Source: a virus (Duplodnaviria; Caudoviricetes). Taken from it: a DNA stretch of 64,000 nt. Under the pieces are notes generated by a model. The model made no database searches. It saw only the letters and a list, made by a program, of their open reading frames with translations, and was not told the DNA's origin. The stretch lies in the IMG/VR virus record IMGVR_UViG_3300010163_000001, positions 160,001 to 224,000 of that record. One strand, 5' to 3'. The position numbers and the translations under genes were made by a program. Of this stretch, positions 1 through 64,000 are shown in pieces (positions within the stretch are counted from its first letter, which is position 1; each line of letters begins with the position of its first letter).

Positions 1-136
1 ATCTGTATACCATACAGATTCTTATCTGAGCCAACAATTTAATTTTATGTTATAAGAATATAAAAAAAGAAGCCACTTTTTTAGCGGCTTCTTAGCTGAT
101 AGTAAAAGTCTGAGACAACCCAAAAAGGATAATTTA

Positions 137-691
137 TTAAATATCTTTTTCCTCTACTAACCAATGAGGAATTTTGTTTGAAACACGCATTTCAGCATGT
201 TCTTTTGTTGTTTTTTCTTTGCCGGTAGGTACCTGCGTATAAGTGCCGTCTTCATTCTTCTGAGGTTTCTTTGTTTCCTCAACTTTTTCTGCCCGTTTTA
301 CCTGGAAAATTTCCATCTGAGACTCATTCTCATCTGTTACCGGAAGAATTAACTTCCTTCCTACACCGGTATAATCCTTCACAATAGTTGTAGCTAACTC
401 ATTAATAGCGGCCGCATGATCCTTTGTGAACTCAACTTCTTGAATCTTTCCCATTTCCGCTGCATCGACACCAAACTGTTTCAATACCGGTTTTAATGAT
501 TCTCGATAGTGCTTTACAGGCTGTGTTTCAACCGGTTCCCCGTCTTTAATATATGTCTTAACGGTGTGCTCCGGCGTATTAATAAGGGTATGAGTCAAAT
601 CTCTTAAATCAGACTGACTATAACGAGTTCCTCCAGCTTCGTTTACTTTTCTTCTGATCTCCTCTTTGAGATCATCATACTTGTTACCCAT
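137..691 (-). CDS. hypothetical phage protein (184 aa)
   Basis: ORF with AAGGAGG SD; AACC-N6-TA motif at 722-733; terminator-like hairpin at 67-93. Confidence 0.8.
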   Translation of the reverse strand: MGNKYDDLKEEIRRKVNEAGGTRYSQSDLRDLTHTLINTPEHTVKTYIKDGEPVETQPVKHYRESLKPVLKQFGVDAAEMGKIQEVEFTKDHAAAINELATTIVKDYTGVGRKLILPVTDENESQMEIFQVKRAEKVEETKKPQKNEDGTYTQVPTGKEKTTKEHAEMRVSNKIPHWLVEEKDI

Positions 692-780
692 ATTTTTTAA
701 GTCCTCCTTTTACTTGTATTTTACACATTGGTTTATGGATGTATAGAAAAATATCCATAAACCAATGTTTTTATTATTTG

Positions 781-1998
781 TTAAGTCACGAAATTTCCGG
801 CAACTGGTTCTTTTTCTCCGGATGTGTGATTTACCTGATCAATCATTTCTTTCCGTGTCTTTGGAGCTTCTTCATCAAACGTATCTGACTTCTTTAATGT
901 TGGAGGTTCAATAATGACATCTATTTCGTCTTCATCCTCCTCTTCGGTACCTTCTTCATCTTCTTCCATCAGAAGTTCTTCCAAATCTCCCTTCCATTGT
1001 AATATATGCTCTAGTGTCCCGGCAAGTACTTTCTGATTCTTTGTTAGATTATCAAGAGTTTCCATTATTGAAGAAAATTCATCATCAACTTCTGGGTTGA
1101 CTCTATCATATTCATTTGAGTTTACTAAAGCATTTACTGTAGAAGATAAGTCCATCACACAATCTGTTAAACGGTTTATTTTGCTTTCAACTTCATCAAC
1201 TTCTTGTGAGGAATCATCCTCTTCATAGTATTCTTCTCTCTCCAGTGGAGAGTTATCATATGGGTCAAAATAATCATCATAGAGAGATTCTTTTTGCGAA
1301 TCCCTCTCTCTCCTAGGTTGCCTGGTTCGAGAAGGTGATTTCTTTGAGGCACGGCGTTCATTCAGAGCATTAATGAAATCTTCTAACGGACTGGAGCCAT
1401 CATACTCATCACGAAGCCATCTTGATCCTATATTGGATTCGTATGGGTCATCCATAGAAAATAGATCGTCATCATCCCAATCAAATGCAAATAGATCATC
1501 ATCATAATCTTTATTACGCCGACCGCGATGTACCAAATCATTTAACGTCTGGAACTGATTCTTATATGCGGTCTTTGGATTCTTAATATCCAGAAGTTTC
1601 CTCAATTCTTTCAATGAATCATCATATAAATCAAGGAAATAATTATATTTTTTAATGAGGTATTTACTCCGCTTCCCTTTTCTCTCACGCTTTTTATTTA
1701 TGCCTTTCAGATGTCGAATCTGATGATCAACTCTGATTAACTCCTCAATAACCGTAAAATAATGATGATTGTTGAGAATAGTCATGAGATAATCAAGACC
1801 AACCATGTCGATAACCGCACGTACATCACGGTTATCGTACATATTGGCAATTTTTCTGGAGAAGCTCGGAACACCAAAGAGATCCTCAATAACTCTATCA
1901 AAGGATCCCATATATCTTGGTCTCATTCTGTCATCACAAATCAGCTCTTTCATTCGAAAGAGCACAAATTTGTAAAGAACATCGCTTCTTGCTGCCAT
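781..1998 (-). CDS. hypothetical protein with acidic C-terminal half (405 aa)
   Basis: Long ORF, GAGGAGG SD, overlaps the stop of the upstream gene. Confidence 0.8.
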   Translation of the reverse strand: MAARSDVLYKFVLFRMKELICDDRMRPRYMGSFDRVIEDLFGVPSFSRKIANMYDNRDVRAVIDMVGLDYLMTILNNHHYFTVIEELIRVDHQIRHLKGINKKRERKGKRSKYLIKKYNYFLDLYDDSLKELRKLLDIKNPKTAYKNQFQTLNDLVHRGRRNKDYDDDLFAFDWDDDDLFSMDDPYESNIGSRWLRDEYDGSSPLEDFINALNERRASKKSPSRTRQPRRERDSQKESLYDDYFDPYDNSPLEREEYYEEDDSSQEVDEVESKINRLTDCVMDLSSTVNALVNSNEYDRVNPEVDDEFSSIMETLDNLTKNQKVLAGTLEHILQWKGDLEELLMEEDEEGTEEEDEDEIDVIIEPPTLKKSDTFDEEAPKTRKEMIDQVNHTSGEKEPVAGNFVT

Positions 1999-2378
1999 TA
2001 ATCATCCTCCTCTTCTTCCGAATCAGACTCTAACAAGCCTTCTTCTTCTAATATTCGATCAACATGGTGTCTGTACGCACTTGGCTTTGCGGAGTCGAAC
2101 GACTCGAACGCTGCATCGGCGAGTTGCTCTTTATCTTTAGCAATTTGCAGGCGAACTTCTTCACTGAGTTCCACCCTTTCACTAGCTTCGTCGACAGCCA
2201 ATTTAATCCCTTCTTTATCATAGTAATTAATCGGGTCATATCCAATTACCTCCTCAAACGTTTGTTGCATTTCCTCTTTGTCATGCTTCTCTGGTGAAAG
2301 AAGTGCCAATACATCATCAACACTTTCTTCACTATCAGCAGTTACAAGTTTAACCATTTCCTCTAACCTACTACTCAT
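1998..2378 (-). CDS. acidic hypothetical protein (126 aa)
   Basis: ORF with GGAGG SD. Confidence 0.75.
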   Translation of the reverse strand: MSSRLEEMVKLVTADSEESVDDVLALLSPEKHDKEEMQQTFEEVIGYDPINYYDKEGIKLAVDEASERVELSEEVRLQIAKDKEQLADAAFESFDSAKPSAYRHHVDRILEEEGLLESDSEEEEDD

Positions 2379-2533
2379 GGTTTACTTCCTCCATATTTAG
2401 TTTTTCTATATTCAGTTTTTGTGAAAATGTCGTTTATTAAATAAAATATTAATCCAGACATCGGTCCGCAACGATTACCCGACACCTGTCCTCTCATAAG
2501 TCCACATCAATAATATAGGACTTTAAAAATATA

Positions 2534-2565
2534 AAAAAAGAGGATCCCATGGGATCCTCTTTTTT
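2534..2565. terminator. perfect 32-bp palindrome with A/T tails, bidirectional intrinsic terminator
   Basis: aaaaaagaggatccca|tgggatcctctttttt immediately after the stop of 2573..3178(-). Confidence 0.75.
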
Positions 2566-2572
2566 ATTTATC

Positions 2573-3178
2573 TTATTCGTCTATGTCTTCCTGAATATCG
2601 CGTAAGTATGTGTTAATAAAGTTTTCTGGTTCTTGTATTAATGCATTAATTTGAGGAAAGTCTTCGATAAAGAAATACGGCATCCTTAATTTTTCTTCTA
2701 ATTTTCCCTCTGTTTCTCCAGATTGCATATTCTGACTAATTGCAATAGGCGTAAACTGATCTACTTTGATAATATAATCAACTTGAAAACTCATTATCAC
2801 TTTAGATACTCTAGGAATAGATATTCTCATTAAGTATCCATTTTTATTTAATCTTGCAAACTCATAATCATGATCATGTGAGATTTGAAAGGTTTCGGAC
2901 AATGAGAACCATTTTAGATACGTGCAAAATGAATTTTGTAAAACCTTCATCGTAGGCTTAAAGAAAATATCGCCATCAGTCATTTTATTCATAACTGGTA
3001 AAGTATTCTTTTCAAATTCATTTATCAATACTTCATTACCTACGATATCGTCAATTTTTATATTGCTCTTCCCATATATACCGAGTTTTTGATTCATGGG
3101 GGTAACGACTCCTTTTAATGAGTCGTTTGTTTGTTGAGGTAAGTACCTTGGATTTCGTTCAAATTCCATATCAACCAT
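2573..3178 (-). CDS. hypothetical protein (201 aa)
   Basis: ORF in tightly packed operon. Confidence 0.7.
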   Translation of the reverse strand: MVDMEFERNPRYLPQQTNDSLKGVVTPMNQKLGIYGKSNIKIDDIVGNEVLINEFEKNTLPVMNKMTDGDIFFKPTMKVLQNSFCTYLKWFSLSETFQISHDHDYEFARLNKNGYLMRISIPRVSKVIMSFQVDYIIKVDQFTPIAISQNMQSGETEGKLEEKLRMPYFFIEDFPQINALIQEPENFINTYLRDIQEDIDE

Positions 3179-3190
3179 CCTTTCTTTTTA

Positions 3191-3658
3191 TTAATGAAAA
3201 ATATATCCTAATATTCGTAACCAGAAAAACCCAATTAACATAAAATAAATACCATACAATAAGGTTGTATATTCGTTAATGAATTCCGTTTTTCCAAGTA
3301 AGTTATTAGCTTTATTAATTCGAACTAAAAGTTTTTCATTATTCAAATCAATATTTTCGTATCTATCTCCAAATATCATTTCATTTGTTTCTCCAATGTT
3401 TAATGATCTAACAACATATCTTATCTGTAGAAAGTTCCATGCAAATGTCAAAATTACGAATATAATCATTAACATTTCTAAACCATTAGGTTTTCCAAAT
3501 ATCCAACTAATAAGGATTGATAAGATTGCTATTAAACCTGAAATACCTGAACGCATCATGTTTTTTATATTTTTATCAATAATCATGTGAACTGTCGTAT
3601 CTTCTGTATGTTCTAATAAATACATAAAAGGGTTTTGCCGATTATATTTATTCATCAT
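3191..3658 (-). CDS. membrane protein (about 3 TM helices)
   Basis: Hydrophobic stretches GLIAILSILISWIFG, MLMIIFVILTFAW, LLYGIYFMLIGFFWL; start moved to ATG 3658 after a GGAGG SD. Confidence 0.7.
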   Translation of the reverse strand: MMNKYNRQNPFMYLLEHTEDTTVHMIIDKNIKNMMRSGISGLIAILSILISWIFGKPNGLEMLMIIFVILTFAWNFLQIRYVVRSLNIGETNEMIFGDRYENIDLNNEKLLVRINKANNLLGKTEFINEYTTLLYGIYFMLIGFFWLRILGYIFH

Positions 3659-3869
3659 TTGTATCATCCTCCATTTCTTCCATAACAGATACCGTATCAT
3701 GTATTGTCTTACAAAGATAATTATTCATATCTTTTATTTCTTCCACAATACATTTCACTTGTTTTTTAATTTCTTCTAATAAAACTAGATTTTCATCATC
3801 TGTTAATTTTTTCTTACCATTACTCAAACATTTCACTTTGATATCCTCCATCATTATCCCAAATTTCAA
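3648..3869 (-). CDS. small hypothetical protein
   Basis: Fills the gap between neighbouring genes; true start probably ~3854. Confidence 0.5.
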   Translation of the reverse strand: MKFGIMMEDIKVKCLSNGKKKLTDDENLVLLEEIKKQVKCIVEEIKDMNNYLCKTIHDTVSVMEEMEDDTNDE

Positions 3870-4884
3870 GCATTCCCCTTACTATTTGGAAAACACATAT
3901 GTTTTTTGGGTTATCACTTTCCTTTTCATCGATTGATAAATATAAATTATTCCCATCTACTTCTAAAACAATATCAAGGATCGTTCTTGAATTATAAATT
4001 TTTGATTCCATTAAAATAACTTGCGGAATAAATATAGATGCTTCTAATAAATCATACGGTGTTCGAAAGAAAAATTCGTTTTCATAGTTACTTCCAGGAA
4101 ATCCATCCCCTACACACTCATCAGAATCAATAGAAAAAATGGATTTCTCTGAAACATAATGTCTTGTAATAATCATACTATTATACACATGATGTAATCG
4201 TTCAAAATAATCCACATCCATTATATAAACAGTTTCCATAGGCATAGATATTCTATTACTGTCAGATTTCAATGGAACAATTATCATGTTATAATCTTTC
4301 AATATATTAGATAATTCATCGTCTATTTCAGTATCCATATCTGAATCTAAGTCATCATAGATCCTTTCCCATTTATTTGCATAAGTATCTAATCCAATAT
4401 AACTCATTCCATCTTCATTAAAAATATCTTCCACATCTGTAGTCATACCGGTATATTCAAATGTTTTTTTAAGTTTCTTGTCTGATATTGTCTCATCAAT
4501 ATAAAATGTAGTATTTCCATATTCTATAACGATTGTCTGTATGAATAAATGATTATGGAATAATCCATTCTCTGAAAACATATTAAATGCAATCATTTGT
4601 TTTAATAATGGGTAGATACTATAAAACTTTGATTTAGTATCTAATTTAAATTCTGATATAATTGGAGAAGATACATCCCATGGAACATCTTCTTCTCCAT
4701 ATACGAGATCAAATTTAATCCTTACTGGTTCTTTCTTAAAGTCTTTTCTTGGTTTCCTTACCAAGGTATACACAGGTCCTTTTCTATCCGTAGAAATATC
4801 AATTGCTACAAATTCTAATGAGCCTTCATTTTTCTTCTCTTCTGTAAAGAAATATCCATTTGAATAAAAGTATAAGTTTGGCAT
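3820..4884 (-). CDS. hypothetical protein, probable member of a tandem paralog family
   Basis: 354 aa; similar size and N-terminal pattern to the next two ORFs. Confidence 0.75.
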   Translation of the reverse strand: MPNLYFYSNGYFFTEEKKNEGSLEFVAIDISTDRKGPVYTLVRKPRKDFKKEPVRIKFDLVYGEEDVPWDVSSPIISEFKLDTKSKFYSIYPLLKQMIAFNMFSENGLFHNHLFIQTIVIEYGNTTFYIDETISDKKLKKTFEYTGMTTDVEDIFNEDGMSYIGLDTYANKWERIYDDLDSDMDTEIDDELSNILKDYNMIIVPLKSDSNRISMPMETVYIMDVDYFERLHHVYNSMIITRHYVSEKSIFSIDSDECVGDGFPGSNYENEFFFRTPYDLLEASIFIPQVILMESKIYNSRTILDIVLEVDGNNLYLSIDEKESDNPKNICVFQIVRGMLEIWDNDGGYQSEMFE

Positions 4885-5982
4885 TTACCTTCTCCCTCCT
4901 ATCATAGTTAAAAAATCATCTAAATCTAATAATGTATATTTATCAGCACATATTTCATATAAGCCATTGTCTGTTGTGTCTATTATAATAGACACAAGAA
5001 CATCATATTCATAATTATTGATTTCATCCTCCCTTCGATATCCATATAAATCTTCATAGATCGTTGTAATAAATGTAATATAGAAATCCATGAAAGAAAA
5101 AATATCTAAAAAATGTGTTATTGATGTAGTATTCTTGAAAAAATTTCTGAGATAAGAAATATTAAAAACATCATCCACTTCATTATCAATAATCATTTTT
5201 GGAATTTTATATAATCCCTTCTGAATATACTCTTCAAACATGGAAACAAATTCTTTTTTGGTATAAAATATACTAATGGTCGATTCATATTTTTTCATTT
5301 TATCAATTAATTCATATTCCATAGATGTTAAAATGCATATCGTATTTGACAATACACAAGGCATTCCTATTAAGTCACCATCATCATAACCAATGAACCC
5401 ATCAATACTTAACTCCCAATATCCTTTTTGAGATAATCTAATTTTTTCTTTTTTTAATTCTTCTATAATGATACATGAAGAATAGATATCTTTAAATTTT
5501 GATGATACTTTCCAAGCCATGTACTCTGGAGAAGAACTTGGTTTCATGGAATAATGAGAAGAATAAATAAGTTTCTTTTTTTCATTATAGATATTCACCC
5601 CAATATAAATCATCCTAGTCATAAGAAATTCGTCAGGATATTCTCCATTCAATGTAAAATTAACAAGATCAAGCAAATCAATAGCATTCATAAATTTTAA
5701 GAGGTCAATAATATTATTGACCTCTTTATGCACCGGTTGGAATGAATAATCAACAACTTCATCATCCACAAGCGTTGATACACAGAATTGATAATCTATT
5801 ATTGCATGATCAAAATCAATATAATCAAACTTATCAAGTATCAAGAAATTTCTTGATACTCCATTTTTAGATTCTTTTACTGGTATTAAAATATATTCTA
5901 CCTTATCAAGTTTCTTTGTTTTCATCTTTTCCAATGAACATTTCTTAAACTTTCCATTTTTATATAAAAGTATTAGAAACAT
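4885..5982 (-). CDS. hypothetical protein, probable member of a tandem paralog family
   Basis: ATG 5982 follows GGGAGGTG SD. Confidence 0.75.
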   Translation of the reverse strand: MFLILLYKNGKFKKCSLEKMKTKKLDKVEYILIPVKESKNGVSRNFLILDKFDYIDFDHAIIDYQFCVSTLVDDEVVDYSFQPVHKEVNNIIDLLKFMNAIDLLDLVNFTLNGEYPDEFLMTRMIYIGVNIYNEKKKLIYSSHYSMKPSSSPEYMAWKVSSKFKDIYSSCIIIEELKKEKIRLSQKGYWELSIDGFIGYDDGDLIGMPCVLSNTICILTSMEYELIDKMKKYESTISIFYTKKEFVSMFEEYIQKGLYKIPKMIIDNEVDDVFNISYLRNFFKNTTSITHFLDIFSFMDFYITFITTIYEDLYGYRREDEINNYEYDVLVSIIIDTTDNGLYEICADKYTLLDLDDFLTMIGGRR

Positions 5983-7024
5983 TATCAGCACCTCCCTGTA
6001 TCTTATTTATTAAATCTGATAATTTCATAGGTTCCTCATCTGTACAAATAATATGTTTGTCTGACATTGAATGATCTATACTGAATTCTTCTATTTCAAA
6101 ATATGATTTTGAATGATACTTCTTTGTAATTTTTCCAAAATCATTTATTTCGGCCACTGTAATAACTGTCATGTATAAATAAGGCAAATATATAATGTAC
6201 TCTAAAATATAGCGAAGTTCATGAAACCACACATCATGTAATCGATTATATGGCTGGAATGGAAGTTCTGTATCCCAATCTGCATAATCAAATACTTCAT
6301 CTGGTATAGGTTCTTCTATTTCGTCAAATGTTGCAGTTCTGCAATATAAACTTTTTACTGATGTTCTTAATATGTCATAATGTGATTTTGATAAAAATGT
6401 AATTGTTCTTGTATACGGTAAGAGTATTCCACATGCATCATTTTTATGAGCTCTATTATTTACACTCCAGCATCTATTAGCCAAATCAATCATTATAAAT
6501 TCAATGGAATCTATTGGAGAATAGATGGCTTCTATAACATTCATTATAGTGTATGGATCAAAAGCTCCTTTTTGATTCTTTAAATTTAGTTCTTTTGAAT
6601 ACGCCTTTTTATCGTTGCAAAAAATTTCTAATTTAAATAAAGAGCATTCAATTAATTCATAAGAAATGCAATCATTTGATCTTGATATTGTATTAAAAAA
6701 TCTCATCCGATTTAAGGAATTTAGATAAGACATAAATTCTGAAATAGAGTATACTGTTTTAATAACAGAACCCATTGGAGTATATGCAAATGACTCTTGA
6801 TACTGATATTCTTCAGTATCATTTACCATTTGACGTATTTGTGTTTCCATGTATATATTTGCTTTTGTAAAATTCTTCATGTATTTTATTGGCTCATGCA
6901 ATAAGAATGTATTACTGGTTGGATCTGCTTCAAATAGAATATACTTAATTTTATCATAATATTTATTAATTGAATTTTTCATTAATACTGATCCATCTTT
7001 CATTAGTAAGATTATTTTATCCAT
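5960..7024 (-). CDS. hypothetical protein, probable member of a tandem paralog family
   Basis: ATG 7024 follows GAGGAGG SD; early-type motif at 7054-7065. Confidence 0.75.
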   Translation of the reverse strand: MDKIILLMKDGSVLMKNSINKYYDKIKYILFEADPTSNTFLLHEPIKYMKNFTKANIYMETQIRQMVNDTEEYQYQESFAYTPMGSVIKTVYSISEFMSYLNSLNRMRFFNTISRSNDCISYELIECSLFKLEIFCNDKKAYSKELNLKNQKGAFDPYTIMNVIEAIYSPIDSIEFIMIDLANRCWSVNNRAHKNDACGILLPYTRTITFLSKSHYDILRTSVKSLYCRTATFDEIEEPIPDEVFDYADWDTELPFQPYNRLHDVWFHELRYILEYIIYLPYLYMTVITVAEINDFGKITKKYHSKSYFEIEEFSIDHSMSDKHIICTDEEPMKLSDLINKIQGGADNVSNTFI

Positions 7025-7117
7025 ATTTTTCCTCCTCTTGATTTTCACTACTCAAAAAATATATAATTGCTTAAAAGATTACAATGACATAATTATATAT
7101 GAAGGAGTTGACAATAG

Positions 7118-7609
7118 ATGTTTAAATTGGCAGAAAACGAATTAAAAATACCTTTAGAAGAAAAAAATATTCGTGGGGATGTAAGACAAAAAATCTTCAA
7201 GATAATTTATAAAGGGTATTTAAAACGTTTTGATTTAAAGTTAGTTTGTGCATATCTATCTGCAGATAAGTCATCAATGTTTGATTATATGCTTATATTT
7301 TCTGGAAGAAATAAAGCTAATACAGGAGATTTGATCTTGTATGATATAACCCCAAAAGGAACTGCTCGCTCTACTGTAGGGTATAGATATTACAAAAAAA
7401 TGGGAAAAGAAGAAGATTTTTTCCAATTTGGTATTGAAAATATGTGTATTATTAGTAAAGAAATGTTTTATGAATTTATCCAGGAAAAGTTATTGCTTTC
7501 TTTTGACAAAGAAAGTGAAGAATATTGGAAAAATAAAGACAACATTGATGATGTAATGATTGCACTAGGAGATGTATTTATGTTTTATAACAGACCAAAA
7601 CCAATGTAA
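7118..7609 (+). CDS. hypothetical protein (163 aa)
   Basis: AAGGAG SD; ends at hairpin 7611-7643 shared with the convergent gene. Confidence 0.75.
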   Translation: MFKLAENELKIPLEEKNIRGDVRQKIFKIIYKGYLKRFDLKLVCAYLSADKSSMFDYMLIFSGRNKANTGDLILYDITPKGTARSTVGYRYYKKMGKEEDFFQFGIENMCIISKEMFYEFIQEKLLLSFDKESEEYWKNKDNIDDVMIALGDVFMFYNRPKPM

Positions 7610-7627
7610 AATATAGTGGGGAGCTTC

Positions 7628-8176
7628 TTACTCCCCACTATATAAACTGTATTCGTAACTTGTCCTCATATGTTTCATTTCCTCGTATTGTGATAATCTC
7701 TGAAGGTATTCTTCCATGTTACAGAACAAAATTGAATTTACCATGATATCTCTCTTATTCAATTTATTCATTATCTTTTTGGATTTTGCCATCTTTGATA
7801 ATACTTTAATTGTATTTACAATAGAAGCAACGTCTGGTTGTGATTTTTTAATATCATATAGTTTTTTAACGTCGTTTGCCAAAATTGCGATTCTTCTTAA
7901 GTGATCTATGGTTTCTACAATTTCCATATCAATAGATCCTGAGAATAATTGTATGATTGTAGAATCTACATCTGGTATGTAGTATCCCATATATTCTGTA
8001 ATAATTTTATCTTCATAATGAAGCATTAAAGTTGTTTCAGATATCATTTCTTCCTTTATTTCATATTCTCCTTTTACTAATCCCCTATGAGATTCGAAAT
8101 AATTACTGATTAATTTTTTTTTATTGCTAACTGCAATAACTCTATTCTTATAGTATCCAATATAATAACTTTCCAT
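7628..8176 (-). CDS. hypothetical protein (182 aa)
   Basis: AAGGAGG SD. Confidence 0.75.
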   Translation of the reverse strand: MESYYIGYYKNRVIAVSNKKKLISNYFESHRGLVKGEYEIKEEMISETTLMLHYEDKIITEYMGYYIPDVDSTIIQLFSGSIDMEIVETIDHLRRIAILANDVKKLYDIKKSQPDVASIVNTIKVLSKMAKSKKIMNKLNKRDIMVNSILFCNMEEYLQRLSQYEEMKHMRTSYEYSLYSGE

Positions 8177-8275
8177 ATTAGATAGTCCTCCTTTTTCTTA
8201 TTATAACAAAAATATACGAGTTTTTGTAAATCTTTTTAACTTTATAGTAAGTAATTAAAAGGAGGTTATAAATAA

Positions 8276-8743
8276 ATGGAGAAAATAAAAAAGATAAAAT
8301 TCATAAGTCCTAAACCTGTAGAATTTAATGATAAACTGTTTGAAGATTGCGATTTTAAGGAGTATAATTTTTATAAAGGGACTATTACGAATTGTACTTT
8401 TGTGAATTGTAATTTCGAAGATGCCAATTTTTCTAAAGCTACGATAACAAATTGTAAATTTATAGGATGTTTTATGCAATATTGCGGGATGGTTAGGATT
8501 AATATTTCGAATTGTGAAATTATTGGTTGTGATTTGTGGCATAGCAACATGTGTCATTCCATAATTCATGGAACAATATTTGAGAGTACAATATTAAAAG
8601 CTTTATTTAAGGAATTAAACTGGAAAGATAATTCTTTTGATAAAGATACTATTATTGATAGTTGTGGTGGATCGCATTGTGGAATTCCAAATGAAATTAT
8701 AAAGAATTTGGAAAATTCTTTTAAATTAAATAAAGCTTCCTAG
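8276..8743 (+). CDS. pentapeptide repeat protein
   Basis: Repeats FEDCD-FKEYN-FYKGT-ITNCT-FVNCN-FEDAN-FSKAT-ITNCK; AAGGAGG SD. Confidence 0.85.
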   Translation: MEKIKKIKFISPKPVEFNDKLFEDCDFKEYNFYKGTITNCTFVNCNFEDANFSKATITNCKFIGCFMQYCGMVRINISNCEIIGCDLWHSNMCHSIIHGTIFESTILKALFKELNWKDNSFDKDTIIDSCGGSHCGIPNEIIKNLENSFKLNKAS

Positions 8744-9301
8744 TTTTTATTTGAAAATCTCAGAGTTGGATATATAAAATATTCCTGACTCTGAGATTTT
8801 CAGGTTTTAGAAACTATTCCGTTTGGAAAAACTCCTCCCATTTGTAATACATTACATACCTTAATATTGTAATTATATATGGAATGTATAATAGTCCTTA
8901 CGGACATTATTACGCTTTCTTTACATAGAGATTACTTATATCATCATTACTATGTAATATTACCAGAACGCTTATTTATATTCAATACTATTTTACAGCA
9001 TTTAATATTTAGATTGAATATTACTTTTACTACTAGTTTGCTTGATGTTACTTCGTAACATCAACTTAACTAACATTTTATATGATTACATATGTGAATA
9101 TGTAATCATATAAAATATCAGTAACATATACATGAAATATATAATTACATATATATATGTAATGTATATAGCTTTTTTTAAAAAGATAAATTTTTTAACT
9201 ATGTATTAAATCAATTTTCTCTGAAAATCTCAGAGTGTAAATAAGATGGATGAGATATCTCATCCATCTTATTAGTTTAAAAAATTAAACGATTTAAAAA
9301 T
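8744..9301. other. 560-bp non-coding AT-rich region with multiple inverted repeats (candidate origin or regulatory locus)
   Basis: TGAAAATCTCAGAGT at 8752-8766(+), 8788-8802(-) and 9222-9236(+); 19-bp IR at 9075-9116; many TTACA/TGTAA boxes. Confidence 0.45.
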
Positions 9302-12300
9302 CTATTCATTTTCCCAATATTCTTTCAAATGTCTTTTTGCTTCAATCAATATCTTCATAGCAAACATAGATGGGAAAATAGTAGGAACTTTACGAGCAGA
9401 TACTGATAAGGGAGCTATAATAAGGTCAATAGGTTCTTCTGGTCTAGATTCTGCAACAGGTTCTAGACCTTCCGGTATTACATGAGAAGTAATCCCTTTT
9501 AACGCAAATTGAGATGCCAGTTTATCTCCTCTTGCCATTGTATCCTTAAAAGAAACATAAAAAGTTATTACAACTCCTTCATCTACTTTTTCTCCTTTAA
9601 TTCGTCCTTGATAATCTGGTTTAATTGGCTCTGGAGTAACAGAAATTACATTTCCTGATTTATAATAATTCAAGTCATCTTTGTTACTATATTTATCAAG
9701 TACCTTTTGTCTTTTCTCTAAATTATTCCAATATTTTGACACAATCTCTCTCAATGAATCAGATAATTCATCTAAATCAACCGTCGACGCAATTTCTATA
9801 TGAGAAATCGTTCCGGTATAATGAGATATTTTTCTACTGGAATTCGTTTCTATAATATCTTCTGCTTCTTCTTCTCTTAAAGATTGAATCATTTTCATGA
9901 CATCTTCATCTTCAGAGTAATTGTCAAAAACAATAACTGGCTCTCCTGCATTTACTTTATCCCCAACTTTTAACATCTTAGATACAGTTGCGTTTTTATT
10001 CAATGATACATTTATTGGCATTGCCATCGTAGTAGATAACTTTTCCGATGCTCTTGCTGAAATAGGGACACTATCCTCATAGATATCCCATTCAGGAATA
10101 ATAGCAGCTTTGATAACAGGACCTAATCTCATAGAAGCTTCTCCACCATGTTTTGATTTTTTAAATGCCTTATCATCCCATGCTAAGATATCATTTTTGT
10201 TAAATTTATCACCAACATTAAGATTTGTTATTAATTTAGACTCAATGTAAAATCCTGCTGCAGAATTCTTTTTCATATGCAGAGATAAATCAATGCTTCG
10301 ATATTTACCATTTTTATATTTTACAACAAGGAAATCATTCTTTTTATCTACGACTACACCATCATCTTCTGCAGGAACTACGAAATCAGAAGAAAGATGA
10401 TATGGAAGTATTTTTTCAGATCCATTTCCAATTAATGTTGTATCAGAATCATCTACTAAAAGCATGTACATAGACTGCTTATATGACATAGATGTTCTAG
10501 TAGGATCATCGTGTTGCATACCTAATGGGGTAAGTAATTCGGATGGAGCTAATAAATTAGCAGAATTCAATTCTTCTACATTCTCTTTTCCTGCAATATC
10601 AATATATCCTCTTGTAGAAGTAATATTTGGTTCCAATGTTAATTGTCTCTTAATACCAACTCCAGAGTCTGGAGATGTTGTGATTCCCAAAACTCCAAGC
10701 ATTGTTTCATTATATGCACGGACATTTAATTTGAATGCGTGCTCCTCATTTGTTCCATTTTCACCTTTATAGGTAACTTCGTGTAATTTTGCAATCTCTA
10801 ATAAGGGATTTAAAGAAGAAGCATCTGTCATAGCACTTGCTGCAGTTGTCAACATTTTCTTTATTACAATATCCTGTTTTACTGACACAGGTTTTGGATT
10901 TCTCCTATGCTGTGTTTTTCTATATTGCCCATACGCATCAGTAACAGCTTTATAGGTATGATATACAATAACTTCGTTCCCACGTAATCGCATACTTTTT
11001 AAATTACCTTCTGGTGTAAATTCATTTGTTTTTAACATTTTATTCGCTAATAGACATAAGCTTACCAAATCGGTGGGTAATTTCATGTCTATTAAGATTT
11101 CTTTTGTGATTGGGTCAATCATAAAGTCATAATACTGATCTAAGTTAAATGACTGATTTGCATAAGAGTAAACATTTGTAAGAAGATATACATACATATC
11201 TCTACTTTCTAACTCTTCCATATTGTATACATTCATTGGAAGTTTATTTAAGCCATTTAACAAAAGGGAATTTTCCATAGGATAACGTTTCCATTTAATA
11301 TATCCGTCCGCCATTTCTGTAAGTCCCCAGTCAAATAGATCAATTTCAGAAAGTTTATCTTTATCCGTTTTCGGTATCAGTTCATATTCGATGTTGGCTT
11401 TCTTCATTACAGTATCAAAACCTTCAAAATATGACAGTAGTAAAATTAACGGTAAGGTTTTATTCAATGGCTTTGTCATTGAATAAGATAATAACTTTCC
11501 ACCGTTTGATTTTCTTCCTATTTTCTTCACTGCTTCTACATATTCTTCTGGTATATTATTAAATACTACATCGACAAAAGATTCTTCTGATGACATTGTA
11601 ATTGGTTTAGAGTCCTTTAAATTAATTCCTATGATAATATTTTCTTCTCGATCAATTTTCTTATAAGGAATATTCATCTTATCAAGTGTCTCATTAAGTA
11701 AGTTATTATCTAAAATAAATAAAGAATCTTCTATTTGGAACTGAACAATTTTTCTTGCAACTGTATCATATTCCAGAGTAGATTTATATTTCTTATTCGT
11801 AACAACTCCATTACCGAATATAACTTTAAAGTCTTTTTCTTTTTTCTTAATATATCTTATCAATGCATTGGTTTTTAAATCGGTAAATGTTTCTTTTCTT
11901 CTCATAATAAACATCTTCTGATAATTTGTTACAATCTGAACCGTGTTTCGATCTGTTTTTACCAATGGTTTTAAAATTAAAGTATGCTGAATAATTTTCT
12001 TATTTCCTTTGATCATCAAGAAGTGATCATCAATAACAATAGGAACATCAAATTTCAGTGTCATTTTTTTACCATTTTCATCTTGTAGATGATAAATCAT
12101 TGTTTTCTTTAGATCTAATGGTGTTGAAGTATCTTCCTCTTCTTTTCCAACTATAAATACTTTTGTAGAAGCATTTGATAACATAGCAACAGAGTTATCA
12201 ATATCCTTTTGTAACTTTTTCTCATTGTAAGATCTATCAAAATTTACAAATTTTGAATATGTTACATTTGTATTTGTTGTAGAAACAGAATCTGAAAAGT

Positions 12301-13552
12301 CTGATGCTTCAATAACTTTCGATTCCATATTCGCAATTTCATCATCTGGGTTACCAATTGTATCATTTTGTATATTATTTAATTTCTGTATCTCCTTCAG
12401 TTTTTTATCAGAATATTTCGTTCCAAACTCTCTAATGTAATATTTCTTTTTTACTTCATTCGTTACTTCTTTCAATGCCTCATCTAGATCTGCATCATCT
12501 TCTGTAAGCTCCGGATGCTCATCCAGATAATTATTTGCAATATTTTCAATCTCACTTATTTTATCATCGTCGTCTTCTTCTACGTTAACATCCTCACCTA
12601 TAAAGTTTAATTCTTCATCTTCGTCATCATTCTCTCCAAGCAAATTCTTTGTAAGACTTGATATGATCTCTCTTTTCCGCTGTTCAACAACACTTTTCTC
12701 TGGATGTACAATCTTATTTACCAATTCATCCGTATTCATTTTATTTATTGGCTTTCCCGGTTCTCCAGTTTCTTCATCCATAATAGAATCATCCATATTT
12801 TCCATATTAACTTGAATACTTGATGCAATGGAAAGAATTTTCTGTTTGATTCTTGTATAGTTCTTCTGCGTTAAGTCTTCATTTGCAATTCTCATAACTT
12901 TATTTTGAGACGAACTTACAATTACGATATCACAATCTTGTAAACAAGCCAAGATATCTGGAAATTTGTAAAGGGATACCAATAAGATTGCAATTGGATT
13001 TGTCAAATCTTTTTTAGCAAGAGATAACTTATTTGTATCTGATAACCATTGATCAATGTCAATATAAATTATCTTTGACGTATATTCAAGTAAATCTTCA
13101 GAATTTACCCTATTTTTTAAGAAAGAAATATAATTCATACAAATCTTCTTTAAAGATGACTTAATCTGGAATTGAAAATAAATGTCATTCCACTCCCCAA
13201 GATTTACAATCAAATTATATCGTTTCTTTAAGGTAGATGCTTTGTTACTATTGTCAACAAGCTTTAATCCGGTTAATCCCATAGATGGATATTCTTTACG
13301 GAATGCTCCTGTGTTATTTTTTACATACTTTTTAAATCCTATTTTCTCTTTATAAATAAGATCTATCATATATCTCTTATATAATGCATTTCTATAATTT
13401 ATAAACTCAGACGAAAGTAATTCATAACCCGAATTTCTAGATGGTGTATTCACAAATATAATATTTCCAAATCCAGGAGTTTCTCCTTTTGGTGGGAGAA
13501 AACCGGATTGAATATATACCATCATAGAGTCAAATGAATCATATTTTCTCAT
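9302..13552 (-). CDS. phage multisubunit RNA polymerase beta subunit (probably virion RNAP)
   Basis: Beta motifs TSPDSGVGIKRQL, QHDDPTRTSMSYKQ, YEDS, GDKLASQFALKG, DLIIAPLSVSARK; AACA-N6-TA upstream. Confidence 0.9.
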   Translation of the reverse strand: MRKYDSFDSMMVYIQSGFLPPKGETPGFGNIIFVNTPSRNSGYELLSSEFINYRNALYKRYMIDLIYKEKIGFKKYVKNNTGAFRKEYPSMGLTGLKLVDNSNKASTLKKRYNLIVNLGEWNDIYFQFQIKSSLKKICMNYISFLKNRVNSEDLLEYTSKIIYIDIDQWLSDTNKLSLAKKDLTNPIAILLVSLYKFPDILACLQDCDIVIVSSSQNKVMRIANEDLTQKNYTRIKQKILSIASSIQVNMENMDDSIMDEETGEPGKPINKMNTDELVNKIVHPEKSVVEQRKREIISSLTKNLLGENDDEDEELNFIGEDVNVEEDDDDKISEIENIANNYLDEHPELTEDDADLDEALKEVTNEVKKKYYIREFGTKYSDKKLKEIQKLNNIQNDTIGNPDDEIANMESKVIEASDFSDSVSTTNTNVTYSKFVNFDRSYNEKKLQKDIDNSVAMLSNASTKVFIVGKEEEDTSTPLDLKKTMIYHLQDENGKKMTLKFDVPIVIDDHFLMIKGNKKIIQHTLILKPLVKTDRNTVQIVTNYQKMFIMRRKETFTDLKTNALIRYIKKKEKDFKVIFGNGVVTNKKYKSTLEYDTVARKIVQFQIEDSLFILDNNLLNETLDKMNIPYKKIDREENIIIGINLKDSKPITMSSEESFVDVVFNNIPEEYVEAVKKIGRKSNGGKLLSYSMTKPLNKTLPLILLLSYFEGFDTVMKKANIEYELIPKTDKDKLSEIDLFDWGLTEMADGYIKWKRYPMENSLLLNGLNKLPMNVYNMEELESRDMYVYLLTNVYSYANQSFNLDQYYDFMIDPITKEILIDMKLPTDLVSLCLLANKMLKTNEFTPEGNLKSMRLRGNEVIVYHTYKAVTDAYGQYRKTQHRRNPKPVSVKQDIVIKKMLTTAASAMTDASSLNPLLEIAKLHEVTYKGENGTNEEHAFKLNVRAYNETMLGVLGITTSPDSGVGIKRQLTLEPNITSTRGYIDIAGKENVEELNSANLLAPSELLTPLGMQHDDPTRTSMSYKQSMYMLLVDDSDTTLIGNGSEKILPYHLSSDFVVPAEDDGVVVDKKNDFLVVKYKNGKYRSIDLSLHMKKNSAAGFYIESKLITNLNVGDKFNKNDILAWDDKAFKKSKHGGEASMRLGPVIKAAIIPEWDIYEDSVPISARASEKLSTTMAMPINVSLNKNATVSKMLKVGDKVNAGEPVIVFDNYSEDEDVMKMIQSLREEEAEDIIETNSSRKISHYTGTISHIEIASTVDLDELSDSLREIVSKYWNNLEKRQKVLDKYSNKDDLNYYKSGNVISVTPEPIKPDYQGRIKGEKVDEGVVITFYVSFKDTMARGDKLASQFALKGITSHVIPEGLEPVAESRPEEPIDLIIAPLSVSARKVPTIFPSMFAMKILIEAKRHLKEYWENE

Positions 13553-13583
13553 TTATATTTTCACCTTCCTTTATTGTAATATT

Positions 13584-13595
13584 TATTGAGATGTT
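13584..13595 (-). promoter_or_regulatory. late-type promoter motif AACA-N6-TA (example of a recurrent motif)
   Basis: AACATCTCAATA 32 nt upstream of the beta gene; same motif at 24755-24766(-), 47718-47729(-), 50991-51002(+); AACT variants at 8238(+), 15365(+), 21069-21080(-), 45822-45833(-). Confidence 0.6.
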
Positions 13596-13639
13596 GTTGA
13601 CTAACATAAAGAGGATGCAACTAATGCATCCTCTTTATG

Positions 13640-14677
13640 TTATTTCTTTTCTTCTGCATCTTTTCCAATAATAGCGGCACATACCATATTAAGGAAAGTT
13701 GTTACAGTGTTAATATATTTAGTTGCTGCTTTCAATGCTTTTTGCATTGCAGCATTTTTGTCTGCTTCTGCCGTCTTCATCATTCTATCGACATTAGGCT
13801 TCCAACCATTCGCTTGATTTGCCATTTGATCAATCTGCATAAGAATTGCTTTTACCTCTTTTTTATCATAATAACGATTATTAGAAGTAAGCTGCTTATT
13901 CTTCATGTCAATGGATTCCTGGTTAAGCTGATCTAATACTTTAGTTACATCATCTGTTATAGATGTTAATTGTTTTTCATCATTGTTATTATTTGCAGCA
14001 AGCACTATAATCTTATCAACATTACTTTTTGCAGAATTTAAGGTTCCAATGTGGCCCTTTACGTAATAAATATAACCTTTTGTGTCTAAAACTGCCTTCC
14101 CTCCATTTTTAGAAGATGCTGCGACTCTTGCAGATTCTGTATAATAAGTTGCTTTAGAAAGGATTCCTTTTAATTTTCCTTTAATTGATTTTACATGAGT
14201 AACATCAATTTCTGCTTCCTTTCCGGGAATATGAACTTGTGTGTTTGTAGGGGTATTTATTTCTTCCTTAACTTCACGAAGTTCTTCAATAACCTCTTCA
14301 ACTGCCTGAGCACTCTTTTCATCTCCAGCCTTTTCAAATTGTTTTGCAGCATTCTTCATAACTGCATCAACTTGATTTCCAACTTTCTTAAGATCACCCA
14401 ATGTTGTTTCTGGATTATTCAAAATTGACATAGACTCATGAATTACTTCTTTTTGTTTTTGTGTAATTCCAACTGTACTACCGTCCTTTTCACCAGCTTC
14501 TTCATCGGCAGATTTGCCAAATAATCTCTTTATAAATTGGACAATTTTATCTTTAATCCATTTTACTTTTTCAACAATCCAATCCCATACTCTTTTTATT
14601 GTAGATCCCAATCCTTCATTAGCAATTGTATAATTATCACAATAATAAGTAAAGGATTCTACTGTACTTTCATACAT
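13640..14677 (-). CDS. putative internal head protein (phiKZ-like)
   Basis: N-terminal A-x-E|G (IANEG) prohead-protease-type motif followed by amphipathic IKRVWDWIVEKVKWIKDKIVQFIKRLFG. Confidence 0.6.
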   Translation of the reverse strand: MYESTVESFTYYCDNYTIANEGLGSTIKRVWDWIVEKVKWIKDKIVQFIKRLFGKSADEEAGEKDGSTVGITQKQKEVIHESMSILNNPETTLGDLKKVGNQVDAVMKNAAKQFEKAGDEKSAQAVEEVIEELREVKEEINTPTNTQVHIPGKEAEIDVTHVKSIKGKLKGILSKATYYTESARVAASSKNGGKAVLDTKGYIYYVKGHIGTLNSAKSNVDKIIVLAANNNNDEKQLTSITDDVTKVLDQLNQESIDMKNKQLTSNNRYYDKKEVKAILMQIDQMANQANGWKPNVDRMMKTAEADKNAAMQKALKAATKYINTVTTFLNMVCAAIIGKDAEEKK

Positions 14678-14698
14678 ATTTTATCATCTCCTTTTTAT

Positions 14699-15331
14699 TT
14701 ATAATTTAATCATTTTTTCTACATGTGAGACATCCAGATATCCTCTATCAAAACTAGGATTTGCTTTACACATCTGAATATAATTCCATATTTTATATTT
14801 TTGAATATCATCTAAGCAGTCTTTATAAAAATCAATAAATTCCGTAAGATTTCCAATTCCCTGCTTTATATTCAAAAAAAGATCTTTGTTATGAGCTGCT
14901 TCATGATTCGTAGTAGCTAGCATAACAACTTGCACACGTAATGCGAAATGTTCATCCAATACTTTATCTGTTATTCGAAGTGTATTGATTTTTTTATTTG
15001 TTTTGATAAAATCATTCAAAACTACACTCACTACATCAAATAAAGTAAATATAGGTCCATGATGCATCTCAATTGTAGCATCTGTATCATAAATACGAGA
15101 CGAAACTTGACAAAAATTAACACCAAGTTTTTTCTTTATATAACTTACAAATACAGAATAATCTGGGCTTGTACGTATAAATCTTTCACACGTCTTTATG
15201 AATTTTGTATATTCAACTTCGTCTTGAAAGTACTCAATGTCCTTATAAAGTGAGATACATGCATATGGATCGTCTTCTGCTTCAATAAATTTAGAAACGT
15301 CTCCATTGTAATGTATATTCTTGAAGTCCAA
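14699..15331 (-). CDS. HNH-like nuclease-fold protein
   Basis: FC...IEMHHGPIFTLFD...LATTNHEAAH; paralog of 46270..46986. Confidence 0.6.
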   Translation of the reverse strand: MDFKNIHYNGDVSKFIEAEDDPYACISLYKDIEYFQDEVEYTKFIKTCERFIRTSPDYSVFVSYIKKKLGVNFCQVSSRIYDTDATIEMHHGPIFTLFDVVSVVLNDFIKTNKKINTLRITDKVLDEHFALRVQVVMLATTNHEAAHNKDLFLNIKQGIGNLTEFIDFYKDCLDDIQKYKIWNYIQMCKANPSFDRGYLDVSHVEKMIKL

Positions 15332-15418
15332 TTTATTATCACTTCCTTTTTTTATGTTGTATAGAACTTAGATTTAAAGTATTGTTTATTTTTATCGAAA
15401 TAGAGGAGGTTATTGTAA

Positions 15419-15658
15419 ATGAATGAATTAACTATTAAATTTTCTGCTCCAACTTCAGATGAGCGTAATCAAACATCAATACCATTTTATTGCATTTCAG
15501 TGACATCGGACAACGAAGTAACTCACCAATATGGTACATCAATATCGTTAGAGAGCCTCACTAATAAAACATTGTCTGAAGACCAGATAGAAAATATTTC
15601 TAGTCACATAAAAGATGCAATTACATCTTACTTAAGATCCGAATTTACAAAAAAATAA
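15419..15658 (+). CDS. hypothetical protein (79 aa)
   Basis: GAGGAGG SD, AACT-N6-TA upstream, hairpin 15683-15715 downstream. Confidence 0.7.
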   Translation: MNELTIKFSAPTSDERNQTSIPFYCISVTSDNEVTHQYGTSISLESLTNKTLSEDQIENISSHIKDAITSYLRSEFTKK

Positions 15659-15717
15659 ATATTTTTTACTTTTAGGCATGTTTCAGTGCGCTATGTAATT
15701 TACATAGCGCACTGATT

Positions 15718-16248
15718 TTATGCTGATGCTGTAACAACGCAAGGAATTCCAAAGGAATATTCCTCGCCTTCATCATCCTGCATTGTCATTATATACCCTC
15801 TGTTATCAATATGTGATATATGTTTTGCTCCCTGATCGATATACACGAACTCTATTTCTTGTGATTCATACATATCGTCTGTTAATTCATCTCCAACCTC
15901 GATTTCTACTGGTTGGAATCCTGCCTCTGTCATCATAAGGTCAAACAGATCATGAAGAGTTTCGTTTACACCGTCTTCATAATGGAATGACAACGAATCA
16001 AGTTTTCTCAGATCCAACATTGCTCTGTGTAATTTTGCAGGAATGATAGAAATATCGTCAATTATAACACCATCCCCTGTCAATCCGTCGAAAGCTTTTT
16101 CGAGTTTTCTTTTACAGTTGGCAACAAGTTTCACATGTACCTCTGTGTAATACTCATCCTCATAGATATCACGGATCTCATTTACATAATTTGCAATTTT
16201 GTTTATTCCATTCATAAAAGTATTTTTCATTTCCTCAATATTTAACAT
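15718..16248 (-). CDS. GrpE-like protein
   Basis: Helical N-terminus, then GFQPVEIEVGDEL..DMYE...ISHIDNRGYIM...PCVVT resembling the GrpE beta domain; ATG 16248 after GGAGGT. Confidence 0.45.
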   Translation of the reverse strand: MLNIEEMKNTFMNGINKIANYVNEIRDIYEDEYYTEVHVKLVANCKRKLEKAFDGLTGDGVIIDDISIIPAKLHRAMLDLRKLDSLSFHYEDGVNETLHDLFDLMMTEAGFQPVEIEVGDELTDDMYESQEIEFVYIDQGAKHISHIDNRGYIMTMQDDEGEEYSFGIPCVVTASA

Positions 16249-16445
16249 AATTACCTCCAGGCTCTTGATACTATCTCCACCTATGTGTTCTTTTGTTATT
16301 ATCACTAAAAGAATATATGAAGAAAAGAGGGTAAAAAACGGAAAATTTGGAGTATCATAGAAAGATGTTGTTTTTTAACAAAAAAAGATAGCGGAAGACT
16401 AAAATTCCTCCGCTATCTTATCATAATAATATAATAACTTTAATA

Positions 16446-17063
16446 TTAATAGTCGTAATCATCCCCTTCCTTATCTTCTAAGGTTAATTCCGTTCCTAAG
16501 AAGTAATAAGCATCTGCCTCATCTAAAACCTCTAACATATCTCTAAATTTTCTACTTCTGGACGGGAGTCTCAGTCGCCGAAGGCATTTTTTAATCACCT
16601 GATAAATAATTTCTCTCGAAACTCCATACATCTTTGCAAGATCGGAAATACTAATATTTAAATAGAAATGCATGAAAGTTATTAATATCATTCTAAGTGA
16701 TCCTTTGTAAGAAATACTCATATCAAAGATATTTTTGCATGTAAATTCAGTGGTATCGTAAGATTTGTCTAGACAAGACGCTAAGGCTTCAATCAATTTA
16801 TCAGATATAAAATCCATAAAGAAATCTGAATTATTGAATGTATCCGTAGAAATTGTAAAATCAATTCCAGATGGAAGTTCCTTTTCTTCGGACTCATTAA
16901 ATTCTTTTTTCATGCGAGATAATTTACATGAGAATGCTGTTCGTTTCCCATCAAATTCTAATGCAGAAAGATACAGATCTTGTTTAAAATCTTCATCGGT
17001 AATATTATGTCTAGAAATGTACCTTTCTACCATTTTTAAGTACGTAACTTTTTTAGTATCCAT
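16446..17063 (-). CDS. sigma-70-like protein (degenerate region 2 plus SigA-like region 4 HTH)
   Basis: SDLAKMYGVSREIIYQVIKKCLRRLRLPSRSRKFRDML resembles the RpoD/SigA C-terminus; EDFKQDLYL resembles region 2. Confidence 0.7.
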   Translation of the reverse strand: MDTKKVTYLKMVERYISRHNITDEDFKQDLYLSALEFDGKRTAFSCKLSRMKKEFNESEEKELPSGIDFTISTDTFNNSDFFMDFISDKLIEALASCLDKSYDTTEFTCKNIFDMSISYKGSLRMILITFMHFYLNISISDLAKMYGVSREIIYQVIKKCLRRLRLPSRSRKFRDMLEVLDEADAYYFLGTELTLEDKEGDDYDY

Positions 17064-17094
17064 TTACTTAATCCTCCTATGTTTTATTTACTCA

Positions 17095-17108
17095 TTAATA
17101 ATATATGA
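17095..17108 (-). promoter_or_regulatory. early-type promoter motif TCATATATTAT (example of a recurrent motif)
   Basis: Minus-strand ATATATT(A/C/T)TT also at 7054, 16307, 22810, 25154, 32797, 33363, 52967 and 55786 (ACATATT variant at 23424), each upstream of a transcription unit. Confidence 0.65.
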
Positions 17109-17137
17109 AAATAAAAATAAAGGGAATAACGTTTACA

Positions 17138-18859
17138 TTATTCCCTTCTTGTCATATTATAAAATGTAAGGAAAGATTCATTTCCAATAACACGAACTAA
17201 CTCCCCTTGTGTAGATACATAGTGTTTAATTTCCTTCATTTGTTTTGCAGCTTCCTCATTCGCTTCAACACTAAAAAGTATTTTGGCACTGATAGTATCT
17301 CCATCATAGTCTCCGCCTATAGCGTCCAAATATAAATTAGACATTGCAAATGTATCTATAAATTGAGTTGCTACAACATTTGCTGGTAAAGATAAATCTA
17401 TCTTTGGATAATGTGGATATACCTTTCCGTTAAAGATAACAGGAACTGTATCTATTGTAGATAAAACAGCTACTTTACTTGGAAAGGTTCCAAAATAATC
17501 CAATAGAGGGTATCGAGTAATATAACAATGTTTATCAGATAACGTTTCTACTGCAGCTAAATAGAATACATCTGTCCATGTCATAGGTCTTCCACTTATT
17601 GTAGTTGTAGATTCATCTGGATTACCAGCATATTTTCTACCTGTAAATATCATTTCTTTATCTGTGCCATCTTTACATCGAATTTTGATTGTTTCGAAAC
17701 GTTCAATTCCATATGTCTTACAATAGGTTTCCATTTTCTTATCAATAAATTCCTGTGTAAAGATATCAGTTTGATCAATAATATCTACTTTAGTGACTTC
17801 GTATTCTCCTTTTTCATTCTTTTCATATACTGGTAATGTTCTTACATTTCTGAAGGTGTCTTCAAAAAATTCTGTAACCCATTTAATCATAAAAGGATAA
17901 CCGAGTGTTATGCAATAAGACAGGGGTATACCAGAATGTATAATATCTACAATGCAATCATCTGGACGTTCACAACCATTTAATGAAGGAACAGATATAA
18001 CACCTCTTGCTCCAAAATCAACAGACTTTCCAAGAATTGTCTTTTGAAAAGCACCATTTTTATGGTCTATTAAAGATTGCCCATATTTTCGAATCGTTAC
18101 TAAAGTATGCTGAATCTTGTATAAAGTAAGATATTTTGTTATGGAAAGAATTTCATTATCATATGAATTCACATTCATAATAATATCTCTATACCAATTA
18201 TTCAAATCTGGTATAGATTGATTACCAGAAGCAGAAATTGAGACATCACGATAAAAAACAGGTATTACAACCCATTTTGAAATGAATATTTCATCGTCCG
18301 TCAATGAATCTAATAAGGTTAATCGGTTTTCCCTTTTACTAGAATCTGTCTTTTTGAAATGAATTTTCTTAAAGTTTTCAATTAACCAAGCTAATCCTGT
18401 ATTATTTTCATTATATCTCGCATCTTCTGGATCTTTAATTTGTTCTAATTCTCCAACTTCATTGATATACCAGGCTCCTTGTCCAGATGCTATGATATCA
18501 ATGTTTGGTTGCATGTTAATTAATATTTCATAAATGTATGGATGAAAAAACTTCCTCTTCAAGTCGATGTATGCATGAGTCTTTGCTCTTTCTTGAGGGG
18601 TTTCGCCAAATATAACAGTGGAAAATAAACCGTCATCCGTAGGATCTTTACCATTTTTAAAAGGAATTGGATTTGTTACTTCACGTAAATTATTTCCTTC
18701 TATAATTTTATCGGTAGTGATAAAGACATTCATATTCTGTCCTTCAATATCTACAGTATGAGCAGACTCTATTCCCAAAAGTAAATTCATTACTTTTTTT
18801 TGTTGTTTTATTACTCGTTGCGCACTATCAAATTTCATTATTTTTTCACATCCTTTCAT
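17138..18859 (-). CDS. phage RNA polymerase beta' subunit, N-terminal and catalytic portion
   Basis: DGLFSTVIFG, AYIDL..FFHP, LGKSVDFGARGVI, TRYP and catalytic GGDYDGD (NADFDGD variant); start may be 18838. Confidence 0.9.
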   Translation of the reverse strand: MKGCEKIMKFDSAQRVIKQQKKVMNLLLGIESAHTVDIEGQNMNVFITTDKIIEGNNLREVTNPIPFKNGKDPTDDGLFSTVIFGETPQERAKTHAYIDLKRKFFHPYIYEILINMQPNIDIIASGQGAWYINEVGELEQIKDPEDARYNENNTGLAWLIENFKKIHFKKTDSSKRENRLTLLDSLTDDEIFISKWVVIPVFYRDVSISASGNQSIPDLNNWYRDIIMNVNSYDNEILSITKYLTLYKIQHTLVTIRKYGQSLIDHKNGAFQKTILGKSVDFGARGVISVPSLNGCERPDDCIVDIIHSGIPLSYCITLGYPFMIKWVTEFFEDTFRNVRTLPVYEKNEKGEYEVTKVDIIDQTDIFTQEFIDKKMETYCKTYGIERFETIKIRCKDGTDKEMIFTGRKYAGNPDESTTTISGRPMTWTDVFYLAAVETLSDKHCYITRYPLLDYFGTFPSKVAVLSTIDTVPVIFNGKVYPHYPKIDLSLPANVVATQFIDTFAMSNLYLDAIGGDYDGDTISAKILFSVEANEEAAKQMKEIKHYVSTQGELVRVIGNESFLTFYNMTRRE

Positions 18860-18910
18860 TTATTTAGTTGTATTAAATGGGAAACATAGGAGGGATATAT
18901 CCCTCCTATG

Positions 18911-19066
18911 TTATATTGTTATATCACTGAGTCTATGCCCTCTCTTTCTTACCATTTCTGCTCTATGCTGACGTAAATAATTTATTTCTTTATACGTCAT
19001 ATGATAAATATCCTGAATAGATAATTGACCTTTAAACTCGTCTAAGATTGTATCAATATATCCCAT
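18911..19066 (-). CDS. 51-aa ORF absent from the track; likely -1 frameshift extension of 19078..20604 (gp51/gpT-like)
   Basis: MGYIDTILDEFKGQLSIQDIYHMTYKEINYLRQHR...; frame open back to slippery GGTTTTT at 19114-19120; no SD. Confidence 0.6.
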   Translation of the reverse strand: MGYIDTILDEFKGQLSIQDIYHMTYKEINYLRQHRAEMVRKRGHRLSDITI

Positions 19067-19077
19067 GAATTTTCTTT

Positions 19078-20604
19078 CTACCGAGTCTCCACCCGAGAAT
19101 TTCGGGCTTTCAGAAAAACCAGGTTATCAATAGAAAGTTCATTCGTCATCTCGTTACCACATTTTGTACATTTTGATTTCAGTAAGAATGTTGGTTTGTA
19201 AATGAATGGCTCCAAGAACTTCGAGAGGATATCCAATTCCTCTTGTGGAAGAACTTGAAATGCATCGAATAATTCTTTGTACTCATCTTCAAAAATTTCA
19301 ACATATGAGTCAGATGTATTATCATAAATATACATCTTATGCACAAATGCCACCATAGCAGAAAGATAAACAATTGTTGGGTCTTCCTGATTAATAGCTT
19401 TATACATATCAATCATTACTCCAACAGTCGGATACGTAATGTCATACCGATTATGTGTAATTGGAGATTCAACCTGGATTGCTTTTGAATTCTCATCATA
19501 TCCTTTAATCAAGAAATTAGTGTCCTTACGGTTTTTCAGAATATCGTCAAACTTCTTCTTGAAATTATCAGGTAAGTCATTAACTGATAAGAATTCTTTT
19601 GTGTTATAACTTACGGTAAATGCCTGATCACATGAACGACAGGTTAATTCCAATTCTAAGTTTTCAGTAGAAGATGCAACTAAAATTGCATACATCGCCA
19701 TATCTAAATCATGATACGGGAATTTGTTAATAAAATCATTATATGTTAAGATGCATTTTCCTTCCTCGTCATACTTAACAAGATTTGTTCCTCCTGATAA
19801 CTGCGTATAAACGAGACTTGCCTTCTTAGAAATAACATCTTCTGGTTTATCATCTTCAAATTGTACTGCCTGTACCATTTGGATAATCTGAGCGCCCCTG
19901 AATCTTACATAATCATGCATAATTGGTAACGGAACACTATATTGTGAAAGGTTATTTTCCAGATTCTGCAAAATTGCAGACCTTTCTTTCTTACTAACCT
20001 TTTTAATTTTCATTGTAGGTAATTCCTGTTCTTCTACAACGTGAAGTTCAATAACTTTCACTTTAGAAAGCTTTTCCCTTTCCTCAGATGTGAATTCCAC
20101 ATTATCTACGTTCTTTTTGTCAATTTCTACAATACCTACTTTTGGATGTTTTTCCAAATAAGCATCATTTTCTTCTTTTCCACGTTTCTTCAATCTGCTT
20201 ATTGCAGCGGTATTTGCCTCTTCTAAGGAGAATCCCTGATGAATAATGAGATTCTTCCGGTATTTCTCAATTTCTTCACGGATTTTAGGATACGCTAAAA
20301 GTGCTTCTTCCATATCCAAATCTGGCATTTCTGCCTTTAAGTCATCGTCTGTTAATTCGAAATCTTCATAAAGCTCCTCTTCTGTAAGTTGCTCATCCTC
20401 TTCTAAGTCGGAATCATCCTCGTCATCTGTTCCAATAATGATAGCATCTTCTTCTTCATCTTCTTCGACAGGGGATTCAATATCTTCTACAGATTCTTCT
20501 ACTTCGGGGAGTTCATTTTTTGATTCTTCAACAACTTCTTTGCTTGCATGTTCCCTTCTTGTTCTTTCAGCAAGTTCTTTTAAGCTTTCACTCATTTTAT
20601 ACAT
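19078..20604 (-). CDS. putative baseplate hub / tail assembly chaperone (T4 gp26-like, two CxxC)
   Basis: LTCRSCD and KCTKCGN, DITYPTV; directly downstream of the gp25-like gene. Confidence 0.55.
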   Translation of the reverse strand: MYKMSESLKELAERTRREHASKEVVEESKNELPEVEESVEDIESPVEEDEEEDAIIIGTDDEDDSDLEEDEQLTEEELYEDFELTDDDLKAEMPDLDMEEALLAYPKIREEIEKYRKNLIIHQGFSLEEANTAAISRLKKRGKEENDAYLEKHPKVGIVEIDKKNVDNVEFTSEEREKLSKVKVIELHVVEEQELPTMKIKKVSKKERSAILQNLENNLSQYSVPLPIMHDYVRFRGAQIIQMVQAVQFEDDKPEDVISKKASLVYTQLSGGTNLVKYDEEGKCILTYNDFINKFPYHDLDMAMYAILVASSTENLELELTCRSCDQAFTVSYNTKEFLSVNDLPDNFKKKFDDILKNRKDTNFLIKGYDENSKAIQVESPITHNRYDITYPTVGVMIDMYKAINQEDPTIVYLSAMVAFVHKMYIYDNTSDSYVEIFEDEYKELFDAFQVLPQEELDILSKFLEPFIYKPTFLLKSKCTKCGNEMTNELSIDNLVFLKARNSRVETR

Positions 20605-20616
20605 TCCTCCTTATTT

Positions 20617-21036
20617 TTAAAAAACTACTTCAAAATTAATTAAATTTCGAGATTCTTCTGCTGCTACTACAGCAGTTTCATATTGATTATCATCGACTTG
20701 AAATTCCAATGATATTAGTAACACATTTCTACCAGGCAGAGAACTATCTGAATCAACACTAATACCTGTTAACGGGATATCTGGTAGATATGTCTGAACC
20801 TGGCTTTGTATAATATTTGTTATTTCTGAAGAAACGTCATCTATAAATGCATATTCAAATCTTTGCAATTCACAACCCATATCTGGATCAGATGGGTAGG
20901 TGCCTTTCCTCATAAATAGAAGTCTTGTTATGAGTTTTGACCATCCATTTATTTCAGATAATTCTGCTGGTTGATCAAAGCTGTTAACTCCTATAACAAG
21001 TTCTGATTTTTCAGCATTCATTTTAGATCTAGCCAT
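20617..21036 (-). CDS. baseplate wedge subunit, gp25/GPW-like
   Basis: LLFMRKGTYPSDPDMGCEL...IQSQVQTYLP signature. Confidence 0.8.
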   Translation of the reverse strand: MARSKMNAEKSELVIGVNSFDQPAELSEINGWSKLITRLLFMRKGTYPSDPDMGCELQRFEYAFIDDVSSEITNIIQSQVQTYLPDIPLTGISVDSDSSLPGRNVLLISLEFQVDDNQYETAVVAAEESRNLINFEVVF

Positions 21037-21145
21037 ACCATAATTCCACCTCCTGTGGGGTCTCAGATTATATTAAAGTTTTATTAATATTATTTTCATA
21101 GAAAAAAAAAGAACGGGTGGAAAAGTTTTCCACCCGTTATATCAA

Positions 21146-22771
21146 TCAATTGTGTTTTATTATTCTGTCTCCTTCTTCGTTCAATGTATGAATATTGTTG
21201 CTATTCCATATATCTCTAAATGTGCAAATAAGTCTTTCCTTATTATATGAGTCTGTTATTGCACACATTATTTCTACACGTTTTGAAATATTCCGGAGCA
21301 TTAAATCAGCAGATGATATAAAATACTTATCTCCAAATATATATATTCTGTCATGCTCCAAATACCTTCCGACTTTCGACTTAACTATTAAGTTTTGTTG
21401 TGAATTTATTCCACAACAAGTTCTACAAATAATCTTGATTTGTACACCATGTTTTGCAGCAATATACAACTTATTGATAATGGAATAGTCATATAAATTA
21501 TTGCATTTTATTAAAATGAGTCCTTTATCTCCCTTCTCAATTTCTTCATCAATAAATTTTAAAACCACAGGTCTGAATTCTAATGGCGCTGTCACTATCA
21601 TGGGAAATCTGCCTATCAAACTCTTTCCCATATACTTATATATTTTATTTTGAAATATCACGATTAATAAATCTAATACATGTTCTGTAATATCTTGATT
21701 TGCAGTAAATAGATGAAAATCAGTATATTGTTGCGCTGTATCTTCATTGTAATTTCCAGTTCCTATATGGGCATATTTTTTGAATCTTTTGCCCACTGCA
21801 CAACATGCTTTGCAATGCACTTTATACCCAATATAACTAACCTTCACCTTAATGTTGTGCTGTTGTAATTCTTTCACCACTTCTAAATTATGCTCTTCAT
21901 CTCCTCTTGCAGTTAATTCAACAAATACAAATACGTCTTTGCCGTTTTTTGCTGCATTAATTAAACTTTTTACAACTTTACTATTTTTAGCTGTTCTGTA
22001 TAATGTGATAAATATGGATTGAATTTCATCGGATGTAGACATTTCGTCAATAAATTTCAATACATAATCAAATGATTGAAATGGTGTACGAATTAAAATA
22101 TCTTCAGTTAAAAGTTTATCCGAGTATTTCCAATCTCCGGGTTTACTGATATTTTGTTCTGGATAATAACATATGGGGTCATCAAATTTTTCTCTGTATA
22201 TATCATAATATTTATCAAGTAATAATACGCTTGGCGGAGTAAAAATTATTTCATTAACCTCTACAGGTGGAAGACTTGGATATAATTGAACTCCGGGATA
22301 TGGTTCTTCAATAATACTAAGGACTGAATACTCAGAGTCGGCTTTTCTTTTTTCAATACAAAACTCAAGTTCATCAATTACTACAGAATCAGGGTCACCA
22401 GTATTAACGTATGGATTTATCATAACTGGAACTAATTCTGTTTTTATTTCCTCTTCAATAGGAGGAATTGAATATTTTTCATTTAAAAAATCTATAGCTT
22501 CGCCAAGTTCTACCAAAAGGGTTTGTATTGCTTTGATATTGTTTTGATATTCCTCGTGTATCTTTATCAAGGGAAGTTTATATGAGATATACTCCCTGAT
22601 ATTAGACTTAATGATCTTTAGAAAATTAATTTTTTCCATAATAGGGGTTTCGTCAAAATACACGATATCCAAAATTCTCCTTTGAAAATCATGTATGCAC
22701 ATACTTCTTTCATTTAACATTTCCCGGGGCTTTATCAGTTCTTGTGTTGCTTCAACATAATCAAAATTCAT
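21146..22771 (-). CDS. ppk1: polyphosphate kinase 1 (shortened)
   Basis: ITLYRTA..S, VELTARGDEEHN, KVHCK, YAHIGTGNYN, GRYLEHDRI, SSADLMLRNISKRVE. Confidence 0.9.
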   Translation of the reverse strand: MNFDYVEATQELIKPREMLNERSMCIHDFQRRILDIVYFDETPIMEKINFLKIIKSNIREYISYKLPLIKIHEEYQNNIKAIQTLLVELGEAIDFLNEKYSIPPIEEEIKTELVPVMINPYVNTGDPDSVVIDELEFCIEKRKADSEYSVLSIIEEPYPGVQLYPSLPPVEVNEIIFTPPSVLLLDKYYDIYREKFDDPICYYPEQNISKPGDWKYSDKLLTEDILIRTPFQSFDYVLKFIDEMSTSDEIQSIFITLYRTAKNSKVVKSLINAAKNGKDVFVFVELTARGDEEHNLEVVKELQQHNIKVKVSYIGYKVHCKACCAVGKRFKKYAHIGTGNYNEDTAQQYTDFHLFTANQDITEHVLDLLIVIFQNKIYKYMGKSLIGRFPMIVTAPLEFRPVVLKFIDEEIEKGDKGLILIKCNNLYDYSIINKLYIAAKHGVQIKIICRTCCGINSQQNLIVKSKVGRYLEHDRIYIFGDKYFISSADLMLRNISKRVEIMCAITDSYNKERLICTFRDIWNSNNIHTLNEEGDRIIKHN

Positions 22772-22942
22772 TTTTTGAATCCTCCTTTGTGATTTATTTA
22801 TTGCTATATAAATAATATATTTTCTTTTTTCGGATTCAAAAAAAAGAGAGGGAATTCAAAAAGAATTCCCTCTCTTAAAAACTGTTCTACACATCACCAT
22901 ACGTAGCCATTACTTTACCAAATAGATTTTTTATATAATAAA

Positions 22943-23395
22943 TTAATTTAAATCTTTAATCTTCCTCCATTCTTGATATTTCGATTCAAACATTACACGT
23001 TGAAAAATATCTGCTAATTTTTTTATTTCTGGAAATCTTAATATTCCAAAACATATGTCTCCTTGGTCTTCCTTTAAGTCAGGACCAATGATTATATTTG
23101 CAATGGTTCCTTTTAAAATTCCTGCAGGTTCAATATTACCAATCATTTCTTCGGCATATAAATTAATATCTTCTCCGTCATAAAAAATAGACATGCTGTC
23201 GGTGAGAAGTCCATACCTAATGTTCCTATCCAAGAGATCAAGTTCGCATTGACCTTCGTCGCTTACATCATCATAACATAATGATTCTCGAAACGACAAT
23301 CCCAATGTTTGTCCCTTTCCATTTTTAAATAACACGAACTTTTCTTCATTAAAGACAGTTTCTTGAATTAAAACCTCTGATACAGTATCCCTCAT
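22943..23395 (-). CDS. hypothetical protein (150 aa)
   Basis: AAGGAG SD; early-type motif variant at 23424-23436. Confidence 0.75.
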   Translation of the reverse strand: MRDTVSEVLIQETVFNEEKFVLFKNGKGQTLGLSFRESLCYDDVSDEGQCELDLLDRNIRYGLLTDSMSIFYDGEDINLYAEEMIGNIEPAGILKGTIANIIIGPDLKEDQGDICFGILRFPEIKKLADIFQRVMFESKYQEWRKIKDLN

Positions 23396-23443
23396 ACTTA
23401 TTTCTCCTTTCTTTTATTCAGAGAAATAATATGTGAATTAAAT

Positions 23444-24727
23444 TCATAATTTGCTTTTATCATTCTTTGCAGATTCATGAATTTTAATAATTTCTTCTTG
23501 GAATAAATTATTATTTATATAAATAATAATACAATAAGTTGCCTTATCATCTGCATCTTCTATAACCAATTCTAGTTTATTCCATTTGATATAAAATCCT
23601 GAAGCTAATTCCACCCCGTCTTTTGTAAGAATAGGATTGATTAATGTCTCCATTGGAATATTATTTGCATAATATTCATTAATTACTTCAATATATTCCC
23701 GCTCAAATAAGTCATTTAAATCTAAAGTATCTATTAAAGTATTTTTATCCGCATCTGTTTGAAATCGGGAAGAAACGTATAACAAAAATCCATTTCGTAT
23801 TTGTGTATATCGAGAGTAAAAGTTATTAATCGTGTATAAAGGAATGATATCATGAGAATTATTTGGTCCCTGAGAATCTAATGCAACACATATTTTTTTT
23901 GGTTTCGGCTTTTCGCCTGCTAATATAAACATACCAGGTAGATTAAAATCTACTGTAGCATGAAATGTTATTTGGTAGAAGTCATCTGCGAATCCTTTCC
24001 GGCTTACTTGCTCGGGATTTAAATCAGAGAGATAAATCATTACATTTGTTGTATAATACATAAAGAACTCATCCAAAGATGTCCCATTTCTCATTTTATA
24101 AGTAATCGGATAAGAAGCACATCTATTCAATGCCTTTAAAATAATCGGTACTTGATTTGCGTTTTTATTTGTAATATCTATGTTTGATAATAATCCAGCA
24201 TGATATATGAGTTGCTTTGGGATCATGGCTTCTAAAGATGCCTTTAATGCAAATTCTCGCTCCCATAAAAAGTGATTTAACATATATTTCCATAAGTCAA
24301 TTTGTTGTATATGCGTACTAACTGTAACGACACAATCAAATTCAATTCTGTCTCTATTTAATTTATAAGACAATGTATATCCATCATCTATGTTTTTTAA
24401 AAAAGGAAAAAGCGTACCACCATTTAATCCCATTTCCATATAATCAAAATTTGATGTCAATGGAGTATTATATAAAAATAAATCGCTATTCGGTGGTTGA
24501 ATTTGTGGATTTATTGTTAAGAATGGTTTTTCTAACTTACTCATTTCTCTAAGTTCGTTTCTTCCAATACGCCTTTTCATATTTACATATGCAATTTCAG
24601 ATGAAATAAATACATCTGTAAACTTATTTGCTCCAAACATTAATAAAAGTTTTTCTTTAAAAAAAGTCATTATATTTCCATACGTTGTACTTGCGGATGA
24701 TGATGCGATATCATATATATTTTCCAT
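23444..24727 (-). CDS. putative virion structural protein (427 aa)
   Basis: Long ORF preceded by AACA-N6-TA; function inferred from promoter class only. Confidence 0.5.
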   Translation of the reverse strand: MENIYDIASSSASTTYGNIMTFFKEKLLLMFGANKFTDVFISSEIAYVNMKRRIGRNELREMSKLEKPFLTINPQIQPPNSDLFLYNTPLTSNFDYMEMGLNGGTLFPFLKNIDDGYTLSYKLNRDRIEFDCVVTVSTHIQQIDLWKYMLNHFLWEREFALKASLEAMIPKQLIYHAGLLSNIDITNKNANQVPIILKALNRCASYPITYKMRNGTSLDEFFMYYTTNVMIYLSDLNPEQVSRKGFADDFYQITFHATVDFNLPGMFILAGEKPKPKKICVALDSQGPNNSHDIIPLYTINNFYSRYTQIRNGFLLYVSSRFQTDADKNTLIDTLDLNDLFEREYIEVINEYYANNIPMETLINPILTKDGVELASGFYIKWNKLELVIEDADDKATYCIIIYINNNLFQEEIIKIHESAKNDKSKL

Positions 24728-24821
24728 AGTATTCCCATCCTTCCTAAATATTTTTATATAGATGTTGATCTAGTCGTTACATCGTGATTATTATAAAAAA
24801 ATAACAAATTTAACATTTAAT

Positions 24822-24985
24822 TAAAGCATTGATGAAAACGTCACTGCTTTACAGGGTTAAAACATAAACCTAATAATACATTTTTGCCTATTTTTATGTA
24901 ATAAAAAACCTCGGTTAGCTTCTTTCTGTTATTTTATTAGGAGAACTTAAGGACGAAATCTCCAGAACTAACAGAAAGAAGCTAA
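24822..24985. ncRNA. candidate structured ncRNA
   Basis: Hairpin 24822-24851 begins at an AACA-N6-TA motif (24812-24823); 17-bp IR 24915-24931/24969-24985 with inner GGAGA/TCTCC stem. Confidence 0.3.
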
Positions 24986-25014
24986 TATCCTTTGAATTGA
25001 AGATAATAAAAAGT

Positions 25015-25096
25015 ATGGGGTAGGGGGAGTCGAACCCCCAACCTCAACATATGTTTCTATTCATAGTTGCGTTCTACCAATTGTCACTATACCCTG
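25015..25096 (-). tRNA. atypical tRNA-like element, anticodon unassignable
   Basis: T arm GGGGG-TTCGACT-CCCCC, D-loop AATTGGTAGAAC, acceptor GGGTA/TACCC; anticodon arm enlarged; no encoded CCA. Confidence 0.6.
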
Positions 25097-25196
25097 TACT
25101 TTTAAAATCTTTTCTTTTGTGTTGTACTTTAAGTAGTTCTTCTTATGTACAATAAAAAAATATATTTCTAAAAAAATTAAAGATACGGAGTCCTGA

Positions 25197-25913
25197 TCAG
25201 GACTCCGTATCTTCTTTCCCCTTATCAGGGTTCATTTCCAAGACATTATTAAATCCAGGATATATATTAAGTTCTTTTAATATGATATCTCCAGATTTTT
25301 CAAGAAATGCATCTGCAGAAAATTTAAAAGTGTGAGGTGAATGAATCAACTTATGTAATTCAATTCTACGCGTAATATTATTAAACCATGTTTGATAACA
25401 TAATGTTAGCCTCAACCGATCTCCTGCGTTATTTAATGTAGATTCATCTTCCGGTTCAATATAGTTTTTAATAGTAGCCAATATGACAGTTAAATCAAAG
25501 CCATAAAATAAAGCATAAACAATGGCTTCCATTTCTTTTATGTTTCCTACAAAATTATTTTTGTTTACGTATATCTTCGTATCCCATCCGATTGCTTGAT
25601 TTAACTTTTCACTAAGAAAGCCATTATAACATTCACTAATGCACATCTTGTTTTTTCCATCTAAAATAAGTTTCTTTCTGAGCAGATCTATATCTTTAAT
25701 TTTCCAGAATTCATTATCTGCATTTTCTACCACTTTGATACATGGGATAACTTCTATGACTGCTTCTTTGAATTCTTTCTCACACAATTTAAAGAGTGGA
25801 TCTGATGTAGAAATGTCTCTTTTTGGAATATCTTTAACGATTGAGAGATATTCCATTAGTTCATCAAAAGCTATTGTAATCATGGATATTGATAAATTCT
25901 CAAGGTCACACAT
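25197..25913 (-). CDS. hypothetical protein (238 aa)
   Basis: ORF; its last codons form one arm of the 34-bp palindrome 25180-25213. Confidence 0.75.
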   Translation of the reverse strand: MCDLENLSISMITIAFDELMEYLSIVKDIPKRDISTSDPLFKLCEKEFKEAVIEVIPCIKVVENADNEFWKIKDIDLLRKKLILDGKNKMCISECYNGFLSEKLNQAIGWDTKIYVNKNNFVGNIKEMEAIVYALFYGFDLTVILATIKNYIEPEDESTLNNAGDRLRLTLCYQTWFNNITRRIELHKLIHSPHTFKFSADAFLEKSGDIILKELNIYPGFNNVLEMNPDKGKEDTES

Positions 25914-25928
25914 ATTTTGTTATTCACC

Positions 25929-26666
25929 TCATTTGTTTTCTTCACTTTCGCATTTAGCACCTTCCGCCAGTAATGGTTCTATCTCAGAGATAATTTTCTT
26001 GTGTATTTCTGGTATAGGAAGTAAATTTTTCTTATCATCTTCACATGATATAATTATCATATCCATGATATCTGCAATCTTTAATCCAAACTTCCTTGTT
26101 TTCTTCAGAAATTTCTCATTTCTTTCATTTTTATCTAACTTATTTCGATTTTTAATTAGAGTATTTGCATTCTTATTACTCATATGCAAATAAATCTCTT
26201 TTGATGGATTTGGAAGATCAAATATTCCGTATTCTAAGCCGACAACCTGTTCTAAGAAATATAAACGGTTTTTCTTAGGTAATCTCCATCCATTACTAAT
26301 TACATTGGATGAAACATATCGATCCATAACGATCCAGATTCCTTGCTCAAGTTTTTCTTTTATATTTAACTTTCGAATTGTCACGAGTCTATCAAAAGCA
26401 AACAATGCTGATATCTCCAATGGTTCTAACTCTCCCATCTCATCATTTAGGTATTTTTCTACTGGAAGAGCTTGTGGCTCTCCGTAAGATGGGAATGAAA
26501 TTAACTCATTTTTAATACCATTAGCTGTCAAATACTCAGACAACATTTTTGATTGTTCTGCTTTTCCTACGCCGTCGCAACCTTCAATTACAATTAACTT
26601 TCCTTTCATTTTCTTTTCACATTTTTCTTTTAACTGATCATTGCACTTATTGCATTCACTAGACAT
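25929..26666 (-). CDS. tmk: thymidylate kinase family deoxynucleotide monophosphate kinase
   Basis: LIVIEGCDGVGKAEQ P-loop, ISFP, LFAFDR, VMDRYVSSN; start moved to ATG 26666 after GGAGG. Confidence 0.9.
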   Translation of the reverse strand: MSSECNKCNDQLKEKCEKKMKGKLIVIEGCDGVGKAEQSKMLSEYLTANGIKNELISFPSYGEPQALPVEKYLNDEMGELEPLEISALFAFDRLVTIRKLNIKEKLEQGIWIVMDRYVSSNVISNGWRLPKKNRLYFLEQVVGLEYGIFDLPNPSKEIYLHMSNKNANTLIKNRNKLDKNERNEKFLKKTRKFGLKIADIMDMIIISCEDDKKNLLPIPEIHKKIISEIEPLLAEGAKCESEENK

Positions 26667-26854
26667 AATCCTAAACCTCCGTATAGTAATATGTTGAATA
26701 AATATACGATCCAATCACTTGCATCACACATTATATCCTTTACTTTTTCTGTTATTTTATTATCCATACAAGTAAGTATGAGTATTAGAAGGAACAGGAT
26801 AATTCCTGCTCCCTCCCATAATTTGCTTATGATTTCCCAGATGTGTGAAATCAT
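26630..26854 (-). CDS. small membrane protein (2 TM)
   Basis: Two hydrophobic helices; GAGG SD. Confidence 0.6.
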   Translation of the reverse strand: MISHIWEIISKLWEGAGIILFLLILILTCMDNKITEKVKDIMCDASDWIVYLFNILLYGGLGLCLVNAISAMIS

Positions 26855-27135
26855 TTTTTGTCCTCTTCCTTCATCTTGCTGACTTCAGATTCAACTTCTG
26901 CAATTCCCTTAGAGATGTCATTTTCATCAGATTCACTCGATTTCTTTTTCTTCTTTTTCCCTTTCTTTTCAGACAGAATAATTGTCATATCCTTCTCAAT
27001 TTCTTCGACTTTGTAATCATCGTATTCCTCTGGAACCTTACTCATAGAATCATACTTTTTAGATGATTCTCCGACAACTCTGATGGATGGCGCTGTCTGA
27101 TCGTTCATTTTTTCTTTCAACTTTTTAAATTTCAT
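26851..27135 (-). CDS. charged hypothetical protein (94 aa)
   Basis: GGAGG SD; overlapping operon arrangement. Confidence 0.7.
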   Translation of the reverse strand: MKFKKLKEKMNDQTAPSIRVVGESSKKYDSMSKVPEEYDDYKVEEIEKDMTIILSEKKGKKKKKKSSESDENDISKGIAEVESEVSKMKEEDKK

Positions 27136-27463
27136 TTTTATTATCCTCCATATACATTTTTTTTATTATATCATCTGTAACTACGGGATTAACTTTTTCA
27201 TCATCTGTAATTTTTATTCCACAACACTCGTAAATAACTTTTCGCATAAGTTCACTTGTATGGAAATCTACATCAGTATCTGATTTGATGTAGATTTTTG
27301 ATACATCCATATTTAAAATAAATAATTTATATCCAGCTAAGACATTGTCCAATACATCTAATGCTTCTTTAGTTTTTCCGTCTATTATAAGTTTAGCGGC
27401 GTCATTTTCCATTTTTTGAAGAATACATAATGATCCTAACGTTCTTCCTTTATCTTCTCGCAT
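27125..27463 (-). CDS. hypothetical protein (112 aa)
   Basis: GAGGAGG SD. Confidence 0.7.
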   Translation of the reverse strand: MREDKGRTLGSLCILQKMENDAAKLIIDGKTKEALDVLDNVLAGYKLFILNMDVSKIYIKSDTDVDFHTSELMRKVIYECCGIKITDDEKVNPVVTDDIIKKMYMEDNKNEI

Positions 27464-27475
27464 TGTTAATTCCTC

Positions 27476-28255
27476 CTATATAATTATTTTTATAATTGGT
27501 AAAATGATGTTTTTATAGTTATATTCAATATTCACTTTTTCTAACATTCGATCATCAATATTTTCTGCCATTATTTCAGAATTCATAAATTGATATCGAA
27601 ATTTACTTTCTATATTAAATTCTCTGTAATAATCAAAGTCTAATTCTTTCCTTTTATATAAATTGACAAATTCGTGTAAGAATTTACTAAGTTCTCTTAA
27701 ATTCATTCTACTTTTCTCTGCAATATCTACTACATATAGAATGAAATTCAAGATACCATTTCTGTGAAGATTAATCAATTTTGTTCTGACACTTTTATCA
27801 CTGGAAAGACCTTTGATATCAAAATCATCTCCTTTCTTAAAATAAAATTCAAATGGCTTGATATATAAAAATGCATGATATTCATTCTTTGGGACAAATT
27901 TGATAAATTCACCAAATTCCGACTTTATTACATGATGATTAATCACGAAACACGCATCTTTCTTGATACTTATAATATCTAAATCTCTATCAATACCATT
28001 CTCATCCATAAATTGATTCATACTGTCGGTAAATGCCTTCTCCAAATTTCTTGATAATATTTTATCTCTGATTTGCATTTTTCCGATTTTAATATCACAT
28101 TCAGATTTAGACAGCTTTTCTAATGTATCTATTTCTTCTTGACTTAAGAGCCGATATTCTTTTATTAAACTTAAACCAGCTCTTTTCATATCCCATTCTG
28201 TGATAATAGAATTCACTTCAAATGGTCTTCCTGTATTTAGTAAATTAATTGAAAT
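27476..28255 (-). CDS. putative DNA-polymerase palm-like protein of jumbo phages; probable ATT start
   Basis: ITEWDMKRAGLS (motif-A-like) and IISIKKDACFV (motif-C-like); AAGGAGG SD 7 nt before in-frame ATT 28255. Confidence 0.5.
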   Translation of the reverse strand: MSINLLNTGRPFEVNSIITEWDMKRAGLSLIKEYRLLSQEEIDTLEKLSKSECDIKIGKMQIRDKILSRNLEKAFTDSMNQFMDENGIDRDLDIISIKKDACFVINHHVIKSEFGEFIKFVPKNEYHAFLYIKPFEFYFKKGDDFDIKGLSSDKSVRTKLINLHRNGILNFILYVVDIAEKSRMNLRELSKFLHEFVNLYKRKELDFDYYREFNIESKFRYQFMNSEIMAENIDDRMLEKVNIEYNYKNIILPIIKIII

Positions 28256-29159
28256 GCTTTCTCCTCCTTCCTTTCTCTTTTACACTTATCTTCATGGATG
28301 GAACTTTTGGACATTCATCATATGGGATATTTAACGCGTCTGGAATAGAATGAATTGCATTTCGTATCATTCGTACACATTTGGAATAAACCAATTTTTT
28401 TGCATCCATGCGTTCTTCTTCTGGAAGATATTCAAATGTGGTCTTTAAGTTTACAATTGTAAACTCTTTCAAAAAAGTATCTTCTGACTTTCCATATTCC
28501 TTAATTCTTGAGTAATTGTAAAAGGATACACGAAAATTAATAATTGAAACCGCGGTTCTGTGTTTTTCTGTTACATATATATTGATCTTGCTGTCTAATC
28601 CATCATTTTCGACTATACCTTTAGTAAACATATCTGCAGATATATTGCAATGCTGATGTGTTACTTTCATACTAGAAATATGAGGTATTTTACATTTTAA
28701 TACTGCTGGATCATTATTTGTATTGGAATTAGATTGAACATTTCTCGTCTTTTTGATTTCTACCACTTTTGGCGGCTCCGGCTCATCCATATATGGAAAA
28801 ATAGTTTTCATTGTTTGTATACACTCTTTTTTATATGCTTCCCGCACTTCAAAATATGGAGGCACTATTTGCATTGCTTCGAACGGATTTGATTCCATTT
28901 GATCCATAATCGTTTCCATAAATTTCTTCTTATAGTCCTTCGACCAGTGATACCTCCAATGAACGTCATATGCATCTGCCAACTGATGATTAAATAACCC
29001 AATTACATTGGTTATTTTTGAGAATTGTTTGTCCTGCTCATAATTCTTAAATTCTTTATGTTTAATTGCATCTATTATGAAATCTCTTACTTTTGTTATT
29101 TCATTCATCATTTCGTTGATTACTTTATCATTTAAATCCGCTCCAATAATTTCAATCAT
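28245..29159 (-). CDS. hypothetical protein (304 aa)
   Basis: AAGGAG SD. Confidence 0.75.
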   Translation of the reverse strand: MIEIIGADLNDKVINEMMNEITKVRDFIIDAIKHKEFKNYEQDKQFSKITNVIGLFNHQLADAYDVHWRYHWSKDYKKKFMETIMDQMESNPFEAMQIVPPYFEVREAYKKECIQTMKTIFPYMDEPEPPKVVEIKKTRNVQSNSNTNNDPAVLKCKIPHISSMKVTHQHCNISADMFTKGIVENDGLDSKINIYVTEKHRTAVSIINFRVSFYNYSRIKEYGKSEDTFLKEFTIVNLKTTFEYLPEEERMDAKKLVYSKCVRMIRNAIHSIPDALNIPYDECPKVPSMKISVKEKGRRRKHFN

Positions 29160-29237
29160 GTTTATTTTTCTCCTTTTTAAATTAAATTAGAGAGGGATGA
29201 TGAGAATATCATCATCCCTCGTGTTTCTCTTCAGTTG

Positions 29238-29804
29238 CTATTTTCTAATCTTTTTTCTACGCTTCTTTTCTTTGTCATATTTCTTTTCTGCATCCTTTTC
29301 TAATTTATGAAGTCTCTCTGACAATACGTTTAACTCATCCTCTGATAAAGACTCTCTCAATGCTTTTTTACATTCCTTTGTGTCATCAAGAATATAAACA
29401 AATGGAATGTTTACGTTAAACATTGTTATGAATCTTCTGCGTAACCTTTTCTTATAGGTTTTGAATGCTTTGTTTCTGAGGACAATAAACATATTGATAT
29501 CCCGCTCACATAATCCAGATACCGTAGCAAGAATTGCATTTGTCATAGATACCCCGTTCAGATATCTGTCTTCCAAATCTTCGATTTTATCTAAATCGAT
29601 GATTTCGCTGGAATCAAATGCTTTGTCTGATGTTAATTTCAATAATCTTGCAGGCGGGCAAAACGCATCCATAGTTACAGTATTTGTGAATTTTGATAAT
29701 TTTGCGTCATCATCGTCGGTACCATCAAAAATTATATAATCCTTATACTGTACCAATTTCTTCTTGTTCTTTTCCCATTGCTTCATTGACATGATAAAAA
29801 TCAT
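29238..29804 (-). CDS. hypothetical protein (188 aa)
   Basis: AAGGAGG SD; ATGA overlap. Confidence 0.75.
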   Translation of the reverse strand: MIFIMSMKQWEKNKKKLVQYKDYIIFDGTDDDDAKLSKFTNTVTMDAFCPPARLLKLTSDKAFDSSEIIDLDKIEDLEDRYLNGVSMTNAILATVSGLCERDINMFIVLRNKAFKTYKKRLRRRFITMFNVNIPFVYILDDTKECKKALRESLSEDELNVLSERLHKLEKDAEKKYDKEKKRRKKIRK

Positions 29805-30508
29805 TTTTTATCAACCTCCTTAAAATATTTATTCTTTTCAATAATATATCCTTTATCAAATTCCTTTTTTGACTTTTCATAACCTAATGATTCACAATAT
29901 TCTTCTAGTTCTGTTACTGTATTTCCATACCCTATGATTTCCCAGTGATCATCATTTGAAAAAGTAGAACCCATAGGATCAGTATAATAATTTTCTGCTA
30001 CGTATGGAATCTTTTCTAGAAACATTGTTCTCAACTTTTCTACTCCGTTCAAATAACGTTTAATCTTTTCTGGTGAAAGTTGTTCTATCTTAAATCCAAT
30101 TTCTTCTTCCGGTGTATCTGGTTTCCATAATCTCGGATTACTTCCGGAATATTCCGGAAGGTCAGATAAACTGTTATCATCTATATTTAAAATAGACTCG
30201 TCTTCTTCCAGATGAAAGTATATAGGACCAGTATCTCCTAATATTGCTATCTTTGCATCTTGTGGCTGGTTGGTTAAATAAGTAACCAACTCATCCACTG
30301 TTAATCCAGGTGTATACCGCCATTCTTTCTTATTATACATTTTTGTATCTCCTTTCATTTTTAAAATAATTGACATTGCCTTATCACCGTCAAAATCTGC
30401 ATTTACAAGCGCTTTTGCACATTTTATAATATCCATTCCCGATGTATTATGGAGATTAATAATCATGCTCTTAATGTTGTCTAATTCTTCTTTTATTGAT
30501 AAACTCAT
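29801..30508 (-). CDS. protein with N-terminal EF-Ts UBA-like domain; internal start at 30340
   Basis: IINLHNTSGMDIIKCAKALVNADFDGDKAMSIIL resembles the EF-Ts N-terminus; AAAGGAG SD before internal ATG (MYNKKE). Confidence 0.6.
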   Translation of the reverse strand: MSLSIKEELDNIKSMIINLHNTSGMDIIKCAKALVNADFDGDKAMSIILKMKGDTKMYNKKEWRYTPGLTVDELVTYLTNQPQDAKIAILGDTGPIYFHLEEDESILNIDDNSLSDLPEYSGSNPRLWKPDTPEEEIGFKIEQLSPEKIKRYLNGVEKLRTMFLEKIPYVAENYYTDPMGSTFSNDDHWEIIGYGNTVTELEEYCESLGYEKSKKEFDKGYIIEKNKYFKEVDKK

Positions 30509-30523
30509 ATAAAATCTCCTTTC

Positions 30524-31312
30524 TTAATAAATAGAATCTGATAATCCATCGAAATCTGGCATTTCAATATTATTCAAATTTGAAATCATTTGATTTTCAA
30601 AATCCTCTAATTCTAAGTTCATGCGTCTTCGTAAATCTAAGAAAGAATATTTCGTTCGACATGAACCATTTTCACATATGAATCCAGTGTAGTTACTGTT
30701 ACACACAAGCTGTCCTCTGCATTTTGGACAACTCATAATGTGTTCATTTCCTTTTATTGGATAAACATACCCAATATCAAGAATTACAATATCCCCATTA
30801 GATCGATATCCATAATTTTCATAATTCTTTAAATCAAAACCTATATCCTCAAAGATATAATTCTTTGATAAATCCTTAAGTATGGTTTTGATCCCATTTT
30901 CATTTAGAAGAAATTCCTGTTTATCCATAAGTGTAACATACTCTTCTACAAGAATTAACATATTACACTCATATGCCTTTATAGCATATTCAGGAATTTC
31001 CAAACTCCTTTTATATTCCGTGAAATTATCAACAAATCCACGGCGATCTAATGCGATTATATAAATTAATCCAGCACCTCCTTTAAATTCCCTTTCTGAA
31101 GATGGATTGTACAGGAACGACATCCGATTCGTTCCTGTGCCAATTTCTTCAAACTCTGGTCCGAGTAATTCTGGTACCATCTCTGCTTTATCATTGTTAT
31201 CTTCAATATCTACTCGACATGCATGGTAATATAACATTTTCAACAAATCTTTTGAAAATATCTGATTAATCAATGATCCAGTTTCTCGATGTTCTCTTGT
31301 CTGGAAAAACAT
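30524..31312 (-). CDS. protein-kinase-like fold with C-terminal Zn ribbon
   Basis: IGTGTNR, ALDRRG..DN..E, EDIG....NYG, VILDIG; CPKC...CENGSC. Confidence 0.65.
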   Translation of the reverse strand: MFFQTREHRETGSLINQIFSKDLLKMLYYHACRVDIEDNNDKAEMVPELLGPEFEEIGTGTNRMSFLYNPSSEREFKGGAGLIYIIALDRRGFVDNFTEYKRSLEIPEYAIKAYECNMLILVEEYVTLMDKQEFLLNENGIKTILKDLSKNYIFEDIGFDLKNYENYGYRSNGDIVILDIGYVYPIKGNEHIMSCPKCRGQLVCNSNYTGFICENGSCRTKYSFLDLRRRMNLELEDFENQMISNLNNIEMPDFDGLSDSIY

Positions 31313-31337
31313 TTAATTGAAATTCTCCTTTCCTAAA

Positions 31338-31649
31338 TTAGTATTGATAAAAGCTATCAGGCAATTCTAACTTTAGTATATCTAAGGCTGGCATATATTT
31401 AGGAGTCCAAATATACACATTAATGCCTTCTGAAAGTTTTTCCGGTATCAGAGGAGATTTAAATATTCCTCGATTTTCCAAATTTTCTCTGAAATCTTTA
31501 GATGTGTTTACTATAATATTTTTTCCCTTATATTTTGGATCTTCTGAAAACTGTTTGATGAGTGCTTCTTTTACTTCATCTGCCTGCTCGTCACTCATAC
31601 ATATAATATTCATATCTAATGAATATTCTTTATAATCTTTAAGACTCAT
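31338..31649 (-). CDS. hypothetical protein (103 aa)
   Basis: GGAAGGTG SD. Confidence 0.7.
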   Translation of the reverse strand: MSLKDYKEYSLDMNIICMSDEQADEVKEALIKQFSEDPKYKGKNIIVNTSKDFRENLENRGIFKSPLIPEKLSEGINVYIWTPKYMPALDILKLELPDSFYQY

Positions 31650-31663
31650 GTTAACACCTTCCT

Positions 31664-32758
31664 CTAATCCCTATAAATATCCTTTAATCGGAAACTTAGA
31701 GAGTTTTTATCCCTATCCAAATTTATTTTGTTTCCTAATAAAGTTTTTTCTAAAAGTGCATCATTATCCCTCCTTCGTTCTATTCGTTCTCTTTCTTTTC
31801 TAGAACGTTTTCTAACCTTCTTTAATTCCTTCTTTGTCATTGGTTCAGTTGCTCCTATTTGAGAGCGTATCATTTTAACAGATTTCTTATCCATAGAACG
31901 ATTTAACGTACCAATGATATCATAACCGCTTCTCCATAATTCTTTGTAAACTTCCATCTGAACTCTATCTTTCTTTCTAACCAGACGATTATTTACAATT
32001 TCAGATTTCTCACCATCCAGCATTTCAAGAAGTTCTGGTCTCATGCTTTCAAATGTCTCATCTTCTTCCATAATGTCACTAATGGACATATTATCGTACT
32101 TAGAAGTACGATTTCCAGAAGAATCGTAAATACCACGTTTTGTTTGATTTAAATATTCCACAATAAAATCTGTACCCGCATTCGAACCAATGGAACGATA
32201 CATGTTGTCTCGCCTAGTTTTTCCAGCAATTTTAGCGAGCATGATATTAATTCGTTTTTGCACGTCTTTCGGGAATTTCTTATCTGAATCACCTTCTTTG
32301 ATATTTTCACCAAATTGTCCAGGAAGTTCCCCTCTTATTAACTCTAACATATCCTCCTTTGTAAGAGGTACTGCCATACATGGTTTTGTAGGAATAACCC
32401 CCGATCGTAGAAATTGTCTATTTCTACGATTATTCTTTAATTTAGGTTTTGCTGGAACAGGATCTTCCATGACGTCTGTTTTTAATGCGTTTTTAATCAC
32501 TCTCATGGAACCATACTTCTCTACCAACATATCCATATACTGATGGTACATTTCCATGGCTTCAACCCAATCGAAATAATCATTATACCGCCTACGCAAC
32601 TTCTTTACAATAAGAGTCATCTCGTCATCTACAAATGATTTTGCATAATAGTCATCTCCAAAATCATTAAATAATGGATTAAATAAGAAATCTGGAAATA
32701 TTTTATCATCCGCCTCTCTTACAAAATCCAATGAATCATAATATGATTCATGTTCCAT
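31664..32758 (-). CDS. hypothetical protein (364 aa)
   Basis: AAGGAGG SD; early-type motif at 32797-32810. Confidence 0.8.
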   Translation of the reverse strand: MEHESYYDSLDFVREADDKIFPDFLFNPLFNDFGDDYYAKSFVDDEMTLIVKKLRRRYNDYFDWVEAMEMYHQYMDMLVEKYGSMRVIKNALKTDVMEDPVPAKPKLKNNRRNRQFLRSGVIPTKPCMAVPLTKEDMLELIRGELPGQFGENIKEGDSDKKFPKDVQKRINIMLAKIAGKTRRDNMYRSIGSNAGTDFIVEYLNQTKRGIYDSSGNRTSKYDNMSISDIMEEDETFESMRPELLEMLDGEKSEIVNNRLVRKKDRVQMEVYKELWRSGYDIIGTLNRSMDKKSVKMIRSQIGATEPMTKKELKKVRKRSRKERERIERRRDNDALLEKTLLGNKINLDRDKNSLSFRLKDIYRD

Positions 32759-32885
32759 TTTGTTATCCTCCTTTCCTAAATATTTTCATTCACAATAAAA
32801 TAATATATTAGTCAAAAATTAAACAAAAAAAGACGGGTGAAACATTTTTTATTTCACCCGTCTTCACGCTGCCCGTCACATGGTA

Positions 32886-33314
32886 TCAGCCAAACAACGT
32901 AAGCAATGCTTTCAGACGTTCGACAGAATCAACGATGTCACTGATTTCTTCGTCCTTATCGGCCTCTTTTTCTTTGCCGCTGAAAATATCATGGTACTTT
33001 TTCATTATATCACTCATATCCATGAATTCAATGGACGCGCCGATAACGTTGATCTCATTATACAACTTTGCCACACCAAGCCGTTTTTCTGCCTCATCAA
33101 TGTCTTTCCCTTCCGCAAAGTTTTTGTACAGCTTCTTAATCGCGGGCTGAGAATCAATTGCATTTTGTAATACGCAGCGGCGAAAATCATCGCGTTCTTG
33201 CAATGTTTCAAAACGCGCATCGAGAAACTTATCGAACTTGCTTCCCATTTCAGGGAGATATGTTCCCAACATGTCCCTTAAAGATTCTCCACTCATAATA
33301 ATAATTTTAGCCAT
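32886..33314 (-). CDS. hypothetical protein with elevated GC
   Basis: ATG 33314 after GAGGAGG; early motif at 33363; terminator ~32830-32864. Confidence 0.75.
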   Translation of the reverse strand: MAKIIIMSGESLRDMLGTYLPEMGSKFDKFLDARFETLQERDDFRRCVLQNAIDSQPAIKKLYKNFAEGKDIDEAEKRLGVAKLYNEINVIGASIEFMDMSDIMKKYHDIFSGKEKEADKDEEISDIVDSVERLKALLTLFG

Positions 33315-33444
33315 AACTTGTTCCTCCTCTTTGTATGTTTTATGTTTTATCTTATGACACATAAAAAATATATGATCATAATATGACGCAATGCGACATT
33401 AACATGGTAGATAACTACAGTTATCTACCATGTTAATATGTTAA

Positions 33445-33945
33445 TTAACTTCTAAATCGTTTATATAATTCTTCGAATTCTTCTTCATCAAATTCAGATT
33501 CCATTTCATATATATCATAAATATATTTCGCATAAAATTCACGAAACTTAGCTATTGTATCTTTAAATTCCACAATAATATACTTTGTGATACCATCTAA
33601 GATATGTTTGATTTTCTCATCATCTGTAATAGAATCTTCCTGTACCGTGATGACAATGTAATTTTTAGAGATAACCTCTACACTTGTATCATCACCGGTT
33701 ACGATAAGGAGTAAACCAGATAATGGGTAAAGCAGTTCCGTCTTACAAAGCACTCCTATAGCATGATTTCCACTTTTGATAGCATTTCGAATTCTGCTGT
33801 TTTGAGGAAATGTTTTATTCACATTCCTAAGAATATCTGCTAAAGATAAATCTGTAATATCCATATCTATCTGAGCAAAATTAATATCTTTTATTGAATC
33901 TGGAAGGAATGTCTTTATAAAGTCTTCTTTTGAAGTCGTTAACAC
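33445..33945 (-). CDS. hypothetical protein (166 aa)
   Basis: AGGAGGTG SD, GTG start. Confidence 0.75.
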   Translation of the reverse strand: MLTTSKEDFIKTFLPDSIKDINFAQIDMDITDLSLADILRNVNKTFPQNSRIRNAIKSGNHAIGVLCKTELLYPLSGLLLIVTGDDTSVEVISKNYIVITVQEDSITDDEKIKHILDGITKYIIVEFKDTIAKFREFYAKYIYDIYEMESEFDEEEFEELYKRFRS

Positions 33946-33951
33946 ATCTAA

Positions 33952-36900
33952 TCACCTCCTATTTTCAGTCTTTCCAATTATTATATTCGTATCTTGTTTA
34001 AGTTTATCATCTATTTGACCAAGAACTTCTATATTTGTTCTTCTTGGTCCATCTAATTCTTTAAGGATATGTGTTGTTTCAGTACTGTATAAGTCTTCCA
34101 ATGTAGCTTTCTTATATTTACTTGATTTCTTTTGCTCTATTGAAGTTTCTATATTAACAAGCCTCCTCATTGGCGTGTCTAATAATTTTAATGATGGTGG
34201 GACATAAATACCTTTCATGCTCCCAAGTTTTAAGGTTTTATCAGCACTCTTAGCTTTTGCACATTTTATTCTACAATAGGTTTTATTCTTTTTGACGAAT
34301 GAAAAATCTGCATTTTTGCATCCAATACGATAATTCTTATTTTTCTTTTCTTTCTTAACTTCACCAGTTGGTAATGTTTTTGTAATTGTAACTTTCTTAG
34401 TTCTTTTTTTCTTAAAGAACTTTTGTAAATTCTTTCGTAAAATTGATTTTGCTGTCTTCTTAACTTTCTTATCCGTACGAAGTGTTCCAGGGAATAATGC
34501 TTGACCCCATCCTATAATGGTTCCGCCTTTCCTGGCAATTTCATACTTCTTACACTTTTTACATCTTGACACTGATTTTTTGTACTTTTTAATCCATTTT
34601 TCTAGCTGTTTTTCATATTGTTTATATTTCTTAGTTGTTTTACCTTTTTTAGATGCTTTGAATCCTCTATCAAGCCTAACTCCTTTTATTGTAATAGACT
34701 TAAAGTATATCTTCTTAGCGTCTCCTTTTGCTTCAATACTTGGAAATTTTGAACCCATCGTTGCAATTCTAAATGACCAAGAATAAGGTTTTCCAGTAGT
34801 TACATAATTATCACAGTGAAATTGTACATGATTATCACTAGTACCTGATTCGGGTGTGTATTTTACAATTTCACATTCTTTACATTTTGTAGTTTTCTTT
34901 ACAATCTTCTTGTAATAAGTTTTTGCTAATTTCTTTATGAATACTTTAATGAGTTTCTTATCAGGAAATTCATATTTTTCTAATTGCGCTCTTATTTTAG
35001 TAGTAGAGAAGAATTTTTTCTTTCTACACTTCTTACATTTTTCATATTGCTCTGATTGAGCTTTATTAAGTTTCCTCATCTTTTTAATTCTTTTATATGC
35101 TCCGTCATATGTCTTATATACTTTCGATTTCTTTACTCCATCATGTTTCTCTATTATAATCCAACAATTCTTATCTTTAGACGCTTTTCCAATCTTATTG
35201 TATATAATTCCTTTAAAGTCAACTTTTTTCGCTTTAATGACTCGTCTACCGCCATAATTAAACGAGAACTTCCAACTTCCAGGGTTGACTTTCTTATTTG
35301 CTTTTAATGTATAAGTGATCTTCTTTTTTGAAACCTTTGGTTTTGCTTTGAAATTGGATTTCGCATTTTTTACAGAGCCTTTACTCATAACAAGACCAAG
35401 TTTCTTTAGCAATCCAGACCATTTCTTTACCTTCAAAGCTTTTCCAATTTGTGATTTCTTTAATAGCGCATCTGTTTTAATAGCACTTGATGGCTTAATT
35501 TCTACAGTCATTTTCTTTTTCTTTACAGTAACTTTCTTAATTTCTCCAATACGGGTTAATATGGTCTTACTTACTGTAAAAGTTGTCCAGTTTTTAGAAT
35601 CCTTTAATGGAATACTATCCAGTAATGCTTTATCTTTAAAGTGGAATGTAAATCTATACTTTCCTTTCGGAAGACATCTCATTGTTTTCATTGGTATATT
35701 AATGCCTTTTACTTTAGGTTCCTCTGGATCTAACACATCTGGATCTAAGAACCATGTTACTTTTGATGTTGCTGTTCTGAAGCAATCAGAATAATCAATA
35801 TCCTTTCCTTTGACAATCTTCTTTACTGTCAAAGAAAATCCTTTACAAGAACTAAGTGCTGGATAAGTACCTTTAAATCTAACTTGTAAAAATGGTGCCT
35901 TCGTAGTATCTTTTGTATTTAACTTTACCGTTAAGTTATTTGGATGCTTCGTAGTTAGCCATGGAGTTTTAAATTTCTTTTTCATGATAACTTCTTCTAT
36001 CTCTTCATTATCAGGATTCGATCCCATATCAGAATCAGGTTTATCTCCTGTTAATGTAAACATATAAGTTCCGCTACGTAATTCTTCTAAGAACATACTA
36101 CTCTTAGACAAAGGTAGCCATATCTCAGTAAGTGACAAATTATTATTCAGATCTTCTTTATTTGCTTCTTCAATTGTATCAAACGATCCAGACCAATCTT
36201 CATCAATTGCCACACCTTTTTCATCTTTATGTTGTCTTATGATATCATATATGCATGATCTTAAGAAAGTTGACAATTGTGGTCTCTCGAATCGTATGAT
36301 TAATCCGGCTGCTTGTTTTGTATCTTTTATAGAAGTATTTATTTTGATAATTTCATCTATATTTCCATAACTATGAACATATGGATTTAGTGAAAATCCA
36401 TCAAATGTTAATGTTTTATAAATGGATGATGATATAAATTTAATGGCAATGCTTGCATTTTTTGCTCCTAAAAAATCTTTTGTTTCATCTAATGGAATAT
36501 ATATCTTTGTGATAAATTTTATCTCGTTTGATATAATAGTATTTACACCCCATGTATCATGATCCATGATTACAAAATCTTTTAATGATGTTCGTGTAGT
36601 TGTTGACTCATTTACTATAGTTACTTCGTCTAATTCAAATCCATTTTCTTTGTTAATATGCGTATTAAAGAATGTTGTATAGCAAGGCATCTCGTCAAAT
36701 ACAACTGCAACATACGGTCTTTTAATAGCTTTTTTCCATTTATATTCTTTATTTATTTTATCAAATGAAAAATAATACGTATCTAATGTATCCTGGTCAG
36801 TATATTTATCTCCGACATGTTTCTTTAAAGTTTCTTCTCCAGAAATTTCCCAATTTGAAGTTAAACTAGTCATACTTGACAGTACAGTTGGATCACCATA

Positions 36901-39900
36901 ATCACTATATGTCTCAGTTCCTCCTCCATTTACAATTGGATTCACAGTTGGAGCATACATCTCTGACTTAACAGAATATATTGTTGGTAATGAATTTATT
37001 GAACGTATTTCTTGTGCAAAACTTGTTTTCTTTGTGAAAAATAGTAAATTTGTTGGATGTTGAAAACTTGTATTTGGGTTGTATACCTTAATAATATAAT
37101 TTCCAGGTGGAAGAATATTCTCTTCCTTAATATCAAGATTAAATTGATTATATAATCCTTCTGTTGGAGTAAGTTTTGAAAAGTCTGTACTTTCTAAGAC
37201 CGACTTAAAGTAATCTGCATAATTAAATGTGTTAACCTCATCTTCACTCTTAGGTAACTGATATATCGTAATAGTTGTTTTTGGATCTTCAAAGAATGAT
37301 ATCGGCAATCCTTCTTTTAATGTAAACGTTATTTTTCCTGGATTTGTGCTATATGTGCTAATATATGAAATCATAGATTCCATACCAGTAATGTGTAAAG
37401 GAAGTTTTATGGAATCAGAAGCTAAAGCCATCCATTTCCAAGAGAATAAACATTCCCCTTCATTTCTTGTTGATAGTGGTAGGTATCCTTCTTTTATTGG
37501 TATTCTAATTCCACTAATATTATACTGACTATCATACATAATCGTTGCTTCTTTTGAAGATCTGAATACGAAATATGGTGGAACATAAGAGTTATAACTC
37601 TCAAGTGCATAAGAAGAGAAATATAATACATTCTCATTTACATCTTTCATAGATACTTCTATAAATGGAACACTGACCATAGGATCATCAATTCCATCTG
37701 GTGGTAGTATTTGTACACCTGTTATACTTCCCGGATTATCTATCATATATGGAAGGTCTACAGGATCTTTAGTTGTATATAACAGCATATAGTCGTTATC
37801 TGTTTCAAGATGAATTTGACCATAATAACTTCCTGTTTTCGGGACATCTGCAGATAAGCATTCTTTCCATACGAATGTTGAATATGTGGAAACATCCTCT
37901 CCTTCACCTTCGGTGATAATTTCTTTCACGAATTGATAAGTGCCAACTAACTGTATTGCTCCGTTTACACATTCATATTTGTAATAGATATCATACAAAT
38001 GATCTTCTTTTTCACTATCGGTATCCCATCTAACAAATAAGGGATTTTCCATATTAGCTTCTTCTGATCCCCTATAAAAATCAACAGGTCCTAATTCACA
38101 TCCATCTCGTAATTCTACGTAGAAGTAATCTCCTTTTGTACCTCCATATTGACTTGGTACATAGGTGATTGACCGGAATGTGAGATCTTCAACATATGAA
38201 TTTAGTGTCCATTGTGTTCCCGATACAGAAGTTAACCAACTTCCATTAGAACCACATGCAATAAATCTATTATCTGTAAATATTACATCTCTTAATGGGT
38301 ATGTGACTCCACTATTTATTAAGTTAAACTCATATTCACCATCCTCTGGAGTAACACGACCAATTGTTCCACCATCACCCACTGCAATAATGGAATCATC
38401 ATGATAACATACTCCGTAGAATGATTTTGTAATTTCAGTATTTATTTTTGTAAATGAAGGATTTTCAATATCCTTAGAGACTAAAATAAGTCCTCTTGTT
38501 CCCACTAAAATAATTGCTGAATTGTCAATTACTTCTTCAATTACCGGTTCTGGTTCTGGAGCACCAATAGTTTCTCCATCTTCATCATCTTCGGTGTTAT
38601 CCGGTTCTGCCGTAATTATAGTTTCATTTTTAAAGTAGGTTACACTGTTAATATTTACATCACATCCAGTTTCCAATGCTGTCCACGTATTACCACTATC
38701 TTTCGTCATGATAGCTGTACCGTCATATCCTACTGCAATATATTGGGTTGGAGTGATTTCTGTAATAGCTGTTAATGTTTTTGTGGTTGCATTTGTTTCA
38801 ACTATATTTGCAGTGATTCTACCATTCTCAATGACACCTTTTAAAATAATACCATCTGCTCCTACGATAATGATGTTATTATCTATGATTAAGCAATCAT
38901 TTAATGCTTTTGAAGTCCCAAGACTAAATACTTGTGCTTTTTCATAACTAGAGAAGTCTTTTATTCTTAATATTTTACCACTTCCACATAATGCGAAGTA
39001 GTTATTGGAATTATCTATAAATACTTTCTTAATTGAAATATCTTGCTGTGTATCATATTTTTTCCATGTATTTCCGTCATAACTATATAAAATGTATCTT
39101 TGATCTGTTGGAAGTAAGAATATTCCAAAGAAATTTGATTCGTTTATATCTTTAAATATATCCTCATATAATGTCTCATTTAGATCTGCTTCTAATAAGG
39201 AAAAATGATATTTTTTTATTAGACTTACATCTACAGGGTGTTCTAAAGATACCTTTAATTTGTTTATTGCCTGTACAGTAATAGATGAAATTGAATTCTG
39301 TATCTCGTGTACCATATATGGCAAAGTAATAGAACGAGACCATAATGTATACTCGTCTGAATTATCCTCATCTACTTCTTCATTATCTTCTGTCTCGTCT
39401 TCATTTTCATCTTCCTCACTATCATCATCTTCTCCTACGCCAATTTCAATGAAGAATTCAAATGTATAATTACCAGGATTCAATGATGCTCCTGATTCAA
39501 GTGCTAATCGAATAGTGTAACTATTTTCAAATTCACTAATGAAATTGAAATCTTCTAGATTATTTATAATAGAAATATCCTCAAATTCAGATGAGAAATC
39601 TTCTCCATCCTCATTTAAAACACGTAATCCTACAATTTCAAATAATTCAGTTGGTAGATCTTCTGTGAATGTTACATCTATATAGTATAATCCGCTTGCT
39701 TCAATTCTTTCTATATAGCCAATATTATTTGACAAGAACGGAAGCTCTCCCGTATATGCAAATGGAGTTATTTCTACAGCATCTTCCATATCTTTTTCAT
39801 TCTGATAGCATAATCTTAAGTCATACGTACCTGGAATAACTGTAGTACCTGTTTCTAATTCAAGGATTATTTCATCCGTCGTATTAACTGTTTTCAGAAT

Positions 39901-42900
39901 CATTTCAGGCGTTCCTAATAAGAGCACCGTATTATCGTCTACATCTGTGATATTATATGTTACATCAATCATATCATGTAATTCTACAAAATCATCTGTG
40001 TAAAGTCTAAATGTTCTATAAGATTCTTCATCATCAAAATTATTAGAATCTTTAATTGTATCAAACATGTCAGTTATAACTTCACCATTTGGTCTAGTAA
40101 TTTCGATATTGTATTGTGATAAATCTTCGCCAGTAACAAATTGTGTTAACGTAAATACTAAATAATATATAACATCTCTCTCATAGAAAGTACTTACATT
40201 ACAAGGATTTATAAAGTAATCAGAAACATCCATTCCATCCGAGTTCACTAAATATACAGATAAAGCATTCAATAAGGAATCTTCGATCTCATCATCTAGT
40301 TTTATCGTTAATTGATCAATACGTGGCTTCTGATATAATTTTACCATTTGACCTAAATATTCTGGTAATGTATCTTTATCTAAAATATCTTTGTCTTCAA
40401 TAGTTTCAGAATTTAATAATCTAACCTGATATCCATAGAGATCTTTTGCATTATCATTTGTGATTTTAGTTGCAATAAATCTTTCTGTGCTTAAATTATC
40501 AACTCTTTCAATATCCGGAAATTGATAAGCTAAGTACGTAATATTCATCGAGAAGATAAATGCTGTTGTTTCAACATCTTCATCATCTCCATCTTCAGTT
40601 TCTTCTGTATATTCTTCATTCAATGTAAACGTATATAAAGATGGTCCAACAATTTCTTCTTCATCCACCTGTATATAATAAGTATCGGTTTTTGATGTTT
40701 CTTCAATCTTCATATCAATATTTCCATCTCTCCATGTTTTAAATAACATAGAAACATCTTCACCGTCTTCATTCACAACATTAAGTTCCATTGCAAGCAT
40801 ATAGCTTGCTGCTAATTCTTGCTCAAATTGAATTTCTATTGTATCATGTGAGTAAGTTCTTATACGTTTAATCCCACCAGCAACTGCATTTAATCCATAT
40901 ATAAATGTAGAAACTGGATATAAAGAATCTTTAGACCATGTCCATTTTAATAAGTAATTTCCACTTGGTAATGTGACATTTGGTAGAATTGGAATGTTAA
41001 TTTCTTCAACAAGCGTAATCCCTTCTTCTACTTCATTCTTAAATATCTCAGAATTTGCAATCGCACCAAAACTATCTTTAAATGATTTTCCAATAATTGT
41101 TCCATCTTTTCGTACTCCACGATATGTCATAATATCAAAAGTAGACCCCAATAATGCATCAATATCAGGTAATTCTGAAAATTGAATATTAAGGGTATCC
41201 TTATCTTTAATAGTCATACTCTGAATGACTGGACACGAACCAGACATAAATGGAAGATATTTTGTATTCTTAAAATATTCTTTTCCGTTATATAAAAATC
41301 CCATTTCATATGTGTTCCTAGGAAACATCATGTGTTCTTCTAATTTAGATAAAACAGAATCAATAGTTTCTACACTAAAATGGAATTTACTAATTACAAT
41401 ATCTTTCTTAGTTTTTCCAAAATACGTATCTACAACAATCTCGTCATCATTTCCCTGTCTTTCATACGTATTTGCTGCAAGCATACTCATAAATACTGAA
41501 CTATAATCTCTTTTTGTCGTTGTATTTCTTAGGAAGAAATCACTGTTATTTAATAACGTGAGTAATTGATCTTTTGTAAATTTAAATTCGAGCGTATTAT
41601 AAAGAGTTCTTTCAACTGTTGTGTCACAGTTAATCACTTCCGTATTTATCATGAAATCAATGTCAATATTTCCTGAGAAAGCATATTGCAATTCTAATCC
41701 TTCGCCACCCCATGTTGACTTTTGATCTGTAGAGATGATAAAACGATAATTTCTCCCCGGAAGAATATCTTGTGCCTTCTCTTCATAATCTTCATTGGAA
41801 CCCATTTTAACAATGACACTATCATACATCTTGTCATCTAAAAATTCATTTGTTTTTTGTAATTTCTGGAATTGAGTAATGAAAGATACATCAGATATAA
41901 CCTCTCCATCTTCATTTTCAGATTCATAAATTGTAGTCACGTCAACTTTTCCAGATTTTAATAAAGAACCAGAAAGTCTCTCTAAGAACGTTATCTTTAC
42001 AGAATCCAAATCATTCTGTATAATCTCTTTAATTGGGAAGAGAATATAATCTAACCGAACAATTCTTGTTATTTCCTTCATATAATTGGCAACTCTTTCA
42101 GACCAATTAAATGCTACAATATATGTGTCCTTCTGTATTGTTACAGGATGATCTATCCCATCTTTATCTGTATACTTTTCTAACATTGGTAACGTTACAT
42201 ATTCAACATATTCAATACCATTCTCGTCAGTTTCTTTTTCATATACTACTTTATGGATATCCTGGAATTTGTCTGGTGCGATATTTGCCTCAGCATTACC
42301 CTCTGTCCGGAAGATAAAGTTAGAATTTTCAAATAGCTTTACTTCTAAACCAGGAGATCTAAACATAATAATGATTGCATCTTTTCCATCTAAACGATTT
42401 CCTACTTTAGCAGCAGAAACTTCTTGAATCATAGGATATTGATTTGACAAAAATGGGAGTGTGATACCTTTTGTCAAAGGATATTCTGTATCAACACCAG
42501 TAAATTCTTTATAAAAGTAGATTTTATATTCTCCTGCTGGAATAGGTTTTAAAATATTTAAAGTGAAATCTTTGAATTCATCTGCCGGTATACGTTTCAT
42601 AGCAGATGATAGTGATTCAAATCTATCAGATACATCTTCTCCATCTGAATTTAAAACTTTGATAGAGAGAGTCGCAAATAATAACCTAGATTCTAAAGAG
42701 CTTAGTTCAATACTGATTTGAGATAAAGTCACAGGTTTAATAAGATCTATTTCTCCATTTATACCTTCCATATGTTCGTTTTCGAAATAAAAGAAATCTA
42801 ATCGCATTGGATTGTCTTCCGGCTTTCTTGGATCTCCATTATACATTTCGAATAAACAGATTCCTTGTAAAATCTTATAACCAGGCTTTAATATGAGAGT

Positions 42901-45795
42901 AAATGAATCAACTTCCTCTAAGTTTTCATCCCAATCTCTCTGATTAGAATCGTTAATCGTTTCAAATTCATCTTCTATTCGATTATCTTTACTATCTTCG
43001 ACGATAAAATGATAAGATTCCAAAATGTGCTTAGGAATTGGATTCTGTAATTGTACTTTAAGTTTATTAATAGCAGACGGCTCTACCAATGTTATAATGG
43101 GATATACAGCCGCATTGATATTTAATACTCCAATATAATCTGATTCTCTAATATTATCTTCGTTGATATGATATATAATAATCTGATATGCTCCGAAGGA
43201 AAGATTTCTCAGATCTAAAATATTTAAGTTTGCATCATTTGTTGGTTTAGAAATTATATTGGATCCAGGAATTGTTCCGAAGAATGATGTGTGGTCGTCA
43301 CCATCTTCATTAAGTACTTCTACCATTGCTTCTTCAAAGAATGATACTTGTAATTCTTCTGGAAATTTCATATAAATTCTTCCAGTATTTGATTTTGCAT
43401 TTACTGCTGTAACTCTTGCATCTACCATTCTGGGTAACACATAACCACTAAATGCTTTCTTAGATAAATCTTTCATATATGGAACGATTCCATCCCATGA
43501 AAATGTTATTGTATATAAGTCTTTTTCAATTTTAACATCTTTATCAAAAACCTGAATATTTATAGTCCTATAGAAAATTAATCCATCTTTAGATACAGTA
43601 GTCGTAATCCATTTTTCTTTCTCCTTAAGTTGTTCTGACAGATCACAGCCGTTGTCTCCGACAATAGTAATGACCGCATCTTCAAATAACCGCTTCTCCA
43701 AATATGGATTAAAAATTACTTGAAATTCTGTTAATCCATTTTCTGCCTTCTGTACGGTAATGCTATTTATCTCCGGTATATTTTTTGTCATGTGACCAAG
43801 ATCTACATCACATTTATAAATCTCTGTAAATTCTTTTTCATTTTTATTTATATAAGATACAAAAGAAAACCTATATTTCCCACTTGGTATAGAATCTCCT
43901 TCATCCATTGGAATAATTAAAGTTTCTATTGTAGGATGATCGTTTGTCAATACATTTTTCCAGTTTTCAAATCGTTCTGTATAACTTTGACCTGTTCTTA
44001 CATTTTTTACAACCAAGTCAAGATTTAAAAGAAATCCCCTGCTTTGAGCTTCTGAAAAATACACTTTCACTGAATCAATACTTATTTGATCAATATTTGT
44101 GATATAACCCTTTGCTCGCTCAATATAACTCATTTCCAAATCATGCTTTTCTAAGTTCATACCACGGAACTCTAAGAAAGCATCAAATTGTCCGCTGGTG
44201 ATTGTTGATGTTTCGTTGATATATACATCGAACATATTGGTATTTGTTTGTCCGGGTTCCCATATATTGGAATCCTCAATTGATGAGAAAGAATCGTAAT
44301 AATCTTTATGAATACCGTATTTATCTTGAATATGCAATATACATGAATTGATAATATTAATTGGAATCTTCTTAGTAAGTTCCACTTTAATTGTCTGAAT
44401 ATCATAATGGTAGATTTTTTCGATACGAGGAGTTACTTCTGCTATGATATCTATATTGGCAATGTAATCATAGACACGTTCTCCTGATTCATCGTCTATA
44501 TGATATAAAATGAAAGTATAAGTTCCATTAGAGATATTATCTCTATTTGTAATTTGAACACTTACTAAATCATGTGCAGATAAATCCTCTACTTCTCCAG
44601 TAAGTTCCCTTGTAAATACTAATTTTGAATCGAAAATATTCTTATTTGTGTCTCCCGTTATATCTTTCCCATCTAACTCTACAAGATAAGATTCTTTATT
44701 TAACCAGTCTTTCAATTCTGAGTCTGGTAAATCTAAAACAATGTGTTTCAAGTCATTATTGTAAAGACTTACTCTCTCAATACCCGGAACAACCCAATTT
44801 ACTATCATTGAGTATAAGATGTTGTTATAATAATCTTGCTTCCACTCAAATGTTACTTTATAGGAACCTTTTTCTAATTGGTAGTATTCTGTATACATTC
44901 TAATGTCAACTCTAGTAATATAGTCAACATTTGAAGATGTAAAATACGTTGCAGATATTGTAGTTGGATCGAAGTAATAAGTGATATCTTTTCCTTTATT
45001 TGTATAGACTTTCAAATCGCCACGTTCCAACATGGTCCTCTCAATATAATCACTAAATATAATAGTTAAATAAGTTCCACTTGTTCTTGTAGTAATCATA
45101 GAACTCCCGATTTTTGGTGGAGTGGTAGTCATATAGTCTATATGTGTTAATTCACTTTCTACAATGGAAAACGTCCTACTTTTATACGGACAAGTAAGAC
45201 GAATAGTAAATCTGCCTTCATGGACAGATTCTTTTTCTTTTAATTTGATATAAAATTCTGTAATATAATCTTCATCAATCTTGTCAATTACTTTTGATAA
45301 AGTTTCAAAATTGCTACTAAAATGCTTATTATTCACATCAATAATAGAAAATGACATTTTGGACATCATTTTCTTAGTTTGATATAACGTATCTTCCGTA
45401 AGGGGTTTCATTACAACATGAAGTGTATCTATAGAAGATAATTCAATTTTATCAAAAGTTACACGAATATCTTCCATATAATTTGTCTTAAATGAATCTT
45501 CATAACAAATTTCATCTTTCACTAATAAAGTAAATTTATACGTCCCTTCATCTATTGAAGTATTTTTCTTCAAAACCAAATCGAAAGATTCAATATTACT
45601 ACCTTTTTTGTAATCGTTTGAATCTTCTATGGATTTAAATTTATCTGTTAAATCTGCCGTCTCATCTAATGTAGAAATTCTGAATGATAATTTACCGAAT
45701 GTAGTGAAATCAATCTTATTTGAAAGACTTATTCGTAATTTATCAAGTGTATACTGTTGTACAGAACTAACAACAACATTATCCATTAAAATCAT
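33952..45795 (-). CDS. giant repetitive virion-type protein (3947 aa): Ig-like repeats, beta-propeller, Lys-rich CxxC tail
   Basis: Recurring ~115-aa unit (G.D.S..F ... G.Y.F.F); propeller blades IAVGYDGT/ILVGTRGL/IAVGDGGT/IACGSNGS; AACT-N6-TA upstream. Confidence 0.75.
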   Translation of the reverse strand: MILMDNVVVSSVQQYTLDKLRISLSNKIDFTTFGKLSFRISTLDETADLTDKFKSIEDSNDYKKGSNIESFDLVLKKNTSIDEGTYKFTLLVKDEICYEDSFKTNYMEDIRVTFDKIELSSIDTLHVVMKPLTEDTLYQTKKMMSKMSFSIIDVNNKHFSSNFETLSKVIDKIDEDYITEFYIKLKEKESVHEGRFTIRLTCPYKSRTFSIVESELTHIDYMTTTPPKIGSSMITTRTSGTYLTIIFSDYIERTMLERGDLKVYTNKGKDITYYFDPTTISATYFTSSNVDYITRVDIRMYTEYYQLEKGSYKVTFEWKQDYYNNILYSMIVNWVVPGIERVSLYNNDLKHIVLDLPDSELKDWLNKESYLVELDGKDITGDTNKNIFDSKLVFTRELTGEVEDLSAHDLVSVQITNRDNISNGTYTFILYHIDDESGERVYDYIANIDIIAEVTPRIEKIYHYDIQTIKVELTKKIPINIINSCILHIQDKYGIHKDYYDSFSSIEDSNIWEPGQTNTNMFDVYINETSTITSGQFDAFLEFRGMNLEKHDLEMSYIERAKGYITNIDQISIDSVKVYFSEAQSRGFLLNLDLVVKNVRTGQSYTERFENWKNVLTNDHPTIETLIIPMDEGDSIPSGKYRFSFVSYINKNEKEFTEIYKCDVDLGHMTKNIPEINSITVQKAENGLTEFQVIFNPYLEKRLFEDAVITIVGDNGCDLSEQLKEKEKWITTTVSKDGLIFYRTINIQVFDKDVKIEKDLYTITFSWDGIVPYMKDLSKKAFSGYVLPRMVDARVTAVNAKSNTGRIYMKFPEELQVSFFEEAMVEVLNEDGDDHTSFFGTIPGSNIISKPTNDANLNILDLRNLSFGAYQIIIYHINEDNIRESDYIGVLNINAAVYPIITLVEPSAINKLKVQLQNPIPKHILESYHFIVEDSKDNRIEDEFETINDSNQRDWDENLEEVDSFTLILKPGYKILQGICLFEMYNGDPRKPEDNPMRLDFFYFENEHMEGINGEIDLIKPVTLSQISIELSSLESRLLFATLSIKVLNSDGEDVSDRFESLSSAMKRIPADEFKDFTLNILKPIPAGEYKIYFYKEFTGVDTEYPLTKGITLPFLSNQYPMIQEVSAAKVGNRLDGKDAIIIMFRSPGLEVKLFENSNFIFRTEGNAEANIAPDKFQDIHKVVYEKETDENGIEYVEYVTLPMLEKYTDKDGIDHPVTIQKDTYIVAFNWSERVANYMKEITRIVRLDYILFPIKEIIQNDLDSVKITFLERLSGSLLKSGKVDVTTIYESENEDGEVISDVSFITQFQKLQKTNEFLDDKMYDSVIVKMGSNEDYEEKAQDILPGRNYRFIISTDQKSTWGGEGLELQYAFSGNIDIDFMINTEVINCDTTVERTLYNTLEFKFTKDQLLTLLNNSDFFLRNTTTKRDYSSVFMSMLAANTYERQGNDDEIVVDTYFGKTKKDIVISKFHFSVETIDSVLSKLEEHMMFPRNTYEMGFLYNGKEYFKNTKYLPFMSGSCPVIQSMTIKDKDTLNIQFSELPDIDALLGSTFDIMTYRGVRKDGTIIGKSFKDSFGAIANSEIFKNEVEEGITLVEEINIPILPNVTLPSGNYLLKWTWSKDSLYPVSTFIYGLNAVAGGIKRIRTYSHDTIEIQFEQELAASYMLAMELNVVNEDGEDVSMLFKTWRDGNIDMKIEETSKTDTYYIQVDEEEIVGPSLYTFTLNEEYTEETEDGDDEDVETTAFIFSMNITYLAYQFPDIERVDNLSTERFIATKITNDNAKDLYGYQVRLLNSETIEDKDILDKDTLPEYLGQMVKLYQKPRIDQLTIKLDDEIEDSLLNALSVYLVNSDGMDVSDYFINPCNVSTFYERDVIYYLVFTLTQFVTGEDLSQYNIEITRPNGEVITDMFDTIKDSNNFDDEESYRTFRLYTDDFVELHDMIDVTYNITDVDDNTVLLLGTPEMILKTVNTTDEIILELETGTTVIPGTYDLRLCYQNEKDMEDAVEITPFAYTGELPFLSNNIGYIERIEASGLYYIDVTFTEDLPTELFEIVGLRVLNEDGEDFSSEFEDISIINNLEDFNFISEFENSYTIRLALESGASLNPGNYTFEFFIEIGVGEDDDSEEDENEDETEDNEEVDEDNSDEYTLWSRSITLPYMVHEIQNSISSITVQAINKLKVSLEHPVDVSLIKKYHFSLLEADLNETLYEDIFKDINESNFFGIFLLPTDQRYILYSYDGNTWKKYDTQQDISIKKVFIDNSNNYFALCGSGKILRIKDFSSYEKAQVFSLGTSKALNDCLIIDNNIIIVGADGIILKGVIENGRITANIVETNATTKTLTAITEITPTQYIAVGYDGTAIMTKDSGNTWTALETGCDVNINSVTYFKNETIITAEPDNTEDDEDGETIGAPEPEPVIEEVIDNSAIILVGTRGLILVSKDIENPSFTKINTEITKSFYGVCYHDDSIIAVGDGGTIGRVTPEDGEYEFNLINSGVTYPLRDVIFTDNRFIACGSNGSWLTSVSGTQWTLNSYVEDLTFRSITYVPSQYGGTKGDYFYVELRDGCELGPVDFYRGSEEANMENPLFVRWDTDSEKEDHLYDIYYKYECVNGAIQLVGTYQFVKEIITEGEGEDVSTYSTFVWKECLSADVPKTGSYYGQIHLETDNDYMLLYTTKDPVDLPYMIDNPGSITGVQILPPDGIDDPMVSVPFIEVSMKDVNENVLYFSSYALESYNSYVPPYFVFRSSKEATIMYDSQYNISGIRIPIKEGYLPLSTRNEGECLFSWKWMALASDSIKLPLHITGMESMISYISTYSTNPGKITFTLKEGLPISFFEDPKTTITIYQLPKSEDEVNTFNYADYFKSVLESTDFSKLTPTEGLYNQFNLDIKEENILPPGNYIIKVYNPNTSFQHPTNLLFFTKKTSFAQEIRSINSLPTIYSVKSEMYAPTVNPIVNGGGTETYSDYGDPTVLSSMTSLTSNWEISGEETLKKHVGDKYTDQDTLDTYYFSFDKINKEYKWKKAIKRPYVAVVFDEMPCYTTFFNTHINKENGFELDEVTIVNESTTTRTSLKDFVIMDHDTWGVNTIISNEIKFITKIYIPLDETKDFLGAKNASIAIKFISSSIYKTLTFDGFSLNPYVHSYGNIDEIIKINTSIKDTKQAAGLIIRFERPQLSTFLRSCIYDIIRQHKDEKGVAIDEDWSGSFDTIEEANKEDLNNNLSLTEIWLPLSKSSMFLEELRSGTYMFTLTGDKPDSDMGSNPDNEEIEEVIMKKKFKTPWLTTKHPNNLTVKLNTKDTTKAPFLQVRFKGTYPALSSCKGFSLTVKKIVKGKDIDYSDCFRTATSKVTWFLDPDVLDPEEPKVKGINIPMKTMRCLPKGKYRFTFHFKDKALLDSIPLKDSKNWTTFTVSKTILTRIGEIKKVTVKKKKMTVEIKPSSAIKTDALLKKSQIGKALKVKKWSGLLKKLGLVMSKGSVKNAKSNFKAKPKVSKKKITYTLKANKKVNPGSWKFSFNYGGRRVIKAKKVDFKGIIYNKIGKASKDKNCWIIIEKHDGVKKSKVYKTYDGAYKRIKKMRKLNKAQSEQYEKCKKCRKKKFFSTTKIRAQLEKYEFPDKKLIKVFIKKLAKTYYKKIVKKTTKCKECEIVKYTPESGTSDNHVQFHCDNYVTTGKPYSWSFRIATMGSKFPSIEAKGDAKKIYFKSITIKGVRLDRGFKASKKGKTTKKYKQYEKQLEKWIKKYKKSVSRCKKCKKYEIARKGGTIIGWGQALFPGTLRTDKKVKKTAKSILRKNLQKFFKKKRTKKVTITKTLPTGEVKKEKKNKNYRIGCKNADFSFVKKNKTYCRIKCAKAKSADKTLKLGSMKGIYVPPSLKLLDTPMRRLVNIETSIEQKKSSKYKKATLEDLYSTETTHILKELDGPRRTNIEVLGQIDDKLKQDTNIIIGKTENRR

Positions 45796-45978
45796 TCTCC
45801 TTTCTTAATATTTCATAAATTTATCTTTAAGTTGTATCAATATTTCTAATATTTTTATTAAACCTCGAATAAGTATATAATACTTTTGTAAAGAAAGTAT
45901 TTGGTACTTTTTCCCTTTTTTAAATATTTATAAGCATTAAGAGTGGATGCACCAAGGAAATTTTTCCTTGGTGCATCA

Positions 45979-46242
45979 CTACTTTTTTATTTTATACTTC
46001 TCATCATCTCCTAATTCAAAAATCCCATAATTCATTGACAATCTTAATGTATTATCCATATTAGCTTCATCAAAAAGCGATTTAAATTCAGGAGGATTTT
46101 CAATTCGTTTAGAAAATTCATCTGAATCTATGTTAAGATACGCTGCCAATAGAACTATAGCATCTCTTAAATCTCCATTAAAATTATCAGGTAGAATGAA
46201 TACTAAATCTTGAATTTTCAAGATGTTTTTTGGACGATTCAT
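45979..46242 (-). CDS. hypothetical protein (87 aa)
   Basis: ORF with SD; hairpin 45942-45979 downstream. Confidence 0.7.
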   Translation of the reverse strand: MNRPKNILKIQDLVFILPDNFNGDLRDAIVLLAAYLNIDSDEFSKRIENPPEFKSLFDEANMDNTLRLSMNYGIFELGDDEKYKIKK

Positions 46243-46269
46243 GTTTACATCCCTTCTCCCATCTGATTT

Positions 46270-46986
46270 TTATTTATTCATTGTATTCTCCATAGAAACA
46301 CTGTCAAGTGCTTTCTTCCATTCTTCTGGTACTTCCGGTATATCAAAACCATCAATATTGATATACGTAAATTCTGGGTCTAATACATCAGAAACAATTT
46401 TATCACATTTCTGGCTCATTTGTATAATCATTTCGATTTTTGATTTCAGATTATCATCCATGTAATCTTCATATTCTTCTACAAAAAGATCATATCTTTG
46501 GTAAATCCATTGTAATGGAATGAACACTCTTCCATTTTCTGTAAGTTCATGCGCAGTAACAGAAAGATTAATTAATCCAACTTTTCCATCGTAATGTAAT
46601 TCTAGTACTTCTTCTGTAGTACGGTATGGGTTTATAGATTCTCCTAATGCTTGCCTTTTTGTAAGCACTACATTTATGATCTCCATTAAAGTAAATGGAG
46701 TATGATGTAATTCAATCGAATATTTCTTTCGAGGTTCATCTGTTGGTAATTTATTAAACACAACACACTTATCCATGTGCATATGTTTCTTTAGAAAAGA
46801 AGTGTAAATTCTATATTCCGGAACTCTTCGAACCATATTCTTAACCATTGTACAATATTTATATCGTTCCTTATTATTTTTAAAGGTATATACTGGTCGT
46901 TCCGGTTTTTCATCTATTGTAATATCTTTCATTTTAATTGGTCTTTGCTGATATTTCTTCTTATTTAAATCTTTATAAAGAATCAT
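46270..46986 (-). CDS. HNH-like nuclease-fold protein
   Basis: DKC...IELHHTPFTLME...LSVTAHE; paralog of 14699..15331. Confidence 0.6.
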   Translation of the reverse strand: MILYKDLNKKKYQQRPIKMKDITIDEKPERPVYTFKNNKERYKYCTMVKNMVRRVPEYRIYTSFLKKHMHMDKCVVFNKLPTDEPRKKYSIELHHTPFTLMEIINVVLTKRQALGESINPYRTTEEVLELHYDGKVGLINLSVTAHELTENGRVFIPLQWIYQRYDLFVEEYEDYMDDNLKSKIEMIIQMSQKCDKIVSDVLDPEFTYINIDGFDIPEVPEEWKKALDSVSMENTMNK

Positions 46987-47695
46987 TTGAACTTCCCCCC
47001 TTACTCATATCATTTCCAATTGAAATATCGCATATACTCTCTGGCACAGAATATTTCATAAAATCATAAAATTCATCTACAGAAGTAAATGAATTAGGAA
47101 TAAATTTATTCCGATAATTATTATTTTTCAAAATAGCTTTCTGATATGTTAGTCCTCCATAAATAGGGGTAGTTGCAGCAACATGAATCAAATCGTATTC
47201 ATGATTATAATATAATTCTGACATCTTAGGTTCAGATAAATGTAATGTAAAATAATTTACCACATCGGGAGTTCTTGCAACTATATCATATATCTCATCT
47301 ACTTCTGAATTTTTTATATATGAAATAGAATAATGAGAATCAAAATGATTTATATAATTATCTTTTACATCTTGCATACTCCAGAATGAGAAATTTTCTG
47401 CTTTATCTGGGAATACCCATTGTGTTGAAACTAATTGGCTTACCGTTTTACATAGGTTATATATATCAGAAATAAAATCGATCTGTATAGATGGAGTAAA
47501 TATCTTTACAGATCGTGGACTAAAGTACTTAATTGCTCTATAAGCGTGTAAATATGTGCCAGGAGTAAGTAAAATGACATCTAATTCATACTTATGATAA
47601 TCAAACATTACAAAAATAGTAGGATTATCAGTATCTGGATATTGTAAAGGTTGTTGCATTCTTCCAATATATCCACATTGATTAGAAATTTTCAT
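46973..47695 (-). CDS. hypothetical protein (240 aa)
   Basis: AAGGAGG SD; AACA-N6-TA upstream. Confidence 0.75.
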   Translation of the reverse strand: MKISNQCGYIGRMQQPLQYPDTDNPTIFVMFDYHKYELDVILLTPGTYLHAYRAIKYFSPRSVKIFTPSIQIDFISDIYNLCKTVSQLVSTQWVFPDKAENFSFWSMQDVKDNYINHFDSHYSISYIKNSEVDEIYDIVARTPDVVNYFTLHLSEPKMSELYYNHEYDLIHVAATTPIYGGLTYQKAILKNNNYRNKFIPNSFTSVDEFYDFMKYSVPESICDISIGNDMSKGGSSNDSL

Positions 47696-47813
47696 TCAAA
47701 TCCCTCCTTTCCAACTTTATAATAGTGTTTCAATATATATTTAAACGTTTATTTTTCAGAGAACAAGCCACTTAAATAAAATTTTAATATAGAAAGGGGT
47801 TGAAAAATAAGCA

Positions 47814-50800
47814 ATGGCTAAGTATTCATCCGATACTTTTTTTGAAGAATTATTAAGAATTTCTTCAAATATTATATGGAAAAATCCGGAAAAAGCATTA
47901 AAAGGGGAAGTGGATGTTTCTCCCATAGATGTTGAACAGTATAACTTAGCAGTCAGAGGAACCCTTACCTTTGATTTAATACACAAATTTGAAAAAGATG
48001 TTTTATTGAAATTTGGTTTTGATGAAGAAATGGCTGAAAGTTGTATTTATGATCCTTATCGAATACCAGAAGCTATGAGGGATTCTATTACAAAAGCTCA
48101 TATAGAATACATCAAAGAAAATTATGAAGAAAAGAATAATTACTATAGAATGTTAAATGGTTTACCTGATATTGAAGATACTGATTTTGTATATAATACA
48201 AAATATCCAGATATATCAAGTCCCAATATACCAATCCATTTGTTAGATATAAATGCAATCAATCAATTAGATCGAGAAGGTTACCTTGATGAGTTAATTC
48301 AAAAGTATCCTGAAAAAGAGTATTTGAATCATTTATCTGATAAAAAGATATCTATCTATAATTCTAGAAATATTGCAGATTTTGGAATATTATGGATCAT
48401 AAATTCTGAATATGATAATCTTTTACGTGATTTTAAAGATACCTATTCGGAATGTAGAAATATGGTTACAACGGTTTATTATCAAAAAGAAATGTACCAG
48501 ACAAATTCAGAATATACTGGATTTATTGGTTTAATTATTTTATTTTCTACGATTATGCAAATGTATCGCAAATGCTTAGATACTGATATAACAAGAGATT
48601 TTTATGATAATGAATCTCTTCAGTATGTATATGAAAGCTATGGCGTTCCATATTATGACTCTCTTCCAATGGAATATCACAAAAAGATTATAAAAAATAT
48701 AAATCTTTTGATTGGATGTAAAGGAAGTCCTGAGGTATTCTTTAAAATATTTGATCTATTTGGTTTTGGAAGCACGAGTCTTTATGCTTATTTCATTTTA
48801 AAAACTCACAGATTTGTAAATGGGAAACCCATATTTCCAAAAGATGAGAACGGAAATTTAAACTTAAGAGAAATGTATGACATTAAGTTTTCTAAGGTAA
48901 AATTATGGGATTCTCCATCATTAGAAGTAAGAGATCCAAAGAATTATTCATCATATGATGATATGACAAGAGATGATCCATATTGGATTAATGATGAAAA
49001 TCTTCTTAATAAGATCTATGAAGAGGAATACAATTATAGAGAAACAAAATACTTTGGAATACAGACAACATTTAATCTTATGAAGATTATATACGAATCC
49101 ACTTATTATTTTAAAATGATTCTAGATAATAGAGAACTATTGCCATATACAAAGATTTATAATAGCACGTTACAACAGGAAGTAACTCTTTTTGATATGA
49201 TTATATACTTATGTGCTATTATAATAAGAAAATATGGCTATATGGGGAATATACCAGATGAGCCTCATGCAATTGGAAGATTTATGGGATTTAACTTTCA
49301 AGAAGATTTAACTATATTGAAAGAAAATATAACAAGTAATGATTATTTGAAGAATGATGCTGAGTTATTAGATTATTTAACACTGATGCCGGTGTCATCA
49401 TTAGATGCTATTCGAATCGTATATGGAAAGATGGTAAATTTACGAAGGTATCTTGCAAATAAGATGTTCGAAACAGACGATCCAGATATATATCATGCAT
49501 ATTATGAATTATATCAAACACTCATGTATTCTGAATATACAAAAGAAACATTTACAAAGTCAGATGGCACACAAGCAAACACATTTGAAGAATTATTATC
49601 AGACAGTAATCCAACTTTATATGCTAGATATTTAAATGAAGATATTGACTTTGATATGGAAATTACAAGTACCCTATTCTTTTTAGAAAACTCTTGTGAC
49701 TTACTTAATCAATTACAGTTTTTAAGTTTGCCAAATAGCAACTTTTTATTAGAAAACATTTTTAAGTTACTTGAATATTTTAAATCTGCAAAAACAGATT
49801 TAACAGGATATAATATTATTTACTCTTTGGTAAGTGATGTTGATAACTATTTTAAATTAATGAATATAATCTCGTATATATATGATGATTATTCAGAGCA
49901 ACCATTAGAATCTATTATTGATTATTTAAATGATATAATTGCATATATTAAGGAAAGACAATATTTATATGCAAAATACTTTTTGAAAGATGATATTTCA
50001 CTTGATGAGACAGTATATCTCCCACCAGTAGCTTTATATTTAAGAGATTACATTGCTAATATGATAGAAATTGTATTTGGAATTACAGAAGATTTATTTT
50101 ATAAGGAAGAAGTAAAAATAGAAGAGATTTTTATTCTTCCAAATGATCAATTTCCTTTTAGTGATGACTTATCTTTGATATATGATGAAGTAATGGAAAA
50201 GCTAATTGAATACGTCGAAGAATTATTCCCTATATATACAAATATAAAGGAAATGGCTGAAAGATTTCTGCCTGTAGAAAGTCAAAATTTATTTATTTCA
50301 AGATTGATGTGTTTAGAATTAATTAAAATCAAGCACACTACTTACTATTTAAAGGATCAGGATCCTAAAATAAAGGATGTTACAAATCAAGAATTCAAAT
50401 ATATGTTAGATTTCATCTTTCATAGTTGTATGGACAATAGTAAATTGACAGAAAATATACTTACAGGTGATTTAATTGCTAAGTACTTTGAGGAGCATGG
50501 ACTTTCTGATTCTTATCGATTAAAAATGTCAGAGCCAAAAATCCATGATAGTGAAACTTTTAAATCAGAATTTATGATAATTAATATTATTAATATTTAT
50601 ATAGAAAAACTTCATCTAAAAGATGAGATATTTACAGAAGATTTAATTTCTCGATATTTAGAGAAGATAAATAATCATGCATCATTTACTCTTATAGATG
50701 ACTATAAAGATAAGCTTATTTATGAGATTATAATAGATATGGAAGAAAACCCTATTTATTATTTAGATCATCTAATAGATAAACTTTCCATTTATTTTAT

Positions 50801-50981
50801 CGAAGTAATAAATAATTTTGTTGACGAAATCGTTTCTATCAATGATAAACATAATCCAGTATCTGAAGAATTCTCATTGGTTACACAAGTAATATCAAAA
50901 TTGAAAACTTCATATATAACATCTTCTACGAAATTGGAAGATGACATAATTCTTGTGTTCGAGTATAAAGAGGAAGAATAA
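47814..50981 (+). CDS. putative baseplate wedge / virion structural protein (1055 aa)
   Basis: YGVPYY...INLLIGCKGSPEVFFKIFDLFG resembles P2 gpI/T4 gp7-like wedge proteins. Confidence 0.55.
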   Translation: MAKYSSDTFFEELLRISSNIIWKNPEKALKGEVDVSPIDVEQYNLAVRGTLTFDLIHKFEKDVLLKFGFDEEMAESCIYDPYRIPEAMRDSITKAHIEYIKENYEEKNNYYRMLNGLPDIEDTDFVYNTKYPDISSPNIPIHLLDINAINQLDREGYLDELIQKYPEKEYLNHLSDKKISIYNSRNIADFGILWIINSEYDNLLRDFKDTYSECRNMVTTVYYQKEMYQTNSEYTGFIGLIILFSTIMQMYRKCLDTDITRDFYDNESLQYVYESYGVPYYDSLPMEYHKKIIKNINLLIGCKGSPEVFFKIFDLFGFGSTSLYAYFILKTHRFVNGKPIFPKDENGNLNLREMYDIKFSKVKLWDSPSLEVRDPKNYSSYDDMTRDDPYWINDENLLNKIYEEEYNYRETKYFGIQTTFNLMKIIYESTYYFKMILDNRELLPYTKIYNSTLQQEVTLFDMIIYLCAIIIRKYGYMGNIPDEPHAIGRFMGFNFQEDLTILKENITSNDYLKNDAELLDYLTLMPVSSLDAIRIVYGKMVNLRRYLANKMFETDDPDIYHAYYELYQTLMYSEYTKETFTKSDGTQANTFEELLSDSNPTLYARYLNEDIDFDMEITSTLFFLENSCDLLNQLQFLSLPNSNFLLENIFKLLEYFKSAKTDLTGYNIIYSLVSDVDNYFKLMNIISYIYDDYSEQPLESIIDYLNDIIAYIKERQYLYAKYFLKDDISLDETVYLPPVALYLRDYIANMIEIVFGITEDLFYKEEVKIEEIFILPNDQFPFSDDLSLIYDEVMEKLIEYVEELFPIYTNIKEMAERFLPVESQNLFISRLMCLELIKIKHTTYYLKDQDPKIKDVTNQEFKYMLDFIFHSCMDNSKLTENILTGDLIAKYFEEHGLSDSYRLKMSEPKIHDSETFKSEFMIINIINIYIEKLHLKDEIFTEDLISRYLEKINNHASFTLIDDYKDKLIYEIIIDMEENPIYYLDHLIDKLSIYFIEVINNFVDEIVSINDKHNPVSEEFSLVTQVISKLKTSYITSSTKLEDDIILVFEYKEEE

Positions 50982-51033
50982 ACCAAATGAAACATTACAA
51001 TAATTGAAAACAGAAAAGGAGGATCATATTAAT

Positions 51034-51888
51034 ATGAAACCAATAATTTTAACTGATCAGATGGCATTAGCCGACATGTTTTCCAGAGGAAAAGACATAT
51101 ATAAAAAAAATCAAGGAATGCCTGTAATGGCAGGGTTTTTATATGAAAAGATGGGTGATGATGGATTTGGAAATCCACTCCTCAAAAAAGTAGGAGAAAA
51201 TACAGTTGTAGTTGGGGGAGCTATTACATCATTGGAACATCTTTGCAATGTTGATGCAAATTGGAAACCTAAAACTTTGAATGAAATTATGAATATTAAC
51301 GCAAGTGAGACTGGAGATCTTGGTAAAGATTTTATTGCACTATTCGGAATTGGTATTGGTGGTTCAGGATTGCAGTTTGGCTCTGTGGCAGAAAAAGATA
51401 TTAAGCGTAGAGATGTCCCAGATATAATTCCTTTAAGAAGAAATACCATTATTACAGGTGATGACGCTAATAAATATTGGTTCAAGAAGGATAATGGAGA
51501 TGGTACATTTGATTGGTATCTTAAGGAGTTTGCTCAGGATATCATCATTAAGACATGGTGGAAAGATGGGGCAGATGATGAAGCTGATGGTACAGAAATC
51601 ACTGCAGAAATCCATGATTCTACAAGGACAGAAAAGATACAGTCGTTTGCCGAACTTGTTTTAGACTTTAATACAGATGATGTTCGGGAATATTATGAAT
51701 CAACCGGAAGTCTGGATTCAGCAAGATATAATTCCATTGGTATTTATACTGGACAAAAGAAAACTCTTGCAAATGGAGAAACTGATTATGTAAACGTCCG
51801 GCTGTTCTCATACTTAAATATTGATAACAAATCTGTAAAGATCAAAACAGCTTCTCAATATGTTTATAGGATATTATCACTTGTTTAA
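51034..51888 (+). CDS. putative baseplate/tail-fibre attachment structural protein
   Basis: ENTVVVGG, LFGIGIGG, IGIYTG, LFSYLN pattern; ATG 51034 after AAGGAGG; AACA-N6-TA at 50991. Confidence 0.55.
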   Translation: MKPIILTDQMALADMFSRGKDIYKKNQGMPVMAGFLYEKMGDDGFGNPLLKKVGENTVVVGGAITSLEHLCNVDANWKPKTLNEIMNINASETGDLGKDFIALFGIGIGGSGLQFGSVAEKDIKRRDVPDIIPLRRNTIITGDDANKYWFKKDNGDGTFDWYLKEFAQDIIIKTWWKDGADDEADGTEITAEIHDSTRTEKIQSFAELVLDFNTDDVREYYESTGSLDSARYNSIGIYTGQKKTLANGETDYVNVRLFSYLNIDNKSVKIKTASQYVYRILSLV

Positions 51889-51889
51889 A

Positions 51890-51926
51890 AAATAAGGTGT
51901 GAATCGAAATGATTCACACCTTATTT
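51890..51926. terminator. bidirectional terminator between the + gene and the end of pentamer array 1
   Basis: aaataaggtgtgaatc-gaaat-gattcacaccttattt. Confidence 0.75.
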
Positions 51927-51928
51927 AG

Positions 51929-52453
51929 TTTACGCTACATGATTAAGCAACGCATCACACATCCACTACAAATCCAAGCAAGCCATTTCCTTTACTCAAC
52001 CACACGCCACCATGCGTCGCCTTTCCGTAACACCACTTCACACAACCTCACCTTTCCTATACCTTACTAGACACATCAATTCATAACGATACATCTCCAT
52101 AGCATTACAATACTTTACCAGTCCAGTCTATTCCATTACTTAACCTATCTTGACACAGCTTTTCCGATGCATCATATTACAATACTTGGCTCTTCCATTA
52201 CTCCACGACTCAACACTTCACTTTTCCTTAACTAGACTAAGTTGTGTGCCGCCTAACGCTTTATAGTACATTACTAAAATTAACTACTCATAACCGTGAC
52301 TCTACCACTCCATTCTATGCATAGCAGATCCATTACATCACTAAACCCAACCTCACCATTCCATTACTTAACTCTACCATTCCACTCCTTTGCACCACTC
52401 AACTTTACATATCGTCGCTATACTGAACACTACCTTTACTTTACATTACTAAA
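51929..52453 (-). repeat. non-coding 5-nt-phased array 1 (GYNNN pentamers with GGAANN linkers on the minus strand)
   Basis: Plus strand e.g. tttac tcaac cacac gccac catgc gtcgc ctttcc gtaac accac ttcac acaac ctcac ctttcc; linker spacings 36,31,41,36,31,31,31. Confidence 0.85.
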
Positions 52454-52492
52454 TGGGCAGAGAATTATTTTATCTCCGCTTTAGTGTACTTT

Positions 52493-52933
52493 TTACCAGT
52501 GTGTATCTCCATCATCGTCCATAAAATCAGATAATGATTTAGATCTTCTGGGTCTGTTATAATCTCCACCAGAAGAACTATAACTTCTCGTAGAAGATTT
52601 TTTAGAGCCAATTGCCCCGGGAATAATTACGTCCGTCTGTGATTCATAATCTCCATCATCACTAGAGCTTGATACTTGATTCCGGTACAGACTGTAATAT
52701 GCTTTGCGGGCATCTTCTCCAACTTCGGCAAACTCAAATGTAATATCGGTTGAGGTTTCTGTTAATAATAGCTGCTTGACCGTACCAATTCCAAGACACC
52801 CTTTTCCAGCATATATAACAGGAACAGGTACTTCGGGTTTGATATAAACTTCTCCTGATACTGTGAATGTCACGCGATTCCAATCATCTGGATGGATTTT
52901 CTCATTCACAACAATAAAGTTCATAAATTTCAT
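52493..52933 (-). CDS. hypothetical early protein upstream of array 1
   Basis: AAGGAGG SD; early motif at 52967-52980. Confidence 0.8.
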   Translation of the reverse strand: MKFMNFIVVNEKIHPDDWNRVTFTVSGEVYIKPEVPVPVIYAGKGCLGIGTVKQLLLTETSTDITFEFAEVGEDARKAYYSLYRNQVSSSSDDGDYESQTDVIIPGAIGSKKSSTRSYSSSGGDYNRPRRSKSLSDFMDDDGDTHW

Positions 52934-53031
52934 TTTTATTGTCCTCCTTTTTCTTTATATTCGCATAAAAATAATATATTGTCGTAATATCTGAGCACTA
53001 TATTGGTCATATATAGTGCTCAGATATGTTT

Positions 53032-54072
53032 TTATTTCTTTTTCTTTTTAAATTTTTCAATCATCGGAGATATAGCATCCCGTATTGTGATAAGTTTTTC
53101 ATTGTATGCATCAACACCGGATTCTAAATCATAATTATCCGTTGCGATATCCATAATATTCATGATGAGCATCTCAACCCATTTGAACTTACCGTAATAT
53201 GATTTATATTCTTTTTCCCTTTTATATATTAAATATAATACATATTGTACAAAGAATGCATCGGTATCATCTTCATATAAGTCCGTAAGATACTTTTCAA
53301 ACATTGTTAACTGATTAACACTAAAGACGCTCCCGAAAGCGTGTGTTACGGATTTCTGTACACCCTTAAGCACAAAACCCTTCTTGTCCTTTAATAGGTC
53401 ATTAACAATTCTGCGCACAAGAAATTCATTATTTGGAATTTTAGACAGGATAAAGTCAACGGAATCTCGGTTAGAGAATATTTCCTCCTGATTCTTGTAA
53501 AATTGCATTACTCTCTTTTTTTGTGATTGATTTTTAATTTCTTCTGCTTTCTTTTCATTTTTAGCAATAATTTCAAGCATCATGGAAGACATATAAGATG
53601 TTGTTTTAGGAATATCATCAAACTCTTTAAGCCTTTCTTCAATCTCTTTGGATATGATGTCAAGCTTTTCCATTGAATCATCATAATAACTCAGAAATTC
53701 CCTGATATCATCAGTCATATTGTCCTCTTCATTTGATGTAGCAATATCTTTTGCTAACTCAGAAGAATATTTTCCATCTTTAAAGTCTTTATTAATCTTT
53801 AGGATACTCTTAGCAGCTTCATTGGCACTTTTGAGTCCCTCTTTTTCGGTTTCTAATTCTCTTCGTAGACCTCCTAACTCAATATAATTGAAAGTCTTAA
53901 TATTTTCCCGGTAACGTTCCATATCCTTATTAGTGATTCGCATAGTAGATTTTTTTTCTGGGATATCTTCAGAAATAGAATCCTCATCAGATACCATTTT
54001 CTTTAAGTCATCTACTGATTCCATGTTTAATCCTTTTTCTTTCTGATTTCCATTTGAAACGATTGCTTCCAT
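53032..54072 (-). CDS. hypothetical coiled-coil protein (346 aa)
   Basis: AAGGAGGT SD. Confidence 0.8.
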   Translation of the reverse strand: MEAIVSNGNQKEKGLNMESVDDLKKMVSDEDSISEDIPEKKSTMRITNKDMERYRENIKTFNYIELGGLRRELETEKEGLKSANEAAKSILKINKDFKDGKYSSELAKDIATSNEEDNMTDDIREFLSYYDDSMEKLDIISKEIEERLKEFDDIPKTTSYMSSMMLEIIAKNEKKAEEIKNQSQKKRVMQFYKNQEEIFSNRDSVDFILSKIPNNEFLVRRIVNDLLKDKKGFVLKGVQKSVTHAFGSVFSVNQLTMFEKYLTDLYEDDTDAFFVQYVLYLIYKREKEYKSYYGKFKWVEMLIMNIMDIATDNYDLESGVDAYNEKLITIRDAISPMIEKFKKKKK

Positions 54073-54073
54073 T

Positions 54074-54811
54074 TTAGTTACCTCCTTCTTTTAATAAAGC
54101 TAATAATTCAAAACACACATTGCATTTTAAATCAACATTTGTTGCATACATATCATTTATTTCCGTCATAAATTCTCCAGTCATTTTTCCATCTTCCAAT
54201 AACGTTGAAATAACGTTCAGTGGAGCATAATCTGAATTAATATAAGAAATAAATGATTCTTCTGATAAAGTTGACAGAATCCATGTTGTAATATCGTAGA
54301 TATTTGAAGAAATAACAACCATTTCCGGAGTCATAAATCTCTTATTTACCATCGTGGACGCATCTTTCTTGTTTTTCTTATATTCAAACATTTCGTAGAT
54401 ATCCTTCTCGTGCTTACGAATATAATTTAAACATACTTCTTGTAAGTTGGATGGTAAATCTAAAACAAAAAAAGAATATAATGCCATGACTAAACCTGGA
54501 AGAGTATCGACATTATCTTCTTTCCATTCTTCATCTACAATGAGATGGAATTTTTTTGTAATTAAATCAATCATAATGTTGCAAATTTCTTCAAATCGCT
54601 TCTTTGTTTCTTCTATTATTTCTCCAGAATTTTCTTCTGTATCAATAATACACCGATATTTATAATATAACGGTTTAAAATGATCAACTGGGTGTGTTGA
54701 ACGGATCTCTTCGTTATTTCCTGCTATTTGACTATGAAGTAGGGTTGTGATCTCGTCCAGATTGAAAGTATCCAAGATATCGGCTACACTTTCAATAACA
54801 GTAGGTTTCAT
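54074..54811 (-). CDS. hypothetical protein (245 aa)
   Basis: AAAGGA SD. Confidence 0.8.
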   Translation of the reverse strand: MKPTVIESVADILDTFNLDEITTLLHSQIAGNNEEIRSTHPVDHFKPLYYKYRCIIDTEENSGEIIEETKKRFEEICNIMIDLITKKFHLIVDEEWKEDNVDTLPGLVMALYSFFVLDLPSNLQEVCLNYIRKHEKDIYEMFEYKKNKKDASTMVNKRFMTPEMVVISSNIYDITTWILSTLSEESFISYINSDYAPLNVISTLLEDGKMTGEFMTEINDMYATNVDLKCNVCFELLALLKEGGN

Positions 54812-54898
54812 TTTATATCATTCCTTTCTCTTTCTATTCTTTTTTATTTTTCTATCTATATAAAGTTTACTTTAAATGTCGAGATATGAATTAAAAAA

Positions 54899-54929
54899 TA
54901 AAAAAAGAAGGTTGTTAAACCTTCTTTTC
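54899..54929 (-). terminator. intrinsic terminator ending array 2
   Basis: Minus strand AAAAGAAGGTT-TAAC-AACCTTCTTTTTTT. Confidence 0.7.
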
Positions 54930-55397
54930 ATAACCGTAGATTTTACTACTACTAAACATTACTCTACCAGACTTTACCATTCCTTTTCAATACTTTTCGG
55001 AACTATTCCAGCACAACACTTAACTTTTCGACACCATTCCCATACGTCACATTACTTATCAACGCTTTTCATTTCAATACAGTGAGAATATTTTACTAAA
55101 CTAGTCCAAAGCCAAAAACCTTTTCTCCACATTACTGAACCATTCCATCACCTGACAACGCTTTACTTCTCCAATACGAGCCAATTCCACTCTGCACCAT
55201 TCCAATACACATCCGCACTTTACCCTACCATGCACAACCTTTACAAAACTAAACAAAACATCACGACGCTTTTCGTATCCATTACATTTCAACACGTTTC
55301 CTTGCTATTGCATCACATAACAATTCAGATCAGCACCTCACCATTCCATTACTTAACTCTACCATTCCACTCCTTTACATCACTAAACTTAACACTT
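54930..55397 (-). repeat. non-coding 5-nt-phased array 2
   Basis: attac tctac cagac tttac cattcc ttttc aatac ttttc ggaac tattcc agcac aacac ttaac ttttc gacac cattcc; shares 42 bp with array 1. Confidence 0.85.
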
Positions 55398-55407
55398 GTA
55401 ATATTGA

Positions 55408-55764
55408 TTATGCTTTATACATCGTGTTATGCATCAGTATTTGTTCATCAATGTCGGATTTGAAATGATCCAGGACTTCTGATAATATGCCGTCTAACAT
55501 ATCATCGGGCATATCGTCATACGAGTCTTTTATTACAAGCTTTGCATTATCAGTTGGAGCATTAATTATGCCACAGGATATTTTAAATAATCCTCTGACT
55601 AAGTACATCCCTTCTTTATACTTTTTTGCTTCATATAATGCTTTCAACGCATTATATATGTCTGTCATGTCAGAAATGCACTCCTCTGTGAATGCCCTTG
55701 TTGTTAGATTTGATCCTATCGTCTTTACAACATAACCAACAGTGTCTTTTGTTTCTTTATTCAT
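55408..55764 (-). CDS. hypothetical early protein (118 aa) upstream of array 2
   Basis: ATG 55764 (MNKETK) after AGGAGGTG; early motif at 55786-55799. Confidence 0.8.
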   Translation of the reverse strand: MNKETKDTVGYVVKTIGSNLTTRAFTEECISDMTDIYNALKALYEAKKYKEGMYLVRGLFKISCGIINAPTDNAKLVIKDSYDDMPDDMLDGILSEVLDHFKSDIDEQILMHNTMYKA

Positions 55765-55823
55765 TCTTTTCACCTCCTTCCAAGAAAAAGAATATATGAA
55801 TATAATAACGGGTAAAAATGAGG

Positions 55824-55875
55824 GTATCTTAGATACTATGATACTAGCTGGAAGAGTTGGATTTCTATGAGTATG
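55824..55875 (+). repeat. shufflon-type junction repeat, cassette A
   Basis: GTATCTTAGATACTATGATACTAGCTGGAAGAGTTGGATTTCTATGAGTATG; 51/52 identical to the inverted copy at 63531-63582. Confidence 0.85.
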
Positions 55876-58362
55876 GATGGACATACTCATGCCCGACTTG
55901 CTAGTGGGTTTTCGACGTCCAGCGGGAATTTAGATTCATATAAATCTCCTAGCTTGGTTCAAATTACATCTAAAAGTATAACAAATGGTCCTCTTACTAC
56001 TTACCCATTAGAATATGTTTGGCTTTTGGTAATCGGATGGGTAGAAGATGCACAACAAATTCTATTCACAGGATCTGCTGATGAGACATATTGCAGATAT
56101 TGTATAGATAAAACATGGTCGGAATGGGAAAAATTTGGTGGAACTCCCATCACAGTGGATGATATTGATTTAAGTAATTATGCTTTAAAGAATCATAATC
56201 ATAATGAGTATGCCAAAAATGGAATCATATATCCAGGTACTCAAGGATTTGATAATACTAGTTCCTTAGGTTCTACCGGTATATATAGTCTGATTTCAAA
56301 TACAAGTGACGCAATCCCAAATTCTCCATATAATAATTTGAATCATCGTTATTTGCTCATAAACTCTAAAACCGAAAACTCTCCTGATGCAGATAGAATA
56401 CAAATAGCAGTGTCGTACGACGATTTGTCTGTACATGTTAGGTCATTAGAAGGAACTTCAGGTAAGTGGTCTGGATGGGTTAAAGTATCTTCTGATGATT
56501 TTTTCTCTAAAACATTTATTGACGGATCAAATAAAACTATAGACTTTAATAACTATCTTACTGAAGGAATGTATAAAATAATACTAAATAATACTACTAC
56601 AGTATTAAATGCTCATCCAATACTTGAACGTGAGAGTGAAGCGGCCATTGAAATAATTATTATAGTACAAAAAATACGTCATTATGTTTATCAAGACGTT
56701 TTTATAAAAAACATGGATAATGATCATTTAAAACGCTTCATTTATTTAATCAATGGCACAGATCCAAAATTCGGAATATGGAATACTACTGAAATAGGAA
56801 AATATCAAAATTTGAATACCAGTATTAAAGATATGAACGATTTTAAATTTTTTGATTATCATGAATTGTTTTTTGACACGATCCCTGTTAAAGATGTAAA
56901 AAACATCCCAGACCAATTTACTGAAAATGATTATGCCTTATTGATACATGCAAGCGATTTGCTTGCAAATTATAATTATTCATATGCTCATCAAATAATG
57001 ATTCAATCAGAAACTACTAATATATTTATTAGAGCACTATTATCAAATGATAAATGGACTGATTGGAAAAGAATTTGTACGGATGATGAAAATGTAGCTA
57101 AATTCCCAGCTACTGGTAATATTGCACCTACAACTGAAGAAACATTAGACTTAAATACAATTATTAAAACTGGTTTGTATACAATTGACCCTAACAATGA
57201 AAAAATATTGAATGTACCAAAACTTTGGTATCATGAATCAAATGCCCCATATAATCCATTACATATGGCTTATTTAACAGTGATTAGTAATGGTTCTAAT
57301 ATCATGCAGACGATTGAGGCTGGAATGACTAATTGTATATTTAGTTTTTATTCTAGAAGAAGTAGTAATGATGGTGGAAACACCTGGAATACATGGTCAA
57401 ATAATTATTTAAACGGGAAAATATCTGGTGTAACAATAAATTCTTGGAAAAGATATATTTCAAAAGGAACAGAATCGGTATCTACGTATGATATTAATAA
57501 AGATTTAATTACCAAAAATATGTTAAGTTCACTCAATGTTTCTAAAAACTTTGCAGGGACTATCAAAAATTCGCCATTCGATAAAGGCAATACTAAATTT
57601 TGTATCCAAAATATACACAACAACTGGTGGTTTGATGTTGAAGATGATGGTACAGTAAAGAAAGGCTCCGATGATAATGGGTATATTCATCAAACAGTAT
57701 GGGATCTTCCCATGGATAATATTTATACTCGTTATGTTTTAGGAATGAGCAGGGATAATTATACTGATAACTTTACTCCATGGAAGAGAAAAAGATTTTT
57801 AGAAGACGACCAATTCACATGGCAATTAATATGGAATGGGGAACATGTGGCTCCATCATCTATGGCAGATTATCATCCTATAAAAATAAGTAACGTCACA
57901 TTAAATGTTTTAATGAAAAAAGATGATGTGTGCGTAATGTGTTATGCACCATTAAAAATAATTACAAAACGCTATTGTGGTGCAGGTGTATATAGAACCA
58001 ATGTTATTGATACTATGTTAATGTGGCAAATAACTTATAGTGAAGGTATGAGTAAGGATACTGCCATGATATGTGGTGCTTATTATCATTTTACACGTAT
58101 AGGTAATGAATTTAATAATGGCTACGTAAATTCAGATGGAAAATTTACGGATAATTATGGGTCAGTATACACCTTAGAGTCAGGCGAGTGGTATCCAGGT
58201 TATATTATAGATAGAGATAATGGTGTTAAATCTTATAATGATACATTTAATATAGAAAATGGTCCAAAAGTTCAAAAATTTGGTCCTCTCACTATATGTA
58301 TTGAATTAGGATCAGACTTTTCAGTTGGGTCAAATTTAGTAGCAGTTTATACACTACAATAA
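55825..58362 (+). CDS. silent tail-fibre C-terminal cassette A
   Basis: Frame opens at YLRYYDTSWKSW just after in-frame TGA; repeated D.N.....G.Y ... Q ... R ... W..W knob-like units; no convincing SD. Confidence 0.75.
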   Translation, partial: YLRYYDTSWKSWISMSMDGHTHARLASGFSTSSGNLDSYKSPSLVQITSKSITNGPLTTYPLEYVWLLVIGWVEDAQQILFTGSADETYCRYCIDKTWSEWEKFGGTPITVDDIDLSNYALKNHNHNEYAKNGIIYPGTQGFDNTSSLGSTGIYSLISNTSDAIPNSPYNNLNHRYLLINSKTENSPDADRIQIAVSYDDLSVHVRSLEGTSGKWSGWVKVSSDDFFSKTFIDGSNKTIDFNNYLTEGMYKIILNNTTTVLNAHPILERESEAAIEIIIIVQKIRHYVYQDVFIKNMDNDHLKRFIYLINGTDPKFGIWNTTEIGKYQNLNTSIKDMNDFKFFDYHELFFDTIPVKDVKNIPDQFTENDYALLIHASDLLANYNYSYAHQIMIQSETTNIFIRALLSNDKWTDWKRICTDDENVAKFPATGNIAPTTEETLDLNTIIKTGLYTIDPNNEKILNVPKLWYHESNAPYNPLHMAYLTVISNGSNIMQTIEAGMTNCIFSFYSRRSSNDGGNTWNTWSNNYLNGKISGVTINSWKRYISKGTESVSTYDINKDLITKNMLSSLNVSKNFAGTIKNSPFDKGNTKFCIQNIHNNWWFDVEDDGTVKKGSDDNGYIHQTVWDLPMDNIYTRYVLGMSRDNYTDNFTPWKRKRFLEDDQFTWQLIWNGEHVAPSSMADYHPIKISNVTLNVLMKKDDVCVMCYAPLKIITKRYCGAGVYRTNVIDTMLMWQITYSEGMSKDTAMICGAYYHFTRIGNEFNNGYVNSDGKFTDNYGSVYTLESGEWYPGYIIDRDNGVKSYNDTFNIENGPKVQKFGPLTICIELGSDFSVGSNLVAVYTLQ

Positions 58363-58409
58363 ATTTTTATTAGGTACTGGGATTAATTTCCCAGTACCTA
58401 ATATCATTT

Positions 58410-59705
58410 TTACATATCATCTACGAAATCCTCTGAAGGAACGCCGCCATTATTCTTGTTTTCTTCAGATTCTTCCCATTCTCTCTTTGGACAGTATTCT
58501 TGTACAAGTTCCTTCCCAGTATCTAAATATTTCATATCTGGATTTATTTCAAAGAATTCCGAATACTTCCTTAAGAAAGTGGGATGACAACTTCCTCTTT
58601 TAATCTTACGAAGCCATTCTTCATAAGATCTTGTATAGTAATGATTTAACTGCATGAATTCTGTTGTAATTTCCGGATGATCATCGTAATCTGCGGTTTC
58701 AGCATCTAATCGAACTAATGGTGTATAACTTGTAAACCCGCGAATACGATTTGTCTGAGCAAATGTTTTTCCACCGTGTTTTTCATCATACCAAGTAGTT
58801 TCCTTTGGAAAACGAATCATATCAGGTTCTGCTGTTTGTGTTTCTTGTCCATTTGCAGTATAATGTTTCCATTGACATTTGATTTTTGCATATTGTGTGT
58901 TTTCCTTAAGGAAATCAATTAAAGATTTTGAATCATCTTTTAATTTGATATATTCATCCGGATCCATACCAATGAACCATTTTGTTTCATTTTTATAGTT
59001 ATTTAAGAAATCTGTATGTGCATCTTGCTGTGAAAATCTTGTTGTTGGAAATCTCTTGATGGTACAATGATCAAGATACTTAAAATTAACGCTTTCCAAG
59101 TATTCTTGCGCTGGAATTTCTGATTCGTTATCATAGAGATAGAAATGATCAACTCCCATCTCTTCAATATGATATCGAATCCACTCTTCCAAATAATCAT
59201 TTTCATCTCGAATAATTGCAATTACAGATAAAAAGTATTTGTAATCTATTTTTGCCTCTTCACTTTCAAAAAGTCGAAGTTTACCAGCAACTTCCTCTTT
59301 CTTTAATTCTGCAGTCAATTCGTCTCTTTGTTTTTCCAAAGTGGCTAATTTTTCACGATTATTCTTCGCAATGTTTTTTGCTTCTTCCATACTCATTCCA
59401 TTAATGATGTTATCCATAAATGTTTTGTATTCATTTTCACCGGATGCCTGTTTACTAATTTCGTTTATTTCGCTCATAACATTATGCAAACTAATAGATG
59501 CTTCACTCTCTTGTGGAATTTCGTCATCCTTTAATTCAGTTACTTTTCCATCAATATAGAATAAATTATTATTTATTCCGGATGATAACACCTTTTTCTC
59601 TTCATCACCTTCTACAAAAATAGAATCTGAATTGGAAGTATTATGAATAATCGTATTATATCCCACAATTTTCATATTTTTGTAATCAACATATATTTCG
59701 ATCAT
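58410..59705 (-). CDS. glycosyltransferase (GT-A, GT92/GT2-like) with N-terminal coiled-coil extension
   Basis: LSVIAIIRDENDYLEEWIRYH..MGVDHFYLYDNES, WFIGMDPDEY, QLNHYYTRSYEEW..K..RG. Confidence 0.85.
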   Translation of the reverse strand: MIEIYVDYKNMKIVGYNTIIHNTSNSDSIFVEGDEEKKVLSSGINNNLFYIDGKVTELKDDEIPQESEASISLHNVMSEINEISKQASGENEYKTFMDNIINGMSMEEAKNIAKNNREKLATLEKQRDELTAELKKEEVAGKLRLFESEEAKIDYKYFLSVIAIIRDENDYLEEWIRYHIEEMGVDHFYLYDNESEIPAQEYLESVNFKYLDHCTIKRFPTTRFSQQDAHTDFLNNYKNETKWFIGMDPDEYIKLKDDSKSLIDFLKENTQYAKIKCQWKHYTANGQETQTAEPDMIRFPKETTWYDEKHGGKTFAQTNRIRGFTSYTPLVRLDAETADYDDHPEITTEFMQLNHYYTRSYEEWLRKIKRGSCHPTFLRKYSEFFEINPDMKYLDTGKELVQEYCPKREWEESEENKNNGGVPSEDFVDDM

Positions 59706-59801
59706 TTTTTATATGCACCTCCATTATTTTAAATAAATATATTTATTTAAAATGTACGGTAGGGAAATTAATAATATATTTCATTCATGCAGTATCTCAT
59801 A

Positions 59802-61319
59802 TTAAATTTTTAGTATAGATATCTTTGTAATAACGTCACCACCATTAATATATAATTCAATTGAAGTATCATCTGCTATATTTACACCAATACCAGATTT
59901 TAAAGTAATCATCTGTTTACCTAATGAGCACAGATTACCGCAAAGGCTTTGAAAATCGCTAATTGCAGACCAATAACAATCAGTATGGCAGTTAAAGTTT
60001 GAATTATATACTGATAAATAAACAGACGAACATGAATTATCAATAGGAATAGGACTATTATGATATAAATTATAATTACACGTATATGCGCAATTTGTAG
60101 ATTCAATTTCTTTAGTTAAAATGAAAGTTTGTTCAAAAAACTCGTTATAATTACTACATTTATATCCTCTTATTTTTATGATTACTCCTACTATTAAAGT
60201 GGGATGACCGGAAATCCCAATTGGGTCATATGAAAATATACCGTATTTATATGGATCTGATATAGGAAATTTCTTATTATAGGATATCTCTCCATCAAAT
60301 ATAGTATTCCAACATTCCGTATTATCTTCCAATGCAACATTATACCAAGTAGTATTAGAATATCCGTTACCATTGCGAATAAGTAACGCAGGTGCAGTAC
60401 CAATTCTTCCAACAACTGATAATTGTGGTAGAGAACATTCCACACTTCTAGTAGCTATATAATCTTTATCATCAGCTAGACCATTGTCTAGCAGATCACT
60501 TTTATTAGAACAGTCTGTTATATTTGCTACAAATTCTAGAATATTACATCCATTATAGTTATAATATTCAGAGTATGTTTTTATTACATTCATAAAACGT
60601 AAAATGCTCCAATCTGACCATGTACTACCCGTAGAATATGTTCTTTGTCTAGTATATATTTCAGACATATTGGTAAGATACGCAGTATTTGAATTTTCTT
60701 TTATAGCTAATTGCTGTATCTTACTATTGGTAGATTTCATTACAATTAGTGAAAAGTTTCCTGCTGCTGGAGCATTTAATGCGGTGGTTGCATTTGTCAT
60801 TGTATAAATACCTGGAGTTGTCATGTTATTAAAATTCGTAGCATTCTTTGTTGACACTGCAGCAAAATCAGATGCATGTTTGTTGTCTACTGTATCTGCA
60901 TTACCTCCATTTGCGGGTAATGATGATGGTACGGTAGGTATATTTACTGTTTTTGCTGTGCTACCATCATATGAGCCAGTAACGCTTCCTGTAAACGTCA
61001 GAGCATTTGGATTTTTCATAGTCGTAGGCATATCTGTAATTTCTGATTTCGTATGTTTATGTTCCTTTGGAGCAAATCTATTATCAGATGTTGATTTATC
61101 ATATGCGTTAACATCAGTTGCTGTTGTACCATGAGGGTTTGTATCTTTTGTAATCGCATGGTCATATGCTGTTTTCCCTCTATCTCCACGATAGGCTGTA
61201 TCGCTGGTCTCGCCTAATGTAAGAGCACTTTTTATTTGCTGATATCTACCTTCCGTAAATGTAAGAATTGTCTTTATCAGACTTTTTAAAACATTTTTAT
61301 TTGTAGATTTTCTTGCCAT
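59802..61319 (-). CDS. expressed tail-fibre gene: constant N-terminus (~aa 1-215) plus variable cassette D
   Basis: AAGGAG SD; LGETSDTAYRGDRGK, NPHGTT, HKHTKSEITD, GGNADTVDNKHASDF fibre motifs; in-frame GTATCTTA junction at 60674-60681. Confidence 0.85.
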   Translation of the reverse strand: MARKSTNKNVLKSLIKTILTFTEGRYQQIKSALTLGETSDTAYRGDRGKTAYDHAITKDTNPHGTTATDVNAYDKSTSDNRFAPKEHKHTKSEITDMPTTMKNPNALTFTGSVTGSYDGSTAKTVNIPTVPSSLPANGGNADTVDNKHASDFAAVSTKNATNFNNMTTPGIYTMTNATTALNAPAAGNFSLIVMKSTNSKIQQLAIKENSNTAYLTNMSEIYTRQRTYSTGSTWSDWSILRFMNVIKTYSEYYNYNGCNILEFVANITDCSNKSDLLDNGLADDKDYIATRSVECSLPQLSVVGRIGTAPALLIRNGNGYSNTTWYNVALEDNTECWNTIFDGEISYNKKFPISDPYKYGIFSYDPIGISGHPTLIVGVIIKIRGYKCSNYNEFFEQTFILTKEIESTNCAYTCNYNLYHNSPIPIDNSCSSVYLSVYNSNFNCHTDCYWSAISDFQSLCGNLCSLGKQMITLKSGIGVNIADDTSIELYINGGDVITKISILKI

Positions 61320-61412
61320 TTTTATATTCTCCTTTCTTATATTAATAATATTCGTTTTTATTTAAGTGTACTAAATTCAGTGTTTAGATTTCCATTTATC
61401 AAATTCCTTTAC

Positions 61413-61444
61413 GTATCTTAGATACTATGATACTGCTAGCTGGA
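61413..61444 (+). repeat. shufflon-type junction repeat, cassette B
   Basis: GTATCTTAGATACTATGATACT(GCT)AGCTGGA. Confidence 0.85.
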
Positions 61445-62289
61445 GCACATGGTATATAAATGAATTACAAAATGCTGCAACTTATAAGTACAATTCTGTA
61501 TATCAAGAACCTATAGCTTACAATTCACCAACCCCGGGAGTATATGAGAATCGTAACTTTTGCAAAGATTATAGATATAACGATGTTGATTTAAACACCG
61601 GAAGTTGTATTGGTATTAATATGCATTATAGTCATTTATATATGGGTTGTGATATGTCGATGGTCTTAGTAGATACCCTTGATATACCAAGTATTTTATT
61701 TAAGGGAAATAATCATGATAAGTTTTACAAAGTTGCTATGGAAGATAGAATAATTAAACCATTAGTAATATACAATGGAAGCTATACAGGTACCCAGTTA
61801 ACTTTAAATGTACCATTAGAATATTTAGAACACAATATAATTTTTAGGAATAATATTTTATATTTATTTTCTTGCTTAAAAGTGACTATAATATATAAAG
61901 AAAATATTAACAATAAATGTAGTTGGCTTGAACAATCTGAAAATATTGTACAATATACATTTGAAGATGCCTATTATTTAAAATCAACTAGCTGTAACAT
62001 TTATTATGAAAGTCCTATGACATCATCATTCGGTATAAATTGTAATTATAATGGAAGTATGAAAATGTGCATATATGGGAAACAATTTGGGTATGATCCT
62101 GATTGTTCTAATTGCATGTGGATCAATAATAATTGTCCACATGCGGTTCCAAATTATATTGATGACATACATTGTAGTTTATTATATTGGAATTATGGAA
62201 GCCCTCAATTAGGTCCTATATTTAAATTGAATATAAATAATCATAATCTTGATATAAAAAAAGTTATAATTGAGCGATTACCATCTTAA
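61414..62289 (+). CDS. silent tail-fibre C-terminal cassette B
   Basis: Frame open from YLRYYDTASWSTW (61414) through track ORF 61621..62289. Confidence 0.7.
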   Translation, partial: YLRYYDTASWSTWYINELQNAATYKYNSVYQEPIAYNSPTPGVYENRNFCKDYRYNDVDLNTGSCIGINMHYSHLYMGCDMSMVLVDTLDIPSILFKGNNHDKFYKVAMEDRIIKPLVIYNGSYTGTQLTLNVPLEYLEHNIIFRNNILYLFSCLKVTIIYKENINNKCSWLEQSENIVQYTFEDAYYLKSTSCNIYYESPMTSSFGINCNYNGSMKMCIYGKQFGYDPDCSNCMWINNNCPHAVPNYIDDIHCSLLYWNYGSPQLGPIFKLNINNHNLDIKKVIIERLPS

Positions 62290-62303
62290 TTTTTATTTGA
62301 TTA

Positions 62304-63581
62304 TTAATTTAAAAAATAAATAGCGAGTAATCGTAACTTAGATTCAGCATCAAATCCGAAGTTAATATTAAAGTTCATATATATTACTCTAGAGTAACCA
62401 TCGTTAAGAGTTTCTTCTCCAGGAAGATTATCTATATAAGCTGAATTTACTGAAGAAAGGGGGTGATTATAATCCACATTACCACCAGTTAAAGAGATAA
62501 ACGGTTTTGTTGCCGCTCCTTCAATATCAAATTCTGCGTCATATAATAAATAAGATTGATATGTGCAATTACAACTGTCACTACGAATAATCCAACCTAA
62601 AGTAGCTTCTGCAGATCCTAGTTTATAATTAGTTGAACTTGTATAAAACATATAATCTATACGTACTGGTAATATACACAGATTTAATGGGCCACCATAA
62701 ATACCACACAAGTAATTACATCCGTTACCTGAGAATTTACCCATTCTAGTAATTCTAACATTTCCCATAAGATTATATATAGTTTTTATTAAGTCACCAG
62801 AACCAGATGATTTTAATGAACCACTCCATACCCTTTCCCAAACAAAATGATCGTCTTCAGAAAGTAATTTATATCTCTTCCATTCAGACCACTCATTAAC
62901 ACCTTCCCTATATTTTAAATAACGAGAATAAAAATCAGTCATTTGGGTATTAATAGACAATTGGAATTTTCCCTTTTTGTAATTTCCATTATTATCAGTA
63001 CTTTCTGATGCATTATATTCTATCTGAAGTACAAATGTGTTATTATAACCATAATGTCGTGCAGGATATTCGTCTGAAGAATATTTAAAGTATTCTGGAG
63101 GAGTATTGTCAATTGTATAAGAATAATAATCACCTGGGAGTGCAATAACTCCTGAGAAGCCATCAAAATTATATGACATGTCAGTTTCAGATGGCAATTT
63201 TTTTACATTAGAAATAGATTCCCATTCAGACCATCTAAAACTATATGAAGTATCAGAAACTTCGGTTAAATAATAATTACGTATAAATATATTATTATCG
63301 CCGACACCAGAGACAATCTGGTGAATACATGGCGGGGAATAATAGCCACTTACAAATACAATTAATCCAACTTCTGGGACTTTAAAATTAGTATCTAGAA
63401 GCTGATATGGGATGCCTACTGAGTTTCTAGGTATGGTATAAAAACCAGGTGTAAATAGTTCATTAACATTTACTGATATACTTGAACCTAAATTTTTCCA
63501 ATTAATAGCATTATTATGTGCATGATCGCTCATACTCATAGAAATCCAACTTTTCCAGCTAGTATCATAGTATCTAAGATA
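62304..63581 (-). CDS. silent tail-fibre C-terminal cassette C
   Basis: Begins YLRYYDTSWKSWISMSM; no SD before TTG 63584; knob-like units. Confidence 0.75.
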   Translation of the reverse strand, partial: YLRYYDTSWKSWISMSMSDHAHNNAINWKNLGSSISVNVNELFTPGFYTIPRNSVGIPYQLLDTNFKVPEVGLIVFVSGYYSPPCIHQIVSGVGDNNIFIRNYYLTEVSDTSYSFRWSEWESISNVKKLPSETDMSYNFDGFSGVIALPGDYYSYTIDNTPPEYFKYSSDEYPARHYGYNNTFVLQIEYNASESTDNNGNYKKGKFQLSINTQMTDFYSRYLKYREGVNEWSEWKRYKLLSEDDHFVWERVWSGSLKSSGSGDLIKTIYNLMGNVRITRMGKFSGNGCNYLCGIYGGPLNLCILPVRIDYMFYTSSTNYKLGSAEATLGWIIRSDSCNCTYQSYLLYDAEFDIEGAATKPFISLTGGNVDYNHPLSSVNSAYIDNLPGEETLNDGYSRVIYMNFNINFGFDAESKLRLLAIYFLN

Positions 63582-63582
63582 C
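63531..63582 (-). repeat. shufflon-type junction repeat, cassette C
   Basis: Inverted copy of 55824-55875 with one mismatch. Confidence 0.85.
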
Positions 63583-63638
63583 AAAGTTTGATTAGAACGG
63601 ATAGAATATATTCTATCCGTTCTAATCTATTCGTTTAT

Positions 63639-64000
63639 TTATTCATCAAAATCATCATCTAATAAGGACTCCTCAAGAAATTCTAATTCATCCTGTAAAA
63701 TGGCTGCTTCTGCAGCAGGATCTTTTGCTGTAGAATCTCTCTGTCCAACAGATCCATCTGTTCCGTTAATGGGATCGAAATCATCTAAAACCCCATCTGC
63801 AAAGTTTTTATCGAAAGATGCTTTTGAATCTCTCTGTCCTTCTGAGCCATCATTTGTTTTTACTGGGTCATCTGTATTTCGATCACCGTCCGTATAGTTG
63901 TCTTCAAATGTTGCTACAGAATTTTGCTGACCAATTGAACCATTAGATGTTGCTTCAGGATCTTCTAATCCCAATACATCAGATTCATATGCGATAATCA
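63639..64000 (-). CDS. partial acidic repeat protein (5' end outside the window)
   Basis: Frame open to the window edge; three ~29-aa repeats (N/D)GSxGQ(Q/R)(N/D)SxA. Confidence 0.7.
   Translation of the reverse strand, partial: IIAYESDVLGLEDPEATSNGSIGQQNSVATFEDNYTDGDRNTDDPVKTNDGSEGQRDSKASFDKNFADGVLDDFDPINGTDGSVGQRDSTAKDPAAEAAILQDELEFLEESLLDDDFDE

What the first reader, a model, noticed from the sequence alone, without database searches (positions are those of the whole stretch)
51929..52453. Non-coding pentamer-phased array 1: fixed scaffold with variable bases, candidate programmable RNA
Seen: ~525 bp, C/A-rich on plus, with C at nearly every fifth base, usually preceded by A or G, and the other three bases variable (tttac tcaac cacac gccac catgc gtcgc). 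Runs of pentamers are punctuated by 6-nt NN(T/C)TCC linkers ending at 51990, 52026, 52057, 52098, 52134, 52165, 52196 and 52227, so spacings are 36,31,41,36,31,31,31 = 6+5n. The minus strand reads GGAANN-(GYNNN)n. There is no minus-strand ORF of 60 aa or more, and a period of 5 does not fit codon structure. The units are not copies of each other, so this is neither a satellite nor a CRISPR. Inference: an RNA on which a protein polymerises every 5 nt, with the variable positions carrying information. From memory (unverified) this resembles the recently described phage VIPR RNAs with alternating GGY/NN motifs, but here the first G is not conserved and regular hexamer punctuation is added, which suggests a divergent or distinct system.
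Basis: partly seen in the sequence, partly recalled or inferred. Interest (0 to 1): 0.88.

Follow-up and report, generated by a model that had tools for sequence, protein, structure and literature searches.

The report
Phage VIPR guide array, three-base variant
The G-every-fifth-base tract is real and is very probably one of six scattered guide-RNA arrays of a VIPR system (a CRISPR-related, RNA-guided DNA-silencing device of phages first described in 2026) in an uncultured 255-kb jumbo phage, and its relatives' guides appear to carry three target bases per step instead of the published two, which is suggestive but unproven.

Summary
Confirmed. On the minus strand, 51929-52449 is 101 G-H-N-N-N units (G in 95 of 101). 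The 'hexamer linkers' are one extra G every 5-8 units. The tract sits in the 3' UTR of a 146-aa gene and ends at a terminator-like hairpin. The phage (AR9/PBS1-like) has six such arrays and one lone Cas7-fold gene 182 kb away (Z 12.3 to Csm3). In 173 of 178 loci with a homologue of that protein, an array of this grammar lies within 1 kb. Two related phages carry shorter, different arrays at the same site. This fits VIPR, whose paper already lists YNNNG repeats and 'staggered' arrays, so it is not a new system. Unpublished points: the arrays are scattered far from the protein gene, and the three free bases seem to copy the target without gaps. In homologues, decoded segments contain Shine-Dalgarno motifs 14 versus 5 times in shuffles. 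Two segments of this array match a phage thyX motif (17/17) and an rpsR ribosome-binding site (24/27); each is only suggestive. Most target searches were negative. Transcription is untested. The scan found this before, in other arrays of this genome and in other phages.

The parts
51929..52449 (-). Array 1: 101 G-H-N-N-N units in about 15 segments of 4-10 units, offset from one another by one extra G; inferred precursor of staggered guide RNAs. Its inferred protein partner lies outside the window (genome G000 29111-29947, minus strand: lone RAMP/Cas7-fold gene)
   Evidence: protein:
51890..51926 (-). Perfect 16-bp hairpin followed by a U tract, directly 3' of the array; likely terminator, possibly shared with the convergent plus-strand gene ending at 51888
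   Evidence: Sequence; in both MFE and centroid folds; not flagged by the consensus scan; all six arrays end in such hairpins
52493..52933 (-). 146-aa gene of unknown function; the array starts about 45 nt after its stop codon, so it lies in this gene's 3' UTR
   Evidence: no family; syntenic in relatives L252 and L253
52969..52978 (-). TATATTATTT motif, resembling the AR9 early promoter; also upstream of the RAMP gene and of three other array-bearing genes
   Evidence: AR9 early consensus from PMC5312081; function inferred
51991..52026 (-). Segment whose free bases, read without gaps, match 17 of 17 nt of a gut-phage thyX gene at the GHGRV motif (first base and last unit do not match)
   Evidence: suggestive only
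52389..52434 (-). Segment whose free bases match 24 of 27 nt over the ribosome-binding site of rpsR (S18) of a Lachnospira genome
   Evidence: suggestive only
52350..52391 (-). 42-nt block shared exactly with array 2 (55335-55376)
54948..55393 (-). Array 2: 86 units, same grammar, own terminator; the site is empty in both close relatives

Best explanation
The tract is a VIPR guide-RNA array of the staggered, YNNNG-type kind. SHOWN: the grammar, six arrays on one strand each behind a gene and before a hairpin, a Cas7-fold protein in the same genome, and tight linkage of that protein family to this grammar elsewhere. INFERRED: (1) the array is transcribed early as the 3' UTR of the 146-aa gene from an AR9-like early promoter; (2) the RAMP protein, made in trans, polymerises one subunit per five bases, gripping the fixed G and the non-G base; (3) each extra G breaks the register and marks the border between guides of 5-8 units, which are gained, lost and swapped as blocks; (4) each guide binds double-stranded DNA, advancing three target bases per unit as in SUSP1, and blocks transcription of genes of the host or of competing gut phages, often at ribosome-binding and start regions. 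The three free bases probably copy three consecutive target bases (about 55%). Whether the third one pairs or is a leftover of how guides are written, opposite the skipped base, cannot be told here.
For: Fold: AF2 pLDDT 82; Foldseek top hits are type VII Cas7 and Csm3, E 1.4e-6; Z 12.3, rmsd 4.6, 156 aligned to Csm3 among 48,161 chains. Linkage: 173 of 178 homologue loci have a same-grammar array within 1 kb, almost all on the gene's strand. Residue logic: SUSP1 D177, which reads G1, is Q in 74 of 76 family members; W178 is kept in all 76; R179 is mostly H, matching loss of the first G and a relaxed pyrimidine. Conservation with turnover: 21-22 units with other content at the same site in two relatives; whole segments replaced at the extra G among close phages. 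Co-regulation: motif upstream of the RAMP gene and 4 of 6 array-bearing genes, against 14 of 223 ORFs. Gapless content: Shine-Dalgarno 7-mers in 14 of 1377 dereplicated segments vs 5.1 +/- 1.9, SD plus ATG 7 vs 1.4, antisense 1 vs 0.6; junction statistics z 3.2 forward, -0.5 reversed; the third base of middle units varies no more than the other two (0.074 vs 0.066 and 0.079) while that of the last unit varies 0.173.
Against: The RAMP gene is 182 kb from this array and 23 kb from the nearest one. Sequence kinship to SUSP1 Vipr is weak (hmmsearch E 0.001 in a 120-sequence set; hhalign probability 4.5%). No code was enriched in the own genome, in 2.9 Mb of VIPR-bearing phage DNA, among jumbo relatives, or at peptide level. 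Against 2.2 Mb of Lachnospiraceae DNA this phage's segments gave 5 vs 1.7 +/- 1.0 but 1457 homologue segments gave 39 vs 45. The SD patterns and the 16S match were tested after being seen. Segments of 5-8 units are shorter than the published 9-16.
Confidence: 0.86

Rival explanations
1. Same system, but the published code holds strictly: only the first two free bases pair, the third is a degenerate G1 with no relation to the target, and the SD, thyX, rpsR and 16S matches are chance.
For: The structural register (X-G-H-N-N) fits SUSP1 and the G1-reading residues are lost; TGH/NN and YNNNG are already read this way; most gapless searches were empty.
Against: SD enrichment needs the third base to match and is sense-only; SD-like hits with the third base mismatched are not enriched (9 vs 7.6); the third base of middle units is not more variable than the other two; no 2+1 enrichment in any pooled search (one minor excess, 11 vs 4.4, vanished in the larger set).
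Confidence: 0.35
2. Segments are not separate guides. The whole array is one long filament scaffold, or a decoy that titrates Vipr proteins of rival phages; the extra G only relieves the helix about once per turn.
For: The modal segment of 6 units equals the six-subunit turn of the SUSP1 binary filament; 10-14 paired bases is low specificity; solo decoy vrRNAs are described.
Against: The phage encodes its own RAMP under the same promoter motif; segments are swapped as blocks; the units flanking the extra G are semi-conserved like a handle; no cross-boundary target register was found.
Confidence: 0.08
3. A degenerate satellite or 3' UTR feature with no RNA-guided role.
For: AT-rich phage, arrays lie between stop codon and terminator, no expression data.
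Against: Units are not copies of each other; the same grammar is tied to one protein family in 173 of 178 loci; all six arrays are on one strand.
Confidence: 0.03

Closest known systems
VIPR systems with staggered vrRNA arrays and alternative repeats YNNNG / NNNNG (bioRxiv 10.64898/2026.04.26.720920, methods and legend of fig. S18)
   Same: Lone RAMP, phage-borne, five-base repeats with one fixed G, successive guides offset by 1 nt with no spacer or tail between them.
   Different: Here six arrays lie in 3' UTRs 23-207 kb from the protein gene; no accessory gene was identified. In the text I read, the paper predicts targets for types II, III and V, not explicitly for staggered arrays. The figure itself could not be seen, so identity with that type is inferred from its legend.
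Type II VIPR of Escherichia phage SUSP1 (10.64898/2026.04.26.720920; structures 10.64898/2026.04.26.720927; biology 10.64898/2026.10.15.759431)
   Same: RAMP fold with thumb and G-loop, conserved G-loop tryptophan, 5-nt unit, probably three target bases per subunit, no nuclease in sight.
   Different: GGY scaffold reduced to G-H; D177 to Q and R179 mostly to H; 5-8 units per segment instead of 9-16; no conserved pseudoknot tail; no vap1 identified next to the gene; signs that all three free bases copy the target.
Non-canonical VIPR-like clusters (TGH/NN, WGT/NN, GAC/NN; bioRxiv 10.64898/2026.10.21.760802)
   Same: Five-base arrays degenerate at the first scaffold position, next to Vipr-like folds.
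   Different: Modelled as three constrained plus two free bases; in the passages read, no targets, punctuation or dispersed arrays are described.
Class 1 CRISPR arrays with Cas7 backbones
   Same: Cas7/Csm3-like fold; 26-41-nt segments inherited as blocks, bordered by a semi-conserved handle.
   Different: No identical direct repeats, no Cas1 found, information interleaved with scaffold every five bases.

Membership tests
VIPR | Stand-alone RAMP with RRM core, thumb and glycine-rich loop | tested here: met
   Genome 29111-29947
VIPR | Phage-borne and outside a CRISPR-cas context | tested here: met
   Complete virus record; no Cas1 found; neighbouring ORFs include an AAA ATPase; CRISPR arrays were not searched for with a dedicated tool
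VIPR | Five-base tandem repeats, GGY/NN or a related consensus (YNNNG, NNNNG) | tested here: met
   G-H-N-N-N equals YNNNG/NNNNG in the paper's register; canonical GGY itself is not met
VIPR | Guide array flanks the vipr gene | tested here: not met
   Nearest array 23 kb away, this one 182 kb; met in 173 of 178 homologue loci, so the separation is peculiar to this phage lineage (also L019, L259)
VIPR | Protein falls in the Vipr clade of the RAMP tree | tested here: inconclusive
   Only weak sequence kinship to SUSP1 Vipr; no tree with the published set; no Vipr structure among the fold hits
VIPR | Two bases read, one target base skipped | tested here: inconclusive
   No robust 2+1 enrichment; a three-base step is compatible with all leads; gapless content suggested
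VIPR | RNA is expressed, processed and co-purifies with the protein | not testable with these tools
VIPR | Accessory vap gene | not tested
   Neighbours were listed but not folded
VIPR, staggered arrays | Successive guides offset by 1 nt, the end of one being the start of the next | tested here: met
   One extra G every 5-8 units; matched to the legend only
VIPR type II (SUSP1) | 9-16 YNNGG repeats followed by an invariant structured 3' tail | tested here: not met
   Segments of 5-8 units, no tail between them
CRISPR array | Identical direct repeats separated by unique spacers | tested here: not met
   Only one repeated block of 18 nt or more involves this array; borders are a loose handle

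The most novel reading that the evidence does not exclude
This large gut Vipr subfamily (1751 database relatives) uses a gapless code: two scaffold bases and three paired bases per subunit, in short staggered guides. This jumbo phage seeds such arrays into the 3' UTRs of early genes and aims them at ribosome-binding sites and core genes of its host (rpsR, 16S rRNA) and at thyX of competing phages. That would be a step between the VIPR 2+1 code and CRISPR's 5+1, and would show that guides are written by copying a target with two bases inserted after every three.
Probability: 0.35. Interest if true: 0.78.

Novelty: new variant of a known kind. Interest (0 to 1): 0.52.

Why it matters
The kind of system is published, and so are degenerate pentamers and staggered arrays, so the array alone is another example. 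Two things would matter. First, if the three free bases are a gapless copy of the target, either the code differs from the published one or the guides keep a trace of how they are made; how VIPR acquires guides is not addressed in the parts of the papers I read, and this makes it testable. Second, the arrays here spread to new sites: array 2 is absent in both close relatives and shares a 42-nt block with array 1, which gives a natural record of array birth and turnover.

Tried and rejected
Self-targeting in the own genome, 10-13 codes: none. Pooled search of 1763 segments against 2.9 Mb of homologue loci, 12 codes, within and across the extra G, offsets -6 to +12: no robust enrichment; an apparent +3 offset signal (18 vs 6) came from related copies and vanished with scoring. 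Own-locus targeting in homologues: none. Cross-targeting among jumbo relatives: none. Peptide-level matches: none. An rpoB 7-unit gapped match was antisense, in one genome only, and not wobble-aligned: chance. Collection scans for single decoded segments gave chance hits or nothing; the exact rpsR-type guide sequence was not found in GTDB or JGI metagenomes. Stop-codon depletion and codon-position tests were uninformative. A search of the genome with SUSP1 Vipr found nothing; the protein came from a G-loop motif scan. Pfam, NCBIfam and PHROGs do not name it. No Rfam match, no tRNA, no notable RNA fold beyond the terminator (z -2.0). A BLAST of all decoded segments joined together was left out because that sequence has no reference. 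Two scripts timed out without output and one before its positive control ran, so the z of 3.2 has no calibration.

Full report
Observation. The window is bases 160001-224000 of a 254,592-bp virus record with 115-bp inverted terminal repeats. A virion protein of the window matches PBS1, AR9 and Fusobacterium jumbo phages at about 24%, and the genome has two RNA polymerase beta-like genes. The period-5 signal is real: C-C autocorrelation is 1.97x at lag 5 and again at lag 31, and a phase score of 75.5 compares with at most 13 in 1000 shuffles. On the minus strand the tract parses into 101 units G-H-a-b-c, with G in 95 and a non-G second base in 99. Each linker is one extra G before an ordinary unit. 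No coding explanation was found and there is no Rfam match.

Anatomy. The array begins about 45 nt after the stop of a 146-aa minus-strand gene and ends at a 16-bp hairpin with a U tract. The genome holds six such arrays, at 53.2, 78.0, 123.2, 211.9, 214.9 and 236.8 kb, all on the minus strand, each behind a gene and before a hairpin. The motif TATATTATTT lies upstream of four of the six carrier genes and of the RAMP gene, against 14 of 223 ORFs overall. It resembles the AR9 early promoter (PMC5312081). Early co-expression is an inference from this.

The protein. A search with SUSP1 Vipr found nothing, but a glycine-loop motif scan picked one ORF outside the window, genome 29111-29947. Its model (pLDDT 82) matches Cas7 and Csm3 (Foldseek E 1.4e-6; Z 12.3, rmsd 4.6 over 156 residues). 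It has 1751 database relatives. Of 178 loci with a homologue, from gut phages and prophages binned mostly with Clostridia, 173 have an array of the same grammar within 1 kb, and most segments are 5-7 units long, with a mode of 6. This linkage is the main reason to pair the protein with the arrays, although here they are 23-207 kb apart. The residues fit: SUSP1 D177 and H17 read the first G, W178 holds the second, and R179 helps exclude purines at the third place. In this family the D177 place is Q (74 of 76), W is invariant, and the R179 place is mostly H. No Cas1 was found.

Evolution. The two closest relatives with the same gene order carry 21-22 units of different content at the site of array 1, each before its own hairpin, and nothing at the site of array 2. 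Arrays 1 and 2 share an exact 42-nt block, so array 2 was probably seeded from array 1 or exchanged sequence with it. Among close temperate phages whole segments are replaced at the extra G. The units on either side of the extra G are semi-conserved. Segments therefore behave as heritable blocks.

The code. Searches for targets were mostly negative: own genome, 2.9 Mb of homologue loci, jumbo relatives, peptide level. These sets are small and may hold no true targets. Several weaker lines point to the three free bases being consecutive target bases. (a) Joined without gaps, homologue segments contain Shine-Dalgarno 7-mers 14 times against 5.1 +/- 1.9, and such a motif followed by ATG 7 times against 1.4, in the sense direction only; none of 300 shuffles reached either count (with harsher dereplication gave 8 vs 2.4). 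The patterns were chosen after examples had been seen. (b) Junction statistics favour a three-base gapless step (z 3.2 forward, -0.5 reversed; best of about 20 settings, uncalibrated). (c) The third base of middle units is not more variable than the other two, while that of the last unit is. (d) In this array, the segment at 52026 matches 17 of 17 nt of a gut-phage thyX at its GHGRV motif in three related contigs, and 16 of 17 at the same site in a Lachnospiraceae genome. Other 17-mers gave 0-7 chance hits in the same collection, so the match count alone is not significant. No thyX was found in the phage itself. (e) The segment at 52434 matches 24 of 27 nt over the rpsR ribosome-binding site of a Lachnospira genome; at the 21-nt search stage there were 4 hits against 2 for the control. 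(f) A segment of the 123-kb array matches the 5' end of 16S rRNA, antisense, at 16 of 18 (0 of 300 shuffles, but seen by eye first). Against 2.2 Mb of Lachnospiraceae DNA this phage's segments gave 5 strong hits against 1.7, while the homologues showed no excess. I put gapless copying at about 55%. Whether the third base pairs is open, since in SUSP1 that place faces the skipped base.

Mechanism. Most likely the array is transcribed early with the upstream gene, coated by the RAMP one subunit per unit, and cut or trimmed at the extra G into guides of about 26-41 nt. These bind double-stranded DNA and block transcription, as shown for SUSP1. Because the decoded ribosome-binding motifs are in mRNA sense, the partner would be the DNA template strand rather than the mRNA.

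Comparison. It works like VIPR and meets the protein, context and repeat criteria, with YNNNG/NNNNG repeats and staggered arrays already named in 10.64898/2026.04.26.720920 and TGH/NN-type repeats in 10.64898/2026.10.21.760802. It fails the adjacency feature and the type II tail and length. Clade placement and the skip rule are inconclusive. Literature searches found no paper on dispersed arrays or a three-base code. Earlier notes of this scan reached the VIPR reading for three other arrays of this genome and proposed three-base reading in other phages. These are unchecked AI notes; one of them prompted my host-gene tests.

Verdict. Real; very probably a VIPR guide array; a variant of a known kind. 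Interest 0.52, resting on the dispersed arrays and the unproven three-base reading.

Noticed in passing
G006:C1:53075-57341 (L167): A related 243-kb jumbo phage has a single 4.27-kb array of 831 units beside its RAMP gene; some slips use T instead of the extra G.
   Followed up: partly
L024:14473-14700: A prophage with the G-H-N-N-N array next to its RAMP gene also has a GG-rich, canonical-looking pentamer array 3.9 kb away; possibly an orphan guide set for another Vipr.
   Followed up: no
genome G000 1-115 and 254478-254592: The record's ends are exact 115-bp inverted repeats.
   Followed up: no
genome G000 123889-125136: The longest array (126 units) follows a tubulin/FtsZ-family gene.
   Followed up: partly
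homologue arrays, L007-L183: The second (H) base of neighbouring units is strongly non-random: C followed by C is avoided (z -4.9, chi 90), unexplained. The first free base is poor in C (about 10%), and the mismatches of the 16S and thyX leads fall there, opposite a C.
   Followed up: partly
window 52987-53027: 17-bp hairpin between the 346-aa and 146-aa genes, directly upstream of the early-promoter-like motif; similar hairpins at the same place in both relatives.
   Followed up: no
genome G000 26156-27376; L019, L259: An AAA ATPase gene lies downstream of the RAMP gene in this phage and in two related jumbo phages; a possible accessory, not tested.
   Followed up: no
window 58410-59705: Glycosyltransferase family 2/92 gene among tail-fibre-like genes.
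   Followed up: no

Follow-up and report, generated by a model that had tools for sequence, protein, structure and literature searches.

Silent tail-fibre tips behind a shared 22-bp site in an AR9/phiKZ-type jumbo phage: a candidate inversion switch

In the 64,000-nt window analysed here (positions 160,001 to 224,000 of the IMG/VR record IMGVR_UViG_3300010163_000001), three tail-fibre tips, A, B and C, are stored in silent form, i.e., they are intact, have neither a start nor an SD, and open partway through a knob domain (Table 1). We rate at about even the chance that they belong to a silent-cassette system, in which a programmed inversion switch gives one tail fibre a different receptor-binding end; that flips occur, their rate and enzyme, and a role in host range are what we infer. 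The evidence supports the shufflon reading only in part. On its side are the 22-bp site, confined to the three cassette starts and with sharp left boundaries, and the hairpins that insulate A and C; against it count the missing recombinase, the 8-bp junction, the failure to find a variant, the phage group, and a record that is possibly incomplete. Fibre-tip switching by DNA inversion is familiar from temperate phages with an invertase gene, and we know of no description of it in AR9/phiKZ-type jumbo phages.

Table 1. Features of the fibre-tip locus (positions in the window)
Feature	Position	Strand	Remarks
Site A, 22-bp	55824..55845	+	Exact, one of three genome copies
Silent cassette A, 845 codons	55825..58362	+	Open frame, starts YLRYYDTSWKSW, no SD; followed by several knob repeats; its tip distantly resembles C
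15-bp-stem hairpin	58368..58403	.	Lies where cassette A and the glycosyltransferase gene converge end to end; resembles a two-way terminator
Glycosyltransferase gene, GT2/GT92	58410..59705	-	Pfam PF13704 (4.6e-14), PF01697 (2.8e-10); own strong SD GGAGGTG; follows the D tail within the putative A/D invertible segment
D tail, tip expressed in this assembly	59802..60673	-	Own TNMSEIYTRQRTYSTGSTWSDW knob strand, weakly B-like
Core GTATCTTA in the expressed gene	60674..60681	-	Codons A-Y-L; right arm not conserved
Constant module	60682..61412	-	Candidate promoter CTAAACA / CTTAAATAA, SD AAAGGAG, ATG at 61319; 211 fibre codons to ...NSNTA, then the YL codons of the core; flanked by the D core on one side and site B on the other, mutually inverted
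Site B, 22-bp	61413..61434	+	Exact; 94 bp upstream of the head ATG (opposite strand)
Silent cassette B, 291 codons	61414..62289	+	YLRYYDTASWSTW in frame; no SD, no homologue found
Silent cassette C, 425 codons	62304..63581	-	Convergent with B; no SD
Site C, 22-bp	63561..63582	-	Exact; inverted relative to A and B
17-bp-stem hairpin	63590..63627	.	Insulates cassette C from the gene upstream, which stops at 63639

A palindromic core had been placed at 55824(+), 61413(+) and 63582(-) in the preliminary description, and the 13-bp palindrome GTATCTTAGATAC is indeed exact at these positions, a count that was equalled in 0 of 100 shuffles. The identity around the palindrome comprises 22 bp (GTATCTTAGATACTATGATACT), with exactly three copies in the whole 254,592-bp genome, and since the left flanks of the three copies have no mutual resemblance, the identity sets in sharply at the G of GTATCT. 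The site consists of a 7-8 bp core, GTATCTT(A), followed by a 14-bp right arm, AGATACTATGATACT; its symmetry is limited to 13 bp, with an odd centre and one conserved arm. The core was observed at all four places (the three cassette starts and the end of the constant part) and the arm at three of them; the conserved right arm that had been described for sites A, B and C stands, and it is lacking at the expressed junction. TAT CTT (codons YL) is in frame with the coding sequence at all four places, as had been claimed. The synonymous positions of the 22-bp site are identical in A, B and C, with tips that are themselves at most 27% identical. No additional cassette or site was found in the genome beyond the locus. 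A hairpin or fold-back nature of the site was dismissed, because its folding z was only -0.8 to -2.7, which is not significant, and Rfam gave no relevant match.

Each copy of the site opens one of the long frames of A, B and C, and all three translations start with YLRYYDT..W..W, the final strand of a pyocin-knob domain. The claim that they have no credible start or SD was borne out: no SD precedes a candidate start in the first 140 codons of A, B or C, whereas an SD of at least 5 nt is present in 203 of the 219 other ORFs (93%), and only 10 have none. Upstream of cassette A, TGA GGG precedes TAT, which confirms the in-frame TGA reported two codons before it, and a TAA lies four codons upstream. 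Recoding of stop codons was ruled out by this TAA plus TGA, and is also contradicted by the standard code, which gives 90.6% coding density and very long ORFs. Cassette B has an in-frame TAA 13 codons before the site, and its first 69 codons contain no ATG, GTG or TTG, the first being at 61621; even so, YLRYYDTASWSTW (YLRYYDT-SW--W) stays in frame across a 3-nt insertion with no start at hand. In cassette C a TTG stands immediately before TAT, 2 nt past the 17-bp-stem hairpin. Together, the cassettes hold 1,561 open codons in a genome of 31% GC, in which one would expect stops at about 8% of random codons. The A and C tips are distant relatives (27% identical), no protein homologue of B was found, C had none but itself among 1.84 billion representatives, and the ESM Atlas was uninformative on B (score 0.86). 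No common 3′ homology usable for gene conversion was found among the tips.

The cassettes could instead be independent genes, translated from internal or non-canonical starts (ATG 55867 in A, ATG 61621 in B, TTG 63584 or ATG 63539 in C), with the 22-bp element as a regulatory or promoter sequence. The element does contain TATG/TATGAT, A and C have a conserved ATG in common 40 nt past the site, and automatic gene calls in protein databases begin C at ATG codon 15 (411 aa) and B at 61621 (215 aa). We nevertheless regard this as highly improbable: all the candidate starts are devoid of the SD that 93% of the ORFs of this genome possess, YLRYYDTASWSTW and 56 more codons of B would go untranslated and yet are open and frame-preserving, and the products would start with an orphan strand or in mid-domain. 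Furthermore, the element is found nowhere else in the genome and is thus not a general promoter. A short upstream ORF that starts from an ATG inside TATGATACT was also considered; it is present for A and C, where it ends in an ATGA overlap with their ATGs, but it is in the wrong frame for B and was rejected.

The expressed fibre gene (61319->59802, minus strand) reads ...ACTGC GTATCTTA CCAAT at 60681-60674, in agreement with the previous claim that it carries the core there. Here, GTATCTTA is in frame and at the matching point of the gene's own knob, although the gene has only these 8 bp in common with the 22-bp sites. GTATCTTA occurs 22 times genome-wide on both strands (about 4e-5 per position), and with this rarity its presence at the head codon that matches the cassette start is not a chance event. 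The head is the sole knob N-terminal part in the genome, and the promoter-plus-5′ module of 731 bp is located between two inward-reading pairs of tips, (A> <GT <D) and (B> <C). A sigma-70 promoter scan did not beat shuffles. The D tail has a weak likeness to B (24% over 152 aa, E 0.001). At the head-D junction the register is off by 8 codons and the 14-bp right arm is missing, hence the D tip may be a default or poorly reversible state.

In the proposed mechanism this module, with its promoter, strong ribosome-binding site, ATG and 211 codons, would be the sole expression-competent unit, and it would terminate within the knob domain at the core GTATCTT(A), so that the silent tips would supply the missing final knob strand through the core and the 14-bp right arm. 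A reciprocal crossover in the core between inverted sites would then have three possible results: the 55.8/60.7 kb inversion would fuse the head to A, the 60.7/61.4 kb inversion would turn the head module itself onto B, and the 61.4/63.6 kb inversion would swap B and C. The outcome would be one of four tips per virion population. When these inversions, already put forward in the preliminary description, were simulated, intact in-frame ORFs of 1058, 504 and 638 aa were obtained. An alternative junction was encountered in none of IMG/VR, the JGI metagenome contigs and the GTDB genomes.

The geometry of the fusions agrees with the earlier suggestion that joining the head to RYYDT... rebuilds a knob. 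The Q-to-YxR spacing is 10 residues in the fusions, as it is in three of the four internal knobs of this phage, and 18 in head-D. The homologues of the head are tail fibres with a pyocin knob; they contain PF12789 and are annotated as pyocin knob domain proteins, and the knob fold is present in a fibre with a PANGGNADTVDGKHA-type N-terminal repeat. The model of residues 150-244 matches the R2 pyocin fibre 6cu2_A (Z 10.5, rmsd 2.6 Å, 84 aligned) and 6cl6_A (Z 10.0); in the AlphaFold2 prediction AYLTNMSE falls in a low-confidence loop and the remainder is a confident R2-pyocin-type knob.

The phage is of the AR9/PBS1/phiKZ type, with a DNA polymerase 27% identical to that of AR9 and a tubulin match, and to our knowledge no site-specific inversion system is known in this group. 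As to the catalyst, PF00239, PF00589, PF01548 and PF07508 gave no match in six frames of the whole 254.6-kb record, and with PF01548 (DEDD, Piv/IS110-type invertase) there was nothing even at E <= 1. In the control searches, PF00239 was positive in 12 of 14 genomes and PF00589 in all 14, and the phage record itself may be incomplete. An hmmscan of the ORFs of at least 80 aa at 144-254 kb and of the 140-520 aa ORFs in the first half likewise detected no recombinase, and the neighbouring proteins of no assigned role showed no recombinase-like family in Pfam or PHROGs. A TnpB-type zinc ribbon (PF07282) was discarded, with only sub-threshold matches in large proteins. With no known recombinase encoded, the inversions would require either a protein outside the recognised families or a factor acting in trans. 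A programmed tip switch in an AR9/phiKZ-type phage that operates without the three known invertase families, with the promoter-plus-5′ module flipping between silent tips and with either a new kind of recombinase or the replication-recombination machinery acting at the 22-bp site, is conceivable, but we hold it only tentatively.

The empty recombinase searches would also suit an archive of spare tips that has no dedicated enzyme, in which replication-coupled recombination on 8-67 bp of homology rarely joins a tip to the head and a new host selects the rare recombinants, i.e., evolutionary exchange and not programmed switching. General recombination and repair functions are encoded by the phage (RusA, SMC_N-type proteins, helicases and SSB), cassettes A and C are similar over 67 nt (88%), and the off-register head-D junction resembles an illegitimate event. 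However, 8 bp is very little for a homology-driven exchange; the sharp 22-bp identity, in which synonymous sites agree too and next to which the left flanks are unrelated, has the look of a site recognised by a protein, and the symmetric inward-reading pairs suit inversion by design. We consider such an archive unlikely.

The logic of the locus had been equated with that of the Mu G and P1 C segments and the R64 shufflon; the in-frame, inward layout of the tips conforms to it, whereas the serine or tyrosine recombinase of those systems was not detected in the whole record. As in Mu G/Gin, P1 C/Cin and p15B Min, a constant 5′ part is combined in frame with inward-reading alternative 3′ parts, and the knob model of this phage also matches the Mu fibre knob 8ju3_A (Z 6.5, rmsd 2.7 Å, 74 aligned). 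In those systems a serine invertase gene adjoins the segment and the sites are quasi-palindromic, of about 26-34 bp with a 2-bp centre. In contrast, the present record encodes no PF00239 protein, the site consists of a 7-8 bp core plus a single conserved arm, symmetric over 13 bp around an odd centre, and the constant part plus its promoter would be an invertible unit in its own right. In the R64 shufflon, the Rci tyrosine recombinase acts at sfx sites of the PilV adhesin, which are asymmetric, with a short conserved core and one conserved arm in the variable ORF, the other arm being unconserved. The asymmetric site and the several C-terminal segments for one constant N-terminus are common to both; unlike R64, there is no Rci/PF00589 protein here, the product is a fibre and not a pilus adhesin, and the expression site is without the conserved arm.

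Crossover repeats as short as 8-11 bp are on record in phage shufflons (Mavrich et al. 2018, PMC6109161). In the Rin shufflon of Bifidobacterium prophages, which are temperate siphophages, the C-termini of receptor-binding proteins are swapped at an 11-bp asymmetric repeat, with an adjacent tyrosine invertase and with inversion seen between genomes; a second locus described there has an 8-bp repeat, CAGGGTTA, and no flanking recombinase, and its authors propose a trans-acting invertase (PMC6109161). Tips switched at a short asymmetric repeat, in one locus recombinase-less, are thus likenesses to our locus, which differs in residing in an AR9/phiKZ-type jumbo phage and in having no variants observed.

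When the site or a hybrid junction was searched for at the DNA level, IMG/VR gave chance matches only, and the JGI metagenomes and the GTDB genomes gave none; INPHARED had no match, and no related locus was found in the collections searched. The tips being without homologues, no relative displays another arrangement. Variants that are seen nowhere would also be expected of a frozen shufflon, in which the recombinase has disappeared or acquisition of the D tail impaired the expression site, so that head-D is fixed and A, B and C are unused. The missing recombinase and an expressed site with no right arm and an 8-codon shift of register point in the same direction. Against this, 1,561 codons are still open where about 8% of random codons are stops, and 22 of 22 bases are still identical at three sites; a freeze, if there was one, could thus only be very recent, and we judge this explanation quite unlikely. 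Most improbable of all is an assembly artefact, a mis-join from a mixed population that made the arrangement or the head-D junction unreal. In its favour are the metagenomic origin of the assembled record and an odd inverted terminal repeat of 115 bp by which an ORF is cut; nonetheless, the genes of the locus are all intact, the head-D ORF is uninterrupted and its knob well predicted, and an artefact would not yield three start-less ORFs with an exact 22-bp site in common.

If the programmed inversion switch is active, AR9/phiKZ-type jumbo phages would hedge their host range, and the locus would point to an unrecognised recombinase or to an enzyme-independent route, with the 22-bp site as a handle for finding it. 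If it is inactive, it would remain a clear case of intact silent tip storage, and of annotation pipelines that mis-call silent tips as ordinary genes from internal ATGs. Relatives of a neighbour protein that are 70% identical, P0125 and P0126, are encoded on contigs of 12-13 kb in ENA/Logan. Relatives were also approached through a neighbouring structural protein (L043-L055, 32-46% identity), and in them the fibre is absent; the L045 repeats are ordinary paralogues, each with its own SD and ATG.

The preliminary description had placed a common core, GTATCTT(A), at 55824(+), 61413(+) and 63582(-), where three silent tail-fibre tip cassettes (A, B and C, respectively) open, and in the expressed fibre gene, and all four places were confirmed by exact match. 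Exact copies of GTATCTTAGATAC are present at the three cassette starts, the identity extends to 22 bp (GTATCTTAGATACTATGATACT), and this sequence occurs only there in the whole genome (254,592 bp). The left flanks of the three sites are unrelated to each other; to the right, A and C are 88% alike over 67 nt, and B departs after base 22. The expressed gene, i.e., a constant 5′ part (the head) joined in this assembly to another tip (the D tail), has only GTATCTTA in common with the sites (60681-60674, codons A-Y-L). Since GTATCTTA has a frequency of ~4e-5 per position in the genome, its location at the exactly matching head codon is not due to chance. A second GTATCTTA, inverted, lies at 60716-60723 (+) inside the head gene, 27 nt before the junction core (the chance of an inverted copy so close is ~0.4%), and the head left arm, AAATAC-TGC-GTATCT, is an imperfect palindrome.

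Each site starts a long frame reading Y-L-R-Y-Y-D-T. The proposal that these frames lack a credible start and SD, with an in-frame stop just ahead of A, was borne out, and no SD was found before any start within the first 140 codons of A, B or C. Of the 219 other ORFs, 203 carry an SD (5 nt or longer) ahead of a start in their first 60 codons, whereas 10 lack one; AAAGGAGG shows a 25-fold enrichment in front of ORFs genome-wide, and the ribosome-binding sites of this phage are very strong. Cassette B has YLRYYDTASWSTW where A and C have YLRYYDTSWKSW; the 3-nt insertion and the substitutions keep the frame and both tryptophans, so that this stretch is constrained as protein, even though it lies beyond the reach of any start. 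It is thus very improbable that A, B and C are independent genes, a reading that the lack of SDs also disfavors. The cassettes are strongly divergent: A and C share 27% identity, and B resembles them in the first 13 residues only, with a weak likeness to the D tail. Despite this, their 1,561 codons are free of stops, against an expectation of ~8% stops among random codons of this genome; the cassettes are therefore kept by selection, and their start must come from elsewhere. No homologues of B were found, nor any of C among 1.84 billion representatives.

Features of the fibre locus (positions in the window)
Feature	Position	Strand	Remarks
Cassette A	55825-58362	+	845 codons; TGA two codons upstream
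Glycosyltransferase gene (GT2/GT92)	58410-59705	-	between D tail and cassette A, inside putative invertible segment
Expressed fibre gene	61319-59802	-	505 aa; strong SD AAAGGAG
Head module	60682-61412		731 bp; own SD; candidate promoter CTAAACA / CTTAAATAA
Cassette B	61414-62289	+	291 codons; stop 13 codons upstream; ATG/GTG/TTG absent from first 69 codons
Cassette C	63581-62304	-	425 codons; TTG just before; 17-bp-stem hairpin 2 nt ahead of TTG

The order of the locus is [A> hairpin <GT <D] head module [B> <C], where GT is the glycosyltransferase gene; A(+) and B(+) read in the opposite direction to D(-) and C(-). Crossovers within the core were simulated in silico. Inversion between 55.8 and 60.7 kb gave an ORF of 1058 aa that starts at the head ATG, inversion between 60.7 and 61.4 kb flipped the head module onto B to give 504 aa, and inversion between 61.4 and 63.6 kb followed by the module flip gave 638 aa; all three in-frame fusions contain NSNTAYLRYYDT. 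Every testable detail of the inversion scheme put forward earlier was therefore correct. The glycosyltransferase gene may serve one particular tip as an accessory; over 27 nt, its 5′ leader and that of the fibre gene are 78% identical.

The relatives of the head are pyocin-knob tail fibres (PF12789, PF27308). In an AlphaFold2 model of the fibre (30-sequence alignment), which was poor overall (mean pLDDT 45), residues 161-245 were confident (pLDDT 84-87), and this modelled knob matched that of the R2 pyocin fibre (6cu2_A, Z 10.5, rmsd 2.6 A, 84 aligned; 6cl6_A, Z 10.0), as well as staphylococcal phage receptor-binding proteins and the Mu fibre (8ju3_A, Z 6.5). The spacing between a conserved Q and the Y-x-R strand is 10, 10, 13 and 10 residues in the phage's own internal knobs, 10 in the head fused to any cassette and 18 in the present head-D protein, so that the anticipated rebuilding of a knob unit by fusion to RYYDT restores the spacing of three of the four internal knobs. 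In the modelled knob, the extra AYLTNMSE of head-D makes up the sole low-confidence loop (pLDDT 58), and the D tail's own IYTRQRT supplies the knob strand. Spacing and model together indicate that the head is built to run on into RYYDT..W..W, and that the D tail is joined to it with a register shift of 8 codons.

No serine (PF00239), tyrosine (PF00589), IS110/Piv (PF01548) or large-serine (PF07508) recombinase was detectable in six frames of the whole record, and control genomes were matched in all four families. Among the hmmscan matches listed (in one case down to E ~1e-3) for ORFs of at least 80 aa at 144-254 kb and of 140-520 aa at 1-146 kb there was no recombinase or transposase family, and the nearest neighbour genes of the locus gave no informative family. 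The likeness to Mu G, P1 C and the R64 shufflon proposed earlier thus holds for the layout and the in-frame fusions, but not for the enzyme. The locus works like these systems and like p15B Min and Rin, but the enzyme that defines each family is not detectable, and hence it is not filed under any of them. In published phage shufflons the crossover repeats measure just 8-11 bp, and for an 8-bp inversion locus without an adjacent recombinase Mavrich et al. proposed an invertase in trans (PMC6109161); Milman et al. also noted invertible regions without a nearby recombinase (PMC9881135). Given these precedents, the 8-bp head core and the lack of a neighbouring enzyme do not disqualify the locus as an inversion system. 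With no known recombinase family in this 255-kb phage and an off-register expression site, several readings remain. A programmed inversion switch, driven by an enzyme beyond those recognised in the record, has about an even chance of being correct; rare homology-driven exchange is unlikely, a recently frozen system rather improbable, and an assembly artefact scarcely credible. New here are the phage clade that carries such a locus and the central invertible promoter-plus-5′ module between two inward-reading tip pairs.

Searches of INPHARED, IMG/VR, JGI metagenome contigs and GTDB genomes gave no hybrid junction, no further site copy and no related locus. The neighbouring structural protein has relatives (identity up to 71%), and the fibre is absent from the IMG/VR relatives in which that protein is 32-46% identical. 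A distant relative (IMGVR_UViG_3300031555_004710, 1770-8640) carries five or six small paralogues, encoded on both strands, with a conserved leader that includes SD and start (MNKSYADVLESY...); these were rejected as start-less cassettes, being ordinary complete genes.

Virion structural genes surround the fibre locus. The IMG/VR record (31% GC), of which the window covers bases 160001-224000, encodes a DNA polymerase with 27-28% identity to its counterparts in Bacillus phages AR9 and PBS1 and in further jumbo phages of the phiKZ type, and its Pfam inventory includes a tubulin/FtsZ match, an RNA polymerase Rpb1 fragment, gyrase, NrdD and a GroEL-like chaperonin. The two ends (1-115 and 254478-254592 of the full record) form an exact 115-bp inverted repeat, which at the right end cuts an ORF (129 aa or longer) that runs off the record. 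The ends look like an assembly break rather than a true terminus; a piece of the genome may thus be absent, and the estimate of '100% complete' may not be correct. Two giant ORFs are present at genome positions 145244-158890 (~4,549 codons) and 193952-205795 (window 33952-45795; ~3,947 codons). Non-coding tracts at window 54930-55397 (~470 nt) and 51929-52453 are nearly C-free on the transcribed (-) strand and contain repeats of GGAATGG-like units; the former, flanked by a 118-aa gene and a U-tailed terminator (54902-54929), is ~430 bp from site A, and no link to the cassettes was found. Upstream of ORFs, TATATTAT is 10-fold enriched genome-wide (24 found, 2.4 expected), and (A/T)CTAAATA lies 8-90 nt upstream of ~15 annotated starts; we take both to resemble AR9/T4-type motifs, as candidates for early and late promoters.
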